Assembly: GCA_025934715.1 (NCBI GenBank)
Contig: JAICWR010000002.1
Span: 152-64,151, forward strand
DNA: 64,000 bases
From: Candidatus Saccharimonadota bacterium
GTDB lineage: Bacteria > Patescibacteriota > Saccharimonadia > Saccharimonadales > UBA10212
Direction: 5' to 3'
In this document: positions 1 through 64,000 of the stretch, one piece after another
Layout of the letters: the number at the start of each line of letters is the position of its first letter
Numbering within the stretch: the first letter of the stretch is position 1
Program-made: the position numbers and the translations under genes
Notes under the pieces: generated by a model
What the model was told of the DNA's origin: nothing
The model's input: only the letters and a program-made list of their open reading frames with translations
Database searches by the model: none

Positions 1-74
1 GTAGTGGAACGGGTCACGGCCTGCTTCATGAAGATGACCAAATTCATAATTAAAGACCTGGAAGCAGCAGCCAA

Positions 75-641
75 ATGAGATTGGTGGTTTCTGAGTTTGT
101 CACAGCCGACGGAGTTTTTGAAGACCCTGGTGGCTCGGAGGGCACCGAATTCGGTAGTTGGAGTATAGATTACGGCACCGCGGAATCATTTAAATATAAA
201 GAGGCGGAGCTTAAGTCCGCCGACGCCCAGCTGCTCGGACGGGTGACTTACCAGGGTTTTGCCGACGCTTGGCCCAAGCGCAGCAATAAAGATCCATTTG
301 CCAAAAAATTCAACCAAATGCCAAAACATGTGGTGTCGTCCACCCTAAGCAAACTCGATTGGGAGAATTCGCACTTCGTAAAGGGCGATTTGGTAACTGG
401 CATCAAAAATCTCAAGAAGCAATATAAGGGTGACGTGCTGGTTTATGGCAGCGGCCAATTAGTGCGGTTTTTGCTGGATAAAAATTTGGTTGACATGTTG
501 TCATTGATGGTCCACCCGATAATTTTCGGCAAAGGCAAACTTCTGTTTGATGGCTTGGAGAAACGCCACAATTTAACCCTCAAAACCACTAAAAAATTTC
601 CTAACGGTGTAGTAGTTTTGGAATATGAGCCGAATAAATAA
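75..641 (+). CDS. Dihydrofolate reductase-like / RibD C-terminal domain family protein
   Basis: 188-aa ORF with the typical YwjB/RibD_C pattern (GRVTYQGFADAWP... VYGSGQLVRFLL... HPIIFGKGKLLF); ATG at 75. Confidence 0.7.
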   Translation: MRLVVSEFVTADGVFEDPGGSEGTEFGSWSIDYGTAESFKYKEAELKSADAQLLGRVTYQGFADAWPKRSNKDPFAKKFNQMPKHVVSSTLSKLDWENSHFVKGDLVTGIKNLKKQYKGDVLVYGSGQLVRFLLDKNLVDMLSLMVHPIIFGKGKLLFDGLEKRHNLTLKTTKKFPNGVVVLEYEPNK

Positions 642-723
642 GAAGCTCTTTTGTGCTCGAAGCAGCTGCCAAGCCTTAGCCGGCAAACGGAGTATATAAT
701 TATATCTATAAAAGGGAGGTTTT

Positions 724-1146
724 ATGGCAAACGTAAGTATTGTTCCCTATCTGTTTTTCAGGGGGAACGCTAAAGAGGCGATGGAATTTTATAAAAGTGT
801 CTTTGGAGGCGAGTTGCATGTCCAGACGATGGCCGATTCGCCGCAGGAGATGCAGATGCCCGGTTCTAAGCCGACCGACGTGATGCACGCCCGCTTAAGC
901 GGGCCGGTGGATCTGATGGCCAGCGACAGCCAGCAAGCCAGTGAAAAAGCCATGAAAATCGAGTTATCTATAAACGGCGGCAGCGCCGACGAAGCTAAGA
1001 TGCGCGAAATGTTCGGTAAATTAGCCGAAGGCGGCAAGGTCAAGATGGAACTTCAGAAAATGCCCTGGGGCGACCTTTACGGACAGATAACTGATAAGTT
1101 CAACATCGAATGGATGATGAACATCGGCGACAGCATGGGCGGCTAA
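724..1146 (+). CDS. VOC/glyoxalase-fold protein, PhnB-like
   Basis: 140-aa ORF; N-terminal 'VPYLFFRGNAKEAMEFYKSVFGGEL' and C-terminal 'MPWGDLYGQITDKFNIEWM' are characteristic of the PhnB/3-demethylubiquinone-9 methyltransferase-like glyoxalase family. Confidence 0.65.
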   Translation: MANVSIVPYLFFRGNAKEAMEFYKSVFGGELHVQTMADSPQEMQMPGSKPTDVMHARLSGPVDLMASDSQQASEKAMKIELSINGGSADEAKMREMFGKLAEGGKVKMELQKMPWGDLYGQITDKFNIEWMMNIGDSMGG

Positions 1147-1154
1147 CAAAAAAG

Positions 1155-1192
1155 CACCAGATTTCTCTGATGCGTTTTTGGTGGAGTTGGCG
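1155..1192 (+). terminator. Putative intrinsic terminator after the PhnB-like gene
   Basis: Imperfect hairpin (gcaccag ... ctgatgc) followed by GTTTTTGG directly after the stop at 1146. Confidence 0.4.
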
Positions 1193-1783
1193 GGAAATTC
1201 TCCCGCGTCCGCTCGGTAACAAATCCGATGACTACAGGCTTAGGCCGCTTGAAGTCTTTACCTAGCCATTAAAACGGCCGAAAAAAAACTAGGCGCAATC
1301 CAGGCAGTCTTAACCGGATTTTAGCGGATTACTAAACCCCGGGGCAGCCAAAAAATATGGCGCGCCCGCTCACTATTTGGCGTCGTAAGCGGCGCGGCTA
1401 GCGTGATTAAGCGCTAACTGTTGCGAAAGAATACGCCGGAGCAAAAAGGCTCGCGACAGCAGTTCTCACGCGATTAAATGCGTTTGCATTTAGTGGTTTG
1501 ATCCGGCTAACGTGCAGATCAACCCGGCCTGCCATGTGGATGTGTCAATGTCCAAACGTCGAAATAAATTCAACCCCTCGTCGCAACCTATGCGTCTGCC
1601 TCGTTTCGGCTAGTAAGCCAAAAGCTTCGGCTTGACGCTATGTTGCTCCTCTCAATTTCGCGTACGGCTGCTAGCACCCCGATGCGCAAAATTGGAAAGA
1701 AACCTAAGTTGCAAAGAGCGACCGAACTTTGAACTAATATAGATTATACCACTTGTGTTAACTTTCTGCAATAGAGTAAGGGG

Positions 1784-2188
1784 TTAGGCAAGTTTTTTGG
1801 CGGCAATTTCCAGGGTGGCAGCCTCGCTGTTAGTTAGGATATCCAGTATCTGCTTCTGCTGTCTTTTTAGAAGTTTCTCAGCGTCTTTGTAGCGGCCCGC
1901 GCCTTTAGCAGTTAAAGTCACATCGCGCTGGCGGTTATCCTTTTTATTTCTGCCGATACTTACCAAGCCCTGTTTTTTCATGGCCTGCAGCTGGCGGCTG
2001 ACATTCGCCTCGGTCTGGCTTAGCTCCACCGCGATAACTCTCTGGGAAGTTGGGGTGGATTTATCTAGTACGCTCATTATTCTGGCAGCTGATAGCCCGA
2101 TCCCTGTCTCTGCCTCCAAAACGGCTTCGCATCTATGTTGTAAAACATACGACAGATGGAGCAGGGGAGGAAAATTAGGTTTTGCCAT
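1784..2188 (-). CDS. MarR-family transcriptional regulator
   Basis: Winged-helix MarR pattern (SAARIMSVLDKSTPTSQRVIAVELSQTEANVSRQLQAMKKQGLVSIGRNKKDNRQRDVTLTAKG); ATG at complement 2188 preferred over the longer ORF start. Confidence 0.75.
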   Translation of the reverse strand: MAKPNFPPLLHLSYVLQHRCEAVLEAETGIGLSAARIMSVLDKSTPTSQRVIAVELSQTEANVSRQLQAMKKQGLVSIGRNKKDNRQRDVTLTAKGAGRYKDAEKLLKRQQKQILDILTNSEAATLEIAAKKLA

Positions 2189-2271
2189 GAAACAACCCTC
2201 GTTTAACACTTTTAGCTTATGGCAAAAATACTTAACAAGTCAAGTATTTTGGAGGGCAGGGGACAAATTAT

Positions 2272-2550
2272 TCACAGCAGCGAGTTAACGTCTTGGCTGT
2301 AGCTGTGGGGGTCCAAGCCCTGGTCGATATTCGTGTTATTCAAGGTGTTCTCTGCCGCATTCAGGTCAGCCGCATTTTTAATGGCGGGCGCGCTGTTTAT
2401 GGTTGCCGGAATTGTGCTGGAAGTGGTTGGCGGCGCCACTGCGCTGTTTGTCTTTACCACTTGGTAACCAACAAACGCAATAATGCCAGCCGCAACTAGA
2501 AATAAGGCCAGTCCGAGATGTCCGAAGCCTTGCTGAGTAGTTTTTTTCAT
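2272..2550 (-). CDS. Small membrane/secreted hypothetical protein
   Basis: 92-aa ORF with N-terminal hydrophobic helix (GLALFLVAAGIIAFVGYQVV) then a Thr/Ser/Ala/Asn-rich tail. Confidence 0.45.
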   Translation of the reverse strand: MKKTTQQGFGHLGLALFLVAAGIIAFVGYQVVKTNSAVAPPTTSSTIPATINSAPAIKNAADLNAAENTLNNTNIDQGLDPHSYSQDVNSLL

Positions 2551-2561
2551 CTTCTGCCCTC

Positions 2562-3272
2562 CTATTGGTTAGTGGTATTAGTCGTGCCCGTGGAATTATC
2601 TGTGCCACTGGTCGTATTCGCGCCTGTGCCGGCGCCTTTTAGGGACTTTATTAAATCAACCAGCGCCGAGCGATAGGCTTTGAGCTTATCGCGCGTATCC
2701 TTAACAGCTGTTTGAAATGTAGCGACACTGTCGGCCACTGTTTGGGAAGTGCAGTCTATACTGCTCGCATCAAGCGCCCTTAGCGCATCAATGCTTGTCT
2801 GGGCATTGGCGGAGGCGGTGTCAACATTTGCTTTCAGCGTGGCGTAGTCACTAACATTCAGCTGCTTGTTCGTGTAGAATTGCTGGACCCTTTGATAAAT
2901 TTTGTTGAAAACCGCTTTGTGGTTGGTGGCAAATCGGACCGCATTTGATTCCCTGGTTTCCAAATTCGCCTTTCGGGCTTCACAGGCCCGCTGGCGGTGC
3001 TGCTCGGTCTGTTTCTGGTGGCTAGCACGGGCTAGTTGCAGGTTTTCTTTGGCCGTTTCGCGGAATTGTTCCGTCAGATCGTTCGTTTCAGGCGAGGTTG
3101 AGATGGTGGCCGTGTTATTACTGGTGTCATCAGCTATTTGGGAATTGTCCGACGAACCAGATGAGTTATTACTGCCCCCACCGTGCTCAGCGGCGGCCGG
3201 CAAAACCATGGCGCCTCCGGTGAATAACATTACCACGGCCAGACTTAGTATGAATCTTCTTATGTTACGCAT
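2562..3272 (-). CDS. Secreted hypothetical protein (signal peptide, low-complexity Ser/Thr/Asn ends, coiled central part)
   Basis: N-terminal signal peptide (MRNIRRFILSLAVVMLFTGGAMVLPAAA); no recognisable catalytic motif. Confidence 0.5.
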   Translation of the reverse strand: MRNIRRFILSLAVVMLFTGGAMVLPAAAEHGGGSNNSSGSSDNSQIADDTSNNTATISTSPETNDLTEQFRETAKENLQLARASHQKQTEQHRQRACEARKANLETRESNAVRFATNHKAVFNKIYQRVQQFYTNKQLNVSDYATLKANVDTASANAQTSIDALRALDASSIDCTSQTVADSVATFQTAVKDTRDKLKAYRSALVDLIKSLKGAGTGANTTSGTDNSTGTTNTTNQ

Positions 3273-3277
3273 AGTGC

Positions 3278-4063
3278 TTAAATAATATTACTTTTATAGT
3301 TCTTGTAAAGCGTGTGCCACTCGCGCAGTGAGAGTTCCTGGGCCCGCCGGCCGCCGTCAACCCCTGAGGTTTTTAGCAATTGGTCCGCTTGTTCCTTGCT
3401 GATATTCAAACCGGCTGACAGGCTGCCCCGCAGTTTTTTGCGGCGGCCGGCAAAGCCGGCTTTAACAATCCTAAAGTACATACCGCTGTCCAGGTCTTTG
3501 AACAAAGGTTTTGGGCGCTTTTGCATAATCACCACTTGGGAATCCACCTTCGGCGGCGGCGTGAAGAGCTCGGCGGCCACCGCCGGGCCGAGCTTGGGCT
3601 GGTAGTAGAGCTGTACGCTCACGGCCAGCAGGCTCATCTGGCCCGGCTTGGCGCAAATCCTCTCGGCCACCTCTTTTTGGACTAGCAGCGTCATCTCCAG
3701 CGGCGGATTCGATGATTCGCTCAATGTCCTGAGAAGATTGCTAGTCAGGTAGTAGGGGATGTTAGCGACCACTTTATAGGCCACCGGTAATTCCGACAGG
3801 TCGAACTCTAAGATATTTCCGCGTACGATTACGAGGTTATCCGCGGCTATACCAGTCGCCAGATTCGCCGCCAGCTCCGCATCCATCTCGACCGCCACCA
3901 CGCTATTAGCCCGTCTAATTAAGCGGCGGGTTAAGTCGCCAAGGCCCGGTCCGATCTCCAGCACCGTGTCATCATGGCTCAGGTTGGCCGCCTCACAAAT
4001 AGCCTCTAGGGTCGCATCGTCCTTCAACCAGTGCTGCCCCAAGCTTTTCTTTGGGCCTACCAC
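3278..4063 (-). CDS. rsmA: 16S rRNA (adenine1518/1519-N6)-dimethyltransferase
   Basis: KsgA/RsmA hallmark N-terminus (KKSLGQHWLKDD... VLEIGPGLGDLTRRL... VVAVEMD... NIPYYLTSNLL). Confidence 0.9.
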   Translation of the reverse strand: MVGPKKSLGQHWLKDDATLEAICEAANLSHDDTVLEIGPGLGDLTRRLIRRANSVVAVEMDAELAANLATGIAADNLVIVRGNILEFDLSELPVAYKVVANIPYYLTSNLLRTLSESSNPPLEMTLLVQKEVAERICAKPGQMSLLAVSVQLYYQPKLGPAVAAELFTPPPKVDSQVVIMQKRPKPLFKDLDSGMYFRIVKAGFAGRRKKLRGSLSAGLNISKEQADQLLKTSGVDGGRRAQELSLREWHTLYKNYKSNII

Positions 4064-5280
4064 GAAGAGTAATTAAGCCAATGGTAGTAAGCGTTGGCCC
4101 AGCCGCCGTAAGACCGCGAGGCGTATCCGGAACACCATCTAAGCTGGGTTATGGGGTTTGTCTCCCAGTCGCCGCCGGCGGTTGACATCTTGCTGCCCGG
4201 CAGAGCCTGGCAGAGGCCGTAGGCCCCACTGCCGTTAGCGGCCGTGACCCGCCAGCCGGACTCGTGGCTGACAATAAAGTTAGCGTAGGCGTAATCGCCG
4301 GACGAGATCCCCGAGGCGGCCATGATGGCTGTTTTATCGCCGTTAATGTCGATGGTCGTTCCCCTGGCCACGATTTTTGGCACCGGCGGTTCGATGATTA
4401 TCCGCTGGATGATTTTCTTAGCTTCTGGCTTGCCTTTTTGGATGCTGACCAGATAGGTGGTCAGTTCCTTGCCGGCTGCGCCGTTTTGGCGGGTGACAGT
4501 GGTGCCGAAACTCAGGCTGGCGTCGCTGATGACTTTAGTTGGCACAGGGATGGGTTCCTCCACGGTTTGCACATGAGTGCCTTTGGATAGGATAAAAACC
4601 ACCATTTTCGGTTTGATAGGCGTCTGCAGCGCCGGACTGACATTTTCGCCGTGGTCCAATTTAATATGTTTTTCGCTCAGTAGGTCTTCCACGGTAGAAG
4701 CCAAGGTGTAAGTTGGCACCTGGGAGCCATACAGGTTGATCGTGATCGGGGTTGCCCGGTGGACGACCACTTGCTCGCCTATGATATTATCTTTTATTTC
4801 ACCGGTCGAAAAAGTGGCGATGTCTTCCGGGCGGACCGCCAGTCCGGCGGTTTGGGCGACCACCCGGGCGCTTAGCTGGGCAGTCAGCGTGACAATTTTA
4901 TGGTCGCCGTCAATCACGGTCACCGGGCGGGCATGGTAGATATTGATCCTGAAGTTATCCTCCACGATCGGCGTATTTAAAGAGGGTTCTACGACATCCT
5001 GGGGAATAAGATGTAAATCCAGCCGGTTAATCAAGGCGCCGACTGTTTGGGCATTCGTGTCGATTGTCCGTTTTTGGCCGCTGTCAAACAGATAAACCAC
5101 GTGATAATTAGTCTCGACATAAGTATGGCCGCCCTTACTTAAAAACATCAAGCCGACAATCATCAGGCCCAGCAATAGGCCGAATAACGGCAATATATAG
5201 GGGCGCCGCCTGACATGGCGCAAACCAGCCCGGTGCGCGGTTTTGTAATGCCCGGTTAATGTCTTAGGTATGGGTTTCAT
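4057..5280 (-). CDS. Resuscitation-promoting-factor (RpfB)-like protein: TM anchor, DUF348 repeats, G5 domain, C-terminal transglycosylase-like domain
   Basis: N-terminal TM; G5-like segment (TVTRQNGAAGKELTTYLVSIQKGKP); C-terminal 'SHESGWRVTAANGSGAYGLCQALPGSKMSTAGGDW' matches the Rpf lysozyme-like core (ESGGNW...GLYGGLQ). Confidence 0.7.
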   Translation of the reverse strand: MKPIPKTLTGHYKTAHRAGLRHVRRRPYILPLFGLLLGLMIVGLMFLSKGGHTYVETNYHVVYLFDSGQKRTIDTNAQTVGALINRLDLHLIPQDVVEPSLNTPIVEDNFRINIYHARPVTVIDGDHKIVTLTAQLSARVVAQTAGLAVRPEDIATFSTGEIKDNIIGEQVVVHRATPITINLYGSQVPTYTLASTVEDLLSEKHIKLDHGENVSPALQTPIKPKMVVFILSKGTHVQTVEEPIPVPTKVISDASLSFGTTVTRQNGAAGKELTTYLVSIQKGKPEAKKIIQRIIIEPPVPKIVARGTTIDINGDKTAIMAASGISSGDYAYANFIVSHESGWRVTAANGSGAYGLCQALPGSKMSTAGGDWETNPITQLRWCSGYASRSYGGWANAYYHWLNYSSW

Positions 5281-5323
5281 CGACGATATGGGGTGAAAAC
5301 AGCTTAATTATACCAAAGGGGGG

Positions 5324-7468
5324 CTATAGTTTCTCTAGTGGCGCGAAAGCGATGTTCAGCCGCTTGGTGCCAGCCGATTTAAAACGGATCGTGGCGTTAT
5401 CTCCCTCCAGGTCCAGCACGACACCCACGCCAAACAGTTCATGCTTGACTCCGTCGCCGGCTTCTAGCTCTGGCACGTAGCGGTGATCTTCCACCTGGGC
5501 GGGAAGGGCCGCCTCGGTTGTTGTGTCGAACAATCCATAACCAGCTTGTAAAACTGTTGTGGTGTTGATATCTGCCAAAAAACGGCTCGGCGGATTATGC
5601 TGGCGGCCGCCGTAAAGGGTCCTTTCGGTGGCATAGGCCAAAAATAGTTCCTGCTTGGCCCGGGTCATACCCACATACATCAGACGTCTTTCTTCTTCCA
5701 TCTCAGCCGGATCATAAAGCGACCGGCTATGGGGAAAGACCGATTCTTCCAGGCCGGTGATGAAAACCACTGGGAATTCCAGGCCTTTGGCTGAATGCAG
5801 GGTCATCATGACCACGGCGTCATCACTCATATCAGCCTGGTCCAGATCGCTGACTAGCGACACTTCCTCCAAAAAACCGGCTAGGCCGGCGTCGCTGTAC
5901 TCCGCGGCAACGCTTAGCAATTCTTTAACGTTCTCCACCCGGGCTTCGCCCTGAGGCGTGCCGTCTTGCATGAATTTAAGATAATCAAGCCGACGTATCA
6001 AACTGTCAATCAGGCTGGCCGGCAGTAATTCATCCATCTGAAGCCGGAAGCTGGCGACTATATCGGCCAATTCGGTAAGGCCGGCCCGGGCTTTGGGCGT
6101 GATGTCAAGGCAGCCCGACGATCCAGCCAGCGCTTCACCCAGGCTTAGGCTCTGGGCTTGGCGCCAGCTGTTAAACGACAGGAGGGACTTGGCCCCAATG
6201 CCGCGGGCAGGTACATTCACTATCCGCTCAAAGCTGGCTGAATCGTCGGGCTGGTAAATCAGTCTAAGATAAGCCAGGATGTCTTTAATTTCTTTGCGGT
6301 CATAAAAGCGGACGCCGCCGTAGATCCTATAAGGAATACCGTGGTGCACAAACACTTCCTCGAGTGCCCGGCTCTGGGCATTAGTGCGGTAAAGTATGGC
6401 GAAATCTTTGTAGCTGCGGGCTTTGATATCAACCGCCGACTGGATGCGCCGGACGACTGCCTCGCCTTCGCCTCTTTCCGTGGACACCTGCAGCACCTGG
6501 ATAGGCGAGCCGGCGCTGGCCGCTGTCCATAGTTTTTTATCACTGCGCAAACTGTTTTTAGAAATAATTAGATGGGCGGCATCAAGGATATTCTTAGTGC
6601 TGCGATAATTTTGCTCCAGCTTGATAATGGTGCACCTTGGGTAATCTTTTTCAAAATTAAGGATGTTGCGGAAGTCGGCGCCGCGCCAGGAGTAAATGCT
6701 TTGCCAGTCATCGCCGACCACCGCGATGTTTTGGTGAGTTCCGGTCAGCAGTTTCACCAATTTATACTGGGCAGAATTGGTGTCTTGGTATTCATCCACC
6801 ATCACGTACTTGAATTGGGCCTGCCACTTTTGTCGCAGCTGTTCATGCCCGGCCAGCATATCCACTGTCCGGCCGATTAAATCGTCAAAGTCCAACGCCG
6901 ATCCTTCTTTTAGCATCTTTTCGTAAAGCGGATAGACCTTGGCGGCGGCCCGGGCAGCGGGGCTGTATTCGGAGGTGGATTGGAATTCTTCGGGGCCCAC
7001 CATCTCGTTCTTAGCGCCGCTGATAAGTGACGTCAACAAACGCGCCGGAAAGCTTTTTTCATCAATGCCCGCTTGGCGGGCAGCCTGTTTGATAGCCGCT
7101 TGGCGGTCGCTCTCATCCCAAATCACAAAGCTGCGCGGAATACCGCTGTGCTCGCCGTCGTGGCGCAATATCCGCACACAAATACTGTGGAAAGTACCCA
7201 TATACGGCATAAAGCTTCGGTCCAGCGGGTCTTTGCCCAACAAACCGGCCACCCGCGACCGCATTTCGCCGGCCGCTTTATTAGTGAAGGTCACCGCCAG
7301 AATGTTAGCCGGCTGGGCCATATGGTTGGCCAAAATGTAAGCAGCCCGGTGTGTCAGGGTTTTGGTCTTGCCGCTGCCGGCTCCCGCCAATATCAGCAGC
7401 GGGCCCTCGGTGCATACGACCGCCCGCTTCTGTTCAGCGTTCAAACCACTCAAAAGACCGTCTGTCAC
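5324..7468 (-). CDS. pcrA: ATP-dependent DNA helicase UvrD/PcrA
   Basis: 714 aa; N-terminal 'LNAEQKRAVVCTEGPLLILAGAGSGKTKTLTHRAAYIL', helicase motifs (VMVDEYQDTN, TLHSAKGLEFPVVFI) and a C-terminal extension. Confidence 0.9.
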   Translation of the reverse strand: MTDGLLSGLNAEQKRAVVCTEGPLLILAGAGSGKTKTLTHRAAYILANHMAQPANILAVTFTNKAAGEMRSRVAGLLGKDPLDRSFMPYMGTFHSICVRILRHDGEHSGIPRSFVIWDESDRQAAIKQAARQAGIDEKSFPARLLTSLISGAKNEMVGPEEFQSTSEYSPAARAAAKVYPLYEKMLKEGSALDFDDLIGRTVDMLAGHEQLRQKWQAQFKYVMVDEYQDTNSAQYKLVKLLTGTHQNIAVVGDDWQSIYSWRGADFRNILNFEKDYPRCTIIKLEQNYRSTKNILDAAHLIISKNSLRSDKKLWTAASAGSPIQVLQVSTERGEGEAVVRRIQSAVDIKARSYKDFAILYRTNAQSRALEEVFVHHGIPYRIYGGVRFYDRKEIKDILAYLRLIYQPDDSASFERIVNVPARGIGAKSLLSFNSWRQAQSLSLGEALAGSSGCLDITPKARAGLTELADIVASFRLQMDELLPASLIDSLIRRLDYLKFMQDGTPQGEARVENVKELLSVAAEYSDAGLAGFLEEVSLVSDLDQADMSDDAVVMMTLHSAKGLEFPVVFITGLEESVFPHSRSLYDPAEMEEERRLMYVGMTRAKQELFLAYATERTLYGGRQHNPPSRFLADINTTTVLQAGYGLFDTTTEAALPAQVEDHRYVPELEAGDGVKHELFGVGVVLDLEGDNATIRFKSAGTKRLNIAFAPLEKL

Positions 7469-7492
7469 TAGTAGTATTGTATCAACCGGCGG

Positions 7493-8758
7493 CTACTGGG
7501 CGGCGGAAAATTTGACGGTGCCCAGTAATTGCTTGATGGCCGTGGCGTTGGTCATAGCAGCATCTTTGACTCTGATCACAACTAGGTTAGGGTCGCTAAG
7601 GTTCTCGGCGTAAATATCGCCCATGACTTTGCCTGCGGCGTCCAAAACTTTGGTTTGGACGATGGTTTTAGCGTCAAGCTTCGTGGCGGAAGCCAGAGGC
7701 CCCTGGTCGCAGACTATGGTGGACGGCGTGTCTATGCCGGCGGCAGTCGTGAAATGTAGGGTCGATTGGTAAATCAGTCCGTCGTTCGTCCCGGTGCACC
7801 ATTGGAGGAAATCATAATACTGGGCAGCTCTCGCCGGTGGCAAATATTTGCTGGCGGTGACAGCTAACTGGATATCTTTATTGGTGGCAAAATTAACCAG
7901 ATAAGCGTGGGTGCCGTCTGACTGCTGGCCGTTGCCTCGTTTGGTGTATCCAGGGTCGGCTGCTGAGCTCGGCGCTCCCCACGCCAAAGGCGCCGCGAAA
8001 GTCATGTTAGTACCCGATAATTGGTAGACTTTAAACCCGGCGGGAGTCGCAGGCGCACTGGCAGCCGGCTGATTGCTAGTTTGGGAAGGTTCTTCTGGCC
8101 TAGATCCGGTGGTGGCTGTGGTCTTTGGTTTGAAGATATGAAATGGCAGGTGTGAGTACCCCCGGACTAAGCCGGAATCTATGGCCAGGTAAGCAGCGAT
8201 TAATAAGATGAGGACCACTAACAACGCCGGCTTCCACCAGCTGCGTTTGAGGTTCTTCTCAGAAAAATGAAGTTCTTCAATATGCGGCGGAGGGGCTGCG
8301 GCTTCTGCTGGCACGGCGGACGCCTGGTCGTCGGGAGACGCCGGTTCATTGGCTGGCCGGGTTTCGTTGTCGGGAGCTTCCGCAAAAACCGCCGGTTCGA
8401 CCGGCTCCCCGGTACGATCATTTTCTCCCGCGTCCGGTGTCTCTGCTAGCGGCCTTGTTTCTTCAGTTTTTAGCGGTGCTGGCTCCTGATCCGTTCCCGG
8501 GTCGCTAAAAATAGCCGCGGCATCCGGCGGCACCGGCGAATTGGCCAGCCCTGGATGCTCCGGCGGTTCGCTATCATCAGCTTCGTGGCCGGCATCCAAC
8601 ACTTTTATATGCGTCGGCTCTTCGGTCTGCTTAGATGCATCTTTGACCATCGGGTCGCTGGCCACCGGATGATGGCCGACAATCACCGGCTTGCTGGTGG
8701 CCGGCGGGCTGACATCCTTAGGTTTCGTCACATCGAACACGCGGTTTTCGTCGGGCAT
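7493..8758 (-). CDS. Hypothetical single-pass membrane protein with an acidic Pro-rich N-terminal disordered region
   Basis: Central TM (WWKPALLVVLILLIAAYLAI); N-terminal half rich in P/E/D/A; no known motif. The second Met is preferred as start, so the gene abuts rather than overlaps tpiA. Confidence 0.5.
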   Translation of the reverse strand: MPDENRVFDVTKPKDVSPPATSKPVIVGHHPVASDPMVKDASKQTEEPTHIKVLDAGHEADDSEPPEHPGLANSPVPPDAAAIFSDPGTDQEPAPLKTEETRPLAETPDAGENDRTGEPVEPAVFAEAPDNETRPANEPASPDDQASAVPAEAAAPPPHIEELHFSEKNLKRSWWKPALLVVLILLIAAYLAIDSGLVRGYSHLPFHIFKPKTTATTGSRPEEPSQTSNQPAASAPATPAGFKVYQLSGTNMTFAAPLAWGAPSSAADPGYTKRGNGQQSDGTHAYLVNFATNKDIQLAVTASKYLPPARAAQYYDFLQWCTGTNDGLIYQSTLHFTTAAGIDTPSTIVCDQGPLASATKLDAKTIVQTKVLDAAGKVMGDIYAENLSDPNLVVIRVKDAAMTNATAIKQLLGTVKFSAAQ

Positions 8759-8760
8759 CT

Positions 8761-9567
8761 TTATTCCTTTCCACCCTTTCTTTGCCAGCGCCATGCTGCT
8801 TCTATAATGTCAGTGAACACTTGGTAATTCAAGCTGGCGCCGCCAACCAAAAAACCGTCCACGCCTTCGACGTCCAAAAAACCGCTGACGATTTCTGGCA
8901 CCGTGCTGCCGCCGTATAAAACCCGGACCTGCTTTCCGGCCTTTTCGCCGAAAACATCGGTCACATAACGCCTTATGTAGTTCACTGCCTCGGCCACCTG
9001 GTGGGGTTTGGCCACGATATGTTCCGTGTAGTTGGAGCCGTCACTGATAGCCCAAACCGGTTCGTAAGCAATCACAGAATCCTGGACTTCGCCGGCGGTC
9101 AAGTTCGATAGGGCCGACATTAGCTGGTCGTGCAGCACCTGCTTGGTTTCGCCGTCATCGCGGTCCTGCTTGGTCTCGCCCACGCAAAGTATCGGCATGA
9201 TCTCATTGCGTACAGCGGCCGCCATTTTATTTTTGATAGTTTCAAGGTCTTCATTGAACACATGCCGGCGCTCGCTGTGGCCGACTATGGCGTAGCTGAC
9301 CAGGTCGCGGATCATTGTGAAACTGACCTCGCCGGTGAACGGGCCTTCGTCGCGCCAATAGGCGTTTTGGGAGGCCAGCCGGAATTTGCGGCGGTCAACT
9401 TGAACGCTCAAAGGCTGCAGGCTAAGCATGCTGGGGGCGAGCACGATTTCTATATCACGGCGCCCAGGAATCCGTTCCTGGAGCCGGTGCAGCAATAAGC
9501 TGGCCTGGCTGGCGTTCAGGTGCATCTTCCAGTTACCGACAATCAGTATTTTACGCACGGTCTCCAC
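8761..9567 (-). CDS. tpiA: Triosephosphate isomerase
   Basis: 'ILIVGNWKMHLN', 'AYEPVWAI', 'VLYGGS' motifs. Confidence 0.9.
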   Translation of the reverse strand: METVRKILIVGNWKMHLNASQASLLLHRLQERIPGRRDIEIVLAPSMLSLQPLSVQVDRRKFRLASQNAYWRDEGPFTGEVSFTMIRDLVSYAIVGHSERRHVFNEDLETIKNKMAAAVRNEIMPILCVGETKQDRDDGETKQVLHDQLMSALSNLTAGEVQDSVIAYEPVWAISDGSNYTEHIVAKPHQVAEAVNYIRRYVTDVFGEKAGKQVRVLYGGSTVPEIVSGFLDVEGVDGFLVGGASLNYQVFTDIIEAAWRWQRKGGKE

Positions 9568-9615
9568 CCTTATAGTATTTACGCTTATTGTACACGAAAC
9601 CTGCTCGCTTAAGCA

Positions 9616-10926
9616 TCAGTTTTTATTCGCAAGAGCCTCAACTCCCGGTAGCTTATGCCCACTAATCAGCTCCAGCGTGGCGCCACCGCCAGTGGAGACG
9701 AAACCAAAGTCATCTGTCAATCGCTCGCCCTCCACGTAGCTCACGGTGTCCCCGCCGCCAACTAGCGTGAATGGCTTGCTAGCGTGTTTATTGCTGGCGC
9801 CTATCATGGCCTCGACTATGGTGTGGGTGCCGTGGGCGAACGGATCATGAGCGCCGGCAATGCCTCTCACTTCCGTGATACCGCAGGGCCCGTTCCAAAT
9901 TACCGTGCGAGCTAGCTTCACTGCGCCAGCGATCTGGGCGGCGCTGGCCGGCCCAATATCCAAAACCAGTTCATCTTTTTCCACTGTGTAAGCGCGGGGG
10001 CAGGGAATTTTAGGGTAAGCTTCTATATCTGAGGTGTTGCCGCCAAGCACGTCAACAATTCTGGTCGGGCCTGTGCCACCGATTTTTTCAGACACCACAG
10101 CATCAACCGGCACCAGGAAACTGAAGTTGCGTTTTTGTTCTTCGCTCTTAGCCAGAGCGAGGATTTCATGAGTGGTGCCCAGCGCCTCTTTTTCAACCTT
10201 GCTCTTGCCGATTTTCACACCCTCGGCCAGCAAAAAGTTATTGGCCATGGCGCCCACCACCGCCACGCAATCGGATAATTTAATAAGCTTGTTTAAAACC
10301 TCGATTTTATCGCTGACTTTAGCACCACCGACTATCGACACTAGCGGGCGTGCCGGCTCTTTGACGACCTTTTGAATCGTGGTGACTTCTTTTTCCAACA
10401 GCAACCCGGCGACAGACGGCAGCATTTTTGTTATGGCGTCAGTGGAGGCATGTGCCCGATGCACCACTCCAAAGCCGTCCTGCACGAACACGTCAGCCCC
10501 GCTAGTCTCCGCCAGTTCCTGGGCGAACTGTTTATCATTTTTCTCTTCCCGCGGGTCAAACCGCAGGTTCTCCAGCATAAGGATTTGCCCCGGCCCTAGT
10601 TTTTCGCAGGCTTGTTTGGCCTCCGCCCCAACCGTGCTTTCTACAAATTCCACCTTTTTATCGAGCAGTTCGGACAACCGTCTGGCCACCGGCTTTAGGC
10701 TGAACTCAGCGGACGGCTTGCCGTCCGGCCGGCCCAAATGGGAGACAATGACAATACTTGACTGGTATTGCTCCCAAATATATTGGATAGTCTGCACAGA
10801 TTGCTTAATACGGTAGTCATCAGAAATCTTGCCATCATCAACGGGCACATTATAATCAGCGCGGACAAGCACCCGCTTCCCTTTCAAATCCACATCTTTC
10901 ACGGTTTTTTTGTTGAATCCCACCAT
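9616..10926 (-). CDS. pgk: Phosphoglycerate kinase
   Basis: 'KGKRVLVRADYNVP', 'MLENLRFDPREE', 'GGGDT' motifs. Start placed at MVGFNKKT; the ORF-track start lies 16 codons upstream. Confidence 0.9.
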   Translation of the reverse strand: MVGFNKKTVKDVDLKGKRVLVRADYNVPVDDGKISDDYRIKQSVQTIQYIWEQYQSSIVIVSHLGRPDGKPSAEFSLKPVARRLSELLDKKVEFVESTVGAEAKQACEKLGPGQILMLENLRFDPREEKNDKQFAQELAETSGADVFVQDGFGVVHRAHASTDAITKMLPSVAGLLLEKEVTTIQKVVKEPARPLVSIVGGAKVSDKIEVLNKLIKLSDCVAVVGAMANNFLLAEGVKIGKSKVEKEALGTTHEILALAKSEEQKRNFSFLVPVDAVVSEKIGGTGPTRIVDVLGGNTSDIEAYPKIPCPRAYTVEKDELVLDIGPASAAQIAGAVKLARTVIWNGPCGITEVRGIAGAHDPFAHGTHTIVEAMIGASNKHASKPFTLVGGGDTVSYVEGERLTDDFGFVSTGGGATLELISGHKLPGVEALANKN

Positions 10927-11005
10927 CTTAGGCAAGTATGGCAAAATCAAATTGAAATTACTAGGGTCACGCAAAAACTAGCGCTGAATTAAGCCGCGAA
11001 AATTC

Positions 11006-11443
11006 TTACTCGAACACCCAGGTTGTGGACGAGACGATCGTATTTTTGCCGTTTTTGGGGTTACGTTCCCTGATTTGAAGCAATTGTGAGCCCGGCGATC
11101 CTGTTGAGATATCACCGGTCACGGTATTGATACAGCCTTTGCTGTCTGCCAGGCCCGCTCCCACGGCCCACTGGCCGATTCCGGTATCCGCAATCAAAGT
11201 TTCATTCGCGCCGGGAGTGTAGCCGCAGCCGGTTATGGTAAGGTGTACCGTTGTGGCGGCTGGGGCTGGATTAGGAGATACTTGCAGGGTAGCCGACGAA
11301 TGAGTGGAATTGTTTTTTGGCGCCGCACTGGCTATAATCGCAAAAATTCCCACGCCAGCAAAAATAGCTACGAACACTATCACTTGCCAAAGCTGGAAGG
11401 ATTGTTTCCTTTTCAAAAATTTTGTTTGTGTTTTCTTTGCCAT
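11006..11443 (-). CDS. Small secreted hypothetical protein
   Basis: N-terminal basic segment and TM/signal (LWQVIVFVAIFAGVGIFAIIASA), then a 100-aa domain with two Cys. Confidence 0.45.
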   Translation of the reverse strand: MAKKTQTKFLKRKQSFQLWQVIVFVAIFAGVGIFAIIASAAPKNNSTHSSATLQVSPNPAPAATTVHLTITGCGYTPGANETLIADTGIGQWAVGAGLADSKGCINTVTGDISTGSPGSQLLQIRERNPKNGKNTIVSSTTWVFE

Positions 11444-11601
11444 ATTTTTATTTACCTTGTTAATTACTATTGGTCACTCTATATTTAACGGTCTTATGTT
11501 GTCAAGATTTCAATAAAAAACCTGGCTCTTTCAGTTGTGGACCCAGCGATCCGATTTATAAAGAAATGGTGGGTAAGATTATCAGGTGGAATGTGCTTTT
11601 A

Positions 11602-11874
11602 CTAAATAATTAAACTGTTAAGCTCATGGTCTGTAGCAGCAGATATCTTAGCAGCTTCTATGCTTGCTTGAGAACGACGGAAATCACGAAAATCAACCGC
11701 TGTTTGGTAAATAGCTCTGGCCTCCGGATTAAGTTTGCCGAGAAACCACCGGCCGAATTTACCGGCTCTATCAAAACCTGCTATTAGTTCAGCGTGAGTT
11801 TCAAAATGTTCTCTTATTGCCCTGTCGGGATTAGCTAATCGGTCTCGGGCTCTTTTTTGTCTATCCTGCTCCAT
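11602..11874 (-). CDS. Hypothetical protein; downstream half of a TAG-interrupted reading frame
   Basis: Same frame as 11875..12231, separated only by one TAG directly followed by ATG. Confidence 0.4.
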   Translation of the reverse strand: MEQDRQKRARDRLANPDRAIREHFETHAELIAGFDRAGKFGRWFLGKLNPEARAIYQTAVDFRDFRRSQASIEAAKISAATDHELNSLII

Positions 11875-12231
11875 CTATATAGACTCTCTATCATCAAGAG
11901 CTTTTTGCATACTATCTATTATCTTTTCGGCCATCGTATTTCCTCGGCCAGGATGTCCGCCAAGGTATATTAAATCTCCTAGTTGTATGCTTTCAACCAC
12001 TTCATCATCACTCTTGCCATATCTGAAGGCAGCAGTAGCTATCTTACTGGCTTCAATAACGGATACCATGCCTAAAAACTCTATGACAAAAAACTTATTT
12101 AAATATGCTTCGCCGTATGCTCTGTTCACATCATCATCACTGGAAAGTAACTGCTCTATTTGCTCCATATCTTTATCATCCCAATCAAATTGAGGCAATG
12201 GGCCTTGGATAAGCTCAGGTTTATCTGACAT
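11875..12231 (-). CDS. Hypothetical acidic protein; upstream half of a TAG-interrupted reading frame
   Basis: 118-aa ORF with a 'GDLIYLGGHPGRGNTM' segment; no confident family assignment. Confidence 0.4.
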   Translation of the reverse strand: MSDKPELIQGPLPQFDWDDKDMEQIEQLLSSDDDVNRAYGEAYLNKFFVIEFLGMVSVIEASKIATAAFRYGKSDDEVVESIQLGDLIYLGGHPGRGNTMAEKIIDSMQKALDDRESI

Positions 12232-12251
12232 TAACTCTCCTAATAATTTAA

Positions 12252-12761
12252 TTACGGCTCATTAGCACCACTACTCTCAATAGTAAATCTGGCCAGTAGC
12301 CTATCTCTATCAAATTGAGGTAAGGCAGACATAGTTTGAGCAAGGTCTTCAATATCAACGGAAGAGTCTCGCAGCGCGACGTACTCTTTTACGGATTGTT
12401 TAGTATTTTGAATCGTACGAGCAACTTCTATGTCTGCGGCTAGTGTATCTAAATCAAGAGGCGGCTTTTTAAAACTCAACTCGCCTAGACCGTAGTATTT
12501 CCAATGAGGTAAGAATCTAACTTGAATGCCTTCAAAGTCATATTCCATTGGTACGCCAATAGCGTAGTCGTTATCAATTATAAATGTTGGGGTAGCTTCG
12601 CTATCAAGAAGAAGTTTTAGAGTTACGAGGTTTCGTTCCCATAAGCCATGGTCTTTTATGTACGGTTTGTCTGAGTACCATGAAATGTCATCAAATCTTA
12701 AAGGAACCTTCGGTTGGCGTTCGTTAATCATACCTGAAATAGGATGTCTTTCCCTGGGCAT
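12252..12761 (-). CDS. Hypothetical protein
   Basis: 169-aa ORF immediately 3' of tRNA-Glu; no recognisable motif. Confidence 0.4.
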   Translation of the reverse strand: MPRERHPISGMINERQPKVPLRFDDISWYSDKPYIKDHGLWERNLVTLKLLLDSEATPTFIIDNDYAIGVPMEYDFEGIQVRFLPHWKYYGLGELSFKKPPLDLDTLAADIEVARTIQNTKQSVKEYVALRDSSVDIEDLAQTMSALPQFDRDRLLARFTIESSGANEP

Positions 12762-12808
12762 TAGTTAATTTTCTAATAATTACACCTGATGTGCAAGCAT
12801 GAGCGTAA

Positions 12809-12883
<75 letters not shown>

Positions 12884-12904
12884 AAAACAGAGGTATTTTA
12901 GCAG

Positions 12905-12968
12905 ACTTACCCCTGATACCAAAAATCCCCCGATGCTATCCTCACCATAGCAAACAGGGGATTTAAGG
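12905..12968 (-). terminator. Putative intrinsic terminator between structured element A and tRNA-Glu
   Basis: Minus strand reads AAATCCCC-TGTTT-GCTAT-GGTGAGG-ATAGC-ATC-GGGGATTT-TTGG: a two-tier hairpin with a T-run. Confidence 0.4.
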
Positions 12969-13089
12969 TTATATTCAAATTTTTGTTTTCGAGCGGTCAG
13001 TCACGATTGCTCTGTTGTCCATCTGTTACGCTAGCACAAATCAACGATTTGCACAAGCTTTATGCACAGGGAACTGACCGTTCTAGAAG

Positions 13090-13256
13090 CTAAAACTTTC
13101 CTGCTTGGATGAAGCGCCAGGAAGCGGCGAAGCACGCAGTGAGCTGTATTGTAATACAGCGACTGAGTACTGGAGCCGCTGACACAGCGATTAGCCAAGA
13201 GCGCTGGCGGGTTCCGGTTTAGCCGGAAACAGGCCAGCGCGCCAGGAAAGTTTTAG
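13090..13256 (-). ncRNA. Candidate structured RNA element, copy A (paralog of 15765..15929); strand tentative
   Basis: 14-bp terminal stem (ctaaaactttcctg / caggaaagttttag), inner stem agcggc/gccgct, hairpin gctgtat-tgta-atacagc, and a long 3' hairpin gcgctggc..gttccgg-tttag-ccggaac..gccagcgc. Core sequence is shared with copy B and the stems covary. Confidence 0.55.
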
Positions 13257-13258
13257 TC

Positions 13259-13933
13259 TTAGCGACGCTTGCGGGACACAACGTAGTGCCCAGCAGCGCC
13301 CAGGGAACTCACTCCGGTAAAGATACCCAGCACGTCACCCGCGCCGGTGTTCGGCAAAGTCTTCGTAGGTGTTGGGGTAGGTGTAGGTGTTGGAGTCGGT
13401 GTAGGAGTAGGAGTCGGGCAGCTAATCTTGGCTTTATAGTTCACGAACTCAGTCGTTGAACCATTAAGGCCGCCGATGTCTACGCCACTGGAAGTGATAG
13501 TATCGGGCAAAGTCTTGATGACATTACCTTTACCATCAAACAAAGTGGTTGTGCCGTTCTCGTAACTCACGGTCTGAGCAGAATCTATGTTTACAGTAGC
13601 GATTCCAGAAGTACCGGAAGTGCCACCGAGGTTGGTGGTAGCCGTCATTATAGAGGTATTAACGGTAGAGCTGCCACTGGGCAAGTTTACCTTAACCTTA
13701 ACATCGGTAAGACCACCAAACGAAATGTTGTGAAGCCGAATGCTGTACTCAACCTGTTCACAAGCGCTGGCGTTGGTTGACGGAGCATAACTACCGCCTT
13801 TAGTAACGTTCTTGACGTTATACACGATAGAACCGCCTTCAAGCTGGCCAGGGCTGTCGGCAATCGCCGGAGCGGCAATAGCAAACACAGGCAAAGCAGC
13901 CAAAACAATGGCTAATTTAGAAAATCGAATCAT
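13259..13933 (-). CDS. LPXTG cell-wall-anchored surface protein with a (Pro-Thr)9 linker
   Basis: Signal peptide (MIRFSKLAIVLAALPVFAIAAPAIA); C-terminal 'CPTPTPTPTPTPTPTPTKTLPNTGAGDVLGIFTGVSSLGAAGHYVVSRKRR' gives an LPNTG motif, hydrophobic span and basic tail. Confidence 0.8.
   Translation of the reverse strand: MIRFSKLAIVLAALPVFAIAAPAIADSPGQLEGGSIVYNVKNVTKGGSYAPSTNASACEQVEYSIRLHNISFGGLTDVKVKVNLPSGSSTVNTSIMTATTNLGGTSGTSGIATVNIDSAQTVSYENGTTTLFDGKGNVIKTLPDTITSSGVDIGGLNGSTTEFVNYKAKISCPTPTPTPTPTPTPTPTPTKTLPNTGAGDVLGIFTGVSSLGAAGHYVVSRKRR
13357..13420. repeat. Dinucleotide-codon tandem repeat encoding (PT)9
   Basis: ggtgtaggtgttggagtcggtgtaggagtaggagtcggg on the plus strand corresponds to a CCN-ACN repeat in the gene. 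Confidence 0.7.
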
Positions 13934-14015
13934 ATCAATTCTCCTTATCTAATCGAACTTAAATTACTTTACTTAACAAACTAGGTAGATACTGGACTTT
14001 AAATAGAGTGAAATC

Positions 14016-14052
14016 GACTACTGGCGCGCTATTAGCTGCTGCCAGTAGTCGT
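14016..14052 (-). terminator. Putative intrinsic terminator after the high-GC surface protein gene
   Basis: 11-bp stem cgactactggc / gccagtagtcg around a 15-nt loop, followed on the minus strand by ATTTCACTCTATTT. Confidence 0.45.
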
Positions 14053-14149
14053 TGGGGAGGCGGGCACCCGCTGGAATGCGGGTGCCCGTCCTATCCACGC
14101 CCCTCGGTCCCCCTTCATACTGAGGAGCGATCTGGAGGAGTGGCACCGA

Positions 14150-15499
14150 CTACGTGCTGTGGAGCTCCTTGCTGACTCCACTGGGGATGCTGGGGTTCGG
14201 CGGCGGCTGGACGACATCGATCGGCGTCGACGGGTCAGGGCTTTGCACCTCACCCGTGGTCAGGTCGACCACGTGGGCCGACACGGTGTCGGTGACCGGC
14301 TCCGTCGGAGCCGTGTATGTCACCTCGATGACCTGGTCGCTGCCGGTTGCAATCACCGTGAACGAGTTCGTCACGCTGAGCGTGCCGTAGTTCACGTGCA
14401 TTGTGATCTGCAAGGTATTCCCTGCCGGTGCCAGGCAGTGCAACTTGACCGGCGCCGTACTGATGTTGCCGGTCGAGAAGTCGCTGGTGTCGACCTCCTG
14501 AATCGTGTCGAAGTGACACGAAGGAGGCGGCGGGGGCGGCGTTTGGCGGTTTTTGAACTCCGCCTGTACGCCAGAGGACTCACAGGTGAACGTCTCAGGG
14601 TTATCCGACAGGATCTCCCAGCCATTCTTCGGGTTCTCGGTGATGATAACCGAGTCACCGACCTTGCAAGTCCCTGCGGACTGCGGGTTGCTGTCGAGGG
14701 GTACCGTCGTCGTCGTTCCTCCGGTCGTCACCTGGAAGGTGAACGTGCCTCCGGTCGGACAGGTTTCCTGCACGCCGGTGTCGTCCTCGCAGACCTTACC
14801 GATGGTAATCGGCGGCTTGGAGGGCGGCGGGGTCTGAGGAGGCGGAGGTGGGGACGGAGGCGGGATGGTCTTGGTCGTCTGATGGTGGACGTGCGTCACC
14901 TTCGTGATGCACTTGTGCCGAACGACCGCGAAGTTACCGCATTTGAACGGCACCTTCGTTTCGATGAAGCACGTCTTGGTCGTGATGGTGTCCACCCGGT
15001 CAAAGAACTCGGTCTTGCTGCCGTCGCTGTTCGTGACGGTCTTGACCAGCTTCGTCAGGCCATGCTTCACGGTCGTCTTCACGTTGATGACGACGCGTGA
15101 GCAGAATGCCGGGGCGCCATGGCGCTTGTAGCGCGGGTCGCGGAACGTGACGTTCCGGTCCACACTCGTGCCATTGATGCCGAAGCTCATCCGGATGAAG
15201 TGATCGCCGTAGCGAAGCACGCACTGACGGAAATTGCCCTCGCGCGTGGCCAGCACGAACTTCTTCCGTGCGGACTTGCTGAGCCCGGCGTACTTCATGG
15301 CCGTCGCGCCCTTGCGGGACGTGATCAGCTTGACGTAGCCGTGACGAGCGTTGCCGTGGTCGAATGCCGCCAGGCCGCCCGGGGTTACCGGGTCGCCGCC
15401 GAGGCGGGTCCAGCCGTTGCTCGCGAACGCGCTGTTCGAAAGCATCAAGATCGCCCCGACCACACTGGCCAGGACGAGAAGGAAGCGCTTTGCACGCAT
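14150..15499 (-). CDS. Secreted multi-domain surface protein with polyproline linkers; compositionally atypical (high GC)
   Basis: Start at MRAKRFLLVLASVVGAILMLSNSAFA (signal peptide) with an AGGAGA Shine-Dalgarno 6 nt upstream. PPPSPPPPPQTPPPS and TPPPPPPS linkers; Cys-containing modules; about 60-65% GC against a ~50% flank. The overlapping Arg-rich ORFs on both strands are GC artefacts. Confidence 0.7.
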   Translation of the reverse strand: MRAKRFLLVLASVVGAILMLSNSAFASNGWTRLGGDPVTPGGLAAFDHGNARHGYVKLITSRKGATAMKYAGLSKSARKKFVLATREGNFRQCVLRYGDHFIRMSFGINGTSVDRNVTFRDPRYKRHGAPAFCSRVVINVKTTVKHGLTKLVKTVTNSDGSKTEFFDRVDTITTKTCFIETKVPFKCGNFAVVRHKCITKVTHVHHQTTKTIPPPSPPPPPQTPPPSKPPITIGKVCEDDTGVQETCPTGGTFTFQVTTGGTTTTVPLDSNPQSAGTCKVGDSVIITENPKNGWEILSDNPETFTCESSGVQAEFKNRQTPPPPPPSCHFDTIQEVDTSDFSTGNISTAPVKLHCLAPAGNTLQITMHVNYGTLSVTNSFTVIATGSDQVIEVTYTAPTEPVTDTVSAHVVDLTTGEVQSPDPSTPIDVVQPPPNPSIPSGVSKELHST

Positions 15500-15530
15500 C
15501 TCTGCTCTCCTTTCGGTGATCGAGGACAAA

Positions 15531-15572
15531 GAAAACACCGCGTGGGTGATCAATTCCACGCGGTGTGCCGGC
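15531..15572 (-). terminator. Intrinsic terminator or attenuator hairpin about 30 nt upstream of the surface-protein start codon
   Basis: Minus strand CACCGCGTGG-GTGATCAATT-CCACGCGGTG followed by TTTTCTTTGTCC: a 10-bp GC-rich stem plus U-tract. Confidence 0.55.
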
Positions 15573-15586
15573 CGATACTGCTAGAC

Positions 15587-15628
15587 CGTGCGTCTTAGCG
15601 ACAAATAACTTATCGCTAAGACGCACGA
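15587..15628. promoter_or_regulatory. Perfect 15-bp inverted repeat (CGTGCGTCTTAGCGA-N11-TCGCTAAGACGCACG); candidate operator or hairpin
   Basis: Read directly from the sequence; lies between structured element B and the terminator hairpin. Confidence 0.5.
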
Positions 15629-15764
15629 TCCAACCGGGCGCACTAAAGCTCGCGTGGATAAATGTAGTAGTCGGAATGGGATTAAGGAGCCGCCTTATAA
15701 ATAAGTGGCTCGACTTAAAGCCCCATAACTACCTAGTTTGCTGTCTTAAATTTACAAAATTTAA

Positions 15765-15929
15765 CACACTTTCGTGCTTGGAAGCAGTGCAAGGAAGAAT
15801 CAAGCAACGCAAAGAGCTGTATTTGAATACAGTGATTGAGTAGCGGAGATTCTGACGAAGCAATGCGCCAAGAGCACTTTAACCAAGGCGAGCTTAGCTT
15901 GCCTTGTTAAAGTGCATCACGAACGTGTG
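15765..15929 (-). ncRNA. Candidate structured RNA element, copy B (paralog of 13090..13256); strand tentative
   Basis: Terminal stem cacactttcgtg / cacgaacgtgtg, inner stem agaatc/gattct, hairpin ctgtatt-tg-aatacag, and a 3' hairpin gcactttaac-caaggc..ttagc..gccttg-gttaaagtgc. Colinear with copy A, with compensatory changes. Confidence 0.55.
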
Positions 15930-16175
15930 TTGGACAACAAAAGGCTAAGCATTTTACTGCTTAGCTGTGACTGACTTGTTAAGTAACACCTCACCCGCCA
16001 CAGCTTCGGAAGAGTACTCATTGCCGCTCTACCTTAGAGGTTTCCCACCTCTCGCATGTGTTGCGAGGATGTCCATACTCTACCACAACAAGTCGCTAAT
16101 GTCAATACTCTATGCAATGAAAGTTAAATAAGGACAAGCACTATGGCCAACACTTTATTATAAAAACCCGTAGGG

Positions 16176-16415
16176 TTATTCGAGCTCTACGCCAACTATA
16201 ATCGCGGTAGGTGCGACCGCTTCCGCGCCTATAACTTCCCCGACCCGCTGTAGGCCTTCTTTAGCTAACAACATAGTGCTCTCCCGGCGAAGTTCCCCGG
16301 GCGATATCTGCTCAACTTCTACCCCTGGCAACCTAAATGCTTTAGCCAGTTGTTCTTCTTCACGTCTGGCTTTCTCAGGCCCAGCCGGGTCATATAGTGT
16401 GGAGATTTCTAACAT
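16176..16415 (-). CDS. Small hypothetical protein (79 aa)
   Basis: ORF 65 bp downstream of the sensor kinase; no recognisable motif; weak ribosome-binding site. Confidence 0.3.
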   Translation of the reverse strand: MLEISTLYDPAGPEKARREEEQLAKAFRLPGVEVEQISPGELRRESTMLLAKEGLQRVGEVIGAEAVAPTAIIVGVELE

Positions 16416-16480
16416 GTTTCTTTCAGCTGTAACTGATTTCCGGAAAGTGATTATACGCCGCCGTCAAGCCAAGTGCAACA

Positions 16481-18700
16481 TTATGCCGCTACGGCCTCAG
16501 CGGCTGGTTTAACCGGAGCCTTACCCTTTATCTCCACCTTATGCCTGGGGAAGCTGAAGCCAAAGGTGCTGCCTTTGCCTTCCTCGCTCTTAAAGATAAT
16601 CGAGCCTCCTTGGGCGACTATTACCTTCTTGGCCATAAATAGGCCTAACCCCGTGCCATCTGGCCGCATCTTCCTAGCATTCCCTGCTCTATAGAACTTG
16701 CTGAACAGATGGTGCTGCTCGGCTTTTGGTACTCCTAGGCCAGTGTCGGTCACGGTGTAAGTAACGGCACTATCTGTCAACCCCAGTTCCACCTCTATAC
16801 TGCCCTCCGCCGGGGTGTAATAGATGGCGTTATCTAAGAAGTTCATAATCACTTGGCGTATCTTGGTTTCATCTAGGCTAAGCATCGGGAATTTATCCGG
16901 CTTCTTAAGGGTTAATTTAAGCTTATGGTGCTCGGCTGTATCTGTCAGGAGTTTGACCTCTGATTCGACCATCTTGGCCAGATCAGTCGGCTTGTTTTCT
17001 ATCACAAACTTACCGCTCTGTAAGCGCGAGACATTCAAGAGGTCGGCTATCAGAAACACCATGCGTTCGGCGCTGTCGAAAGCCTGCTGGATCATCTGTT
17101 TCTCGTTCTTGTTGACTGGGCCGACATCGCCTTCTAAAACCATGCTCAGATAGCCCTTGATGGTCGTCAGTGGCGTACGCAACTGGTGGCTGGCCATGCT
17201 GATAAACTCATCCTTGGTCTGGTCGAGCTCTTTAAGCCGGTGGTTAGCGTGCCGCAGCTGCTTTGTGGCCTCCTCAATCCTTTCCTGCAGCGTGATGTTG
17301 AAATGCTGAATCTCCTCGAACCGCAAGGCATTCTGAATAGCGATTACAAGCTCGTCAGCAATAATCCCCATCACGGTAATGTCTTGAGGCGAATATAAAC
17401 CCCCGCTACGTTTTTGGCCAAGCAATATAAATCCAGGGTGTTGTACATGTCCAGATACCCTGCCTTCTAGTTTCACTAAGCCGGCGACATTTGCATCGTG
17501 CATCAGACCGCTTAGGTGCCGCTTCGAACTATCCAGGTCTTCAGCTATTACGACTTTCCCCTTTACATGTTCTGAAGCTGTGGTCAGCTGCTTAAGCAAA
17601 CCTTCATCAATCCGCGCCGGCCGTGTCCCGGCGAGCCGGTAGGCCTGTGAACCGGTTTCCTTAATTACAAAACCGCAGAACTCTGCCTTGAGCGTATCTC
17701 TTATAACCTCAGAGCTTTGGTCAAGGATGGCATCAAGGTCGATGGTTGTAACTAGTGATCTATTAAGGGTGTTTAGCAATCCCTCAGAGTCATAGGCATC
17801 CCTGTAAAAAATCTTGGTCGTGGCCCTATCAAAAAAAGATTTAAGAGGATTATAGCCAATCGCCAAAGCCACGACTACCACAGCGTCAAATAGCTGCTGG
17901 GAGCCCTTGGAAAGACTGTAATTGTCGGCGATCACGGAAATTAGATACACCAGCAAAAGTGTGACAGCAACGATTGAGCCAAGAGAGAATAGGTATGCCG
18001 CTGACCTGGCAACGACCGCCCTTATGTCGAAAAAGCCGTGCTTGGTAATTGCATAAGCTACGAATAATGAAAAAATAAACAATGAAAAGCTGCCGAATAA
18101 AATCGCTCGAGTATTGACATTCAAAACAGTCAAAACTATCCCTGTAACGATGTTAACTGCTGCGACGATTGACAGGCCAAATAACAGCAATTTAATCTGG
18201 TTTTTCTCCCGGGGAGTAGACCGCCTAAATTTAAAGAGCAACATTATTGTGCCAGCTAGGATATAGAGGAGCCCTACTCCATCCGAAAGATTATAGAGAG
18301 GGCCGATATCTTGGGGATGAGCCCCATAACTCTCGATAGATACAGATGAGACTGTCAAAGAAGTGAAGGATAGTAGAGCGATAACCACTAAGGGCACTGA
18401 ATAAAGAATCTGTCTTGTGACGTTTACTTTAGTATCAAACGGAAAAACTAAAGCAAAATAGTAGAAGAATAGAAAAACCAAGGCCCCAAAAAACAGAGCA
18501 ATCCGTAAAAACCAGAGAGAATGGCTCGTGCTTTGGGACGCGTCCGCGCCAAACAAGAATAAGAGCCAAAGGGCTGCCAGAAAGTTTAGTGCCGCGAACA
18601 CTTGATTCCTAAGCTTCCGGGAGTTATTGAGTAAAATAAACAGACCAACTATAGATAAACCAATGATGGACGGAATGTAGGAGATAACCTTTAATAACAT
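16481..18700 (-). CDS. Sensor histidine kinase with a multi-TM N-terminal domain, a central sensor domain and HisKA-HATPase_c
   Basis: About 8 predicted TM helices in the first 300 aa; H-box 'FISMASHQLRTPLTTIKGYLSMV'; ATPase N/G boxes 'FLDNAIYYT... TDTGLGVPKAEQHHLFSKFYRAGN... GTGLGLFMAKKVIVAQGGSI'. Confidence 0.85.
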   Translation of the reverse strand: MLLKVISYIPSIIGLSIVGLFILLNNSRKLRNQVFAALNFLAALWLLFLFGADASQSTSHSLWFLRIALFFGALVFLFFYYFALVFPFDTKVNVTRQILYSVPLVVIALLSFTSLTVSSVSIESYGAHPQDIGPLYNLSDGVGLLYILAGTIMLLFKFRRSTPREKNQIKLLLFGLSIVAAVNIVTGIVLTVLNVNTRAILFGSFSLFIFSLFVAYAITKHGFFDIRAVVARSAAYLFSLGSIVAVTLLLVYLISVIADNYSLSKGSQQLFDAVVVVALAIGYNPLKSFFDRATTKIFYRDAYDSEGLLNTLNRSLVTTIDLDAILDQSSEVIRDTLKAEFCGFVIKETGSQAYRLAGTRPARIDEGLLKQLTTASEHVKGKVVIAEDLDSSKRHLSGLMHDANVAGLVKLEGRVSGHVQHPGFILLGQKRSGGLYSPQDITVMGIIADELVIAIQNALRFEEIQHFNITLQERIEEATKQLRHANHRLKELDQTKDEFISMASHQLRTPLTTIKGYLSMVLEGDVGPVNKNEKQMIQQAFDSAERMVFLIADLLNVSRLQSGKFVIENKPTDLAKMVESEVKLLTDTAEHHKLKLTLKKPDKFPMLSLDETKIRQVIMNFLDNAIYYTPAEGSIEVELGLTDSAVTYTVTDTGLGVPKAEQHHLFSKFYRAGNARKMRPDGTGLGLFMAKKVIVAQGGSIIFKSEEGKGSTFGFSFPRHKVEIKGKAPVKPAAEAVAA

Positions 18701-18748
18701 CTATAAACTTCTAGTAAAATACTAGCATAAGAGTTACAGCGCACGAGA

Positions 18749-19642
18749 ATGATTCCCAGTTATCCTGAATTCGATAAGCTTGAATTAAAGCATAAAGAAG
18801 CCGTTGAGAGTTTCACCGGCCAGTTTGAGCCTTATTCCGACTTCAACTTCATAAGCCTCTACTGTTGGGATATCGACGGGTCGGTTACTTTAAGTAACCT
18901 CAACGGCAACCTGGTCATCCAGCTACCGGATTATCTTACCGGCAGGTCTGTCCACTCAATTATTGGGAACCGGGAGATCGATATTACTTTGACCGGGCTA
19001 GTACAAGATGTTGGTGATTTGAAGCTGGTGCCTGAGCCAGTAATAATCAGCCTCGTTCAGAATGAGTCCTTTGATATTCATGAAGACCCGGATAATTTCG
19101 ACTACATTTTTTCTGTCCAGAAACTGGCGGAACTTTCTAAAGCTGAATTCAACGAGAAGGGGAAAAAGGCCAACCGCTTTGCCCGGAAATATATCGACAA
19201 ATATCAAGTATTTCAAGTAACTAGCCACGATGAATCTACCACCAAAATGGTGAATTATGTCATGGACTGGTGGAAGGAAGTTAAAAACCGGCCCGACCAT
19301 GAGTCTCAAGCTGAGAGGGAAGCAATCTTTAGATTGCTGCAGCTGCATTCTGACTTCAATTTACTGACACATATTCTAACGGTGGAGAATGTGCCTATCG
19401 GCTTCAGCGTCCATGAGCTGCTTAACAATGGCTTTGCGATAAGCCATTTTCATAAAACCCTTCCGGTTTATAAGCACGCTGATGTTTTTCTTAATCGTCA
19501 CATAGCCACGGACTTGCTTCAAAAAGGATGCAAGACGGTGAATTGGGAACAGGATTTGGGCATCGAAGGGCTCAAGCGGTCAAAGATGTCTTACCACCCG
19601 GATGGCTTCCTGAAAAAATATACTGTGAAACGGGTTAATTAG
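18749..19642 (+). CDS. Hypothetical protein, possibly DUF2156/MprF-C-terminal-like (aminoacyl-tRNA-dependent transferase fold)
   Basis: 297 aa, soluble; the 'FNFISLYCWDIDGSVTLSNLNGNLVIQLPDY' pattern loosely parallels the start of the C-terminal domain of the MprF homolog at 27071..29299. Assignment is tentative. Confidence 0.35.
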   Translation: MIPSYPEFDKLELKHKEAVESFTGQFEPYSDFNFISLYCWDIDGSVTLSNLNGNLVIQLPDYLTGRSVHSIIGNREIDITLTGLVQDVGDLKLVPEPVIISLVQNESFDIHEDPDNFDYIFSVQKLAELSKAEFNEKGKKANRFARKYIDKYQVFQVTSHDESTTKMVNYVMDWWKEVKNRPDHESQAEREAIFRLLQLHSDFNLLTHILTVENVPIGFSVHELLNNGFAISHFHKTLPVYKHADVFLNRHIATDLLQKGCKTVNWEQDLGIEGLKRSKMSYHPDGFLKKYTVKRVN

Positions 19643-20858
19643 TTTTTCTCAAAGCTCTGTAAATAGTAGTTGAAACGGGGGCCTCTAAGCCTGATACGGC
19701 TCCGTGCTCACCGTTATTTATAGCTCTTTTAACGATCCGGGGAATGTACCGGCTGCTAATCTGGGTGCACTCAAATGTCAGCATGGCGTTTGAGCCGCGT
19801 TTGTTATAGAGCTTCATGGCGAAATCCACTAAGAGACCGCTATAACTGCTACCCTTTCTTGATTCATCGGATACGATTCCCGGGAACATCACCACGTTGT
19901 CGGTGGCTACATAATCAGCGTATTCCCTTTCGTAGTAGGCTTTATTGAACCATGGGGAAGTTTCAAAATCATGATTGAAAAAGCATAGTGATACCACGTC
20001 GCCATTATCACGGAAAACTATCTTAGCCACTTGCGGGCTTTGCATGAACTCTTTTAGGCTGTGTTTGTCAAAGCCGGCGGGAGATGGGTCGTTTTCTCCC
20101 AATCTGGAGAATTGTTTATCATACATTTCCCAGATGCTGTCTACTTCATCATCCGAAAATACGTCTACCATCGCAAGACCGTTTAGTTCGTCTATTGTTA
20201 TCTCGCCGTTATTAACCGACTCTTGATATACGTCAAATAGCCGCTGCGCCGGCTTAATTTCGGCCGCGTTTTTAAAATCTACTTTACCGGTGAAGGCATT
20301 ATTCTGATTTTGAACGCCGTCGACGCCCAAAGTATCAAGCGCATAGCCCTCGCCCAGCTGTAAGACGCTGAGGCTCTCCGGTTTGGATACATACTGGTCG
20401 GTTATAATTATCGCTCCGGAATCTATTACCTCTTTGACCTTGGTCCTAAGCTTTTCCATTTGTTGAGAGTCAGTAGGCAACGGCGGGTGTATATAACTAT
20501 AAAACTTCTTATCTCGGCCATAAGCCCGGCCTAAAACATCCTCGTCATACCATTCCAAAGATTCGGCGGGTACTAGCAGCGGCATTGGCAATTCTTGCCC
20601 ATCCTCTGATTGGTACGGGAAGGATATTGTTTCGGGGTTAGCTATGGCGTTTTCAAGGTCCTCGCCAAATAGTCCCAACCTTATAGTTTCGTCATTCGCA
20701 TCGTGATAGGCCATGTAGCTATCGGCTGTTTTTTTAATTAGCTCCTCTGTAAGTTCTATGAAACCTTCTTGCGAGTCACTCTTATGGGCGTTTTCAACAA
20801 TCTCCATGCTTGGTAGTGATTGTTCTGGATTGGGCTTGTATGTTTCTTGGTCAGCCAT
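19635..20858 (-). CDS. Hypothetical protein with a C-terminal GNAT-like segment
   Basis: 407 aa; the C-terminal 'VVMFPGIVSDESRKGSSYSGLLVDFAMKLYNK' resembles GNAT motif A; the N-terminal domain is unknown. Confidence 0.35.
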   Translation of the reverse strand: MADQETYKPNPEQSLPSMEIVENAHKSDSQEGFIELTEELIKKTADSYMAYHDANDETIRLGLFGEDLENAIANPETISFPYQSEDGQELPMPLLVPAESLEWYDEDVLGRAYGRDKKFYSYIHPPLPTDSQQMEKLRTKVKEVIDSGAIIITDQYVSKPESLSVLQLGEGYALDTLGVDGVQNQNNAFTGKVDFKNAAEIKPAQRLFDVYQESVNNGEITIDELNGLAMVDVFSDDEVDSIWEMYDKQFSRLGENDPSPAGFDKHSLKEFMQSPQVAKIVFRDNGDVVSLCFFNHDFETSPWFNKAYYEREYADYVATDNVVMFPGIVSDESRKGSSYSGLLVDFAMKLYNKRGSNAMLTFECTQISSRYIPRIVKRAINNGEHGAVSGLEAPVSTTIYRALRKTN

Positions 20859-20865
20859 AGAAGTA

Positions 20866-21366
20866 TTAGCGGGCTCCCTTTCGGAGAGGAAAGTTACCCC
20901 ATTTAGTCGCTTGATAAACCGCGATGACTAAAGCGCAGACCGGGTCGTGGGTGCAAGTACGGCCGGCAACTTCCATTTGGATCTCACCAAAATCTATGTT
21001 CCTCGTGCCCATCATGGCTTCCAGGCTAGCCTTTATGTCCCGGCGGACGGTGGCTTCATTATTGCCTTCGTGTTCAACGAACAAACCCTTGCCGGTTTTT
21101 TTATCCTGGACCCAACCAATCCCGGCCCAGGCCTCCTTGTTTGGTGTATCCACTCTCATATCGGCCATTACAACGTACAGCCTGTCGCCCCACTTTCCCT
21201 GTCGTTCCTTAATAGGTTTACTGATGGCTACATTAGAGCCGGCCGGAATTATAGAGCTTAATCTGATAAGGTTGTAGTTCTCTACCCCGGCTTCGTGGAG
21301 AGCCGCATCAAAAGCCGCCAATTTAGTATGGGCTTTACCGGTACCGGAACTGATTTGAATTTTCAT
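20866..21366 (-). CDS. pdaD: Pyruvoyl-dependent arginine decarboxylase
   Basis: 'MKIQISSGTGKAHTKLAAFDAALHEAGVENYNLIRLSSIIPAGS' closely matches archaeal PdaD ([27 protein letters not shown]), including the Ser-Ser self-cleavage site. Start placed at MKIQ. Confidence 0.8.
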   Translation of the reverse strand: MKIQISSGTGKAHTKLAAFDAALHEAGVENYNLIRLSSIIPAGSNVAISKPIKERQGKWGDRLYVVMADMRVDTPNKEAWAGIGWVQDKKTGKGLFVEHEGNNEATVRRDIKASLEAMMGTRNIDFGEIQMEVAGRTCTHDPVCALVIAVYQATKWGNFPLRKGAR

Positions 21367-21520
21367 AGATGATTTTGGTTTTGGCGAATAACTGCTTAAT
21401 AATATATACCTTCGACCGCTACGCGCCAAACCTTACTTACCTTACTCTATATATTTAACCATAAACATATCTATACGTCAATATTAGACCTACTGGGGCT
21501 AGGAGTGTAATATTTAGCTA

Positions 21521-21925
21521 GTGGTTAAGATCGCGATTATTGAGGATGAGGCGGCCATTGCCGCGATGTATGAGACCGAGCTGCAGAACGCCGGCTTTGA
21601 GGTTGGCGTGGCCAGCAATGGCAAACTTGGTTTAGAGCTCTGCGAGAAACTCAAGCCAGATTTGGTTTTGCTTGACATCATGATGCCAGAGATGGACGGC
21701 AAGCAAATGCTTGAGAAAATGCGGACGACCGAATGGGGCAAGCATACCCTTGTGATTGTCCTAACCAACCTGGGCCAGCACGAAGCCCAGATGAGCATGG
21801 GCGACAACAAGTTTGACGGCTACGCCGTCAAAGCGTATTACACGCCCAAGCAAATCCGTGACCGCGTGGTTGAGCTGCTCAAGGAGAATGACAAGCTGCC
21901 CAAAGAGTGGACGCCTAAATCCTAA
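21521..21925 (+). CDS. Single-domain response regulator (CheY-like receiver)
   Basis: Receiver motifs: 'IAIIEDE', 'PDLVLLDIMMPEMDG', 'VIVLTN', 'DGYAVKAY'. Confidence 0.8.
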   Translation: MVKIAIIEDEAAIAAMYETELQNAGFEVGVASNGKLGLELCEKLKPDLVLLDIMMPEMDGKQMLEKMRTTEWGKHTLVIVLTNLGQHEAQMSMGDNKFDGYAVKAYYTPKQIRDRVVELLKENDKLPKEWTPKS

Positions 21926-21943
21926 AGTTGTAAGATTTAGGCA

Positions 21944-22315
21944 ATGGCCAAGATAGCGATCGTAGAAGATGATCTGGCAATTGCCCAGATGTACCGCCTT
22001 AAATTCGAGGCGCTGGGCCACCATGTGGAAATCGCCGAAAATGGCAAGCTGGGATTAGAGCTTTGCGAGAGGCTCAAGCCCGATTTGCTGCTACTTGACC
22101 TGATGATGCCGGAGATGAACGGCGATGAGATGCTGGAGAAAATGCGGGCTACGGAGTGGGGCAAAGGCATCAAGGTTATTATTCTAACCAATGTCGGCGA
22201 GCAAGAAGCACCGGAAAAACTCAAATCCCTGCACGTGCGCGATTACATCGTAAAGGCCGAAATGACACCCTCCCAAGTTGCGGAGGTCGCCAAAAAAGAA
22301 CTCGAAGCCGCCTAA
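21944..22315 (+). CDS. Single-domain response regulator (CheY-like receiver), tandem paralog
   Basis: 'IAIVEDD', 'PDLLLLDLMMPEMNG', 'VIILTN', 'DYIVKA'; about 55% identical to the preceding gene. Confidence 0.8.
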   Translation: MAKIAIVEDDLAIAQMYRLKFEALGHHVEIAENGKLGLELCERLKPDLLLLDLMMPEMNGDEMLEKMRATEWGKGIKVIILTNVGEQEAPEKLKSLHVRDYIVKAEMTPSQVAEVAKKELEAA

Positions 22316-22320
22316 ATTTT

Positions 22321-23682
22321 ATGAAGATTGGAATCGTCGGCTGGGGACTGGAAGCCCAAAGCGCCCACCGGTTTTTTGGACCAGAGCACGAATATTTGAT
22401 TGTGAATGAGTCTAAGCAGGCTGGCTTCCCCGCCCAAACAGATAAAGTGCAGGTGCAGTATTTAGAGAAAGAAGCGCCGGCCGGCATCGGCGGACAGGTC
22501 CAGGACCTTAGTTATTTAAAGGGTGTGGAAAATTGCGACAAAATCGTATATCAGCCCACGGCTTACTTCAACTTAAAGAAAGCCTACGCTGATAATGCTG
22601 AGTTTTGGACCAAAGCCACCACTGTTTACGACATCTTCTTTGAAAACTGCCCGACAAAAAATATCATCGGCGTCACCGGCACCAAAGGCAAAGGCACGAC
22701 TTCCACGCTAATCACTAAACTCTTAGAAGCCGCCGGCAAAACCGCCCACCTCGGTGGTAATATCGGTACGCCTATCCTGGACATATTGCCGAACGTTAAG
22801 GAGGATGACTGGGTGGTTTGGGAGCTGGCTAATTTCCAGCTTAAGGCCGCATCTCATAGCCCCCGTATAGCTGTCTGCCTGATGATCACAACCGAGCACC
22901 TGGACTGGCACCCGAATTTTGAAGATTATATCGACTCTAAGGCTAACCTGTTCCGGCACCAAGCGGCCACTGATACCGCCATTTATTTTGCCGACAACGA
23001 ATATTCCAAAAAGATCGCTGGATTTTCGCCTGGAAAACAAGTTCCCTATTTTGCTGCCCCTGGAGCACGGGTGAAACAAGATGGAAAGATTGTCATCGGC
23101 CAAGAAGAGACCATCATAATACCAAAAGCAGACGTCAAACTACCCGGAGAGCATAACCTCCAAAACATCTGTGCGGCTTGTACGGCCGTTTTTGAGGCCA
23201 TAGGAAGCCTTGACAATGCTAGGACAGTATTATCTAGCTTTAGCGGCTTAGAACACCGCCTGGAGCTTGTACGTGAGCTAGACGGGGCTAAATATTACGA
23301 TGATTCGTTCGCCACGACTCCCGAAGCGGTGATTGTCGCTTTGAGGGCGGTGACCAGGCCGGTGGTGTTGATATTGGGGGGCCACGACAAAGGACTTGAT
23401 TATAAAGGGCTGGTCGACGAGATTGCCAGTAGAGGCCAGGTGCATCATGTGGTGACCATTGGCGAAATCGGCCCTAAGCTGGCCCAGAGCCTACGCGAAA
23501 AAGGCTTCACGGCTATCACGGAAGACGGTAAGTCAATGAAAGAAATCATCATCGAGGCCCGCTCCTGGGCCCGTACAGGCGATGCCGTTTTGCTTTCCTG
23601 CGGCACTTCCAGCTTTGGAATGTTCAAAGATTATAAAGACCGGGGCGACCAGTTTAAGCAAGCCGTCCTAGCACTCTCTTAA
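22321..23682 (+). CDS. murD: UDP-N-acetylmuramoylalanine--D-glutamate ligase
   Basis: 'MKIGIVGWGLEAQSAHRFF' start, P-loop 'GVTGTKGKGTTSTLITKLL', Mur ligase middle and C-terminal motifs. ATG at 22321; the ORF-track 5' extension is read-through. Confidence 0.85.
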   Translation: MKIGIVGWGLEAQSAHRFFGPEHEYLIVNESKQAGFPAQTDKVQVQYLEKEAPAGIGGQVQDLSYLKGVENCDKIVYQPTAYFNLKKAYADNAEFWTKATTVYDIFFENCPTKNIIGVTGTKGKGTTSTLITKLLEAAGKTAHLGGNIGTPILDILPNVKEDDWVVWELANFQLKAASHSPRIAVCLMITTEHLDWHPNFEDYIDSKANLFRHQAATDTAIYFADNEYSKKIAGFSPGKQVPYFAAPGARVKQDGKIVIGQEETIIIPKADVKLPGEHNLQNICAACTAVFEAIGSLDNARTVLSSFSGLEHRLELVRELDGAKYYDDSFATTPEAVIVALRAVTRPVVLILGGHDKGLDYKGLVDEIASRGQVHHVVTIGEIGPKLAQSLREKGFTAITEDGKSMKEIIIEARSWARTGDAVLLSCGTSSFGMFKDYKDRGDQFKQAVLALS

Positions 23683-24313
23683 GCTGTTCGATTACTGGCT
23701 TCTCAGGTTGGATAATTTTCGCTCTGCCTTTAGCGATATCTTTGATAATTTCTTCAATCCAGTGGTAATGAGTACAGCCAAGAACAATTACGTCTGCGCC
23801 CTGCTTGATTGCCTGATTGGTTATTTTTGCAACTTTATCGCGCTCAACACTGTCATTTTCAATCATCATCGCCCAATCGCTGCAATCAGGCTCTAAAACA
23901 ACCATGCCTTTAGTGAATTCTTGTTTCAGCCACTTATAGCGCTTACTGGCAAGTGTTCGTGGAGTAGCGCAGACTGCTATGGTTTTTGATTTAGTCATCA
24001 CGGCCGCTGCCCTAACTGCCGGTTCCAAGCCGACCATAGGCAGCTTAAACTCATGGCGTAATTCAGTTATCAAGTTTGTAGTTACAGTATTACAGGCAAT
24101 TACTATCGCCTGGCAACCTTCGTCTACAAACTCCTGAAAAATCGGTCTGACAAAACCATGGATTTCATTAACGTCACGTAGGCCATACGGCACATGTTTT
24201 TTGTCATCCTTATAAACAATTTCCAGATCTGGTAACTCATTTTGAATTGCTTTTACTACGGATAAGCCGCCGATGCCGCTGTCGAAAACGCCTATCTTGT
24301 GTTTATTAGCCAT
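23654..24313 (-). CDS. murI: Glutamate racemase
   Basis: 'IGVFDSGIGGLSVVKAI', 'IVIACNT', 'VLGCTHY' motifs. Confidence 0.85.
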   Translation of the reverse strand: MANKHKIGVFDSGIGGLSVVKAIQNELPDLEIVYKDDKKHVPYGLRDVNEIHGFVRPIFQEFVDEGCQAIVIACNTVTTNLITELRHEFKLPMVGLEPAVRAAAVMTKSKTIAVCATPRTLASKRYKWLKQEFTKGMVVLEPDCSDWAMMIENDSVERDKVAKITNQAIKQGADVIVLGCTHYHWIEEIIKDIAKGRAKIIQPEKPVIEQLKRVLGRLA

Positions 24314-24845
24314 CTTCTTTGAGGGGAACAAAGGAGTCGATTACAGAAACAAGCGGGAGATCAGGTTCTGTTAAGAACGGGCTGCGATTCCATATGACGC
24401 CAGCTGCCACCACCTTGTCGGTAAGCTCGGCATGGCCTATTACTTTTTTAATACTGCTACCGGTAGTGAAAACATCGTCAATAATCGCGATCCGCTCAGC
24501 TTGCAAAGCGTTCCCTCTATCTGTTGCACTGGCGAACGTAAGCCTCCCGTGTTGTTTGTCCCTCCATCTTAATCTGGCAGTTTTAGTCTTTAAGTGCAAC
24601 GATACTTCGCTCCCCCAGCGGTTTGCTCCAGCTGGCACCGGAATAATTAAATCGGGTTTGTATACGGAAAGGCGGATAGCTAGTATGCCGGCGATTTCAG
24701 CCGCCAGCTGCGGATCGAGTCTAGGCACTTTTTCAAGGTTTATTTTGCGATTGGCAAGGAGGCCTGCTGCCGTGATAAATGGGCTACTTTCAATAACCTC
24801 AAGCCCACGGAGACGGCTCTCAAAATTAAAGGTGGAGTCAGCCAT
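24306..24845 (-). CDS. Phosphoribosyltransferase-domain protein (ComF/PRTase-like)
   Basis: PRPP-binding motif 'IAIIDDVFTTGSS'; the substrate cannot be resolved. Confidence 0.55.
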   Translation of the reverse strand: MADSTFNFESRLRGLEVIESSPFITAAGLLANRKINLEKVPRLDPQLAAEIAGILAIRLSVYKPDLIIPVPAGANRWGSEVSLHLKTKTARLRWRDKQHGRLTFASATDRGNALQAERIAIIDDVFTTGSSIKKVIGHAELTDKVVAAGVIWNRSPFLTEPDLPLVSVIDSFVPLKEDG

Positions 24846-25647
24846 TATTATGCCGTATTTCAGAGGCGCGGATGACGTTTTCGAATAAAGCACACACGGT
24901 CAGCGGTCCGACGCCGCCTTTTTCCGGTGTGATGGTCAAATCATCGCGTTCATAAACTTCCGGCGCCAAATCGCCGACCGTTTTGCCTTCTTCGCTGGCC
25001 ACGCCGGCGTCGACTACGACAGCGCCTTGCTTAATCATATCCGGATATAAAATCGCCGGGCTGCCGGTGGCGGTGATGATAATATCCGCCGCTTTGGTTT
25101 TATCGGCCAAGTCTGGGATCTCCCGATCGATTACTTCAACCTGGTAGCCGGAATCTTTAAGGATTTTTTCCAGCGGGGCGCCGACCAGTTTACCCCGGCC
25201 GATGAGCAGGATTTTCTTGCCGGTCAGCTCGATGTTGTAGCCGCTCAGCAGCCACATGATGGCCATCGGGGTGGCCGGCTCGAACTTCGATTTTTGGCCC
25301 AGCGCGTCCACGTCCTTTTTAGGATTCACCAAATTGACGATCTCATCTGTCTGCGATGTGTCCTCCAGGGGCAGCTGCACTATAATTCCATGAACGGAGC
25401 TTTCTTGACTTAACTCCTTAAGCAATTCGGGTACTTTACTCTGCTTAACTTTATGGACTCCCACTTCAGCGCCGATATCCGAGCCATACTGCTGTTTTAG
25501 TCTCACATAAGTATTTATCGCTGGGTCATCCTTCGCCTGGATAATCTCCAACTTTGGCTGGACACCGTGCGAATGCAGCTGCCTGACCTGCTTGGCATGT
25601 CGTTCTTTAATGAAGCCCGCCAGTTCTTGGCCATTCAATATTTTCAT
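24838..25647 (-). CDS. folD: Bifunctional 5,10-methylene-THF dehydrogenase / methenyl-THF cyclohydrolase
   Basis: 'MKILNGQELAGFIKERH', 'VGDLAPEV'... 'TGSPAILYPDMIKQGAVVVDAG', 'GGVGPLTV'. Confidence 0.85.
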   Translation of the reverse strand: MKILNGQELAGFIKERHAKQVRQLHSHGVQPKLEIIQAKDDPAINTYVRLKQQYGSDIGAEVGVHKVKQSKVPELLKELSQESSVHGIIVQLPLEDTSQTDEIVNLVNPKKDVDALGQKSKFEPATPMAIMWLLSGYNIELTGKKILLIGRGKLVGAPLEKILKDSGYQVEVIDREIPDLADKTKAADIIITATGSPAILYPDMIKQGAVVVDAGVASEEGKTVGDLAPEVYERDDLTITPEKGGVGPLTVCALFENVIRASEIRHNNG

Positions 25648-25712
25648 ACTCTGGTAATTTTACCTCAATCGATTGCAAAAACAGAGGTCGTTTGCTAAAG
25701 TTACGCTGTTAC

Positions 25713-25789
25713 GGGCCATTAGCTCAGTTGGTTAGAGCAGCGGCCTCTTAAGCCGCGTGTCGTGGGTTCGAGTCCCACATGGCCCTCCA
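25713..25789 (+). tRNA. tRNA-Lys (anticodon CTT)
   Basis: GGGCCATTAGCTCAGTTGGTTAGAGCAGCGGCCTCTTAAGCCGCGTGTCGTGGGTTCGAGTCCCACATGGCCCTCCA; cloverleaf with anticodon loop CTCTTAA. Confidence 0.85.
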
Positions 25790-25826
25790 AAGTTCCGGCA
25801 AACGCCGGAATTTTTTATTATATAAA

Positions 25827-26301
25827 GATGGCTAAGGAAGAGTTGCGGGATAAGTACCGGTCAGTGCGGCTAAGGATGGACAGCCGCGACGTTGAAAAGT
25901 ACAGTCTGCGAATCTGCCGGAAACTATACCGAGAAATTGGCTGGGACAGGATTCAAAAAATCTGTTCGTATGAGCCAATTGCCGAATTGAAAGAAGTTAA
26001 TGTTTTGCCATTACTTGAAACTGTCAAGTACAAGTATCCAAACACCATAATCAAGTTAGTTGGCATGTCCAGAAAATCGAAGACGCCAAAAATGAAGTTT
26101 GACCTGATTTTGGTGCCGGTCTTGGCCTATGACAAACAGAATTACCGGCTGGGCTGGGGCGGCGGCTGGTATGACCGGTTCCTTGCAGAGCAGTCCCAGG
26201 CGCAGAAAGTCGGCGTCGCCTTTAAAAACGGCTTCGTAAAAAACAGTTTGCTCTTGGAACCGTACGATATCGCGCTCGATAAAATCATTACCGAAGTGTA
26301 G
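25827..26301 (+). CDS. 5-formyltetrahydrofolate cyclo-ligase
   Basis: 'VPVLAYDKQNYRLGWGGGWYDRFL' is the MTHFS/5-FCL signature. Start at MAKEEL (ATG 25827), just after tRNA-Lys. Confidence 0.8.
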
Positions 26302-26311
26302 TCTATCTCTT

Positions 26312-27070
26312 ATGATTGTGAGACCGGTAAAAACCGATCGGATAATGCCCGGAAAGAAAACTATCCTTGAGATTTTAGATGATAGCTTACCCCAAATAGC
26401 GGAGCGGACCGTCGTCGTGATAACTTCCAAGATAGTTGCCTTGTGCGAAGACAGGGTGGTGCCCAGAACCGGGACCAACAAGGAGGGGTTAATAAAAGAG
26501 CAGTCTAGTTTCTACTTGCCAATGAGCCTCAGCCGATACGGTCATCACTTTACGATTACTGAGCATACTTTGGCGTCGGTCGGTGGTATTGACGAATCGA
26601 ACAGCGGCGGCGAGAATTACGTGCTGTGGCCGGCTGACTCGCAGAAATCGGCTAATCGAATCCGTGAGTATTTGGCGCGAAAACATGAAGTTAAAGAAGT
26701 CGGCGTGATTATCAGTGACAGTACCTGCGTGCCAATGTGCTGGGGCACGATTGGCCAGCCGCTTAGTTACAGTGGCTTTGAGCCGGTCCATGATTATATA
26801 GGCCAGCCGGATTTGTTTGGGCGGCCTTTCAAAGTTAGCCGCTCAGGCGTAGCCCTTGGGCTGACGGCGGCGGCAGTGGTGGTGATGGGTGAGGGCGACG
26901 AGCAGACTCCAATCGCTGTAATAACAGATGTTGACTATGTGAGGTTCCAACCCCGTAATCCGACCCAAAAAGAGCTCGAAAACTTTTATATCGCCGATTA
27001 CAAAGAAGACTTATTCGGGCCATTTTTCGAAGCCGTCGATTGGCAAAAAGGCAGACAGACGAAAAAATAA
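26312..27070 (+). CDS. CofE-family (F420-0:gamma-glutamyl ligase-like) protein
   Basis: 'VVVITSKIVALCEDRVV' and 'GGIDESNSGGENYVLWPADSQ...VGVIISDSTCVPMCWGTIGQPLSYSGF...AAAVVVMGEGDEQTPIAVI' align with the archaeal CofE core. Confidence 0.7.
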   Translation: MIVRPVKTDRIMPGKKTILEILDDSLPQIAERTVVVITSKIVALCEDRVVPRTGTNKEGLIKEQSSFYLPMSLSRYGHHFTITEHTLASVGGIDESNSGGENYVLWPADSQKSANRIREYLARKHEVKEVGVIISDSTCVPMCWGTIGQPLSYSGFEPVHDYIGQPDLFGRPFKVSRSGVALGLTAAAVVVMGEGDEQTPIAVITDVDYVRFQPRNPTQKELENFYIADYKEDLFGPFFEAVDWQKGRQTKK

Positions 27071-29299
27071 ATGTACAAATATTTGAATTTGCGACCTAAC
27101 CTATCGAGGCGGCGTTACTTAATGCTCTGGCAGCTATTGATATTGGCCTTCGGAACCAGCTGGCTTTGGGCGCCCCTGTTAAATCCGGCATTATCCGACC
27201 GGCTTTCGCTTATTAGCGATTACGAAACGGCGCATCAACCCTACGCCTGGCTATTCAGAGTTTGCGACGCCATAGCCGGACTATTGGTTATGTGGCTCGC
27301 CTTGGTGCTTATACAACGCCAGCAAAAAACGGTTGGCTGGCTGCTTATGGTTATCGGTGTCTGTTTTACCCTGGACCCCTTGCTGCCTACCACCTGCCGC
27401 CTAACAGGCGACGTTTGCCAAGGGAGTTCTACGCCACGCTATCTTATCCATGGTATCGAGTCCGTAGGCGCCGGCGCGATCGTCTTTATCACGATGGTTT
27501 ATGACTCTGTGACGCGAAAAAAGCTGTTGTCTTGGTCGGCAGCTCTCTTGCAGGTCATATATGGCGCATACTTCCTTATGGAGACCGCCCGAGATGTTCG
27601 TACTAATACTGTTTACCAATATTTATATGAAACAGTGGCGATCGCCTGGCTGGCGTGGCTGGGACGCGATTTAATAACTGAAGGCAGTTTCACGCCTAGG
27701 GTTAAAGAGCTCACGCTAGTCAAGGCGCTGGCGGCGATGTGGGCTTTTGCGAATGGGGTACTAGCTATCATTGTCAGCCTCGTCCATATCCAGCTTGTCG
27801 GCAGGTTTAAAGGGCTTTATTTCGCGGGTAACAACGCTTGGCTGGCCCAGCACGGAGTGATAATCGGTGTCATAATGATATATCTCAGCCGCCACTTGGT
27901 CCGCGGCGAGCGCCGTGCCCGGCAGATTTTTCTGGTAATCGTAGGTATCGAGGCGCTGAAGTATGCCGTGGTAACTCCTAGTTTCGTGCTACTGGCCTTA
28001 TATTCTCTAACTTTCTTTGGGTTGTTCATACTTAGGGATGATTTTGACAGGGGGACTATCCCGCTTACCTGGGCTGTTCGTTTCAGAGACCTTTATTACA
28101 TGCTGGCCGGCCTGCTGTTAGCCAGCGGAGTTGCTTTGCTAGCCCTGGACAGGGATGACAGGACATCAATTATCGCCAGCCGGGCTTTTGACCACTTCAC
28201 CGCTTATTTATCGACAAGCAACTTAGGCGGATATACCCATCTGAGGGCTGTGTTATTGGCGCAAACAGTATCCGTCTTTTTAGCGGCTGCAGCCGTTAGT
28301 GTGCTGTGGATACTTTTCAGGCCTCATAAACTAATCAGGGGGCGGCGTGAGGACTATAATCGGGCAAAGATTTTATTGAATAAGTTGTCCGGTTCGTCAG
28401 AAGATTACTTTAAGCTGTGGCCTTATGATAAACAATATTTTTGGTCCAAACAGCCGGAAGGGCTTATTGCCTATAAAATCCAGGGGTCAGCGGTTCTCGC
28501 CATGGCTGATCCTATATCCGCAGAAAAAAAAGTCATGATTGAAAAGTTTATTGAGTGGGCAAGAGAGCGCCGGCTGAAAGCTTGTTTTTTGCCCATTTAT
28601 CCCGCCAGCACAAAGCTGTACGAACAGGCCGGATTACAGTTAATCCAAATTGGGGCCAGCGCCGTGATTGATATCCAGACGTTTGTGCTAAAAACCTCGA
28701 ACGATAAATGGTGGCGCTGGCAAAAAAACCGCGCGGCTAAGAAAGAGTTCAGCTTCAAAGAATCACTTCCGCCTCACTCAGCAGATCTTTTACGCCAGCT
28801 TAAACGGGTTTCAAATAGTTGGCTCAAGGTTGGCGGCCATAAGGAATACAGTTTTGCCGTCGGCCATTTTGACAGCGATTATCTTAAACAGTGCCAGATT
28901 TACTACCTTGAGAATTCGAGCGGCCAAATCATTGCTTTCACTAACAGAGTGCCGCAGTTCAGCAAGGACGAAACAGTAACGGTGGATTTACTGCGTTATG
29001 TACCCGAGTTTAATAATGCGATGCCTTTTTTGCTTTATAAAACCATAAGGTCGGTATCGACAGAAAATAGGTCTTACAAATTCTTTGATCTGGGCTTTGT
29101 GCCGTTCGCTAAAGCGCGGGGCCCAATACAGGCGATTGCCAAAACTCTTGGCGGCAGCCGTTTTTCCGCACGCGGACTTGAGCAGTTCAAAAACAAATTT
29201 GACCCGGTGTGGCAGGATAATTATATGGCCTACGATGGAGACCTGGCGGACTTGGCGACAATAGCCCTGCGCTTAGAAGAGGCTATGGATATCAAATAA
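27071..29299 (+). CDS. MprF-like aminoacyl-phosphatidylglycerol synthase / lysyl-PG synthase family protein
   Basis: 742 aa; about 14 TM helices in the N-terminal 500 aa, then a soluble C-terminal DUF2156-type domain (GLIAYKIQGSAVLAMADP... VIDIQTFVL... WQKNRAAKKEFS... DLGFVPF). Confidence 0.7.
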   Translation: MYKYLNLRPNLSRRRYLMLWQLLILAFGTSWLWAPLLNPALSDRLSLISDYETAHQPYAWLFRVCDAIAGLLVMWLALVLIQRQQKTVGWLLMVIGVCFTLDPLLPTTCRLTGDVCQGSSTPRYLIHGIESVGAGAIVFITMVYDSVTRKKLLSWSAALLQVIYGAYFLMETARDVRTNTVYQYLYETVAIAWLAWLGRDLITEGSFTPRVKELTLVKALAAMWAFANGVLAIIVSLVHIQLVGRFKGLYFAGNNAWLAQHGVIIGVIMIYLSRHLVRGERRARQIFLVIVGIEALKYAVVTPSFVLLALYSLTFFGLFILRDDFDRGTIPLTWAVRFRDLYYMLAGLLLASGVALLALDRDDRTSIIASRAFDHFTAYLSTSNLGGYTHLRAVLLAQTVSVFLAAAAVSVLWILFRPHKLIRGRREDYNRAKILLNKLSGSSEDYFKLWPYDKQYFWSKQPEGLIAYKIQGSAVLAMADPISAEKKVMIEKFIEWARERRLKACFLPIYPASTKLYEQAGLQLIQIGASAVIDIQTFVLKTSNDKWWRWQKNRAAKKEFSFKESLPPHSADLLRQLKRVSNSWLKVGGHKEYSFAVGHFDSDYLKQCQIYYLENSSGQIIAFTNRVPQFSKDETVTVDLLRYVPEFNNAMPFLLYKTIRSVSTENRSYKFFDLGFVPFAKARGPIQAIAKTLGGSRFSARGLEQFKNKFDPVWQDNYMAYDGDLADLATIALRLEEAMDIK

Positions 29300-29373
29300 T
29301 GGTACAGCAGGATTGCTGAAGTTAGAACCGCTCTACTATCAAGTCTTAGCTTATATGATGTGTCAGGTTGAGC

Positions 29374-29814
29374 CTAAATTAATGTCTTCCAGTAATACCA
29401 GAATTTGTATAGCAATATTCCGAAAAATATCATATACCAAACGACTAATATATCTCCGTGATGCTTTTGGACCCACAAGTTCAGCCTTGGTCTTAATAGC
29501 TTGATATTGCCTTCTCGTAAATTATAAAGTGTGGTGTACCAAAGTAAGGGAGGAACAATTAACCACACAACAAAACAATAAGGACAAATTGCTTTGATTC
29601 TAAAGACAGCTTGAAAATACAGGTAGATAAAAAAGAAGAAACCTCCGAGAGCGCCAATATTTATTACTTGCCAAAGACGTTTATGCAATTTCGATCCTGA
29701 AAGCAAAACAATTCCTAGGGTAGTCAAAATACTGAAAGCCATTAAACCAAAAATGGTGTTGGGAACGCCGAGAACACTTGCTTGCTGTGTTTTCATCACC
29801 GATCCACAGCTCAA
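29374..29814 (-). CDS. VKOR/DsbB-like thiol oxidoreductase family membrane protein (CPYC motif)
   Basis: Four to five TM helices; CXXC 'CPYC' at a membrane boundary; family assignment tentative. Confidence 0.4.
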   Translation of the reverse strand: MSCGSVMKTQQASVLGVPNTIFGLMAFSILTTLGIVLLSGSKLHKRLWQVINIGALGGFFFFIYLYFQAVFRIKAICPYCFVVWLIVPPLLWYTTLYNLREGNIKLLRPRLNLWVQKHHGDILVVWYMIFFGILLYKFWYYWKTLI

Positions 29815-29962
29815 TATTGGATTGATATTGCAGGATGGCTGGTAAGATGAATTTTTAAGAACCTGAATCTTATCGTACGTCAGAGCAAATGAAGCAATTA
29901 GTCCTATGATGCCTGCTATAAGAAATATGTAAGTAGAGTTTGTCCGAGAGTGATTTTTTTCA

Positions 29963-30517
29963 CTATCTGATTCTGGCCAAGTGTAACAACCCTAACCAGA
30001 CTAGGACTGCCATAATCCCAGCTCCTACAAAAGACACAATTGCTACATATTTTGCAATCATTCCGAAGGTCCAGTAGGCATAGCCGCTTCCAAGAAGGAG
30101 ACCTCTCAATGTTTCACCCTGGAACAATGTAGCTTTCTGACCTTGAAGCTTAGTATTTGTGGGGTCTTTCAAAGCTGCTGTGCTGACTTCGGCATAGGTT
30201 TTACCGCCGGCAACCTCTTGTAGATGTACACTAATAAAATTATTGGCGTACACTTTTGCCTGCTGTCCGTCCGTTAGTTGTTGCCCAGCATATTTATTCA
30301 TTTCTTGCTGATCTGATGCTGGTAAAGACGTTATTGCTGGGCTACCTTTTGGAGGAAAAAAGATTTTCTGGGCTGATAGTTCTGTTTTAACTTGGTTAGT
30401 GGCAAAATGATAACCGTACCATGCGAGCCCCCCAACTACGAGCAAAACCGCCGTCATCGCTGTTCCAAGTAATATAAAAACTTTATCTATTGCTTTTCGT
30501 TCTGTATTTCTTGCCAT
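29963..30517 (-). CDS. Hypothetical membrane protein (N- and C-terminal TM helices)
   Basis: TM at residues about 14-35 and in the C-terminal 40 residues; no motif. Confidence 0.45.
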   Translation of the reverse strand: MARNTERKAIDKVFILLGTAMTAVLLVVGGLAWYGYHFATNQVKTELSAQKIFFPPKGSPAITSLPASDQQEMNKYAGQQLTDGQQAKVYANNFISVHLQEVAGGKTYAEVSTAALKDPTNTKLQGQKATLFQGETLRGLLLGSGYAYWTFGMIAKYVAIVSFVGAGIMAVLVWLGLLHLARIR

Positions 30518-30611
30518 CTGTTTTCCCCTATTGTTAAGTATCTGTCTTTATTTTAACTCTTAAGCTTATCTGTATCCATTCCGGAAAAGGACTTTTTATA
30601 GTGCATAGAAA

Positions 30612-30688
30612 TGGTACGCCCGGAAGGATTCGAACCTACGACCTCCTGTTCCGAAGACAGGCGCTCTGATCCGCTGAGCTACGGGCGC
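30612..30688 (-). tRNA. tRNA-Arg (anticodon TCG)
   Basis: Reverse complement GCGCCCGTAGCTCAGCGGATCAGAGCGCCTGTCTTCGGAACAGGAGGTCGTAGGTTCGAATCCTTCCGGGCGTACCA; anticodon loop CTTCGGA. Confidence 0.8.
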
Positions 30689-30689
30689 A

Positions 30690-30766
30690 TGGTACGCGTG
30701 GAGGGATTTGAACCCCCGGCCTTTGGTACCGGAAACCAACGCTCTATCCAGCTGAGCTACACGCGC
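30690..30766 (-). tRNA. tRNA-Arg (anticodon CCG)
   Basis: Reverse complement GCGCGTGTAGCTCAGCTGGATAGAGCGTTGGTTTCCGGTACCAAAGGCCGGGGGTTCAAATCCCTCCACGCGTACCA; anticodon loop TTCCGGT. Confidence 0.8.
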
Positions 30767-30795
30767 TTAACAGAGGTCATTATATCAGTTTTTGC

Positions 30796-31317
30796 TTAGT
30801 TATTCTCTGGCGAGGAAATCCGCCGCGGCTGGACGCTGTCAGTTTGGGATAAAGTGATCTGCAGGATTTTGAGGACACTTTTGGCGTGCTCGCGGCTCAT
30901 GCCTACCCGGCTGACGACTTGAGTGCTGTTGGACGGGCCGCTTTGCATGAAATTCATCACCACGCCATGGTTATTGACCATGATGTCGACAATGTCCGAA
31001 TAAATGATTTTTTGCCCATGGTCTGTAGCAGCTAGGGTTTCGGTGGTCGCCATGCGCGACACCGAGGACTTATCGGTCCCGTAGCCGGCCATTTCCCAGA
31101 GGTGGACTGCTTCGTCATCCTTAGCACCGAAGTGGCTGATCAACAGTAATAGAACATCTTCATTGGGCCGCGCCTTACCCAGCTCATAGCTGGCCAGCTC
31201 ACGGACATCTATCTCCACGGCTCCAGAGGTTTCGGCTAGGCTTTCCTGGGCCCGGGTTCGTAGGTTTTTGAGCTGTTTACCCAGTGGGCGGTAAGGAGTT
31301 TTGGCCGAATCATTCAT
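30796..31317 (-). CDS. XRE-family helix-turn-helix transcriptional regulator
   Basis: HTH 'LKNLRTRAQESLAETSGAVEIDVRELASYELGKARPNEDVLLLLISHF'; the start is uncertain (the ORF extends to 31380). Confidence 0.6.
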   Translation of the reverse strand: MNDSAKTPYRPLGKQLKNLRTRAQESLAETSGAVEIDVRELASYELGKARPNEDVLLLLISHFGAKDDEAVHLWEMAGYGTDKSSVSRMATTETLAATDHGQKIIYSDIVDIMVNNHGVVMNFMQSGPSNSTQVVSRVGMSREHAKSVLKILQITLSQTDSVQPRRISSPENN

Positions 31318-31344
31318 CAATACACCTATTGTACAATAAGGCTG

Positions 31345-32373
31345 ATGCGTATCCAGGAAAATGTCAGTCTTCGCGACCACAGCACGATGCGCTTAGGCGG
31401 TGAAGCCCACTATCTTGCCGAGATAAAAAACATCCGTGATTTGCAAGAAGCCTATAGCTGGGCGGCTGGCAACCACCTGCCCGTGATAATGATTGGCCGG
31501 GGCAGTAATATTATTTGGCGCGACGAGGGTTTTGGCGGCTTGGTGATGGTCAACAAAATCATGGGTCGCGAGGTTTTGGCCGAAGATAACCACTCGGCGA
31601 CCTTAAAAATAGCTGCCGGCGAGAACTGGGACGAAGCCGTAAAATGGTCCGTGGATAAAAAGCTCAGCGGCATCGAGTACATGTCGCTCATCCCCGGCAC
31701 AGTCGGGGCGGCGCCGGTACAAAACGTCGGGGCTTATGGGGGCGAGCTGGCCTACACTTTGCTTGAGCTGGAAGCTTTTGACGCCAGGCTGAACGCGTTT
31801 TTGAAGCTGCAGAACCACGAGTGCGGTTTTTCATACCGCTCCAGCCGTTTCAAGACCGCCGACCGGGGCCGGTTTTTCATCAGTTCAATCACGCTTAACT
31901 TACGCAAGGCGCCGCCGGCGCCGCCGTTTTATGAATCATTGCAACGTTATTTGGACGAGCACGGGATTGATAAATACACTGCTAAAACAATCCGTGAGGC
32001 GGTGATTGATATCCGCCAAAACAAACTGCCGGATCCCGAAAAAGTGTCGAACAATGGCTCATTCTTTACAAATCCGATAGTCGAGGCGGCCAAATTCGAG
32101 GAACTTAAACGGGCTTACCCTCAAATAAAAGGCTGGCCGGTGGCGGATGGACGGATAAAAATCGCGGCCGGATGGTTGGTAGAACAGGCTGGCTTTAAAG
32201 GTGTCCATGACCAGCAAACCGGCATGGCCACCTGGCCGAACCAAGCCCTGGTGCTGGTGAATGAGAACGCCCAAAGTACACAGAATTTATTGGCATTCAG
32301 GCAAAAAATCCTCGATAAAGTCCAACAGATGTTCGGCATCCCACTCGAGCAGGAACCCGAAATTCTGCCCTAG
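31345..32373 (+). CDS. murB: UDP-N-acetylenolpyruvoylglucosamine reductase
   Basis: FAD-binding N-terminus 'LRDHSTMRLGGEAHYLAEI... IGRGSNII' and the MurB C-terminal domain. Confidence 0.85.
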   Translation: MRIQENVSLRDHSTMRLGGEAHYLAEIKNIRDLQEAYSWAAGNHLPVIMIGRGSNIIWRDEGFGGLVMVNKIMGREVLAEDNHSATLKIAAGENWDEAVKWSVDKKLSGIEYMSLIPGTVGAAPVQNVGAYGGELAYTLLELEAFDARLNAFLKLQNHECGFSYRSSRFKTADRGRFFISSITLNLRKAPPAPPFYESLQRYLDEHGIDKYTAKTIREAVIDIRQNKLPDPEKVSNNGSFFTNPIVEAAKFEELKRAYPQIKGWPVADGRIKIAAGWLVEQAGFKGVHDQQTGMATWPNQALVLVNENAQSTQNLLAFRQKILDKVQQMFGIPLEQEPEILP

Positions 32374-32391
32374 TAGTGCTAAGATTGGTTC

Positions 32392-32614
32392 ATGGCCAAG
32401 AAAACAAAAAGGAAGAAATGGTTCGTAGCGGTGCGCGGCAGTTACTTGCCTAATAGCCGTGCCGGCTGGCTGACCTATATTCCCTTCACCGCTTTCCTGT
32501 TAATAACCCTATACATCGGGTGGCACTACAGCCCAGACACCGGCTTAGCGATCTTATATATTTTCCCAAATTGGATTGCCGCCGCTGTGGTGATGACCTG
32601 GGTCGCCAAGCGCA

Positions 32615-32622
<8 letters not shown>
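32392..32622 (+). CDS. Small membrane protein (2 TM)
   Basis: 76 aa with two hydrophobic helices; overlaps the glyA 3' end by 8 bp. Confidence 0.4.
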
Positions 32623-33898
<1,276 letters not shown>

Positions 33899-34043
33899 AA
33901 TAGAATCTCCTCTCATTTACTTAGTGGGTCGGAATTGAGAGGCAGCTAGATCATGGGTTTATTTTAGCAGTTTAGCGTTGGACAAGGGTTGTCAAAAATG
34001 AAGTGGACGATTTTATACCTTAGATGATATTATCGCTGAGTTA

Positions 34044-35570
34044 ATGCACGAAACTAATCAGAAAATTGGCCGTTTAATTCATCAGATACGGCAAGAGCGG
34101 GGTTTGACCCAGGCGGCTTTTGCCCAGCAACTTGGCACCAGCCAATCGGCCGTCAACCGTATCGAACATGGCAAGCAGAACCTCAGCCTCGACACTTTAG
34201 GCCGTATCAGCGACGTGTTAAACAAACAGCTTATAACCCTTAGCGGCAGTGCAATCAACCTTCGGGTGGAAGGCGGCCATGAACTCAAAGGGGAGATTGC
34301 GCTCAAAACATCTAAGAATGCCGCTGTAGCCCTGCTCTGCGCCAGCTTGCTCAATAAAGGCACGACCCGGCTTAAAAGGGTCGCCCGGATAGAAGAAGTC
34401 AACCGGATAATCGAAGTCCTGACCAGCATTGGTGTGCAGGTTAAGTGGCTGCCGGGTAATGACCTTGAAATCAAACCGCCCAGAAAACTGGAACTGGCCT
34501 CGATGAACAAAGAAGCCGCCCGCAAAACCAGGATCGTCATTATGCTGGCCGGCAGCCTGATGCACGACTATCCGGAGTTCAAAATCCCTTATGCCGGCGG
34601 CTGCGAACTGGGGCGAAGAACTATTCTTCCGCACATATATGCGCTGGAGGATTTCGGTGTTAAAATCGTGGCCCATAGCGGCCACTACAATGTGGTTTCC
34701 ACGCCTCGCCTTCCCCGCGGGCCAGTTGTGATGTACGAAATGAGCGACGTTGCCACGGAGAACGCTTTGCTGGCTGCCGCCCGGCAAGAGGGCGAGACTG
34801 TCATTAAGCAAGCCAGCGCTAATTATATGGTGCGCGACCTTTGCTACTTTTTGGAGAAACTGGGCGTCAAAATCGATGGCATCGGCACCAATACTCTCCG
34901 GGTGCAGGGCTTAAAAGAAATCAAGAAAAGCGTCAGTTATTCGCCTACCGAGGATCCTGTAGAAGCCATGACTTTCATTGCGGCCGCCGTGACTACAGAT
35001 TCTTCGATCACCATCCGGCGGGCGCCAATCGATTTTTTGGAGTTCGAACTTTTAAAACTTAGTAAGATGGGTCTGAAATTTGATGTCAGCACCCCTTATA
35101 AAGCCGACAGTGGCCGCTCCGACCTGGTCGATATCGAAGTTCATAAGCATAACGGCGAACTAAAAGCGCCGGAGGAAAAAATCCACCCGTTGCCCGGCGG
35201 TGACGGCATTAACATTGACCATCTACCATACTTCGTGCCGATAGTGGCCGTGGCGCAGGGCCGCAGCCTTATCCATGATTGGGTTTATGAAGACCGGGCC
35301 CTGATGTACACCGAGATGAAAAAGATAGGGGTCAACCTGGAACTGGCCGACCCGCACCGGGTGTTCGTAGACGGTCCCACGCGCTGGCGCGCCGCTGACA
35401 TCGTCGCTCCCAGCGGCTTGCGGCCAGCTGTTATCTTACTCATCGGCATGCTGGCCGCCGGCGGCATCTCCATGCTGCGCAATGTTTACACCATCAACCG
35501 CGGCTACGAAGATTTAGCCGACCGGCTTAACAGCCTCGGCGCCCACATATCTGTCATCCACGAAGCCTAA
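34044..35570 (+). CDS. murA: UDP-N-acetylglucosamine 1-carboxyvinyltransferase with an N-terminal XRE helix-turn-helix fusion
   Basis: Residues about 10-65 form a canonical XRE HTH (RGLTQAAFAQQLGTSQSAVNRIEHGKQNLSLDTLGRISDVL); the rest is MurA ('LKGEIALKTSKNAAVALLCASLL', active-site 'GGCELGRRTI'). Confidence 0.8.
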   Translation: MHETNQKIGRLIHQIRQERGLTQAAFAQQLGTSQSAVNRIEHGKQNLSLDTLGRISDVLNKQLITLSGSAINLRVEGGHELKGEIALKTSKNAAVALLCASLLNKGTTRLKRVARIEEVNRIIEVLTSIGVQVKWLPGNDLEIKPPRKLELASMNKEAARKTRIVIMLAGSLMHDYPEFKIPYAGGCELGRRTILPHIYALEDFGVKIVAHSGHYNVVSTPRLPRGPVVMYEMSDVATENALLAAARQEGETVIKQASANYMVRDLCYFLEKLGVKIDGIGTNTLRVQGLKEIKKSVSYSPTEDPVEAMTFIAAAVTTDSSITIRRAPIDFLEFELLKLSKMGLKFDVSTPYKADSGRSDLVDIEVHKHNGELKAPEEKIHPLPGGDGINIDHLPYFVPIVAVAQGRSLIHDWVYEDRALMYTEMKKIGVNLELADPHRVFVDGPTRWRAADIVAPSGLRPAVILLIGMLAAGGISMLRNVYTINRGYEDLADRLNSLGAHISVIHEA

Positions 35571-35576
35571 AAGACT

Positions 35577-36926
35577 TTATTTTTGAGCGGCGATACCGCT
35601 TCGCTCAGGTGATTTCCAGGTTATGAAATCATTGCTGATGCTTTCTTTAAGTTTGTGAAGTTTCATCACCGAAATCACTAAAGACACATACTCGATCAAG
35701 GTCAGTAGGTATATTAAGAAGTACATGGTGGGAGCAATGATGCTAAGCCTAGTCTTTTCAAGCTTTGAAAGATGTTCAGTTGACCATACTGCCAATAGCA
35801 GATAGGTTGAGATTATAGAAGCCACAATAATCATCGTCATTGGGTTCTGGTATTTTATTGAAGAATAAAGGAGGTAGCCAATTATTAATGGTTCACAGAA
35901 TAGAAAGAATTCTTGCACCACAGCATAAGGAAGCATAATCCATGTGAGCGGCTTGCTGAATTCTTTCCCTGTATTAAAGAAAATTGATCGGTTTTTCAAA
36001 AAGGTCTGCATCCTTCCATACTTCCAGCGGAATCGTTGGTTAATTAATCCTTTAAGGGATTGGACTGGCTCGGTGTAGCTTATTGCATCGGCTGCAAAAA
36101 CCAGTTTGTTCTTTTTGTTTCCGCGACCCACGATCTTCATACTTAGGTCAATGTCTTCAGTCATTGTATTAGTATCGTAGTAGCCAACTCTACGAACAGC
36201 TGACCGTCTAAACATCGAACCGATACCACCAATGATGTATTCAATATTCATAGAGGTCTGCGCTTTTTTCATATGCCCGCATAGAATATATTCGAAGCGC
36301 TGGACCAAGCCCAGAACCGTGCCGTCTTCTATGACATTCACATTGCTGGCCATTGCAACCACCTCTCTATCCCGGAAGTACTTTACGGAGTTTTCTACCA
36401 TACGGGGATGCACGAGAGAATCTCCGTCTAAGCACATAATGAGTTTTCCAGTGGCATAGTTCATAATCCCATTATTAAGAGCCGAGGCTTTGCCTCCATT
36501 CAACTGGTTGACCAGGCGGACTGGAAAATATGATGCTTCTCGGCGCACGTACCTTTTGGTAATAGTGGAGTTCCTGGGGTGGCGATGGAATTCTGCTTTA
36601 GCCTCTAGTTTTTTTAATTCAGCGATATATTTCCTAACTATAGCCGCGGTAGAATCTGTCGACCCATCATTTACTACAATTATTTCCATTTTATTTTTAG
36701 GATAAGTGCTGGCTTGGAGGCTCTTTAGGGTTTCCTTTATCACAACTCCCTCATTATGAGCAGGCACTACGACAGAGACAGTCGGCCTGTATTGTCTTTT
36801 GTTTCGATGTTTGCGTGTCTTTAAGGCCCGATAAATCTCATAGTAATCGCTGGCCAGCATGTATGCGGAAAGCCTGAAAAGATTCAGAATACCTAGAAGC
36901 GCTAAAGCGATGATGAGCTTATTCAT
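35577..36926 (-). CDS. Processive family-2 glycosyltransferase (PgaC/IcaA/cellulose-synthase-like) with TM helices
   Basis: 'VSVVVPAHNEGVVI', 'IIVVNDGSTDST', 'CLDGDS', 'QRFRWKYG' (QxxRW) motifs; N- and C-terminal TM helices. Confidence 0.75.
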   Translation of the reverse strand: MNKLIIALALLGILNLFRLSAYMLASDYYEIYRALKTRKHRNKRQYRPTVSVVVPAHNEGVVIKETLKSLQASTYPKNKMEIIVVNDGSTDSTAAIVRKYIAELKKLEAKAEFHRHPRNSTITKRYVRREASYFPVRLVNQLNGGKASALNNGIMNYATGKLIMCLDGDSLVHPRMVENSVKYFRDREVVAMASNVNVIEDGTVLGLVQRFEYILCGHMKKAQTSMNIEYIIGGIGSMFRRSAVRRVGYYDTNTMTEDIDLSMKIVGRGNKKNKLVFAADAISYTEPVQSLKGLINQRFRWKYGRMQTFLKNRSIFFNTGKEFSKPLTWIMLPYAVVQEFFLFCEPLIIGYLLYSSIKYQNPMTMIIVASIISTYLLLAVWSTEHLSKLEKTRLSIIAPTMYFLIYLLTLIEYVSLVISVMKLHKLKESISNDFITWKSPERSGIAAQK

Positions 36927-36927
36927 C

Positions 36928-37506
36928 TTAGGCCGCCTTCACTAACTCAAAGGTCATAAAGCGCCGGTTTTGCGACCACGCTCCATCGCAAGTCATAAGC
37001 TTCAATACAGGCTTTTGGCTATCAAGGTTAGCAAATATTTGGGTGTCTGTCGGGTTAACTATCACGTCACTTTTGAAGATGTACTCAAAAATGTGTCCGT
37101 TGTTTGTATAAACCAAAGCCTTATCGCCGGGTTTGAGGTTGTATGTCCGGCCAAACACATATACCAGCGCATGCCCATAAATAAGAGTTGTGCCGTGGCT
37201 ATTGTTTATGGGATAGGTATTGATTGCAAAGTTGGCATTCACCGGCGACACGTACCACCCTTGCTCGGCGTTGATATAATGGCCTTTCACCACTGGTAAG
37301 TCAATGCTCACGTCAGGCAACACAATCCTCACGGGTATACCGCTGATTATAGATGGTGCTGTTTTCTTATTGAGTTGAACTTGAGCAGTGTGAGCAGCGG
37401 CCTGCACATCTTGGGTATGCCGGTATGATAAGTAAAAGGGACTCGCCACTAGGGCGGCGAGCCCTATATACAGCGGCAGCAATTTTAAATATAAGCTGAC
37501 TCGCAT
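36928..37506 (-). CDS. Sortase-family transpeptidase
   Basis: N-terminal TM; 'TLIYGH' His motif; 'KLMTCDGAWSQNRR' with the TLXTC-type Cys and a conserved Arg. Confidence 0.7.
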   Translation of the reverse strand: MRVSLYLKLLPLYIGLAALVASPFYLSYRHTQDVQAAAHTAQVQLNKKTAPSIISGIPVRIVLPDVSIDLPVVKGHYINAEQGWYVSPVNANFAINTYPINNSHGTTLIYGHALVYVFGRTYNLKPGDKALVYTNNGHIFEYIFKSDVIVNPTDTQIFANLDSQKPVLKLMTCDGAWSQNRRFMTFELVKAA

Positions 37507-37536
37507 ATTTCCACCTATATTTTGAATAGCCGTCTC

Positions 37537-37713
37537 TTAGCGAAGAGAGCGAGCTACCAATCGGCTAACAACAGAGCTAGCTAAAACTGTGGCGCCAGCG
37601 ACTATTGTCGCCCAGGCTAACACGGTCAGCATGGAATTGCCGGCAGTGTTAGGTAAAACGGCCACGCCAGTAGCGGTGGTTGTAGCACCTAGAACTTGTC
37701 CTTGTCCACTCAT
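37537..37713 (-). CDS. Leaderless mini-protein (58 aa) consisting essentially of an LPXTG sorting signal
   Basis: MSGQGQVLGATTTATGVAVLPNTAGNSMLTVLAWATIVAGATVLASSVVSRLVARSLR; AAGGAG ribosome-binding site 7 nt upstream of the ATG at complement 37713; no signal peptide. Confidence 0.5.
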   Translation of the reverse strand: MSGQGQVLGATTTATGVAVLPNTAGNSMLTVLAWATIVAGATVLASSVVSRLVARSLR

Positions 37714-37916
37714 GGATATTACTCCTTTAATTAATTTGCCGCGCAACAGGAAGTGAAACAACCAACAGAAAAATCTATTGGTCGAGTTCCTCCAGTTACT
37801 CGTTAGCTGTATATTACTATATTTATGCTTAATTGTAAAGTATATTTTATAGTAGAAACGTTTATGTTTATTTGCAAGTAAGGGAAGGTTTATTTTCTGA
37901 TATAATTACCCCTGTT

Positions 37917-37991
37917 GCGGGATTCGTATAACGGCTAATATGCAAGTTTTCCAAACTTGAGACGGGGTTTCGACTACCCCATCCCGCACCA
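37917..37991 (+). tRNA. tRNA-Gly (anticodon TCC), non-canonical D-arm
   Basis: GCGGGATTCGTATAACGGCTAATATGCAAGTTTTCCAAACTTGAGACGGGGTTTCGACTACCCCATCCCGCACCA: acceptor 7 bp, anticodon stem caagt/acttg with loop TTTCCAA, 4-nt variable loop, T-loop TTCGACT, Gly identity pairs G1:C72, C2:G71, G3:C70. A hairpin follows. D-stem has a G-U pair. Confidence 0.55.
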
Positions 37992-38037
37992 CGCTTTGGC
38001 GAAGCCAAAACAATTAACATTTCACCTTTTTCAGTTC

Positions 38038-38105
38038 CATTGGTTTTTCATTGGTCATTGATCATTGATAATTCATTGAAAATTGATAATTGTAAATTGT
38101 TAATT
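38038..38105. repeat. AT-rich phased CATTGA/AATTG repeats upstream of tRNA-Arg
   Basis: cattgg-ttttt-cattgg-t-cattga-t-cattga-taatt-cattga-aaattgataattgtaaattgttaattg; units spaced 7-10 bp. Confidence 0.5.
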
Positions 38106-38125
38106 GCTCGCCTAAGGCGAGCTTT

Positions 38126-38202
38126 GCCCCGGTAGCTCAGTTGGATAGAGCAGGAGACTTCTAAGCTCAAGGTCGCAGGTTCGAATCCTGCCCGGGGTAC
38201 CA
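38126..38202 (+). tRNA. tRNA-Arg (anticodon TCT), weak anticodon stem
   Basis: GCCCCGGTAGCTCAGTTGGATAGAGCAGGAGACTTCTAAGCTCAAGGTCGCAGGTTCGAATCCTGCCCGGGGTACCA; anticodon loop CTTCTAA; the anticodon stem has two non-Watson-Crick positions. Confidence 0.65.
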
Positions 38203-38262
38203 ATTTTGACCTGTTTGGACTATTATTCTATTAGGTTCTAAAAACAAAAATAAAACTAAAAA

Positions 38263-39363
38263 ATGCCCAAAAAGTTAATTGCTTTATGGATTAGCTACCG
38301 GACGCATCATCTCACAAAAGCTCTAGTGGAGTGCGTTATAGGAGTAGTTCTTTTAAGTTTACCGGTTGTATCAACGGCCGCGCTTATTAGCAGTTCGCAT
38401 CATAAACCACTAGCTAGCCAACCTGTAGCGTCAAAAAAAGTCAACAAGCCGAAACCAAGAGCAGTAGTCGTTAAGAAAAAGCCTGCCCCCAAAAAATCTA
38501 CTCCGGTGAGTGAAAAGGTGGCCATAGCTTCGCCGCCGGTTTCAAAATCCAAGCCGGCGCCTATACCTGCCGCCCAGCCCGCGCCAAGCGGCGGGGCTAA
38601 AAAACTGACACCCGCGCCTAAAACCAAGCCTTCGTCGGGTAATAGTTCTTCATCCGGCTCGTCAACATCCTCCACAGGTGGCGGCAGCTCCTCATCGTCG
38701 GGCACTAACAGCCAGACGCCGACTTTCGCCACTGGCGGGTTCACTTCCACAAACTGGGCAGGCTATGTGGCGACGGCCGGAAGCTACGACAGCATATCAG
38801 GTTCCTGGATCGTGCCGAGCGCCACCGGCAACGGCTCGTCCACGACCGCTGATGCCAGCTGGATTGGAATCGGGGGAGTGTTTTCCAGTGACCTCATTCA
38901 AACCGGTACTTTAAATACAGTTTCCGCGAGCGGGCAAGCATCGACTTTCGCCTTCTACGAACTGCTGCCCGACACAGCTTTGGAAATACCTTCAATCTCC
39001 GTCAGTCCCGGCAACAACATGGCCGCCACCATTAACGAGACATCAGCCGGTGTCTGGACAATAAGCATCAGCGACATTTCGACCAGCCAGACCTTCACGA
39101 CAACAGTTAATTACACTTCCAGAAATTCGTCGGCGGAATGGATTGAAGAAGACCCCAGCTTTGCCAATGGCAGCCTGGTGCCATTTGACAACTTCAGTCC
39201 GGCGGCTTTTACGAATGGGGCTGTAGGAGTTAGCGGTGTCCCAAATTCCATATCAACTGCCGGAGCATCGCCTATAACGTTGGTGAGCCAAGCAGGGAGC
39301 CCATTAGCAAAGCCGACGATATTAACAACTGACGGCGCCGGATTCAGCGTTTACAGGCAGTAA
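38263..39363 (+). CDS. Secreted glutamic peptidase (family G1/eqolisin-like) with an N-terminal TM anchor and Lys/Pro-rich linker
   Basis: 'TSTNWAGYVA' and 'SSAEWIEEDPS' resemble the G1 catalytic Gln/Glu regions; TM 'VIGVVLLSLPVVSTAALI'; KP-rich linker. Confidence 0.55.
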   Translation: MPKKLIALWISYRTHHLTKALVECVIGVVLLSLPVVSTAALISSSHHKPLASQPVASKKVNKPKPRAVVVKKKPAPKKSTPVSEKVAIASPPVSKSKPAPIPAAQPAPSGGAKKLTPAPKTKPSSGNSSSSGSSTSSTGGGSSSSSGTNSQTPTFATGGFTSTNWAGYVATAGSYDSISGSWIVPSATGNGSSTTADASWIGIGGVFSSDLIQTGTLNTVSASGQASTFAFYELLPDTALEIPSISVSPGNNMAATINETSAGVWTISISDISTSQTFTTTVNYTSRNSSAEWIEEDPSFANGSLVPFDNFSPAAFTNGAVGVSGVPNSISTAGASPITLVSQAGSPLAKPTILTTDGAGFSVYRQ

Positions 39364-39373
39364 AGCCTCGCCT

Positions 39374-40282
39374 TTAGATCAATTTGCCATAGACGACAGT
39401 GTTGTCGCTGTAACGCATAGTTTGGGGATTGAAGGTGCCGCCGCAAGTTAAGAGCCGGATGCCCGCATAGTTGATATTACCGTAGACCTCCTGGGTGGGG
39501 AAGCTGTCGCGCGGCAGTTGTTTTATACCCATCACTGCGAACCTAGCGGTTGTGCCGTCCTCGCGCGTGACATCAATTTCACTACCGGTTTTAAGCTCGT
39601 GCAGCCGCCAAAAAATGGCCGGGGCCGTCCAGGTGTCTAAGTGCCCGGCAATAATAGCCGGGCCGATTTCGCCGGGAGTGGGCCCGTATTTATACCAGCC
39701 GGGTATGCTGGGCCACGATGGCATCTCGATAGAACCGTCCGGGTATCGGCCCAAAGGTATAAGTTCCGAATTGAGCTGTATGGACGGAATAATAAGTCGC
39801 TCTGGAACAGACCGGGGCATAGATTTGGGCGGTTGGGGGCGTACCGCGGCTGAGGCCACAGCTTTATGAATTGATATATCATGCACGGCGCCCTTAGAAG
39901 TTGAAAAATGATAATAAAAGCCAAGATTAAGGCCGAGAGCCAGTAGCACCGGGAAAGCCCACCGTAAAACCCGGCGAGGATGGTGGACTTCTTCTTTTTT
40001 GGCGTACCGGCGCCAGGTTTGCTTGGGAACCTTTGCAACGGCGATTTCTTTGAAGGAAAAAATCCTAAACCTAAATACCTTCTGCCAATAGCGCTGGGAA
40101 CGCAGTTCCGGCTTGGTCCGGAAACGCCTTAATGTGATTTGAAGTTTTGATGAAAGGCTTAAAGGCAGCCTAATCTGCTTGGCCCTGGGTCGTTTCAGCC
40201 GCTGGCTGGGGCGCCAGGAACCGGACAATCCCTGTTTTGCGGATCGCCCGGTTAATTTAAGCTGACGCTGTGAGCCCGGCAT
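39374..40282 (-). CDS. Sortase-family transpeptidase with a long basic N-terminal region
   Basis: 'IAGH' His motif and 'IRLLTCGG' Cys motif; TM 'VLRWAFPVLLALGLNLGFYYHF'; the true start is uncertain (about 130 Arg/Lys-rich residues precede the TM). Confidence 0.65.
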   Translation of the reverse strand: MPGSQRQLKLTGRSAKQGLSGSWRPSQRLKRPRAKQIRLPLSLSSKLQITLRRFRTKPELRSQRYWQKVFRFRIFSFKEIAVAKVPKQTWRRYAKKEEVHHPRRVLRWAFPVLLALGLNLGFYYHFSTSKGAVHDISIHKAVASAAVRPQPPKSMPRSVPERLIIPSIQLNSELIPLGRYPDGSIEMPSWPSIPGWYKYGPTPGEIGPAIIAGHLDTWTAPAIFWRLHELKTGSEIDVTREDGTTARFAVMGIKQLPRDSFPTQEVYGNINYAGIRLLTCGGTFNPQTMRYSDNTVVYGKLI

Positions 40283-40299
40283 TTTTTACCTTTGCAGTA

Positions 40300-40899
40300 T
40301 CACCAAGCCCTAGCTAGTGATGTCAGGCTGAAGTCGCTGATTCCGCCGCCGCCGCCATTGGCGCTGCCGACGGGAACTTGCGACACTTGGCTTTGGGCCT
40401 GGCCAGTTGCACCTAAGACCTGGCCGCCGGAAGTGGTGGTCGTACCACCGCCACCGCCCTGGCCGCCGCCGCCGCCGCTACTGCTATTGCTGCCAAAGCA
40501 GCCGCTGCTGATGACTAGGTTAGCGTGACCGTTACCGAGACTGCCAGTGAACGTGACATGTGCCGACACCGTACTGGTCGTTGGCTGCCCTGTCCCCGAG
40601 AAAGCTGTGTCAATAGTCCAGCTATGGCCGTGCTGCGACATTGCGCCCCCACCGGAGGCATCGCCGCTCACCGACAAAGTGGCTGAAGAGACCGAGCTAT
40701 TGCCACCTGTGGTGAAAATCCAGTGCAAGAAAGGTGTCTGACTCGATGAACAAGCCTTGACAGAATCAGCACCTTGGCCCGTCCAGTTGACTGTGCCGTT
40801 AGCGTGGCTGACACCGCCTAAAGCTGCCAGCGGTATAGCCGCCAAAGCAGCTGAGACCACGAACTTAATAGTGAAAGCTTTAATTTTTTGTATAACCAT
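40300..40899 (-). CDS. Secreted Gly/Ser-rich hypothetical protein
   Basis: Signal peptide (MVIQKIKAFTIKFVVSAALAAIPLAALGGVSHA); GGGGGQGGGGG tract; the Pro-rich ORF on the opposite strand is the antisense artefact. Confidence 0.55.
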   Translation of the reverse strand: MVIQKIKAFTIKFVVSAALAAIPLAALGGVSHANGTVNWTGQGADSVKACSSSQTPFLHWIFTTGGNSSVSSATLSVSGDASGGGAMSQHGHSWTIDTAFSGTGQPTTSTVSAHVTFTGSLGNGHANLVISSGCFGSNSSSGGGGGQGGGGGTTTTSGGQVLGATGQAQSQVSQVPVGSANGGGGGISDFSLTSLARAW

Positions 40900-41111
40900 A
40901 AATCCTCCTTCCGGACATTGAGGCCCCTAAAACCTCTGCCCATTACCCCACAGTTACCACGCCAGCATAAACTAGAAATCCGCTTTAATCTGTGATTTTA
41001 GTTACTAATTTTGCCAGGTGTTCAAATTGTGTTAAAGGGAGCAAGTTAGACCTAAATGATAACGAATTCGATTTAAAAAATAGAACGCTTATGCCTTATA
41101 ATTAACTTTAA

Positions 41112-41351
41112 ATGCATGGCGACAGGCTTTTTGATGTGACTGAATATGACCCCAATATTTCAATCGCCGACAGATTGCAAAGTGTCCATGAGGTTTCACG
41201 GGCGACGGTAGCGGAAAATGCCGCACGGGAGATAAAACGCATGCCGCCATACTTACAAGACAAACTTGCTGCTTTGGCGGCCGGCTCAACAATTGTCATC
41301 CATGGCGTTGAATTTAATGCCCGCGAAATTAATCCTTTAGCGAGTCGCTAG
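41112..41351 (+). CDS. Small hypothetical protein (79 aa)
   Basis: ORF only; no motif. Confidence 0.35.
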   Translation: MHGDRLFDVTEYDPNISIADRLQSVHEVSRATVAENAAREIKRMPPYLQDKLAALAAGSTIVIHGVEFNAREINPLASR

Positions 41352-41395
41352 TTTTATAGTCTGGTTCCTAGTATAAGCACCCCTGTTACGGCAAG

Positions 41396-41437
41396 AATGG
41401 CTCAGTTGGTTAGAGCATCGGGTTGTGGTTTTATAGA
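41396..41437 (+). pseudogene. tRNA-His-like 5'-half fragment (D-arm plus anticodon stem-loop GTG), no 3' half
   Basis: ...GGCTCAGTTGGTTAGAGCATCGGGTTGTGGT then divergence; shares the 12-nt TCGGGTTGTGGT anticodon stem-loop with the intact tRNA-His at 41963. Confidence 0.55.
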
Positions 41438-41483
41438 AACCCATCTCCTTTATATTTTAGCTCTAGGTTGATAGACTTATGAC

Positions 41484-41978
41484 ATGCCCACAGTTATTTG
41501 CCGTTCCTGTGGCAGACAGTTTTATGCTAAACCGAGTTGGCTTAAAGCTGGCTGGGGGAAATACTGCTCGCTAAAGTGTAGTCATGAGGCGCAGAGGAAT
41601 GGTGCTCGTTTCCGGTGCGATGTTTGCGGCGGAGAGATTTATAGGAGCCAGAAGAATCAAAAGCGTTCTGTAAGCGGGAAGTTTTTCTGTAGCAAGTCCT
41701 GTCAAACCAAGTGGCGTAACTCAACGTATATTGGTTCCAGCCATGCAAATTGGAGAAACGGTGAATACTCTTACCGAGATGCCCTTCGACGAACTGAACT
41801 TCCGCCTGTATGCAAGCGGTGCAGGAGCGACGATTTCAGAGTCTTAATCGCTCATCATAAAGATAGAAATCGCCGAAATAATTCCCTTAACAACTTGATT
41901 TGGTTGTGCCACAATTGTCATCACTTGGTACATCATTATAAAAATGAGGCCAAGGACTTCGTGGTGCCTGTAGCTTAG
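41484..41978 (+). mobile_element. HNH endonuclease gene (Cys-rich zinc-ribbon N-terminus) between the tRNA-His half fragment and intact tRNA-His
   Basis: 164-aa ORF: CRSCG..C..C, CDVCGG, C..C pairs and an HNH motif 'AHHKDRNRRNNSLNNLIWLCHNCHHLVHH'. The last 5 codons overlap the 5' end of tRNA-His. Confidence 0.7.
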
Positions 41979-42040
41979 CTGGTCAAAGCGTCGGGTTGTG
42001 GTCCCGAAGATCGAGAGTTCAAATCTCTTCAGGCACCCCA
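41963..42040 (+). tRNA. tRNA-His (anticodon GTG) with encoded G-1
   Basis: G-GTGCCTGTAGCTTAGCTGGTCAAAGCGTCGGGTTGTGGTCCCGAAGATCGAGAGTTCAAATCTCTTCAGGCACCCCA; G-1 opposite the C73 discriminator; anticodon loop TTGTGGT. Confidence 0.85.
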
Positions 42041-42046
42041 GGATTT

Positions 42047-42583
42047 ATGAACAGAAGTATTAACCCTTTTTCGTGGCCGGTCGGCCACAGCAGCCGGCAG
42101 CCACGCAGCCAAGAAGAACACAATAAGTTCATCTTACAGACGGTCCAGCCCGGCCTGGCCGGGCTGATGGACGGCTCCGTATCAACCTTGGCGCCGATTT
42201 TTGCGGTGGCGTTCGCCACACACCGGCCTCATTATGCCTTTGTCACAGGTATCGCCGCGGCGGTCGGCGCCGGCATCAGCATGGCGTTCGCCGAAGCTTT
42301 AAGCGACACCGGGGAGCTGACAGGCCGCGGCCGCCCCCTCCGCCGCGGCGTGATAATCGGCGCCATGACTTTCATCGGCGGTATCTTTCACACGCTGCCC
42401 TTTTTATTCAGCAACATCAACCATGCCTTAATCGTCGCCTACCTGGTGGTGGGCGTTGAGCTAATGGCTATCGCCTACATCCGCTATAAATACTTCGCGA
42501 TGCGTTTTTGGCTGTCAATTTTACAAGTGGTGGTTGGCGGCGGCCTGGTGTTTGCCGCCGGGGTTCTTATCGGATCCGGTTAA
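42047..42583 (+). CDS. VIT1/CCC1-family (DUF125) membrane protein
   Basis: 'LAGLMDGSVSTLAPIFAVAFAT' and a Gly-rich TM pattern typical of PF01988. Start placed at the first Met after tRNA-His. Confidence 0.55.
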   Translation: MNRSINPFSWPVGHSSRQPRSQEEHNKFILQTVQPGLAGLMDGSVSTLAPIFAVAFATHRPHYAFVTGIAAAVGAGISMAFAEALSDTGELTGRGRPLRRGVIIGAMTFIGGIFHTLPFLFSNINHALIVAYLVVGVELMAIAYIRYKYFAMRFWLSILQVVVGGGLVFAAGVLIGSG

Positions 42584-43227
42584 GTTTGGAATAAACGCAA
42601 AATCACAATCGTCAAAATCGGGATCGCTAAATTATCGAGGCCGAAAAGCGATATGCTCTCCACGGCGGTCAGCAGCGGCGGTAAAAGTAGCAGCAGGTAA
42701 TAGTAGCTTTGGAATTGGAACACGTTGTGGGCAGCCAGCAGGCCGGCGGTCAAAATCTCCACCGATGCAATCCAAAATATCATCGAGCCAATGATCGTCT
42801 TTTTATACCCGAACACCCTATATTCCCAGCGTTTACCAATCGATATTCCAGCCACAGCCGCCAGGCCGTCGGCCAAAGCCACCTCCAAAATCGCCACGGC
42901 GAAAAATATTTTGTTGTGGGTGATAATGGCCGATATGAAAATGGCTAAAGCCAGGAAGATGTCGCCGTAAGTCACCCGGTGGACAAAACCGTTATACTTC
43001 AGAAGGTTCCGGAAACGGCCAACAATCATAACCAGCAGCATCAATATGCTCAGAACCTGGATGGCCCGCCAGCTGATCAGCCAAGGCCAGAAAGCGATGA
43101 AGCTTCCGGCGGTGATGTGGAAAAATTTACGGTGGTACTCGCCCCTTAGAACTTTGTGTTTAGCCAGTGAATCCGCGATCAGGAGAAGCACAGCCAATCC
43201 GGCAATACAGGCAATAACCGTAAGCAT
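42580..43227 (-). CDS. CTP-dependent polyprenol/dolichol kinase or CdsA-like cytidylyltransferase family membrane protein
   Basis: Six to seven TM helices; 'EVALADGLAAVAGISIGKRW' resembles the PF01148 C-terminal signature. Confidence 0.5.
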   Translation of the reverse strand: MLTVIACIAGLAVLLLIADSLAKHKVLRGEYHRKFFHITAGSFIAFWPWLISWRAIQVLSILMLLVMIVGRFRNLLKYNGFVHRVTYGDIFLALAIFISAIITHNKIFFAVAILEVALADGLAAVAGISIGKRWEYRVFGYKKTIIGSMIFWIASVEILTAGLLAAHNVFQFQSYYYLLLLLPPLLTAVESISLFGLDNLAIPILTIVILRLFQT

Positions 43228-43383
43228 TATTTAAAATTGTACTCCTATTTTTTATATTTTTTGCAGTTAGACCGCTTGGCTTGAGGATAAGCCAAGCGGA
43301 AAAGCAGCGGCAATACAAGGCTCCGCTAAATTTCAGCCACTTGATTGCTGAAATTTCTAGCGGGGCTGATATTAGCTGATGCG

Positions 43384-43460
43384 TGGTCGGGGTGACTGGA
43401 TTTGAACCAGCGACCTCACCGTCCCGAACGGTGCGCGCTACCGGGCTGCGCCACACCCCG
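43384..43460 (-). tRNA. tRNA-Pro (anticodon CGG)
   Basis: Reverse complement CGGGGTGTGGCGCAGCCCGGTAGCGCGCACCGTTCGGGACGGTGAGGTCGCTGGTTCAAATCCAGTCACCCCGACCA; C1:G72 and A73 typical of Pro. Confidence 0.8.
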
Positions 43461-43534
43461 CCAACAGGGGTAATTATATCAGAGATATCTCTGTTTTTTG
43501 ATATAATCCCTCTGAGCCCAACTGGAGAAAAGAC

Positions 43535-44497
43535 GTGAATTTTTTAGAGCGACTCGTACATAGAATAGACACTTTCCAGAGGAACCATAAATTCCCGGGG
43601 TTTTTGTATGCGGTGCAGAAAAAATATGGTGACGACAACGGCGGCCAGCAGGCCGCTATGCTGACTTACTATGGATTTTTGTCGCTGTTCCCGCTTTTAT
43701 TAGTGGCCGCATCCACCTTGCAGTTTGTCCTGCATTCGCATCCTGGCATCAGGGATGATGTCATCCGGCACGCCACCCAATACTTCCCCGCGCTAAGCGA
43801 CCAGCTGCAATCGAATGTCAAAAGCCTTAACGGCGCCGGAGCCGGTCTGGCTATCGGTATCTTGCTGACCCTCTGGGGAGCAAAAGGTGTTGCCGACGTC
43901 TTTCAATCGGCCATGAACCATATATGGGGTATACCCAGGGTGGAACGGCCGGGCTTTCCTAAGGGCCCGCTCAAGAGCCTAGGAATTGTGGTTGTCGGCG
44001 GCCTAGGATTTATAGCTGCCTCGTTCTTATCGGGCTTTGCCACCGGGCTGGACAGGATATTCATCCTTAGGCTCGTGCCTATCCTAATCGCCGTGGCTGT
44101 GCTATTTGGCCTGTTTTGGTTTTTGTTCAAATGGGGGCTGGCCCACTCATCGAATGTGACGCACCGCCCGCTGGTCATCAGCTCCCTGGCAGCAGCAATT
44201 TTGATTGAGGCGCTCCAAATCATTGGCGGTTATTTAGTGAACCACCAATTAAATAACTTCAAGCACTTATACGGCACATTCGCGGTGACTCTGGGGCTTT
44301 TATTTTGGATTTATTTACAGGCCCGGGTGGTGCTTTACGCCGCGGAAGCCGGAGTGGTCGACAGTAAGACGTTATGGCCGCGAAGCTTAGTGCAGGAGCA
44401 CTTAACCGATGCTGACAAAAGGGCCTACGGCCGCCAGGCCAAAAAGGAAAAGTTCGTCCCGCCCGAAGACATAGACGTCGACTTCCAAAATAAATAA
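43535..44497 (+). CDS. YihY/BrkB-family membrane protein
   Basis: 'AAMLTYYGFLSLFPLLLVAAS', six TM helices, the typical YihY layout. Confidence 0.7.
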   Translation: MNFLERLVHRIDTFQRNHKFPGFLYAVQKKYGDDNGGQQAAMLTYYGFLSLFPLLLVAASTLQFVLHSHPGIRDDVIRHATQYFPALSDQLQSNVKSLNGAGAGLAIGILLTLWGAKGVADVFQSAMNHIWGIPRVERPGFPKGPLKSLGIVVVGGLGFIAASFLSGFATGLDRIFILRLVPILIAVAVLFGLFWFLFKWGLAHSSNVTHRPLVISSLAAAILIEALQIIGGYLVNHQLNNFKHLYGTFAVTLGLLFWIYLQARVVLYAAEAGVVDSKTLWPRSLVQEHLTDADKRAYGRQAKKEKFVPPEDIDVDFQNK

Positions 44498-44643
44498 CTG
44501 CTATAATTACCTCTGTTGCTTTTCCAATTTTGCGTATCGGGGCGTTAGCGGCCGTACGCAAAGTTGAGAGAAGGAGGCGAGCCGAGGCTGAAAGTGAGCA
44601 ATCGCAAGCGTGCTCACGGAAGCCGGCACCTCGACTCCGACGA

Positions 44644-44720
44644 CGGGGTGTGGCGCAGTTGGCTAGCGCGCCGCGTTTGGGACGCGGAGGCCGGAGGTTC
44701 AAGTCCTCTCACCCCGACCA
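44644..44720 (+). tRNA. tRNA-Pro (anticodon TGG)
   Basis: CGGGGTGTGGCGCAGTTGGCTAGCGCGCCGCGTTTGGGACGCGGAGGCCGGAGGTTCAAGTCCTCTCACCCCGACCA. Confidence 0.85.
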
Positions 44721-44750
44721 AAAAATACTTAACTTGTTAAGTATTTTATT
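44721..44750. terminator. AT-rich palindrome AAAAATACTTAAC-TTG-TTAAGTATTTT between convergent tRNA-Pro and rny; member of a recurring motif family
   Basis: 9-bp inverted repeat flanked by an A-run and a T-run; overlaps the rny stop codon. Confidence 0.5.
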
Positions 44751-46200
44751 TTGCGAACTCTACCGCCCTTGTTTCTCTTATGACGTTGACTTTGATTGTA
44801 CCGGGGTACTGCATCGTTGATTCAATTTTGTTGGCGATGTCGCGGGCCAGCCGGATGGCCGATAGGTCGTCGACTGACTTTGGCTGGACAAACACCCGGA
44901 CTTCGCGGCCGGCGCTGATGGCGTAGGCCTTCTCGATGCCATCAAAACCGAGCGCGGTGTTTTCCAAATCTTTCATGCGCTCGGCAAAGTTCTCGGCGCT
45001 GACATTGCGAGCGCCGGGCCGGGCTCCCGAGATAGCATCTACTACCCGCACAATCAGCCCCTCCACACTGGTCGAGTCCATATCGTCGTGGTGCTGCTCG
45101 GCAGCTGCGGCGACTTCCTCGGGGGCTCCATATTTGCGCAGCATTTCACCGCTGATGTGGTGGTGTTTACCTTCGACTTTATGGCTAAGCGCCTTACCCA
45201 TGTCATGCGTCAGGGCGGCATACTTGGCGGTTTTAACGTCGGCCCCCAGTTCCTCGGCTAGCACTCCGGCCAGCTGGGCCATTTCGACCGAATGTTTAAG
45301 TACGTTCTGGCCGTAGCTGGTGCGATACTTCAGTTCGCCCATCAGCTGCAGGATTTCCTTAGGTATGCCAACCAGCCCAACTTCGCGGGCGGCGTCTTCG
45401 CCAGCCCGGACGACGTCTTTTTGGACCTGTTTTTGGGCTTTTTCGACGATCTCTTCGATCCGGCCGGGGTGCACCCGCCCATCCTTAAGCAGCATCTCCA
45501 TAGTCTGGCGGGCAATCTCGCGCCGCACCGGGTCGAAACTGGACAGCACGATCATGCCGGGAGTTTCATCGACTAAAATATCGACGCCGGTGGCCCGCTG
45601 TAGCGCCTGGATGTTGCGGCCTTCTTTGCCGATGATACGGCCTTTCATTTCTTCGTCATCCAGTTTCACAGCCGTGACTGTGCGCTCGGCTGTCACTTCG
45701 CTGGCCATCCGTTCCATGGTTGTGGCCAAAATCACGGCTGCTTGCCCTTCGGCATCTTCTCTGGCTTCGTTTTGCAATTTGTTAACCAAACCAAGCAGGT
45801 CGTTTTTAATGTCGCGCTCAGTCATGGCCATCAGTTTCTCGGTGGCTTCAGCTTTTGTAAGCTTAGCGATTTTCTCCAGCTTTTCCTGTTGCTTGCCGCG
45901 TATCTCGCGGATTTCATTTTTAAGATCTTCGACCTCGCCTTCGCTTTTGCGAAGAACTTCTGTGCGCTTGTCTAGGTTGTCTAGCTTTTTATCTAGTGAT
46001 TCCTGGCGAGACAATAAGCGGTTTTCAATTTCTTTTAGTTCGCTTCTGCGTTTTTGCTCGTCTTTCTTAACTTCTTCGATCCGCTTTGCCGCGTCTTCCT
46101 CGGCTTTTTTAATTGCCTCAGCCGCGTCTTTTTTAGTCTGGACCAGTTCTTTTTTAATTTCGTCAATAACCTTACCGGTAAATAAATCCAGTAGTGCCAT
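44746..46200 (-). CDS. rny: Ribonuclease Y
   Basis: Coiled-coil N-terminus, KH domain (GKEGRNIQALQRATGVDI), HD domain (LKHSVEMAQLAGVLAEELG...LTHDMGKAL). Confidence 0.85.
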   Translation of the reverse strand: MALLDLFTGKVIDEIKKELVQTKKDAAEAIKKAEEDAAKRIEEVKKDEQKRRSELKEIENRLLSRQESLDKKLDNLDKRTEVLRKSEGEVEDLKNEIREIRGKQQEKLEKIAKLTKAEATEKLMAMTERDIKNDLLGLVNKLQNEAREDAEGQAAVILATTMERMASEVTAERTVTAVKLDDEEMKGRIIGKEGRNIQALQRATGVDILVDETPGMIVLSSFDPVRREIARQTMEMLLKDGRVHPGRIEEIVEKAQKQVQKDVVRAGEDAAREVGLVGIPKEILQLMGELKYRTSYGQNVLKHSVEMAQLAGVLAEELGADVKTAKYAALTHDMGKALSHKVEGKHHHISGEMLRKYGAPEEVAAAAEQHHDDMDSTSVEGLIVRVVDAISGARPGARNVSAENFAERMKDLENTALGFDGIEKAYAISAGREVRVFVQPKSVDDLSAIRLARDIANKIESTMQYPGTIKVNVIRETRAVEFAK

Positions 46201-46400
46201 ATAGTCCTCCTCTTAAAGAAGACCTTTCGTCTGTCCTAGTTTTTGGCGATCACTATCACTTCTTTAGCTAAAATACCGGACAGTTTAGGGTTTTCAGATA
46301 TTAGTAAAATTGAACGGATTTATCCTTGTCCGCCAAAATTTTTTAAAATTTCGGCGGCCCAAAACTCACTTCAAAATCCAAAAATATAATATCACGATTC

Positions 46401-46793
46401 TCACTTTTTAGGCTGAGTGGTACGGGGCGGCGCGCCATATTGCAGGGTCGCGATTTTATCATTCTTGCCGGCTTGTAAATCTTTTATGGATTTTTCCAGC
46501 CAGTTTTTGCCGCCGCGGGACACGATGGGAATAGCCTGCGAATAGGCCAGGGCATTCGCCACGCTCACGCCTATTCTCAGTCCGGTGAAACTGCCCGGGC
46601 CTTTAAAGACAGCCAGCCCGTGCAGGTCTTTATAGGAAATACTTGACTTGTTAAGTATTTCTTCGATTTTGCCGTTGAGGGTTTCGGCTAGCTTTAAGTG
46701 GGCCTGCCACTTTAACGCGTTTATTTTCTTTTTACCTTCATATACATATAGTTCAGCTTCAGGTTGGTCGGTGCGAATAGCCAGGACCATCAT
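46401..46793 (-). CDS. tsaB: tRNA threonylcarbamoyladenosine biosynthesis protein TsaB, short form
   Basis: 'LAIRTDQPEAELYVY', 'GPGSFTGLRIGVSVANALA'; only about 130 aa. Confidence 0.7.
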   Translation of the reverse strand: MMVLAIRTDQPEAELYVYEGKKKINALKWQAHLKLAETLNGKIEEILNKSSISYKDLHGLAVFKGPGSFTGLRIGVSVANALAYSQAIPIVSRGGKNWLEKSIKDLQAGKNDKIATLQYGAPPRTTQPKK

Positions 46794-47275
46794 GGTTCAA
46801 CCTCCTGCCAAGCAGTCTCCATCGCAGCAAACACCTCCCTTTCGCTCTCGGGGTAGCTAAAAGTTATCCGTCGTTCTTCGGAGTTGCCGCTAGCCGGCTT
46901 TAGTTCGATGCTGATACGCCCCTCGGGAAGCACATTCGCAGCAATATCAGCCCATTCAACCACGGTCACAGTTTGGCTGCTGCTGATTGATTCGGCCAGC
47001 TGGTCAGCCATCACACCAGCGTCATTCAGCCTATAGAAATCGAAGTGATTGATTGTGAATTCCGGCGCCTGATAAACCCGGCTGAGAGTGAAGGTTGGGC
47101 TGGCGACCTTTGCTTTGCTGCCGGCGCCGCGCGCCAGGCCTTTGACAAAAGTCGTCTTGCCGCCGCCCAGGTCCGAGCGCAATTCTATGGCCTCCCCGCC
47201 TTTTAGCCGCTCACCCAGCAGTTCGCCGAGCTTCTCGGTTTCGGCGGAGCTTGTAGAAGAAGTTTCCCAAATCAT
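46790..47275 (-). CDS. tsaE: tRNA threonylcarbamoyladenosine biosynthesis ATPase TsaE
   Basis: 'LRSDLGGGKTTFVKGLARG', 'SPTFTL', 'HFDFYRL'. Start placed at MIWETS; the longer ORF extends into the upstream gene. Confidence 0.75.
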   Translation of the reverse strand: MIWETSSTSSAETEKLGELLGERLKGGEAIELRSDLGGGKTTFVKGLARGAGSKAKVASPTFTLSRVYQAPEFTINHFDFYRLNDAGVMADQLAESISSSQTVTVVEWADIAANVLPEGRISIELKPASGNSEERRITFSYPESEREVFAAMETAWQEVEP

Positions 47276-48584
47276 GGCGGTACTCATATACGGCATATAG
47301 TAAGGCGACAGCCCCGACGCCGGCAAGCACCAGCGGATGCATTCGGACAGCACTTGGAGTTCCGCCGCCCGGACCAGTATTCGTAGCGGCCGCCAGTACG
47401 GAGCCTTTTTTAGTGGACGAGCCACTGCCAGACGGGGCGCCGGACTTATTAGCCGGCGTGCTGACGAGATTGGCTTTTCCGGGCGTGGGCGTAGTTGTCC
47501 ATTGCCAAAGCCCACCGGCGCTCACCCAGGCGTAGTCGTCTTTCGCTCCTGTGTATTCATCTGTCTTATTAAGTACGTTCCCGGCCGGATCTAGCAATTT
47601 GACCTGCCCGTCACTGTTGCTTAGGCTGAGGTTGGTGTCTGATGAATAAAAGGCCGTGAATTGTTTGGGCTCGATGGTAGTACCATCCGGAAAAGTATAT
47701 TTATGTATGGTCGTGGTCCCAACCTGCAGAATGAACCCGCTTAAATCGAAGGGCTTGGCGTTGGAGTTATAAAGCTCAATGAACTCATCATTGGCATCGG
47801 TCTTCGGTGAGGCCGGGTTGGGCACAACTTCAGAAATCTGCGGCGCTTTTAAATCGGAATCGTCGGCCGGGATTGAACTCAATGTAGCTGACGCGGTGTT
47901 AACCGTGTAAGGAATGGGGGCAGAACCTGGCGCCAGAGACCCGCCGCCCAACGACCCGGAGGTCTGAGAAGGGCTGCAGGGCGAGTTGCCGTTAAGCTGC
48001 TTGACGCTCTGCCAGCCACCGTCCCCTGGAATTTGTATAAGCGACAGTTTTGATGAGCCGCCCGGCGCCTGGCGCTGTAAAAACGAACTGGCGTCGGCGG
48101 GCAGGGCTTGCGCCCCGGGAACCAATTTCTTAGACCAGCCGACATAGTCATCCAGGACACTGACCACGTGCGGGCTGTCGCCAAGATAGTGGCTGACCTG
48201 CAAGAAGCCGGCGGTTGTTGACAGGCCTAGCGACACCGAATTAACAGTCATCTGGTAGCAAGCCTGGATAGCGCCGTCGTTGACCACTGCATAGCCGTGG
48301 GGCGACAGCTGGCCGGTCAGTTTTACCAGCTTACTGCTGGTGGCCGACGCCAAATCATAATTGTTGAAGTACTGCAGCTGGATATTATTCAGGTCAATAG
48401 TGCCAGCCGTGTTGTTATAAAGCGTGATGAACTGGCCGTCGCTGGAGGTCACCTTAACCTGAGCGATAACCAGCTCCGGGCCCACCGGCGCCGATTCAGC
48501 TAACTTTATGCTCTTCCACCACCAAAAGCCGGCCGTGAGAAGAAACAATAGCAGTACTACAAAATATTTTCTCATTTGTATCAA
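47211..48584 (-). CDS. Lamin-tail-domain (LTD) protein with signal peptide and C-terminal TM anchor
   Basis: Two LTD-like segments ('VIAQVKVTSSDGQFITLYNNTAGTIDLNNIQLQYF' and 'ISEVVPNPASP...DEFIELYNSNAKPFDLSGFILQ'); C-terminal TM 'LVLAGVGAVALLYAVY'. Confidence 0.6.
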   Translation of the reverse strand: MIQMRKYFVVLLLFLLTAGFWWWKSIKLAESAPVGPELVIAQVKVTSSDGQFITLYNNTAGTIDLNNIQLQYFNNYDLASATSSKLVKLTGQLSPHGYAVVNDGAIQACYQMTVNSVSLGLSTTAGFLQVSHYLGDSPHVVSVLDDYVGWSKKLVPGAQALPADASSFLQRQAPGGSSKLSLIQIPGDGGWQSVKQLNGNSPCSPSQTSGSLGGGSLAPGSAPIPYTVNTASATLSSIPADDSDLKAPQISEVVPNPASPKTDANDEFIELYNSNAKPFDLSGFILQVGTTTIHKYTFPDGTTIEPKQFTAFYSSDTNLSLSNSDGQVKLLDPAGNVLNKTDEYTGAKDDYAWVSAGGLWQWTTTPTPGKANLVSTPANKSGAPSGSGSSTKKGSVLAAATNTGPGGGTPSAVRMHPLVLAGVGAVALLYAVYEYRHDLGNFFYKLRRNREARRTAG

Positions 48585-49217
48585 TTATATCCCCTTGAAA
48601 CCTCAGAGAAAGTGCCTGTGCTAAAAACCGCTGGTGATATAAATCGTAGCAGCTCCAGCACTCTGAAGTTATACTTAGGCTTAATTATGCTGATGCTTAG
48701 TAAAGGCCTGCTTAACCAGCCGGTCATAAGCTTGAGGTCGGGCGGCCAGATCGCCACGGCGCTCGAGCCGGTCATCAATCCCCATAATCTTAAGGTCCTG
48801 GGCTGGTGGTGCGAAGGGCCCGGCGGCCGGCGGGAAGTGCTGCTGGTGGATGATGTCCGTCAGACGATGCCCAATGGCCTGGCCGTGAATGACGAATCAG
48901 ATTTAAGCTTGCCCGAAGATTTGGTGCGGCATGGCGAAATCCTAAACACCCGTTTTCAGCTACTGGAAAAACCAGTCAAAACCAAGCGCCAAAGGCTGGG
49001 CAAAGTCAGCGACTATAGTTATAACGAGGGGATGTTTGTCCAAAAGCTATATGTAGCGCGGCCGCTACACAAGGTGTTCACGTCTGACGACACTTTAATT
49101 ATCGACCGTACCCAGATCTTGGAGGTCACCGACCATTACATCCTGGTGCGCGACACTGAGATAAAGGCTACGGCCGAGGAAGTTGCCAGAGCCGGCGCCG
49201 CTGTGCCCTCCGGATAA
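48576..49217 (+). CDS. PRC-barrel domain protein
   Basis: Two PRC-like segments (LLNQPVISLRSGGQIATALEPVINP..., LLEKPVKTKRQRLGKVSDYSYNEGMFVQKLYV); the start may be internal. Confidence 0.45.
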   Translation: MYQLYPLETSEKVPVLKTAGDINRSSSSTLKLYLGLIMLMLSKGLLNQPVISLRSGGQIATALEPVINPHNLKVLGWWCEGPGGRREVLLVDDVRQTMPNGLAVNDESDLSLPEDLVRHGEILNTRFQLLEKPVKTKRQRLGKVSDYSYNEGMFVQKLYVARPLHKVFTSDDTLIIDRTQILEVTDHYILVRDTEIKATAEEVARAGAAVPSG

Positions 49218-49231
49218 AATCACTTAACTTG

Positions 49232-49843
49232 TTAGGTATCTTCGCGGTCTGATAAAAGCTCCTGTTTAACCAGGTTCCAGCTGAATCCTTGACCCGTTAA
49301 GTATTTGGCGAGCTTGTTAGGGTCGTTTTTATAGCGGCTAAGTTTGGCCTTCTTCTCTATCACTGATTTTAGCCGCTGTTCTTCCCCGCCGGCATTTTGC
49401 GACATTGTTTCGTCGGCCAGCTCCCGCCCGATGCCTTTTTTGAACAATTCGGCCCGAATAGCCCGGTCGCTCTTGCCGCGGCGGGCCTGCAGTTCTGTGA
49501 ACCACTCCGCGAATTTAGCGTTATCTAAATAACCCTTTTCAGTCATCTCTTTAACCAGGCCGTCGATCTGCTCCGGTTCGATTTTTTTGCGGAATAAGTA
49601 ATCGCGGAATTCGCGCTCCGAATGCGGCCGGTTCATCAGCCATTCGAGCGCCCGGGCTCTAAGCTTGCCATCGGCACTGATTTTTTTAAATTGTTTGACT
49701 TCAGGCCCATCCAGTTCATCATCATTCTTGAGCTTATGCTTCACCAACTCGTCCAGGCTTAATGAGAACTCGTACCTACCATCAATGAAGATGCTGACCC
49801 GCTCCGGGTTCTTAACTTGCTGCTTGATAGCGGTTATTTTCAT
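49232..49843 (-). CDS. recX: Regulatory protein RecX
   Basis: RecX three-repeat helical pattern (ALEWLMNRPHSEREFRDYLFRKKI...); located immediately downstream of recA. Confidence 0.7.
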   Translation of the reverse strand: MKITAIKQQVKNPERVSIFIDGRYEFSLSLDELVKHKLKNDDELDGPEVKQFKKISADGKLRARALEWLMNRPHSEREFRDYLFRKKIEPEQIDGLVKEMTEKGYLDNAKFAEWFTELQARRGKSDRAIRAELFKKGIGRELADETMSQNAGGEEQRLKSVIEKKAKLSRYKNDPNKLAKYLTGQGFSWNLVKQELLSDREDT

Positions 49844-49846
49844 GGG

Positions 49847-50302
49847 CTAATGCTGAATGTGAAGAATTAGAAAAACCATCAGCGCGAACCAGATGGCCTC
49901 AACATATATACCCCGGCTGGTCTCGCTTAATTGGATCCATAGATGCCACCGCCGTAACTTATTGATTAGACTTTTCTTATTCCCTTTGATGGAAGGTTTG
50001 CCCCTGACATAAAATCTCAGCCACATCGAATCTGGGAGTATGGCCAGCAAACCGCCCGTGATTATCAGCCAGGCCTTGGCGTCGACGAAAAGTGTCAGGA
50101 CAAACAGCAGCCAAACACTTAGAATCAGGTCCATAACCATGATCACTTGCTTGGCCCGCAAACCGCCGGGCACTTTATAGTCCCAATGCGGTATGACATC
50201 AATAGCGAAATGGCTGAGCAGGGCTGCCGGCAGGGCGATCGCTGGTTTATCAATAGCCGCAGCCACTAAAGCGCCGGTCATAGCATGGTTGAGCCCGGTC
50301 AT
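49847..50302 (-). CDS. YdjM/DUF457-family membrane-bound metal-dependent hydrolase-like protein
   Basis: 'MTGLNHAMTGALVAAAI... LLSHFAIDVIPH' parallels the E. coli YdjM N-terminus; three TM helices. Confidence 0.5.
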   Translation of the reverse strand: MTGLNHAMTGALVAAAIDKPAIALPAALLSHFAIDVIPHWDYKVPGGLRAKQVIMVMDLILSVWLLFVLTLFVDAKAWLIITGGLLAILPDSMWLRFYVRGKPSIKGNKKSLINKLRRWHLWIQLSETSRGIYVEAIWFALMVFLILHIQH

Positions 50303-50313
50303 AGATATATATT

Positions 50314-51336
50314 TTACTGGCTGGCTTGGGCGGTCTCAACCGTGGCTTTGGCGATTTCGCTGAAAACCTTGGGGTTTTCGGACAAATATTTTTTGGCGGC
50401 TTCGCGCCCCTGGGCGATTTTTTCGCCTTTATATTCGTACCAGGCGCCGGACTTTTGGACAATGTCGTGGGCGGCGGCCAGATCAATAAGGTCGCCCTCT
50501 TTGCTGATGCCCTGGTTATACATGATGTCGAACTCGGCTTCGCGGAACGGCGGCGCCACTTTATTTTTAACGATTTTGACTCGGACGTGGTTACCAATCA
50601 CGCTGTCGCCCTGTTTGATCTGGCTGATGCGGCGGATGTCCATGCGGACAGAAGCGTAAAATTTCAGGGCGTTGCCGCCGGTGGTGGTCTCTGGGTTACC
50701 AAACATCACGCCGATTTTCATGCGCAGCTGGTTAACAAAGATGACTGTGGTTTTGCTGCGGTTGATTACACCAGTGAGCTTGCGCAAAGCCTGGCTCATC
50801 AGGCGGGCCTGCAGGCCCATGTGGGCGTCGCCCATGTCGCCTTCGATTTCGGCCTGGGGCACCAGCGCGGCCACTGAGTCCACCACGATGATATCGACGG
50901 CATTGGAGCGCACCAGCGTCTCGACGACTTCCAGCGCCTGCTCGCCGCTGTCGGGCTGGGAAATCAGCAGGTTTTCAACGTTCACGCCCAGGCGTTTGGC
51001 GTAAGCCGGGTCCAAGGCGTGCTCGGCGTCAACATAGGCCGCGGTGCCGCCGGCTTTTTGGACTTCGGCCACGGCATGCAGGCAAACGGTCGTCTTACCA
51101 GAACTCTCCGGCCCGTAAATTTCAATAATCCGGCCTTTAGGAATACCGCCGCCCAGTGCTAAATCTAAGCTGATAGAGCCAGAAGGTATCGTCTCCACAT
51201 TCACGGCATGGGCCTCTCCCAGTCGCATAATACTGCCCTTACCGAATTGCTTCTCGATCTGGTCAACGGCCAACTGCAGCGCCTGGCTCTTGCCGCTGCC
51301 GGCCGCCGGGGCGTCTTTAACCTTCTTCTCTGCCAT
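50314..51336 (-). CDS. recA: Recombinase RecA
   Basis: '[14 protein letters not shown]' Walker A, '[20 protein letters not shown]', '[12 protein letters not shown]', L2 loop. Confidence 0.95.
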
Positions 51337-51402
51337 TTCTTCCTCCTACCTCAGACAAATATTCTACATATAGTATATCAGCCCTAACAGTTTAGAAACT
51401 CC

Positions 51403-53253
51403 TTGCGTTTATTTCTGTATTCTTTTCTCAATTCATTTATACTTATGCTTATGCGTATTAGCGACGCTCTAGTGATTACATTGCTAAAGGAGAGTCGTAA
51501 AGTTACCGATGAGCAGATCCATGGTCTGCTTGAACAGGAAAAAACCGAAAAAAAACCACTGCAGGACATCGTCATCAAAAACAATGTCCTGCCCGAAGCC
51601 GACCTGACTAAACTTTACGCCGCCAAGATCGACGTTCCGTTCGTTGAGCTGGTGCCCCGAAACCTGCGCAAAGAAGTGTTCGGGTTGATCCCCGAGCATA
51701 TCGCCCGGCAATATAATGCTGTTTTGTTCGATGTCAAACCCGACGGCACGCGGTACCTGGCAATGGAAGACCCGGATGACATCCAGGCCTTCAGTTTCCT
51801 GCAAAAACAGTTGGGCTCCAATATAAGGCTGTTCATAGCCACCCGGTCCAATATCCTCTCGGCCCTGGACCAGTACCGGACAAACATCGGCAGCGAACTG
51901 ACCCAAGTGATTGCCGATAATGAAACCGGCGCACAGGCGCCCGAAGAAGAGGTGTCTGAAGCAGAAGTCGCCGAAGACAGCCCGGTGGCCAAAACCGTCA
52001 ACCTGATAATCGAATACGCTATTAAGCAAGGCGCTAGTGACATACACATCGAGCCGCATGAAGATTTCGTGTCAATCCGCTACCGCATCGATGGCCAGCT
52101 GCGCGAGACTAACCGGCTGCCTAAGAAAATCATCTCCGCGCTGGTCAGCCGCATCAAAATCCTGTCCAACTTGAAAATCGATGAACGCCGGGCGCCGCAA
52201 GACGGACGGTTTAAGGTGGCGTTCGGCAGCGGTGAGTACGCCCTGCGCGTCAGCACCCTGCCGATTGTCGACGGTGAAAAAGTCGTGATGCGTATCTTGG
52301 ATGAATCAACCCGCGCCTCATCACTTAAGGAGCTGGGGTTTTGGGGAAAGAACCTTGAATCGCTCGAGAAAGCTCTGACCAGCCCCCATGGAATGATACT
52401 GTTCACCGGCCCGACCGGTTCCGGAAAGAGCACGAGCCTATTCAGCATCTTAAGCCGGCTGAACCAGCCGTCAGTGAACATCAGCACCGTGGAAGACCCG
52501 GTGGAGTACAAGATACCAGGCGTGAACCAGGTGCAGGTCAACCCGCAAGCCGGCATGACTTTTGCCAACGGGCTGCGGGCTCTGTTGCGCCAGGACCCGA
52601 ATATCATCATGGTTGGCGAGATCCGCGACAGTGAAACCGCCAATCTGGCTATCCAGGCCGCCTTGACCGGGCACCTGGTTTTTTCAACCCTTCACACCAA
52701 CAATGCCTCCACCGCGCTGCCCCGCTTGCTGGACATGGGTATCGAACCGTTCTTGATCGCCAGCACCATGCGGGCGGTCATCGCCCAGCGCCTGGTGCGC
52801 CGACTTGTCCCTGAAAACACCGAAATCTATCACCCGGATGAAACCACCGTCAAGCGGATCCGCACAGCCTTCGGCCTTAACGATTCAGCGTCGATGGACC
52901 GCATCCATAAGCTGGAACAGCAGTTCGTCCAATCCGATTTGGATATGGTGCTTAACAGCTCCAAGCCCATAGCCCACGCCGAACCCTCTAGCAACGGACA
53001 GACCATCAGTAAGCTGTGGCGGCTGAAAGGCCAAAGCGGTGCGACTTCCTTCCGCGGCCGGCTGGGAATATATGAAGTTTTGCCGATCAGCCTGCCTATC
53101 CAGAAACTTATCATCGGCGGCGCGCCGAGCGAGGAAATCCAGGTCGAAGCCATCAAAGAAGGTATGATATCCATGCAGACCGATGGTTTGATCAAAGCCT
53201 TGCAGGGCCAGACTACCCTTGAAGAAATAATGAGAGTGACCAGCGAGCGGTAA
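51403..53253 (+). CDS. pilB: Type IV pilus assembly ATPase PilB (GspE family)
   Basis: N1/N2 domains; 'MILFTGPTGSGKSTSL' Walker A; 'VGEIRDSETANLAIQAALTGHLVFSTLHTNNA'. Confidence 0.9.
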   Translation: MRLFLYSFLNSFILMLMRISDALVITLLKESRKVTDEQIHGLLEQEKTEKKPLQDIVIKNNVLPEADLTKLYAAKIDVPFVELVPRNLRKEVFGLIPEHIARQYNAVLFDVKPDGTRYLAMEDPDDIQAFSFLQKQLGSNIRLFIATRSNILSALDQYRTNIGSELTQVIADNETGAQAPEEEVSEAEVAEDSPVAKTVNLIIEYAIKQGASDIHIEPHEDFVSIRYRIDGQLRETNRLPKKIISALVSRIKILSNLKIDERRAPQDGRFKVAFGSGEYALRVSTLPIVDGEKVVMRILDESTRASSLKELGFWGKNLESLEKALTSPHGMILFTGPTGSGKSTSLFSILSRLNQPSVNISTVEDPVEYKIPGVNQVQVNPQAGMTFANGLRALLRQDPNIIMVGEIRDSETANLAIQAALTGHLVFSTLHTNNASTALPRLLDMGIEPFLIASTMRAVIAQRLVRRLVPENTEIYHPDETTVKRIRTAFGLNDSASMDRIHKLEQQFVQSDLDMVLNSSKPIAHAEPSSNGQTISKLWRLKGQSGATSFRGRLGIYEVLPISLPIQKLIIGGAPSEEIQVEAIKEGMISMQTDGLIKALQGQTTLEEIMRVTSER

Positions 53254-53254
53254 A

Positions 53255-54475
53255 ATGGCAGTTTATTCTTACAGCGCTTTAAACAATCAGGGGCAGCATG
53301 TCAGCGGCACAATCACTGCCACCAACCGCGATGAAGCCGTCAAGAGCCTGCGCCAGCAGGGTAGCCACCCGCTGACGGTCAAAGAGGCCAAGCAGGCGGC
53401 CTTTAACTTGTCTCTTGGCAGTCGCAAGGTTAAAAGTAAGGATCTGGTGATTTTCACGCGCGAACTTTCAACCATGGTCAGCGCCGGAGTGGCTTTGCCC
53501 AAGATTTTGGACACCTTGGCCGGACAGGCCGAAAACAAATACTTTAAGGAGGTCATCACTGGCATCAACCACGACGTGGAAAGCGGCGCGCCGCTGGCCG
53601 ATGCCATGGCTAAATATCCAAATGTCTTCAGCGACGTTTACATCAACATGGTCCGGGCCGGCGAATCCGGCGGTATCTTAGATGAGATTTTAAAGCGGCT
53701 GGCCCGCCAGGAAGAAAAAGACGCCGCCATTAAAGCCAAGGTCAAAAGCGCCACGACGTATCCGATGGTTCTGCTGGCGATCACAGTCATCGCGTTCTTT
53801 ATCCTGACGGTTTTCGTGGTGCCCAAAATCGGGGCGCTGGTGCTGAATCTGGGCGGCCCGCACGCCAAACTACCGCCCCAAACCGTCGCCATGCTGGCTG
53901 TCAGCAAATTCATCCGCCACCAATGGTATTTGGTGTTGCTGATAATCGTCGGCGGGCCGCTATCTGTGAACCGCTGGCGCAAGACGCCTAAAGGCAAGCC
54001 CAGATTTGACGCGCTAATGCTAAGGGTGCCGATTTTCAAGACGATTGTCAGTAAAGTGGCCATCGCCCGCTTTGCCAGGACTTTCGCTTCACTGATGGGC
54101 GCCGGCGTCACCGTTTTGGAATCCCTCCAGGTCACCTCGCACGCCATCGGTAATTTTGTGATTGAGCAGGAACTGCTCAAAGCCTCCAGCGAAGTCCGGG
54201 AGGGCCGGCAGCTATCCCAGGCTTTGGCTAAAAGCCAACTGTTCCCGCCGATTGTCAGCCAGATGCTGGCAGTCGGTGAAGAAACCGGCAAGACCGATGA
54301 AGTGTTGGCTAAAGTCGCTGACTTCTATGAGGAAGAGGTTGATTCGGTCATCGATAGCTTGAGCTCCATTTTGGAGCCGATCATGATAGTCATAATGGGC
54401 AGCATGGTCGGCCTGATCGCCATAAGCGTCATTGGCCCGATCACCAGCTTGAACCAAACCTTGCAGCAGCAATAG
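53255..54475 (+). CDS. pilC: Type IV pilus platform protein PilC (GspF family)
   Basis: Two GspF repeats with three TM helices. Confidence 0.85.
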   Translation: MAVYSYSALNNQGQHVSGTITATNRDEAVKSLRQQGSHPLTVKEAKQAAFNLSLGSRKVKSKDLVIFTRELSTMVSAGVALPKILDTLAGQAENKYFKEVITGINHDVESGAPLADAMAKYPNVFSDVYINMVRAGESGGILDEILKRLARQEEKDAAIKAKVKSATTYPMVLLAITVIAFFILTVFVVPKIGALVLNLGGPHAKLPPQTVAMLAVSKFIRHQWYLVLLIIVGGPLSVNRWRKTPKGKPRFDALMLRVPIFKTIVSKVAIARFARTFASLMGAGVTVLESLQVTSHAIGNFVIEQELLKASSEVREGRQLSQALAKSQLFPPIVSQMLAVGEETGKTDEVLAKVADFYEEEVDSVIDSLSSILEPIMIVIMGSMVGLIAISVIGPITSLNQTLQQQ

Positions 54476-54495
54476 CCTGGCTGTTAAGCCATCTT

Positions 54496-54530
54496 AAACT
54501 TGACAGATAAGCGGGGTTTGTCGATAATCA
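54496..54530 (+). promoter_or_regulatory. Near-consensus sigma70 promoter for the major pilin gene
   Basis: TTGACA-17 bp-GATAAT (cTTGACAgataagcggggtttgtcGATAATcat); AAGGAGGG ribosome-binding site before the ATG at 54618. Confidence 0.6.
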
Positions 54531-54617
54531 TAAGCATTAAGCAAAAAACCTAGAATAAGAAGGTAATAAAAAGCTTAACTTCACGTAAGACAAGACCTTA
54601 AAGGAGGGTGGCATCTC

Positions 54618-55085
54618 ATGAAGTTAAAAACAATTAGAAACAGTAAGGGTTTCACGATCGTTGAACTCCTTATCGTAATCATCATCATCGGCATCCTGGC
54701 CGCCCTGGTGCTTAACAGCTTCCGCGGGGTGCAGGAACGGGCCCGTGATACCGAAAGGCAAACAGATATCAATGCCCAGCAATCACAGCTGGAAGTTTAC
54801 TTCACCGACAACGGCGAATATCCAACGTTGGCGAACGTGCAGGATGATGGCTGGATCAGCGGCAACTTGAAAGGGGCCGACCTGAACGCCTGGCGGGCAC
54901 CGAACCAAACCACAAACAGTGAAAACGGCACCGCAACCCCCACCAAGGACCAGTACGGTTACGTCGTGACCAACGACAGCGGCACTTCCTGTGACAACAC
55001 CACAGGCAACGAATGTGCCCACTATAAGCTGTACTACATGACCGAAAACAATCCCACAGTCAAAGAAAAAGACAGCCTGAACTAA
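54618..55085 (+). CDS. pilA: Type IV major pilin (prepilin-type N-terminal methylation domain)
   Basis: 'KGFTIVELLIVIIIIGILAALV' class III signal; C-terminal Cys pair. Confidence 0.85.
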   Translation: MKLKTIRNSKGFTIVELLIVIIIIGILAALVLNSFRGVQERARDTERQTDINAQQSQLEVYFTDNGEYPTLANVQDDGWISGNLKGADLNAWRAPNQTTNSENGTATPTKDQYGYVVTNDSGTSCDNTTGNECAHYKLYYMTENNPTVKEKDSLN

Positions 55086-55174
55086 GCCGGCCTGACGGCT
55101 AAGAACTCCCCTGCCAGTGCTCGCCAGGGGAGTTCTTATTAGGCCGGACCTGAGTTACTATTAACATAAGCCTT

Positions 55175-55567
55175 ATGAAAACAAACCGCCAGAGTGGGTT
55201 CACCGTCGTCGAACTGGTTGTGACTATAGTGGCCGCCGGCGTCATCATACCGGCCGTAGCCCTGGCGCTAGCGAATGTAATCGGCATTAATCACCGCGCC
55301 CGTGACCTAACTTTGGCCAGCAGCGTGGCCCAAACCGAAACAGAGACATTGCGTAGTGTCGGTTATAACAGCCTAAGCACCGGTACGACCAGTTTCACTG
55401 GCCAGCTGCCGGCAGCCATGGGCAGCCCTAAAAGCGCCAGTTACACCATCAGCGCTCCAGAAACCGGCGTGAAGCAGATCGATATCACCATTTCTTATAG
55501 CGACTACGGCGCTTCCCATACCTTCACTTACCGGTCCTATATCAGTGAGTTAGGGGTCGGCCAGTGA
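55175..55567 (+). CDS. Type IV minor pilin / pseudopilin
   Basis: 'SGFTVVELVVTIVAAGVII' prepilin motif. Confidence 0.75.
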   Translation: MKTNRQSGFTVVELVVTIVAAGVIIPAVALALANVIGINHRARDLTLASSVAQTETETLRSVGYNSLSTGTTSFTGQLPAAMGSPKSASYTISAPETGVKQIDITISYSDYGASHTFTYRSYISELGVGQ

Positions 55568-56229
55568 GTGTCAGGCGCAGCCAACTGGGCTTCACCATCA
55601 CCGAGCTGGTCATTGCGATCACGGTGGCCGGTATTCTGGCCGGCGCCATTTTCGTAGCGACCTTCGATTATTACGCCGACGTCAACCGCTCCCAGGTGGC
55701 CACAGACGAAGCTTTGTCGTCGCAATCCATCTTAAACCAGATGACCAGTGATATCCGACTGGCGGACGCCATATCCAGCACCAACACTATCACCGACCCC
55801 AATGCACCGGCTGGCGGCTGGGTGACCAGTAACCCCAGCAATGTGATCATCATCGAAAGCCCGGCGACAGATTCTAGCCGTAATATCATCTACAATCCTG
55901 ACACCGGGTTCCCATACCGCAACGAGTTCATCTACTTTGTCAGCGGCAGCAGTATGTACAAGCGGGTTCTGGCTAACACATCGGCGCCCGGCAACACCGC
56001 CGTCACCACCTGTCCGCAATCCCTGTCCAGCCCAACCTGCCCGCCCGACGCCCTCTTCAGCGACCATGTCAATAATCTAAGTTTCACGTTCTACGACTCA
56101 TCCGATAATAGCACCTCGGATGCCACCAAGGCCCGTTCTGTGCTGCTCGACGTGAACCTGGGACAGAAGGTGTATGGCAGAGACGTGACATTGAGCAACC
56201 AAGCCAGAATCACACTGAGGAACCAATGA
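55564..56229 (+). CDS. Type IV minor pilin (PilW/GspJ-like)
   Basis: 'LGFTITELVIAITVAGILAGAIF' prepilin motif. Confidence 0.75.
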   Translation: MSVRRSQLGFTITELVIAITVAGILAGAIFVATFDYYADVNRSQVATDEALSSQSILNQMTSDIRLADAISSTNTITDPNAPAGGWVTSNPSNVIIIESPATDSSRNIIYNPDTGFPYRNEFIYFVSGSSMYKRVLANTSAPGNTAVTTCPQSLSSPTCPPDALFSDHVNNLSFTFYDSSDNSTSDATKARSVLLDVNLGQKVYGRDVTLSNQARITLRNQ

Positions 56230-57656
56230 TGAAACTGGCTAACTCAAATTATTTTAGGATAAGAGCCAAGCCGCAGGACGGTTTTATCTTACCCGTGCTG
56301 CTGGTTACCGGTGTGATGCTGGTCTTGATGATCATCGCTATCACCAGTGAATCGGTGACCAACCAGACGGCTGCCGAACACGATTACTACGCCACGGAGG
56401 CCCAGCTGGCGGCCGACGCTGGGCTCGATGAAGCCATGCACGAGATGAACACCCAGACCGGTTGGACCGGGACCGGCGGCGATGTGACATTGCTAAATGA
56501 TGCCGCCCGCAACCTCAAAACCACCTACAACGTGGTGGTTAATGACGGCGGCGATAGTATCGATAAGACCTTGGTGGTGACCGCCAAAACCTATTTCCCG
56601 GCCAGCGCCACCAGCCCTAAAGTCACCCGCAAGTACGCCATGGATATCCAAGCAGTGACAACTGGGACCGGCGCTGCTTCGGTCGTCACCGGTGTCGGAG
56701 GTCTAGTCATGAACGGCAATTCTAAAGTATCAGGCGGCGACGTGATCGTGGACGGAACCATCACTATGAGCAACAATTCCCAAATCGGATTAAGCACAAA
56801 TCCCGTAAACGTCCGGGTAGCTGACCAAGCATGCCCCAAGCCGGCCGATAGTACCTACCCCCAGGTTTGCTCCGGCGGCGGCCAGCCAATCACGATGGGC
56901 ACAACCAGTTTTATATACGGAAATGTCCAGGCTAAAAACCAGACGACCGGCACTAACATGTTGAACCCTGGGCTGGTGGCTTGTTCGGGAACCAGCTGCG
57001 ACCCCGTGCCGATGCCATCTTTTGACCGTACCGGCTTCAAAAACACTGTGAACGGGTCCGGACAGACCATGACTGGTGCCGCTGCCTCAAATTGCCCCAA
57101 CGGTGGTACCATCAGCTGGCCGGCTAATGTTAAAATCACCGGCAACGTCAGCATCCAAAACAAATGCACCATCAAAATAAACGGCAATGTCTGGGTTACT
57201 GGTTCCGTTGCCATCCAAAATAACGCCAACTTCGTTGTCCAAGATTCGGTTGGCACTACCTATCCTGACGTGGTTGTCGATGGCCAAAGCGGCTTTATTA
57301 TTGGCAACAAGGGCTCGATAACCCCCAACAGCCAAGGTACAAGCATGGAGGTGCTGACTTTTTGGAGCAGTGGAGCATGTTCGCCAGATTGTAGCAGTGT
57401 TACAGGCACCAGTCTTTATAGTAGCCAGCAGGCTACTACCATTAATCTCAGTAATACCGGCTCGGCGCCAGGCGCGATTTTATATGCTTATTGGTCCGAG
57501 GTGCAGCTGAGCAATAATGGATCGCTTGGGGCGGTTTCCGGACAAACGGTTTCTCTGGGCAACAATGCCGTAATAACGTTTGGGACGGCCGTTCCTGGTA
57601 GCGACAATCAAATCACCACCTGGGTCAAGCGTGGTTACATGCGGCAGTATAACTAG
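56226..57656 (+). CDS. PilX-like pilus-associated protein (N-terminal TM, large Thr/Gly/Asn-rich extracellular domain)
   Basis: PilX_N-type N-terminus (GFILPVLLVTGVMLVLMIIAI) without a canonical prepilin cleavage motif; parallel-beta-helix-like repeats. Confidence 0.55.
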   Translation: MMKLANSNYFRIRAKPQDGFILPVLLVTGVMLVLMIIAITSESVTNQTAAEHDYYATEAQLAADAGLDEAMHEMNTQTGWTGTGGDVTLLNDAARNLKTTYNVVVNDGGDSIDKTLVVTAKTYFPASATSPKVTRKYAMDIQAVTTGTGAASVVTGVGGLVMNGNSKVSGGDVIVDGTITMSNNSQIGLSTNPVNVRVADQACPKPADSTYPQVCSGGGQPITMGTTSFIYGNVQAKNQTTGTNMLNPGLVACSGTSCDPVPMPSFDRTGFKNTVNGSGQTMTGAAASNCPNGGTISWPANVKITGNVSIQNKCTIKINGNVWVTGSVAIQNNANFVVQDSVGTTYPDVVVDGQSGFIIGNKGSITPNSQGTSMEVLTFWSSGACSPDCSSVTGTSLYSSQQATTINLSNTGSAPGAILYAYWSEVQLSNNGSLGAVSGQTVSLGNNAVITFGTAVPGSDNQITTWVKRGYMRQYN

Positions 57657-57731
57657 GGTCAAAACACCTTATTTGTGATATACTCAGCCTGAAACGCAAC
57701 GGTAACTAAGAGTGGGCCAAAATAAAGACCA

Positions 57732-58808
57732 ATGAACTTGAACGAGATTTTCTACCACGATAAGCCGTTGTTTGGTTTGGATATCGGCCACTCCAGCATT
57801 AAAGCGATGCAGGTGGATAAAGTGGGCGGCAATACTACGGTCATATCGGGCTACAGCCTCAGCAGCTTTGCGCCCGGGGCCGTGCGTAACGGTGAAATAA
57901 TCAAGCCCGAAGTCCTGGCGGAAGCCATCCACAATCTATTTGAAAAAAGTTTGGTTGGCGCAATTAACAGCCGGCGGGTGGCCTGCGCTTTGCCCACTTC
58001 CCACACCTTCAGCCGGCCGATGAAACTGCCGCCGATGGACCAGCACGACATAGTCGAGGCCACCCAGCTGGAGGCCAGCCAGTATATTCCCGTGCCGATT
58101 GACAGTCTATATTTGGATTACGAAGTCACCAGCCGCAGCCAACAGGGGCTTGAAGTGCTGCTGGTCGCCACCCCCCGCAAAATCGTCGACAGCTATATGA
58201 ACCTTCTCAAATCCTTAAAGCTCGAACCCGTGGTCTTTGAACCCAGTATCAACGCGGCCTCTCGGTTGCTACAGATGGCCGGTAAGGCCGCCGCCGAACC
58301 GTCAATTTTGGTTGATATCGGCTCGGTGACCACCGATTTAGCCGTGTTTGACAGAACGCTACTGGTGTCGAGCACTATTAATGCCGGAGGCGACACTATC
58401 ACGGACTTGATCGCCAGAAACCTGCACATGTCTGAAAAACAGGCCTCGGAGCTGAAAAACCAATACGGCATCGCCTTCAGCGAGAAGCAACAGAGGATCG
58501 TCGACGCCATCAAGTCCCAGCTTGACAACCTGGTGCGCGAGATCCAAAAATCCATCCGTTATCATAGCGAACGGGCCGCCCAATCCGGCAAGCACATCAC
58601 AAAGGTTATAACGCTCGGTGGCGGCGCCATGATGCCCGGCCTCAACCATTATTTGGCGATCGAGCTCAGAATGCCCTGTGAAAGCTTTGACCCCTGGCAG
58701 TTGGTGTCGTTTGGCAACCTGGCGCCGCCGGCCGAAGCCGACCGTTCAATGTATATCACCGTGGCTGGCGAATCCATCCTCGACCCTTTGGAGGTGACCC
58801 ATGATTAA
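57732..58808 (+). CDS. pilM: Type IV pilus assembly protein PilM (actin-like ATPase)
   Basis: 'LFGLDIGHSSIKAMQV', 'LVDIGSVTTDLAVF'. Confidence 0.85.
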   Translation: MNLNEIFYHDKPLFGLDIGHSSIKAMQVDKVGGNTTVISGYSLSSFAPGAVRNGEIIKPEVLAEAIHNLFEKSLVGAINSRRVACALPTSHTFSRPMKLPPMDQHDIVEATQLEASQYIPVPIDSLYLDYEVTSRSQQGLEVLLVATPRKIVDSYMNLLKSLKLEPVVFEPSINAASRLLQMAGKAAAEPSILVDIGSVTTDLAVFDRTLLVSSTINAGGDTITDLIARNLHMSEKQASELKNQYGIAFSEKQQRIVDAIKSQLDNLVREIQKSIRYHSERAAQSGKHITKVITLGGGAMMPGLNHYLAIELRMPCESFDPWQLVSFGNLAPPAEADRSMYITVAGESILDPLEVTHD

Positions 58809-59397
58809 TCTACTGCCGCCCCAACATGCCGCCGCCATAAGATACGGCCGCCAAAACTCCAAGCTGGTGACTTGGCTGGCTGGAGTTGCCGGAGCAATTA
58901 TCGTCCTAGTGTTAATCTTGGCCGGCGGCTGGTTTTACATCAACCAGCAGTCCAAAGAATTAAGGCATAACCTGGATTCAACCAACCAGCAGCTAGCGGC
59001 TCAAAACCTGAGCAAGGTCGAGGCGGACGCCAAGGAACTAACTGGTGATATCAACGTGATCGACAAGGTCCTCGGCCAGGAAATCCACTTTTCAGACCTC
59101 ATCCAGTCGCTTGGAAGTTATATGCCGCCCGGAACAGTGTTAAGCCAGCTGACGCTAAGCAACGAGGTCAGAGGTGGTCTGGACCTGAGCGTCAACGCCA
59201 AAGATTACGCCAGCGCCGCCGAAGTCGCCGTTAACCTTAACGACCCTAAAGATAACCTGTTTTCCAAGGTCGACATCGTTAACATCAACTGCGGCAACGC
59301 CGCCGACAAACAGTACCCCTGCAGCACCCAATTAAGAGTATTGTTTTCCAAGCCCGCCCAGACAAAATTCCTTAGCGCGGGGGGCGGTAAAACATGA
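58801..59397 (+). CDS. pilN: Type IV pilus assembly protein PilN
   Basis: 'MINLLPPQHAAAIRYGRQN' plus a single TM. Confidence 0.75.
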   Translation: MINLLPPQHAAAIRYGRQNSKLVTWLAGVAGAIIVLVLILAGGWFYINQQSKELRHNLDSTNQQLAAQNLSKVEADAKELTGDINVIDKVLGQEIHFSDLIQSLGSYMPPGTVLSQLTLSNEVRGGLDLSVNAKDYASAAEVAVNLNDPKDNLFSKVDIVNINCGNAADKQYPCSTQLRVLFSKPAQTKFLSAGGGKT

Positions 59398-60044
59398 AGC
59401 CGTTGAAAATCGAATTCAATAGTAAGATATTCCGGCTGATTTTAAGCGTGCTGCTAGTGCTGCTGGGCATCGGATTTTTCGCCACCGCTTTCCACGGAAT
59501 CTCTTTGCTAGAGAAGAAGAGCGGCGAGATGGTGCAGCTGAAGTCGCAAAGCCAGTCGGCCCAAACCCAGCTGAACAACCTGCAAATAGCCAAGAAAGAA
59601 GTCAAAAAATATTCATACTTCAAGGCGGTCGCAAACACTGTCATACCTAGCGACAAGGACCAGGCGGAGGCTGTTTTGGAAATCTACCAGCTGGCCAGCC
59701 AGTCCGGCATCGCCATCCAGAGCGTCACCTTTCCCGCCAGCACCCTAGGCTCTTCGATTGCCGAAAGCGCCACCAGTTCAGCGGCCAGCAAGGACGTCCT
59801 GACCCAGGCCAAGCCGGTGCCAGGCATCCCCGGGCTATACAGCCTGCAGCTGACCATTACGCCCCAGGTAGGCAACACCGTGCCGGCGAGCCAGCAAGTG
59901 ACCTACGATAAGATGCTTAAGTTCTTCAGGCTTATCGAGAACAACCGGCACACGGCCCAAATCACCCAAGTCCAAATTGAACCGGCCCAGGGTAATTTAG
60001 GGCTATCCTTCGTTTTGACAATTAATATATTCATCAAGCCATGA
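59394..60044 (+). CDS. pilO: Type IV pilus assembly protein PilO
   Basis: N-terminal TM then a coiled coil; operon position after pilN with a 4-bp overlap. Confidence 0.65.
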   Translation: MKPLKIEFNSKIFRLILSVLLVLLGIGFFATAFHGISLLEKKSGEMVQLKSQSQSAQTQLNNLQIAKKEVKKYSYFKAVANTVIPSDKDQAEAVLEIYQLASQSGIAIQSVTFPASTLGSSIAESATSSAASKDVLTQAKPVPGIPGLYSLQLTITPQVGNTVPASQQVTYDKMLKFFRLIENNRHTAQITQVQIEPAQGNLGLSFVLTINIFIKP

Positions 60045-60346
60045 ACAAGGGACTAAACTTAAAATCAATCGACTTCAAGGGACTGGGCACCAAATATGCT
60101 AAGCAGTATGGTAAGCATATGGCTTTCGCCGCCGTCATTATCGTGCTGCTGGTATACGTACTGGTAGTGGCCAAGATTAGCGCCCTGTCTAAAGCCGAGC
60201 CCAGTTCCAGCCAGACGGTCGACACCAACAGCCTGGTGCCGCGGGTCAATCAGCAGGCGATCAACCGGATCCAGGCACTGGAGAACAACAGCCCACAGAT
60301 TCATAGCCTGTTCGAACAAGCCCGCAATAACCCGTTCCAAGAATAA
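60041..60346 (+). CDS. Small membrane protein, pilus-operon-associated (PilP-like position)
   Basis: 101 aa, single TM; 4-bp overlap with pilO. Confidence 0.4.
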   Translation: MNKGLNLKSIDFKGLGTKYAKQYGKHMAFAAVIIVLLVYVLVVAKISALSKAEPSSSQTVDTNSLVPRVNQQAINRIQALENNSPQIHSLFEQARNNPFQE

Positions 60347-60358
60347 ATACTTAACATG

Positions 60359-60976
60359 TTAAGTATTTTGCTTTTTCTCGTTTTCTTCCTGGATGCTCTT
60401 GGCGTAGGCCTGGCGGGCCTCTATTATCCGATCAGCTAACCCTGTCGGGTTAGGGCACAGCGTGAAGATGAAGTTATCCTCGGTGCCGGCGGTCTGGACG
60501 GTTAAGGTCCCGTAATTGAAGAGGCTGGCCAAAAAGCCCCGCTGCTCCTCGCTGACATCTTCAACGTTTGACATGCTCAGCCGCGAAACCTTTTTGATAA
60601 ATAATGTTTTTTGCAGGATCTGCACTAAACTCCTATTTGTCACCAGCAAGCGGCTCTGGCGGTATATATAGGTCGCTGTGAATAAGATAAGCCCGAGCAA
60701 AACCGCCGCGAGGATAATAATAGCGCTGACCGAAGCGGAAACGGAGACACCCGAAGAGTCGAAACTATCCGGCGACATGGCGATCACCAGAGCGACAATT
60801 GCGGCGATGGCTAAAAATGCGACCAGATAAATACCGAGTAACCCAATGACCGAACGGTGCACGACGGTCAATACGCACTCGCCGGGCTCCAGCATGTCCG
60901 CTTCGCGGTCTTTAGATATGCCAGCCAAAGGTGGCGGCGCGGCCGGCGGCTTTTGGGCTTTTTCGTCAGGCTCCAT
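60359..60976 (-). CDS. Bacterial PH-domain (YdbS/YdbT-like, DUF304) membrane protein
   Basis: Two TM helices followed by a bPH_2-like segment (FNYGTLTVQTAGTEDNFIFTLCPNPTGLADRI). Confidence 0.55.
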   Translation of the reverse strand: MEPDEKAQKPPAAPPPLAGISKDREADMLEPGECVLTVVHRSVIGLLGIYLVAFLAIAAIVALVIAMSPDSFDSSGVSVSASVSAIIILAAVLLGLILFTATYIYRQSRLLVTNRSLVQILQKTLFIKKVSRLSMSNVEDVSEEQRGFLASLFNYGTLTVQTAGTEDNFIFTLCPNPTGLADRIIEARQAYAKSIQEENEKKQNT

Positions 60977-60991
60977 TATTGGAATTATATA

Positions 60992-62017
60992 TTAAAGCAG
61001 GGTCGGCTGGCTCTTGGAGGGTTTTTTGCCTAGGTGCTGCCAAGCCCTAGGCGTCACTTTACGGCCGCGGGGCGTGCGTTCCAGCAGGCCGATTTGCATC
61101 AGGTAAGGTTCATAAAAGTCTTCGATGGTGGTGCGTTCTTCAGCGGTCAGCGCCGCTAGGGTTTCGACACCGACAGGCCCGCCGTTATGGTGTACGATGA
61201 TGGCCTCCAGTAAACCGCGGTCGGCCGGATCCAGCCCCAGGTCGTCAATTTCTAGCAGAGCCAGGGCCTGGGCGGCGATTGATTCATCGATTATGCCGTC
61301 GCCATTGATATCTGCATAATCCCTGACCCGTTTTAGCAGCCGGTTGGCTATCCGCGGTGTCAGGCGCGCCCGTTTGGCCAGTATATCGGAGGCGGTTTTA
61401 TTGATTGGGACATCCAGGATTTTAGCCGAACGGTTGATTATCCGGCTGATTTCCTCGGGCGTGTAAAACTCCAGCCGGTGGATCATGCCAAAACGGTCGC
61501 GCAGCGGCGCCGCCAGGGCGCCAGTGCGGGTGGTGGCGCCGATAATCGAGAATTTCGGCAAGTCCAGCCGCAGGCTGCGCGCACTCGGGCCTTTGCCTAG
61601 CATGATATCCAACTTGAAATCTTCCATGGCGGCGTAAAGCACCTCTTCAACGACCCGGTGCAGCCGGTGGATCTCATCAATGAATAAAATGTCTCCGTCC
61701 TGCAGGTTGGTTAACAAGCTGGCCAGGTCGCCGGCGCGTTCAATCGCCGGGCCGGAGGTTACCCGTATCTGGGCGCCCATTTCGTTAGCGATCACGGTGG
61801 CCATAGTTGTTTTGCCCAGTCCGGGCGGCCCATATAACAGAATATGGTCAATCGGCTCGCCGCGTTTTTTGGCGGCGCTGATGGCTAATTTAAGGTTCTT
61901 TTTCAACCTTTCCTGGCCGACATAATTTTTAAAATCTTTTGGCCGCAAGGTCTGTTCTAATTCCTGCTCCTCGGGCTCGTCTTTGGCCGCAGTGTTCGTG
62001 ATCCTCTCAACCGCCAT
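60992..62017 (-). CDS. ruvB: Holliday junction branch migration helicase RuvB
   Basis: '[14 protein letters not shown]' Walker A, '[10 protein letters not shown]', RuvB winged-helix C-terminus. Confidence 0.9.
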
Positions 62018-62193
62018 AGCGCCTACGCCTTCGGCTCCGGCTTATAGGACACCCCTTCGGGGTTTCTCATCGCGCAGGCAAAATGGAAGACATTTTGTCT
62101 GGCTGCTCTTCCCGAGAAGAAAACCATAGATAGCTTACGCGCCATAAGTGTATTTTAACATTGCGCTAGTATTTATTTTGTTGTGGATTAGAG

Positions 62194-64000
62194 TCAATAC
62201 AATGATGCGGTTTTGGGCATGTGGCTGCCTTCTAGCAGCTTGATAACCTCTTGGGCCTCGACGGTTTCCTTCTCTAACAAGGCGTCTTTGAGCTCATCGA
62301 GTTTTTTCAGGTTAGACTTAAGCACAGTCCGGGCCCGGTTAGCTGCCTCTGTTATGAGTGATTCAACTTCATCATCAATGATTTTGGCCGTTTCATCGGA
62401 ATATTGCCGCTCGTGCACCAGTTTCTCCAACATGATGCCTTCGTCCTGGTGGAAGACCTGGTCGCGCAGTTTTTTGCCCATTCCCTGGTTGACGATCATG
62501 TCGCGGGCCAGTTCGGCGGCTTTTTGCAGGTCGCTGCCGGCGCCGGTAGTAACCCGGTCGTGACCGTAAACCAGTTCTTCAGCAATCCGGCCGCCCAGCA
62601 TCCGGGCCAACACATCCTTAAATTCAATGATGCTGTGATAGCTCTTATCCTCGGGCGGGATGAACCAGGTAACGCCGCCGGTGCCGCCGCGGGGGATTAT
62701 CGTCACTTTGTGCACCATATCGCTGTCCGGCAAAACATGTCCGACAACCGCGTGGCCGGCCTCGTGGTAGGCAGTTAGCTCCTTTTCTTTCTCGCTCATA
62801 ACCTTGCTCTTGCGTTCAGGGCCGATGGCGACTTTCTCAAACGCCGCCACGACATCTTCGTTTTCAACCACCTTTCGGTTATGCCTGGCGGCTAAAATCG
62901 CCGCTTCGTTGGCGATATTGGCCAGGTCGGCGCCCGATGAGCCGGCAGTTTTAGCCGCCAGGGAGTCCAAATCCACGTCTTTGGCCACCGGTTTTTCCTT
63001 AAAATGCACGCCCAAGATTTCTTTACGGGCCTGGCGGTCGGGCAGATCGATGTTGACCCGGCGGTCAAAACGCCCCGGCCGCAGTAGCGCCGGGTCAAGC
63101 ACATCGGCCCGGTTAGTGGCTGCCAGCACGATGACGTTCTGCCCCTGCTCAAAGCCGTCCATTTCAACCAGTATTTGGTTCAGTGTCTGCTCACGTTCAT
63201 CATGGCCGCCGCCCATGCCGCTGCCGCGGCGCCGGCCGACGGCATCAATTTCATCAATGAAAATAATACAGGGAGCGTTCTTTTTGGCCTTATTGAATAA
63301 ATCACGCACCCGGCTGGCTCCGACACCGACGAACATCTCGACGAACTCCGAGCCGCTGATACTAAAGAAAGGCGCATTGGCCTCGCCAGCCACTGCCCGG
63401 GCCAGCATAGTCTTGCCGGTCCCGGGCGGCCCGACCAGCAACACACCTTTAGGGATTTTGGCGCCAACTCCCTCGAATTTTTTGGGATATTTCAAAAATT
63501 CCACGACTTCTTCCAGGTCTTGCTTAGCCTCGGTGGTGTCGGCCACGTCCTTAAAAGTGACGCGGTCCTTTTCAGTGCCATACAGCCTGGCCCGGCTCTT
63601 GCCAAAACTCAAAGCCTGGTTGCCTTGGCCCTGGGCGCTGCGGAAAAGCAATATTAAGATGAACCCGATGGCCACCACCGGAAGAACGCTGCCGATTAAA
63701 GTCAGCCAGATCCCATTGCTACTGGAAGCCGGCTTATTAACGACGGTTGTCACTCCTTGCTTTAGGCCTTGCTCGTAAATACTCGAGCCAGATTCTTTAA
63801 AGGACTTTTCTGTGGCGCGGTTTTGGCCGACTGGCGTGATATCCAGCTCCTGGTCGCCATTAACGGTAATTTGTTTGATCTTGCCGGCATTGGCCTGGGA
63901 GATGACTTGAGAGAAGGGAACATTCGTCTGGGTGGTGTTGGTTTGATTAACCGCAGCGTAAATAATCAGTCCGAACAGTAGTAACAGAGCTATAAAACCG
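62194..64000 (-). CDS. ftsH: ATP-dependent zinc metalloprotease FtsH (N-terminus beyond the window edge)
   Basis: '[21 protein letters not shown]', SRH, '[13 protein letters not shown]' zinc site. The frame stays open upstream of the track's start through the periplasmic domain and TM1 ([14 protein letters not shown]) to position 64000. Confidence 0.85.

Follow-up and report, generated by a model that had tools for sequence, protein, structure and literature searches.

A short palindrome that recurs in the 64-kb stretch of DNA analysed here (the window) is, judging from its sequence and surroundings, probably the double-stranded DNA operator of a Saccharibacteria-wide MarR-family homodimer, which in the window would be encoded at 1784-2209 on the minus strand. 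A previous reading of the sequence without database searches (the sequence-only reading) had offered three explanations of this palindrome, namely, a terminator consensus, a binding site for a global DNA-binding protein, and a DNA-uptake signal. The evidence favours the second of these, and the marR gene supplies a candidate for the protein.

Copies of the palindrome in the window

The consensus is A-TACTTAAC-NN-GTTAAGTA-T, and seven copies with at most two mismatches are present in the 64 kb (Table 1). When three mismatches were allowed, 10 copies were found against an expectation of 0.10 +/- 0.30, and none of 100 shuffled sequences reached 10. The recurring AT-rich palindrome described in the sequence-only reading was thus present at every place listed there, within a few bases, although the two-mismatch copy at 49286-49303 had been overlooked. 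A spacer of two or three nucleotides had been proposed; the spacer is always 2 bp, and the only N3-spaced match in the window, with three mismatches, is at the chance level. The 8-mer half-site occurs 12 times in the window (1.24 expected), and nine of these are within palindromes, which leaves three isolated half-sites and no clear enrichment of them. The element at 15968, previously taken as a half-site, is one, as is that at 30533. Conservation among the window copies stops at about 24 bp; the flanks are not shared, and no longer repeat was found around the core. An Rfam search of the window matched only tRNAs and the tmRNA, with no family at any copy of the palindrome.

The copies had been placed mostly between convergent gene ends, which holds strictly for three of the seven. 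One of the others is located in the middle of tsaB and one on the marR promoter, and the remaining two are within the final 54-73 nt of glyA and recX, genes that end at convergent junctions. The copy at 2229 is 3' of a small gene (2272-2550), as had been noticed; it also overlaps the promoter of the MarR gene, which starts 20 nt downstream of it. The coding copies had been said to translate to ILNK(L)S; indeed, the palindrome leaves one TAA-free frame per strand, reading (I)-L-N-x-L-S-(I).

Table 1. Positions of the palindrome copies and of the candidate regulator gene in the window (mismatches are counted over the 16-bp core)
Position	Feature	Mismatches	Context
1784-2209 (minus)	MarR-family winged-helix regulator		Candidate palindrome-binding protein; 141 aa from GTG
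2229-2246	Putative marR operator	1	Minus strand reads TACTTGACTTGTTAAGTA; G variant
11449	Weak copy	3	
13970-13987	Weak copy	3	Gene 13259-13933 (minus) starts 46 nt downstream of the centre, a spacing class seen at other sites
25407	Weak copy	3	
32671-32688	Exact copy	0	In glyA, within the C-terminal helix (KILNKLSN) and 56 nt ahead of the stop codon; convergent murB is adjacent
44726-44743	Exact copy	0	Begins 5 nt after tRNA-Pro(tgg) (44644-44720, plus); T-run flank holds the rny stop (44746-44748, minus)
46640-46657	Copy (TACTTGAC...)	1	In frame in tsaB (46401-46793, minus), encodes EILNKSS
49221-49238	Copy	2	Between plus-strand gene 48576-49217 and recX; recX stop (49232-49234) inside the palindrome
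49286-49303	Copy	2	recX 3' end, 65 bp from the 49221 copy (paired site); orthologous copy in L051
60348-60365	Exact copy	0	Between the last pilus-operon gene (stop 60344-60346) and minus-strand gene 60359-60976, whose stop codon is inside the palindrome; orthologous copy in L107

The marR gene and its promoter

The product of 1784-2209 is a bona fide MarR protein. It scores 34.8 bits against the Pfam MarR_2 model (cut-off 27), and its sequence matches in the PDB are all MarR/MexR. With the predicted AF2 structure (pLDDT 90.5), the top 50 Foldseek matches in the PDB were all of the MarR family, DNA complexes included. The NCBI annotation starts the protein at an ATG at 2188 (134 aa), and the protein P0121 is 100% identical to that of the window. 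The sequence points to no ligand.

In the window, the marR promoter consists of a -35 element TTGACT (2243-2238), an 18-nt spacer, and a -10 element TAAGCT (2219-2214), followed by the GTG at 2209. We fetched 31 marR orthologues regardless of the motif, and the palindrome was found upstream of all of them (25/25 in clade 1 and 6/6 in clade 2). In 28 of the 29 distinct marR promoters, including that of the window, the -35 element is in the left half-site (TTGACN in 26 and TTAACN in two); a spacer of 16-18 nt and a TAnnnT -10 element follow, with the ATG mostly 6-7 nt further on. Comparison of 28 distinct marR operators shows little or no variation at positions 3-8 and 11-16, and the G that recurs at position 6 is due to the TTGAC of the -35 element. 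The gene keeps the palindrome where its upstream neighbour differs. Synteny of marR with the tmRNA gene was seen only in the window and L071 and was absent from 10 other loci. In clade 2, an MFS transporter gene directly follows marR, whereas the clade of the window has no adjacent transporter partner.

Although the identity between the clades is only 26-36%, all 40 homologues have the same recognition helix, Q58 T59 E60 ... S64 R65 Q66 (QTE..SRQ), and the same wing residues, R86, T93, K95, and G96. Furthermore, of the 42 genes with a site next to their 5' end, nine belonged to the MarR family, the sole one enriched; each of the other families had at most two.

The palindrome could instead be the operator of a different DNA-binding protein, with marR merely the most conserved member of its regulon. 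All evidence for a double-stranded dimer site fits such a protein as well, and the genome-wide distribution of the sites is atypical of MarR regulators. Nevertheless, we regard this as unlikely: MarR is the only DNA-binding family enriched beside the sites, the operator overlaps the promoter of marR itself in all 31 cases, and an invariant recognition helix accompanies the invariant operator. In addition, proteins of the MarR superfamily are known to bind TTAAC-N2-GTTAA (PMC6372160), and in two Negativicutes/Bacillota MAGs the identical 18-mer lies ahead of a further MarR operon, of the MFS-MarR type.

If the MarR protein is the binder, classical negative autoregulation of marR would be expected. 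The marR promoter carries a somewhat weakened form of the site (TACTTGAC...), which overlaps the -35 element and the spacer; this architecture is observed, and binding is inferred from comparative genomics. Because the operator covers the -35 element and the spacer, a bound dimer would shut the marR promoter off. The other copies, usually of perfect consensus, may then be further sites for the same protein.

Conservation across Saccharibacteria

The window belongs to a genome of Candidatus Saccharibacteria. The exact 20-mer was found at 116 or more loci in at least 67 species-level assemblies, and nearly all of these, among the matches listed, are Saccharibacteria; thus, the palindrome is not confined to the window and, as far as sequence comparison goes, is conserved across Saccharibacteria (TM7). 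Its two half-sites are 8 bp each, and their centres are separated by 10 bp. The 2 bp between them are variable and A/T-rich (TT/AA 76, AT 28, AC/GT 20, TA 8, and CG 0 in 141 sites), and TT and AA centres showed no orientation bias relative to transcription (9 versus 8). Flank positions +/-2 and +/-3 covary, and the palindrome is extended by 6 bp or more in 20 of 141 sites, compared with 2.3 expected. A dimer operator does not require such covariation, which could reflect a hairpin function or the "perfecting" of quasi-palindromes by template switching.

The seven copies in the window correspond to one per 9 kb, and unbiased relatives have about one per 30 kb; counts per genome, extrapolated from partial genome sequence, are roughly 10-100 per ~1 Mb. 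In a 776-kb contig (JBEKOJ010000001.1), exact copies are spread from 8 kb to 672 kb with no cluster in a single region. The positions of the sites turn over among related species; many copies are nonetheless orthologous and conserved in position. In the literature, we found no paper that mentions the palindrome, or an uptake sequence or regulon of Saccharibacteria. As for carriage by phages, only two homologous contigs of IMG/VR, a collection of viral contigs, carry the palindrome, and they are unrelated to Saccharibacteria; in these contigs, it sits in a divergent cro-like/GIY-YIG region. In contig L073, binned as Verrucomicrobiia, the palindrome is beside Saccharibacteria-like genes (the RecA is 78% identical to that of the window), and it is also present in two contigs assigned to Babeliales by binning. 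The palindrome may serve as a marker for assigning contigs to Saccharibacteria.

Sites away from the marR promoter

With naive ORF calling at loci picked by exact matches, site density was highest at convergent junctions (2.7/kb), followed by tandem (0.9) and divergent (0.36) junctions and coding sequence (0.08). Most intergenic copies closely follow a stop codon at the end of a transcription unit, and the palindrome often supplies the stop codon of the gene there. About 40% of the copies, however, are in genes (64 of 145 in ORFs, 51 of these more than 120 nt from the stop, by the same ORF calling). As a counterpoint to the operator reading, we note that most copies are away from promoters and that the order of densities is the reverse of that of an ordinary regulon.

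The coding copies are in frame in housekeeping genes and encode ILNxLSI. They are conserved in position in RecX, ValRS, ApbE, RluA-type synthases, SHMT, and TsaB, and conserved mid-gene copies were found in valS, gatB, and recX. The LNxLS peptide is present in 81 of 120 GlyA homologues, and orthologues from L034, L051, and L058 have the tsaB copy at the same position. Alignments of RecX and TsaB show no indel between orthologues with and without the site, and an origin of the coding copies by insertion was rejected; they arose in place by substitution.

The copies other than that of marR are placed where a bound protein would not clash with a promoter: some at the ends of transcription units, where the built-in TAA codons often give the stop to one gene or to both; some immediately before the -35 region of the promoter that follows; and some inside housekeeping genes, in the single open frame. 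There is a modest excess of -10 elements 21-25 nt after the motif, and the site therefore abuts the next promoter. Use of the embedded -35 element at the other copies was rejected, since -10 elements are not in excess at 17-18 nt from the half-site. A role as a tRNA terminator was also rejected; besides the copy at 44726, only one further site (L108) directly follows a tRNA gene.

For the non-promoter copies, the explanation that we tentatively prefer is that the bound dimer acts as a boundary or roadblock; in a genome that has hardly any intergenic space, it would limit both read-through and antisense transcription. An architectural role, or one in anchoring, seems less probable, and neither this nor titration of the protein can be told apart from the roadblock by sequence alone. 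On a wider view, which we hold to be doubtful, a former local regulator of a transporter, of the MarR type, has become a sequence-specific boundary factor acting across the genome. Dimers held on the perfect-consensus palindromes would anchor the chromosome or stop read-through and antisense transcription, and the weaker copy at the marR promoter would then keep the protein at a level just enough to fill all the sites. There are counterpoints: in clade 2, marR beside the MFS transporter gene resembles an ordinary local MarR regulator, and the conserved copies in the middle of valS, gatB, and recX argue against an efficient roadblock.

Terminator, uptake sequence, or mobile element

A quite different explanation, which we also consider improbable, is a sequence-conserved bidirectional intrinsic terminator, in which an RNA hairpin made of an A-run, an AU-rich stem, and a U-run would halt RNA polymerase both ways; the conserved core would then reflect a preference at the RNA level or an RNA-binding factor. 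In its favour are the enrichment of sites at the ends of transcription units, their overlap with stop codons, the A/T runs on either side of the core, and the covariation of the flanks, with extended stems, down to -21 kcal/mol, in 15-20% of the sites. At several junctions, moreover, the palindrome is the sole hairpin. However, the core hairpins in the window have one G-C pair and -3.5 to -11 kcal/mol, and the median for the maximal perfect palindrome is -5.6 kcal/mol (about 140 sites); as these hairpins are weak, the plain terminator proposed in the sequence-only reading is poorly supported, in spite of the clustering at unit ends and the minority of extended stems. The genome, of ~50% G+C, uses normal G+C-rich terminators, for example, after the tmRNA at 1173-1154. 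The T-run pairs with the A-run, the extended stems lack a T-run after the stem, and in tandem contexts the direction of transcription leaves no asymmetry in the A/T flanks. Nor does a terminator fit the share of copies inside genes, some of them mid-gene and conserved, or the C and G beside NN, which are invariant yet unable to pair across a 2-nt loop, and it leaves the class-wide invariant core and the link to every marR promoter unexplained. We also considered wobble at the RNA level, given that the A-to-G variants in the window all keep G.U pairing on the strand with the C-TT-G loop. This idea was dropped because the -35 TTGAC accounts for the G at position 6 and the TT/AA centre is unbiased relative to transcription. 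Under the operator reading, the smaller share of copies with extended stems may also terminate transcription weakly through their hairpins.

Accumulation of the palindrome by uptake bias in a competent, piliated organism, as a DNA uptake sequence best tolerated in terminators, is very improbable. Saccharibacteria are naturally competent and are now cultivable and transformable (PMC10633639), and this documented competence is in favour of the idea; however, the transformation work in that paper mentions no uptake sequence. The window has a type IV pilus operon (51403-60346) and the motif is clade-wide. As with the DUS of Neisseria and the USS of Pasteurellaceae, it is clade-specific, inverted at gene ends, and also present at tolerant coding positions, where the copies came from point substitution, in a competent and piliated host. 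Known uptake sequences occur about once per kb, whereas the palindrome occurs once per 9-30 kb, a density 10-30 times lower. Furthermore, its unit is always the full palindrome with a fixed 2-bp spacing and never a single unit, half-sites on their own are not clearly enriched, there are no dialects across the whole class, and the tie to a transcription-factor promoter, seen in 31/31 marR genes, would be left without an explanation. The suggestion of an uptake signal is thus not upheld.

A REP- or MITE-like palindromic element spread by a transposase, although it would be short, present in many copies at gene ends, and subject to turnover of positions between related species as observed, is hardly credible, given that only ~24 bp are conserved without common flanks, that the core is identical across at least 67 species-level assemblies and thus not genome-specific, that the coding copies show no insertion relative to site-free orthologues, and that many copies are orthologous and conserved in position.

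Comparison with known systems

The closest parallel to the proposed operator is found in AdcR/ZitR, zinc-responsive repressors of the MarR superfamily in streptococci and lactococci, which bind TTAACYRGTTAA (PMC6372160). The palindrome has exactly the 5-bp half-site TTAAC/GTTAA and the 2-bp spacer of these operators, the binder is a MarR-type homodimer (predicted in our case), the operator is over the -35 or -10 element of the regulator's own operon, and the recognition helix has a similar pattern (V/I-S/T-R/K). In contrast, the palindrome is longer (TAC...GTA plus A/T flanks) and its centre is mostly TT/AA or AT, with TA in 8 of 141 sites, whereas the centre in AdcR/ZitR operators is YR. In addition, no zinc-uptake genes adjoin the palindrome, which occurs in tens of copies, mostly away from promoters. 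The window protein itself was rejected as an AdcR: against the NCBIfam model AdcR_fam_Zn_TF, scores of 16.7 and 19.2 bits were far below the cut-off of 175, AdcR was absent from its PDB sequence matches at E-values up to 1, and zinc ligands were not kept. The zinc ligand H42 of AdcR (3TGN) aligns to Arg in the window protein, and the His-rich helix is absent there.

With MarR, MexR, and MepR, the system shares the fold, a palindromic operator over the regulator's own promoter, and, in clade 2, the MFS gene directly downstream. These regulators have one to a few operators, unlike the roughly 10-100 per ~1 Mb extrapolated here; the present sites are concentrated at the 3' ends of genes and within housekeeping genes, and the clade of the window has no transporter gene next to marR. 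In number and distribution, the palindrome resembles parS/ParB, NBS/Noc, SBS/SlmA, and matS/MatP, which have palindromes of 13-16 bp in tens of copies, in coding and non-coding sequence, over large clades. However, the candidate cognate protein here is of the MarR type, and the sites are not clustered in one chromosomal region. To our knowledge, no chromosome-organising role is known for MarR proteins.

Implications

We know of almost nothing on gene regulation in Saccharibacteria and the candidate phyla radiation, and the present analysis of sequences gives a concrete candidate for a regulator-operator pair that is conserved class-wide. In genetic constructs, the palindrome would introduce a half-site that resembles a promoter, as well as TAA codons in either strand. 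If the non-promoter copies are functional, a repurposed repressor would mark the ends of transcription units or organise the DNA in a genome with 90% coding density. The boundary factor, if true, would be a bacterial counterpart, in ultra-small genomes, of protein-mediated termination and insulation as by mTERF and Reb1.

Recurrence and anatomy of the palindrome

With up to three mismatches, TACTTAAC-NN-GTTAAGTA occurs at 10 places in the 64-kb window, where dinucleotide-preserving shuffles (n = 100) predict 0.10 +/- 0.30 and none of the 100 reached 10; this count bears out the recurrence of the palindrome reported in the sequence-only reading. The palindromes listed in that reading are genuine, but the copy at 49286 had been overlooked. 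It had also allowed a spacer of two or three bases, of which only the former stands: the N3-spaced form gives one match with three mismatches in the window, as expected by chance, and thus the spacer has a constant length of 2 bp. Of 12 occurrences of the 8-mer half-site (1.24 expected), nine are within palindromes and three isolated, so that the unit is the whole palindrome. When copies were aligned with 40-nt flanks, conservation was confined to about 24 bp with the consensus AAATACTTAACTTGTTAAGTATTT; positions 44720-44752, for example, read AAAAAATACTTAACTTGTTAAGTATTTTATTTT. The window has a G+C content of about 51%, so base composition does not account for the AT-rich motif.

The palindrome has perfect symmetry between its two 8-bp arms, whose centres are 10 bp apart. 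Among 141 sites the central dinucleotide varies freely yet is A/T-rich (TT/AA 76, AT 28, AC/GT 20, TA 8, CG 0). An A before and a T after the core are present in more than 95% of sites, and the flanking A/T is seen also in the marR operators, a set not selected for it. The motif contains TAA in two of the three frames of each strand (four of six frames). The sole open frame, xTA-CTT-AAC-NNG-TTA-AGT-Axx, translates as (I)LNxLS(I), and the peptide ILNK(L)S noticed earlier in the coding copies follows from it.

Palindrome copies and related features in the window and in compared loci (L-numbers, loci from other genomes or contigs)
Feature	Position	Strand	Context
Exact copy	32671		54-73 nt (range with 49286) within 3' end of glyA; convergent junction adjoins
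Exact copy	44726		begins 5 nt past tRNA-Pro(tgg); T-run holds rny stop codon
Exact copy	60348		between final pilus-operon gene and minus-strand gene 60359-60976, whose stop codon lies inside
One-mismatch copy	2229		20 nt upstream of MarR-family gene
One-mismatch copy	46640		mid-gene, tsaB
Two-mismatch copy	49221		between plus-strand gene 48576-49217 and recX; recX stop codon inside palindrome
Two-mismatch copy	49286		54-73 nt (range with 32671) within 3' end of recX; convergent junction adjoins
Three-mismatch copy	11449-11466		centre 15 nt before gene 11006-11443
Three-mismatch copy	13970-13987		centre 46 nt before gene 13259-13933
Paired copies	49221-49238 + 49286-49303; L061 954 + 1022; L070 3788 + 3856		65-68 bp apart
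marR -35, TTGACT	2243-2238	minus	
marR -10, TAAGCT	2219-2214	minus	
marR GTG start	2209	minus	
Leaderless-looking genes	2207-2246	minus	also downstream of sites in L115, L116, L029, L038, L063, L069
Conserved marR gene order	3278-7468 + 1784-2209; L117, L121, L124, L148-L153		
tmRNA	1179-1577		follows marR; canonical terminator at 1173-1154
PcrA/UvrD helicase with intein	L151 4589-7825		
murB-glyA spacer	32374-32614		convergent
TsaB	46401-46793	minus	
DEAD-box helicase copies	L149 17507; L151 14759; L153 11411		
Zincin_1-adjacent copies	L153 15003-15020; L002 3338; L032 5308		
Phage-contig 18-mer	L146 5874-5891; L147 420-437		

The two three-mismatch copies in the table may be weak, putative promoter-proximal operators. 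The murB-glyA spacer (240 nt) is unusually long for this tightly packed window, and Rfam gave nothing in it.

Distribution among genomes and genes

The exact 20-mer ATACTTAACNNGTTAAGTAT was found at at least 116 loci in a single scan of a species-representative genome collection. The loci listed belong to at least 67 assemblies, counted by contig accession, and about 60 of the 67 among the matches listed are labelled Saccharibacteria, Saccharimonadales or Patescibacteria. Thus, comparison with other genomes shows the motif to be a class-wide feature and no peculiarity of the window. The window GlyA is closest, at up to 93% identity, to proteins that bear the names Candidatus Saccharibacteria or Saccharimonadales. 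L073, a contig labelled Verrucomicrobiia, is probably mis-binned, because its genes are 78% identical to the RecA of the window. These loci were selected for an exact match to the 20-mer. The number of copies per genome, roughly 10-100, is an extrapolation from the matches listed. The 18-mer is also present in two related IMG/VR phage contigs, where a cro-like XRE gene and a GIY-YIG-like gene diverge, and is there probably an unrelated operator sharing the sequence by chance. No mention of the motif was found in the literature searched.

By naive ORF calling on 145 sites (the window and the at least 116 loci listed), site density is 2.7 per kb in convergent spacers, 0.9 in tandem spacers, 0.36 in divergent spacers and 0.08 in coding DNA, which makes up about 90% of the genome. 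The motif centre typically lies 2-12 nt from a stop codon. By the same ORF calls, 64 of the 145 sites are within ORFs, 51 of them at a distance of over 120 nt from the stop. Orthologues share the position of their coding copy; the hosts are RecX (10), ValRS (5), ApbE (4), RluA-type pseudouridine synthases (4), SHMT (3-4), TsaB (3), GatB, Dus and UvrC. Alignments of RecX and TsaB proteins with and without the site contain no indels (EILEAQS, for example, becomes EILNKLS), and therefore the coding copies arose in place by substitution. A copy with one or two mismatches (TACTTAACAAGTTAATTA or ...TCA) also recurs in a DEAD-box helicase gene of three clade 2 relatives (see below), in each at the same position, some 330-345 nt from the start of the gene. 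TsaB itself is short, at about 130 aa, in the window and in each of the 12 Saccharibacteria orthologues aligned, corresponding roughly to the N-terminal half of a typical TsaB.

Association with the marR promoter

A site adjoins the 5' end of 42 genes, and among these MarR was the sole enriched Pfam family (nine genes; at most two for any other). The sites show no association with another DNA-binding family, which makes a different protein less likely as the binder. When the window proteins were mapped onto the loci, marR orthologues of eight species, with protein identity down to 22-31%, had the palindrome 24-55 nt upstream of the start. Since these first marR loci were motif-selected, orthologues were then fetched regardless of the motif. 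In clade 1, the orthologue group that includes the window gene, 29 metagenome loci were obtained and the palindrome was present in all 25 whose upstream DNA reached 110 nt or more; in clade 2, reached through protein look-ups, it was present in six of six contigs, giving 31/31 for both. The site remains beside marR even when the gene is parted from ksgA, its usual upstream neighbour, by 0.5-2.3 kb of other genes. The gene order pcrA/uvrD - DUF348/G5 protein - ksgA - marR is kept in both clades, and the helicase of one relative is a 1078-aa protein with an intein (Pfam Intein_splicing).

Read on the marR strand, the left arm has G at position 6 (the G6 variant) in 26 of the 28 distinct marR operators, by which TTAAC becomes a -35 element, TTGAC. 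In 28 of 29 marR promoters a -10 of the form TAnnnT comes 16-18 nt later, and the ATG is mostly 6-7 nt beyond it, which indicates a leaderless message. Leaderless messages seem common in these genomes, with a TAnnnT -10 (often TGnTAnnnT) only 5-7 nt ahead of the ATG in many genes. Occupancy of the palindrome by a protein would mask both the -35 and the spacer of the marR promoter; as judged from the sequences, the arrangement is the one typical of a repressor that controls its own gene through its operator. The site had been proposed as a possible binding site for a global DNA-binding protein, and both its class-wide symmetry and the marR promoter link argue for this. The Zincin_1 (PF06262) gene, with a palindrome at the start codon or within 18 nt of it in three species, is a candidate second recurrent promoter-proximal target.

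The window protein scores over the Pfam MarR_2 threshold, its PDB sequence matches are all of MarR or MexR type, and its model (pLDDT 90.5) has the canonical fold, with a recognition helix at 60-72 among its helices, a beta wing at 76-92 and a long C-terminal helix. The best 50 Foldseek matches of the model in the PDB are all MarR family, several of them DNA complexes. Its own family has hundreds to more than 1000 members, and every named one is from Saccharibacteria. Although the clades share only 26-36% identity, Q58, T59, E60, S64, R65 and Q66 in the recognition helix and R86, T93, K95 and G96 in the wing are, among others, invariant over 40 members of both; these predicted DNA-reading residues parallel the invariant operator.

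AdcR and ZitR, two zinc repressors of the MarR superfamily, recognise TTAACYRGTTAA, an operator that lies across the -35 or -10 of the regulators' own operon (PMC6372160). Half-site and spacing are identical to those of the palindrome here. However, the window protein scores 16.7-19.2 bits against the AdcR family model, whose cut-off is 175. H42, a ligand of AdcR, has Arg as its counterpart in the alignment, the His cluster is absent, and the protein was rejected as an AdcR. Two Negativicutes/Bacillota MAGs have the identical 18-mer ahead of an MFS-MarR operon whose MarR is only 26% identical to the window protein, a further case of such a palindrome paired with a MarR. In clade 2 of Saccharibacteria, an MFS transporter gene is directly 3' of marR, which suggests an ancestral role of MarR as a local regulator.

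Alternative explanations

The palindrome had also been read as a bidirectional intrinsic terminator, and its location at the ends of transcription units fits. Positions +/-2 and +/-3 of the flanks covary about 6 sd above shuffles, and the palindrome is extended by at least 6 bp in 20 of 141 sites (2.3 expected). Template-switch correction of quasi-palindromes is an established mutational mechanism, and extended flanks can arise through it without selection. However, the RNA stems are weak (-3.5 to -11.3 kcal/mol on the plus strand for the top five window copies; median -5.6 for the longest perfect palindrome at about 140 sites), and the T-run lies in the stem, with none following it in extended versions. 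Furthermore, in tandem contexts neither side has stronger A and T flanks than the other and TT versus AA is unbiased (9 versus 8), the genome uses ordinary G+C-rich terminators, as after the tmRNA, conserved mid-gene copies would do harm, and nothing in such a model would hold 16 stem bases constant throughout a class. A DNA uptake signal, the other function suggested, would suit the natural competence of Saccharibacteria (PMC10633639) and the pilus operon of the window, but the density is low (one per 9 kb in the window, about one per 30 kb in unbiased loci), half-sites alone are not enriched and the marR promoter architecture is left unexplained; the suggestion is not upheld. A mobile REP- or MITE-like element was rejected, with no indels and no shared flanks.

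Possible functions of the sites

A symmetric 20-bp site conserved across the class overlaps the predicted promoter of the conserved marR gene, whose presumed DNA-reading residues are conserved to the same degree. We propose that a MarR dimer binds the palindrome and represses its own gene, that perfect-consensus copies elsewhere would bind MarR more tightly than the G6 variant, and that autoregulation would hold MarR at a level filling them. For the non-promoter copies we favour a boundary or roadblock role at the ends of transcription units, tentatively and as less likely than not. In its favour, the copies concentrate at convergent and tandem junctions, about one-fifth of the sites lie directly against the -35 region of the promoter that follows, often a leaderless one (-10 elements are in excess 21-25 nt past the motif, and centre-to-ATG distance peaks at 43-46 nt), and some convergent junctions (recX, glyA) hold two copies, one at the junction and the other inside the 3' end of the gene. 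Such pairs may bind cooperatively. The conserved mid-gene copies count against a boundary or roadblock; an architectural or anchoring role, which we consider unlikely, or titration, which would also fit, accommodates them better. Tolerance could be part of the reason for the enrichment at convergent junctions, because a site with so many stop codons, barred from promoters, has few other places in so densely coding a genome.

Autoregulated MarR operators are already known as a type of system. What looks new is a predicted operator, invariant across the class, in an essentially unstudied phylum, its spread to tens of sites away from promoters, and a palindrome that also supplies stop codons and encodes an in-frame peptide.
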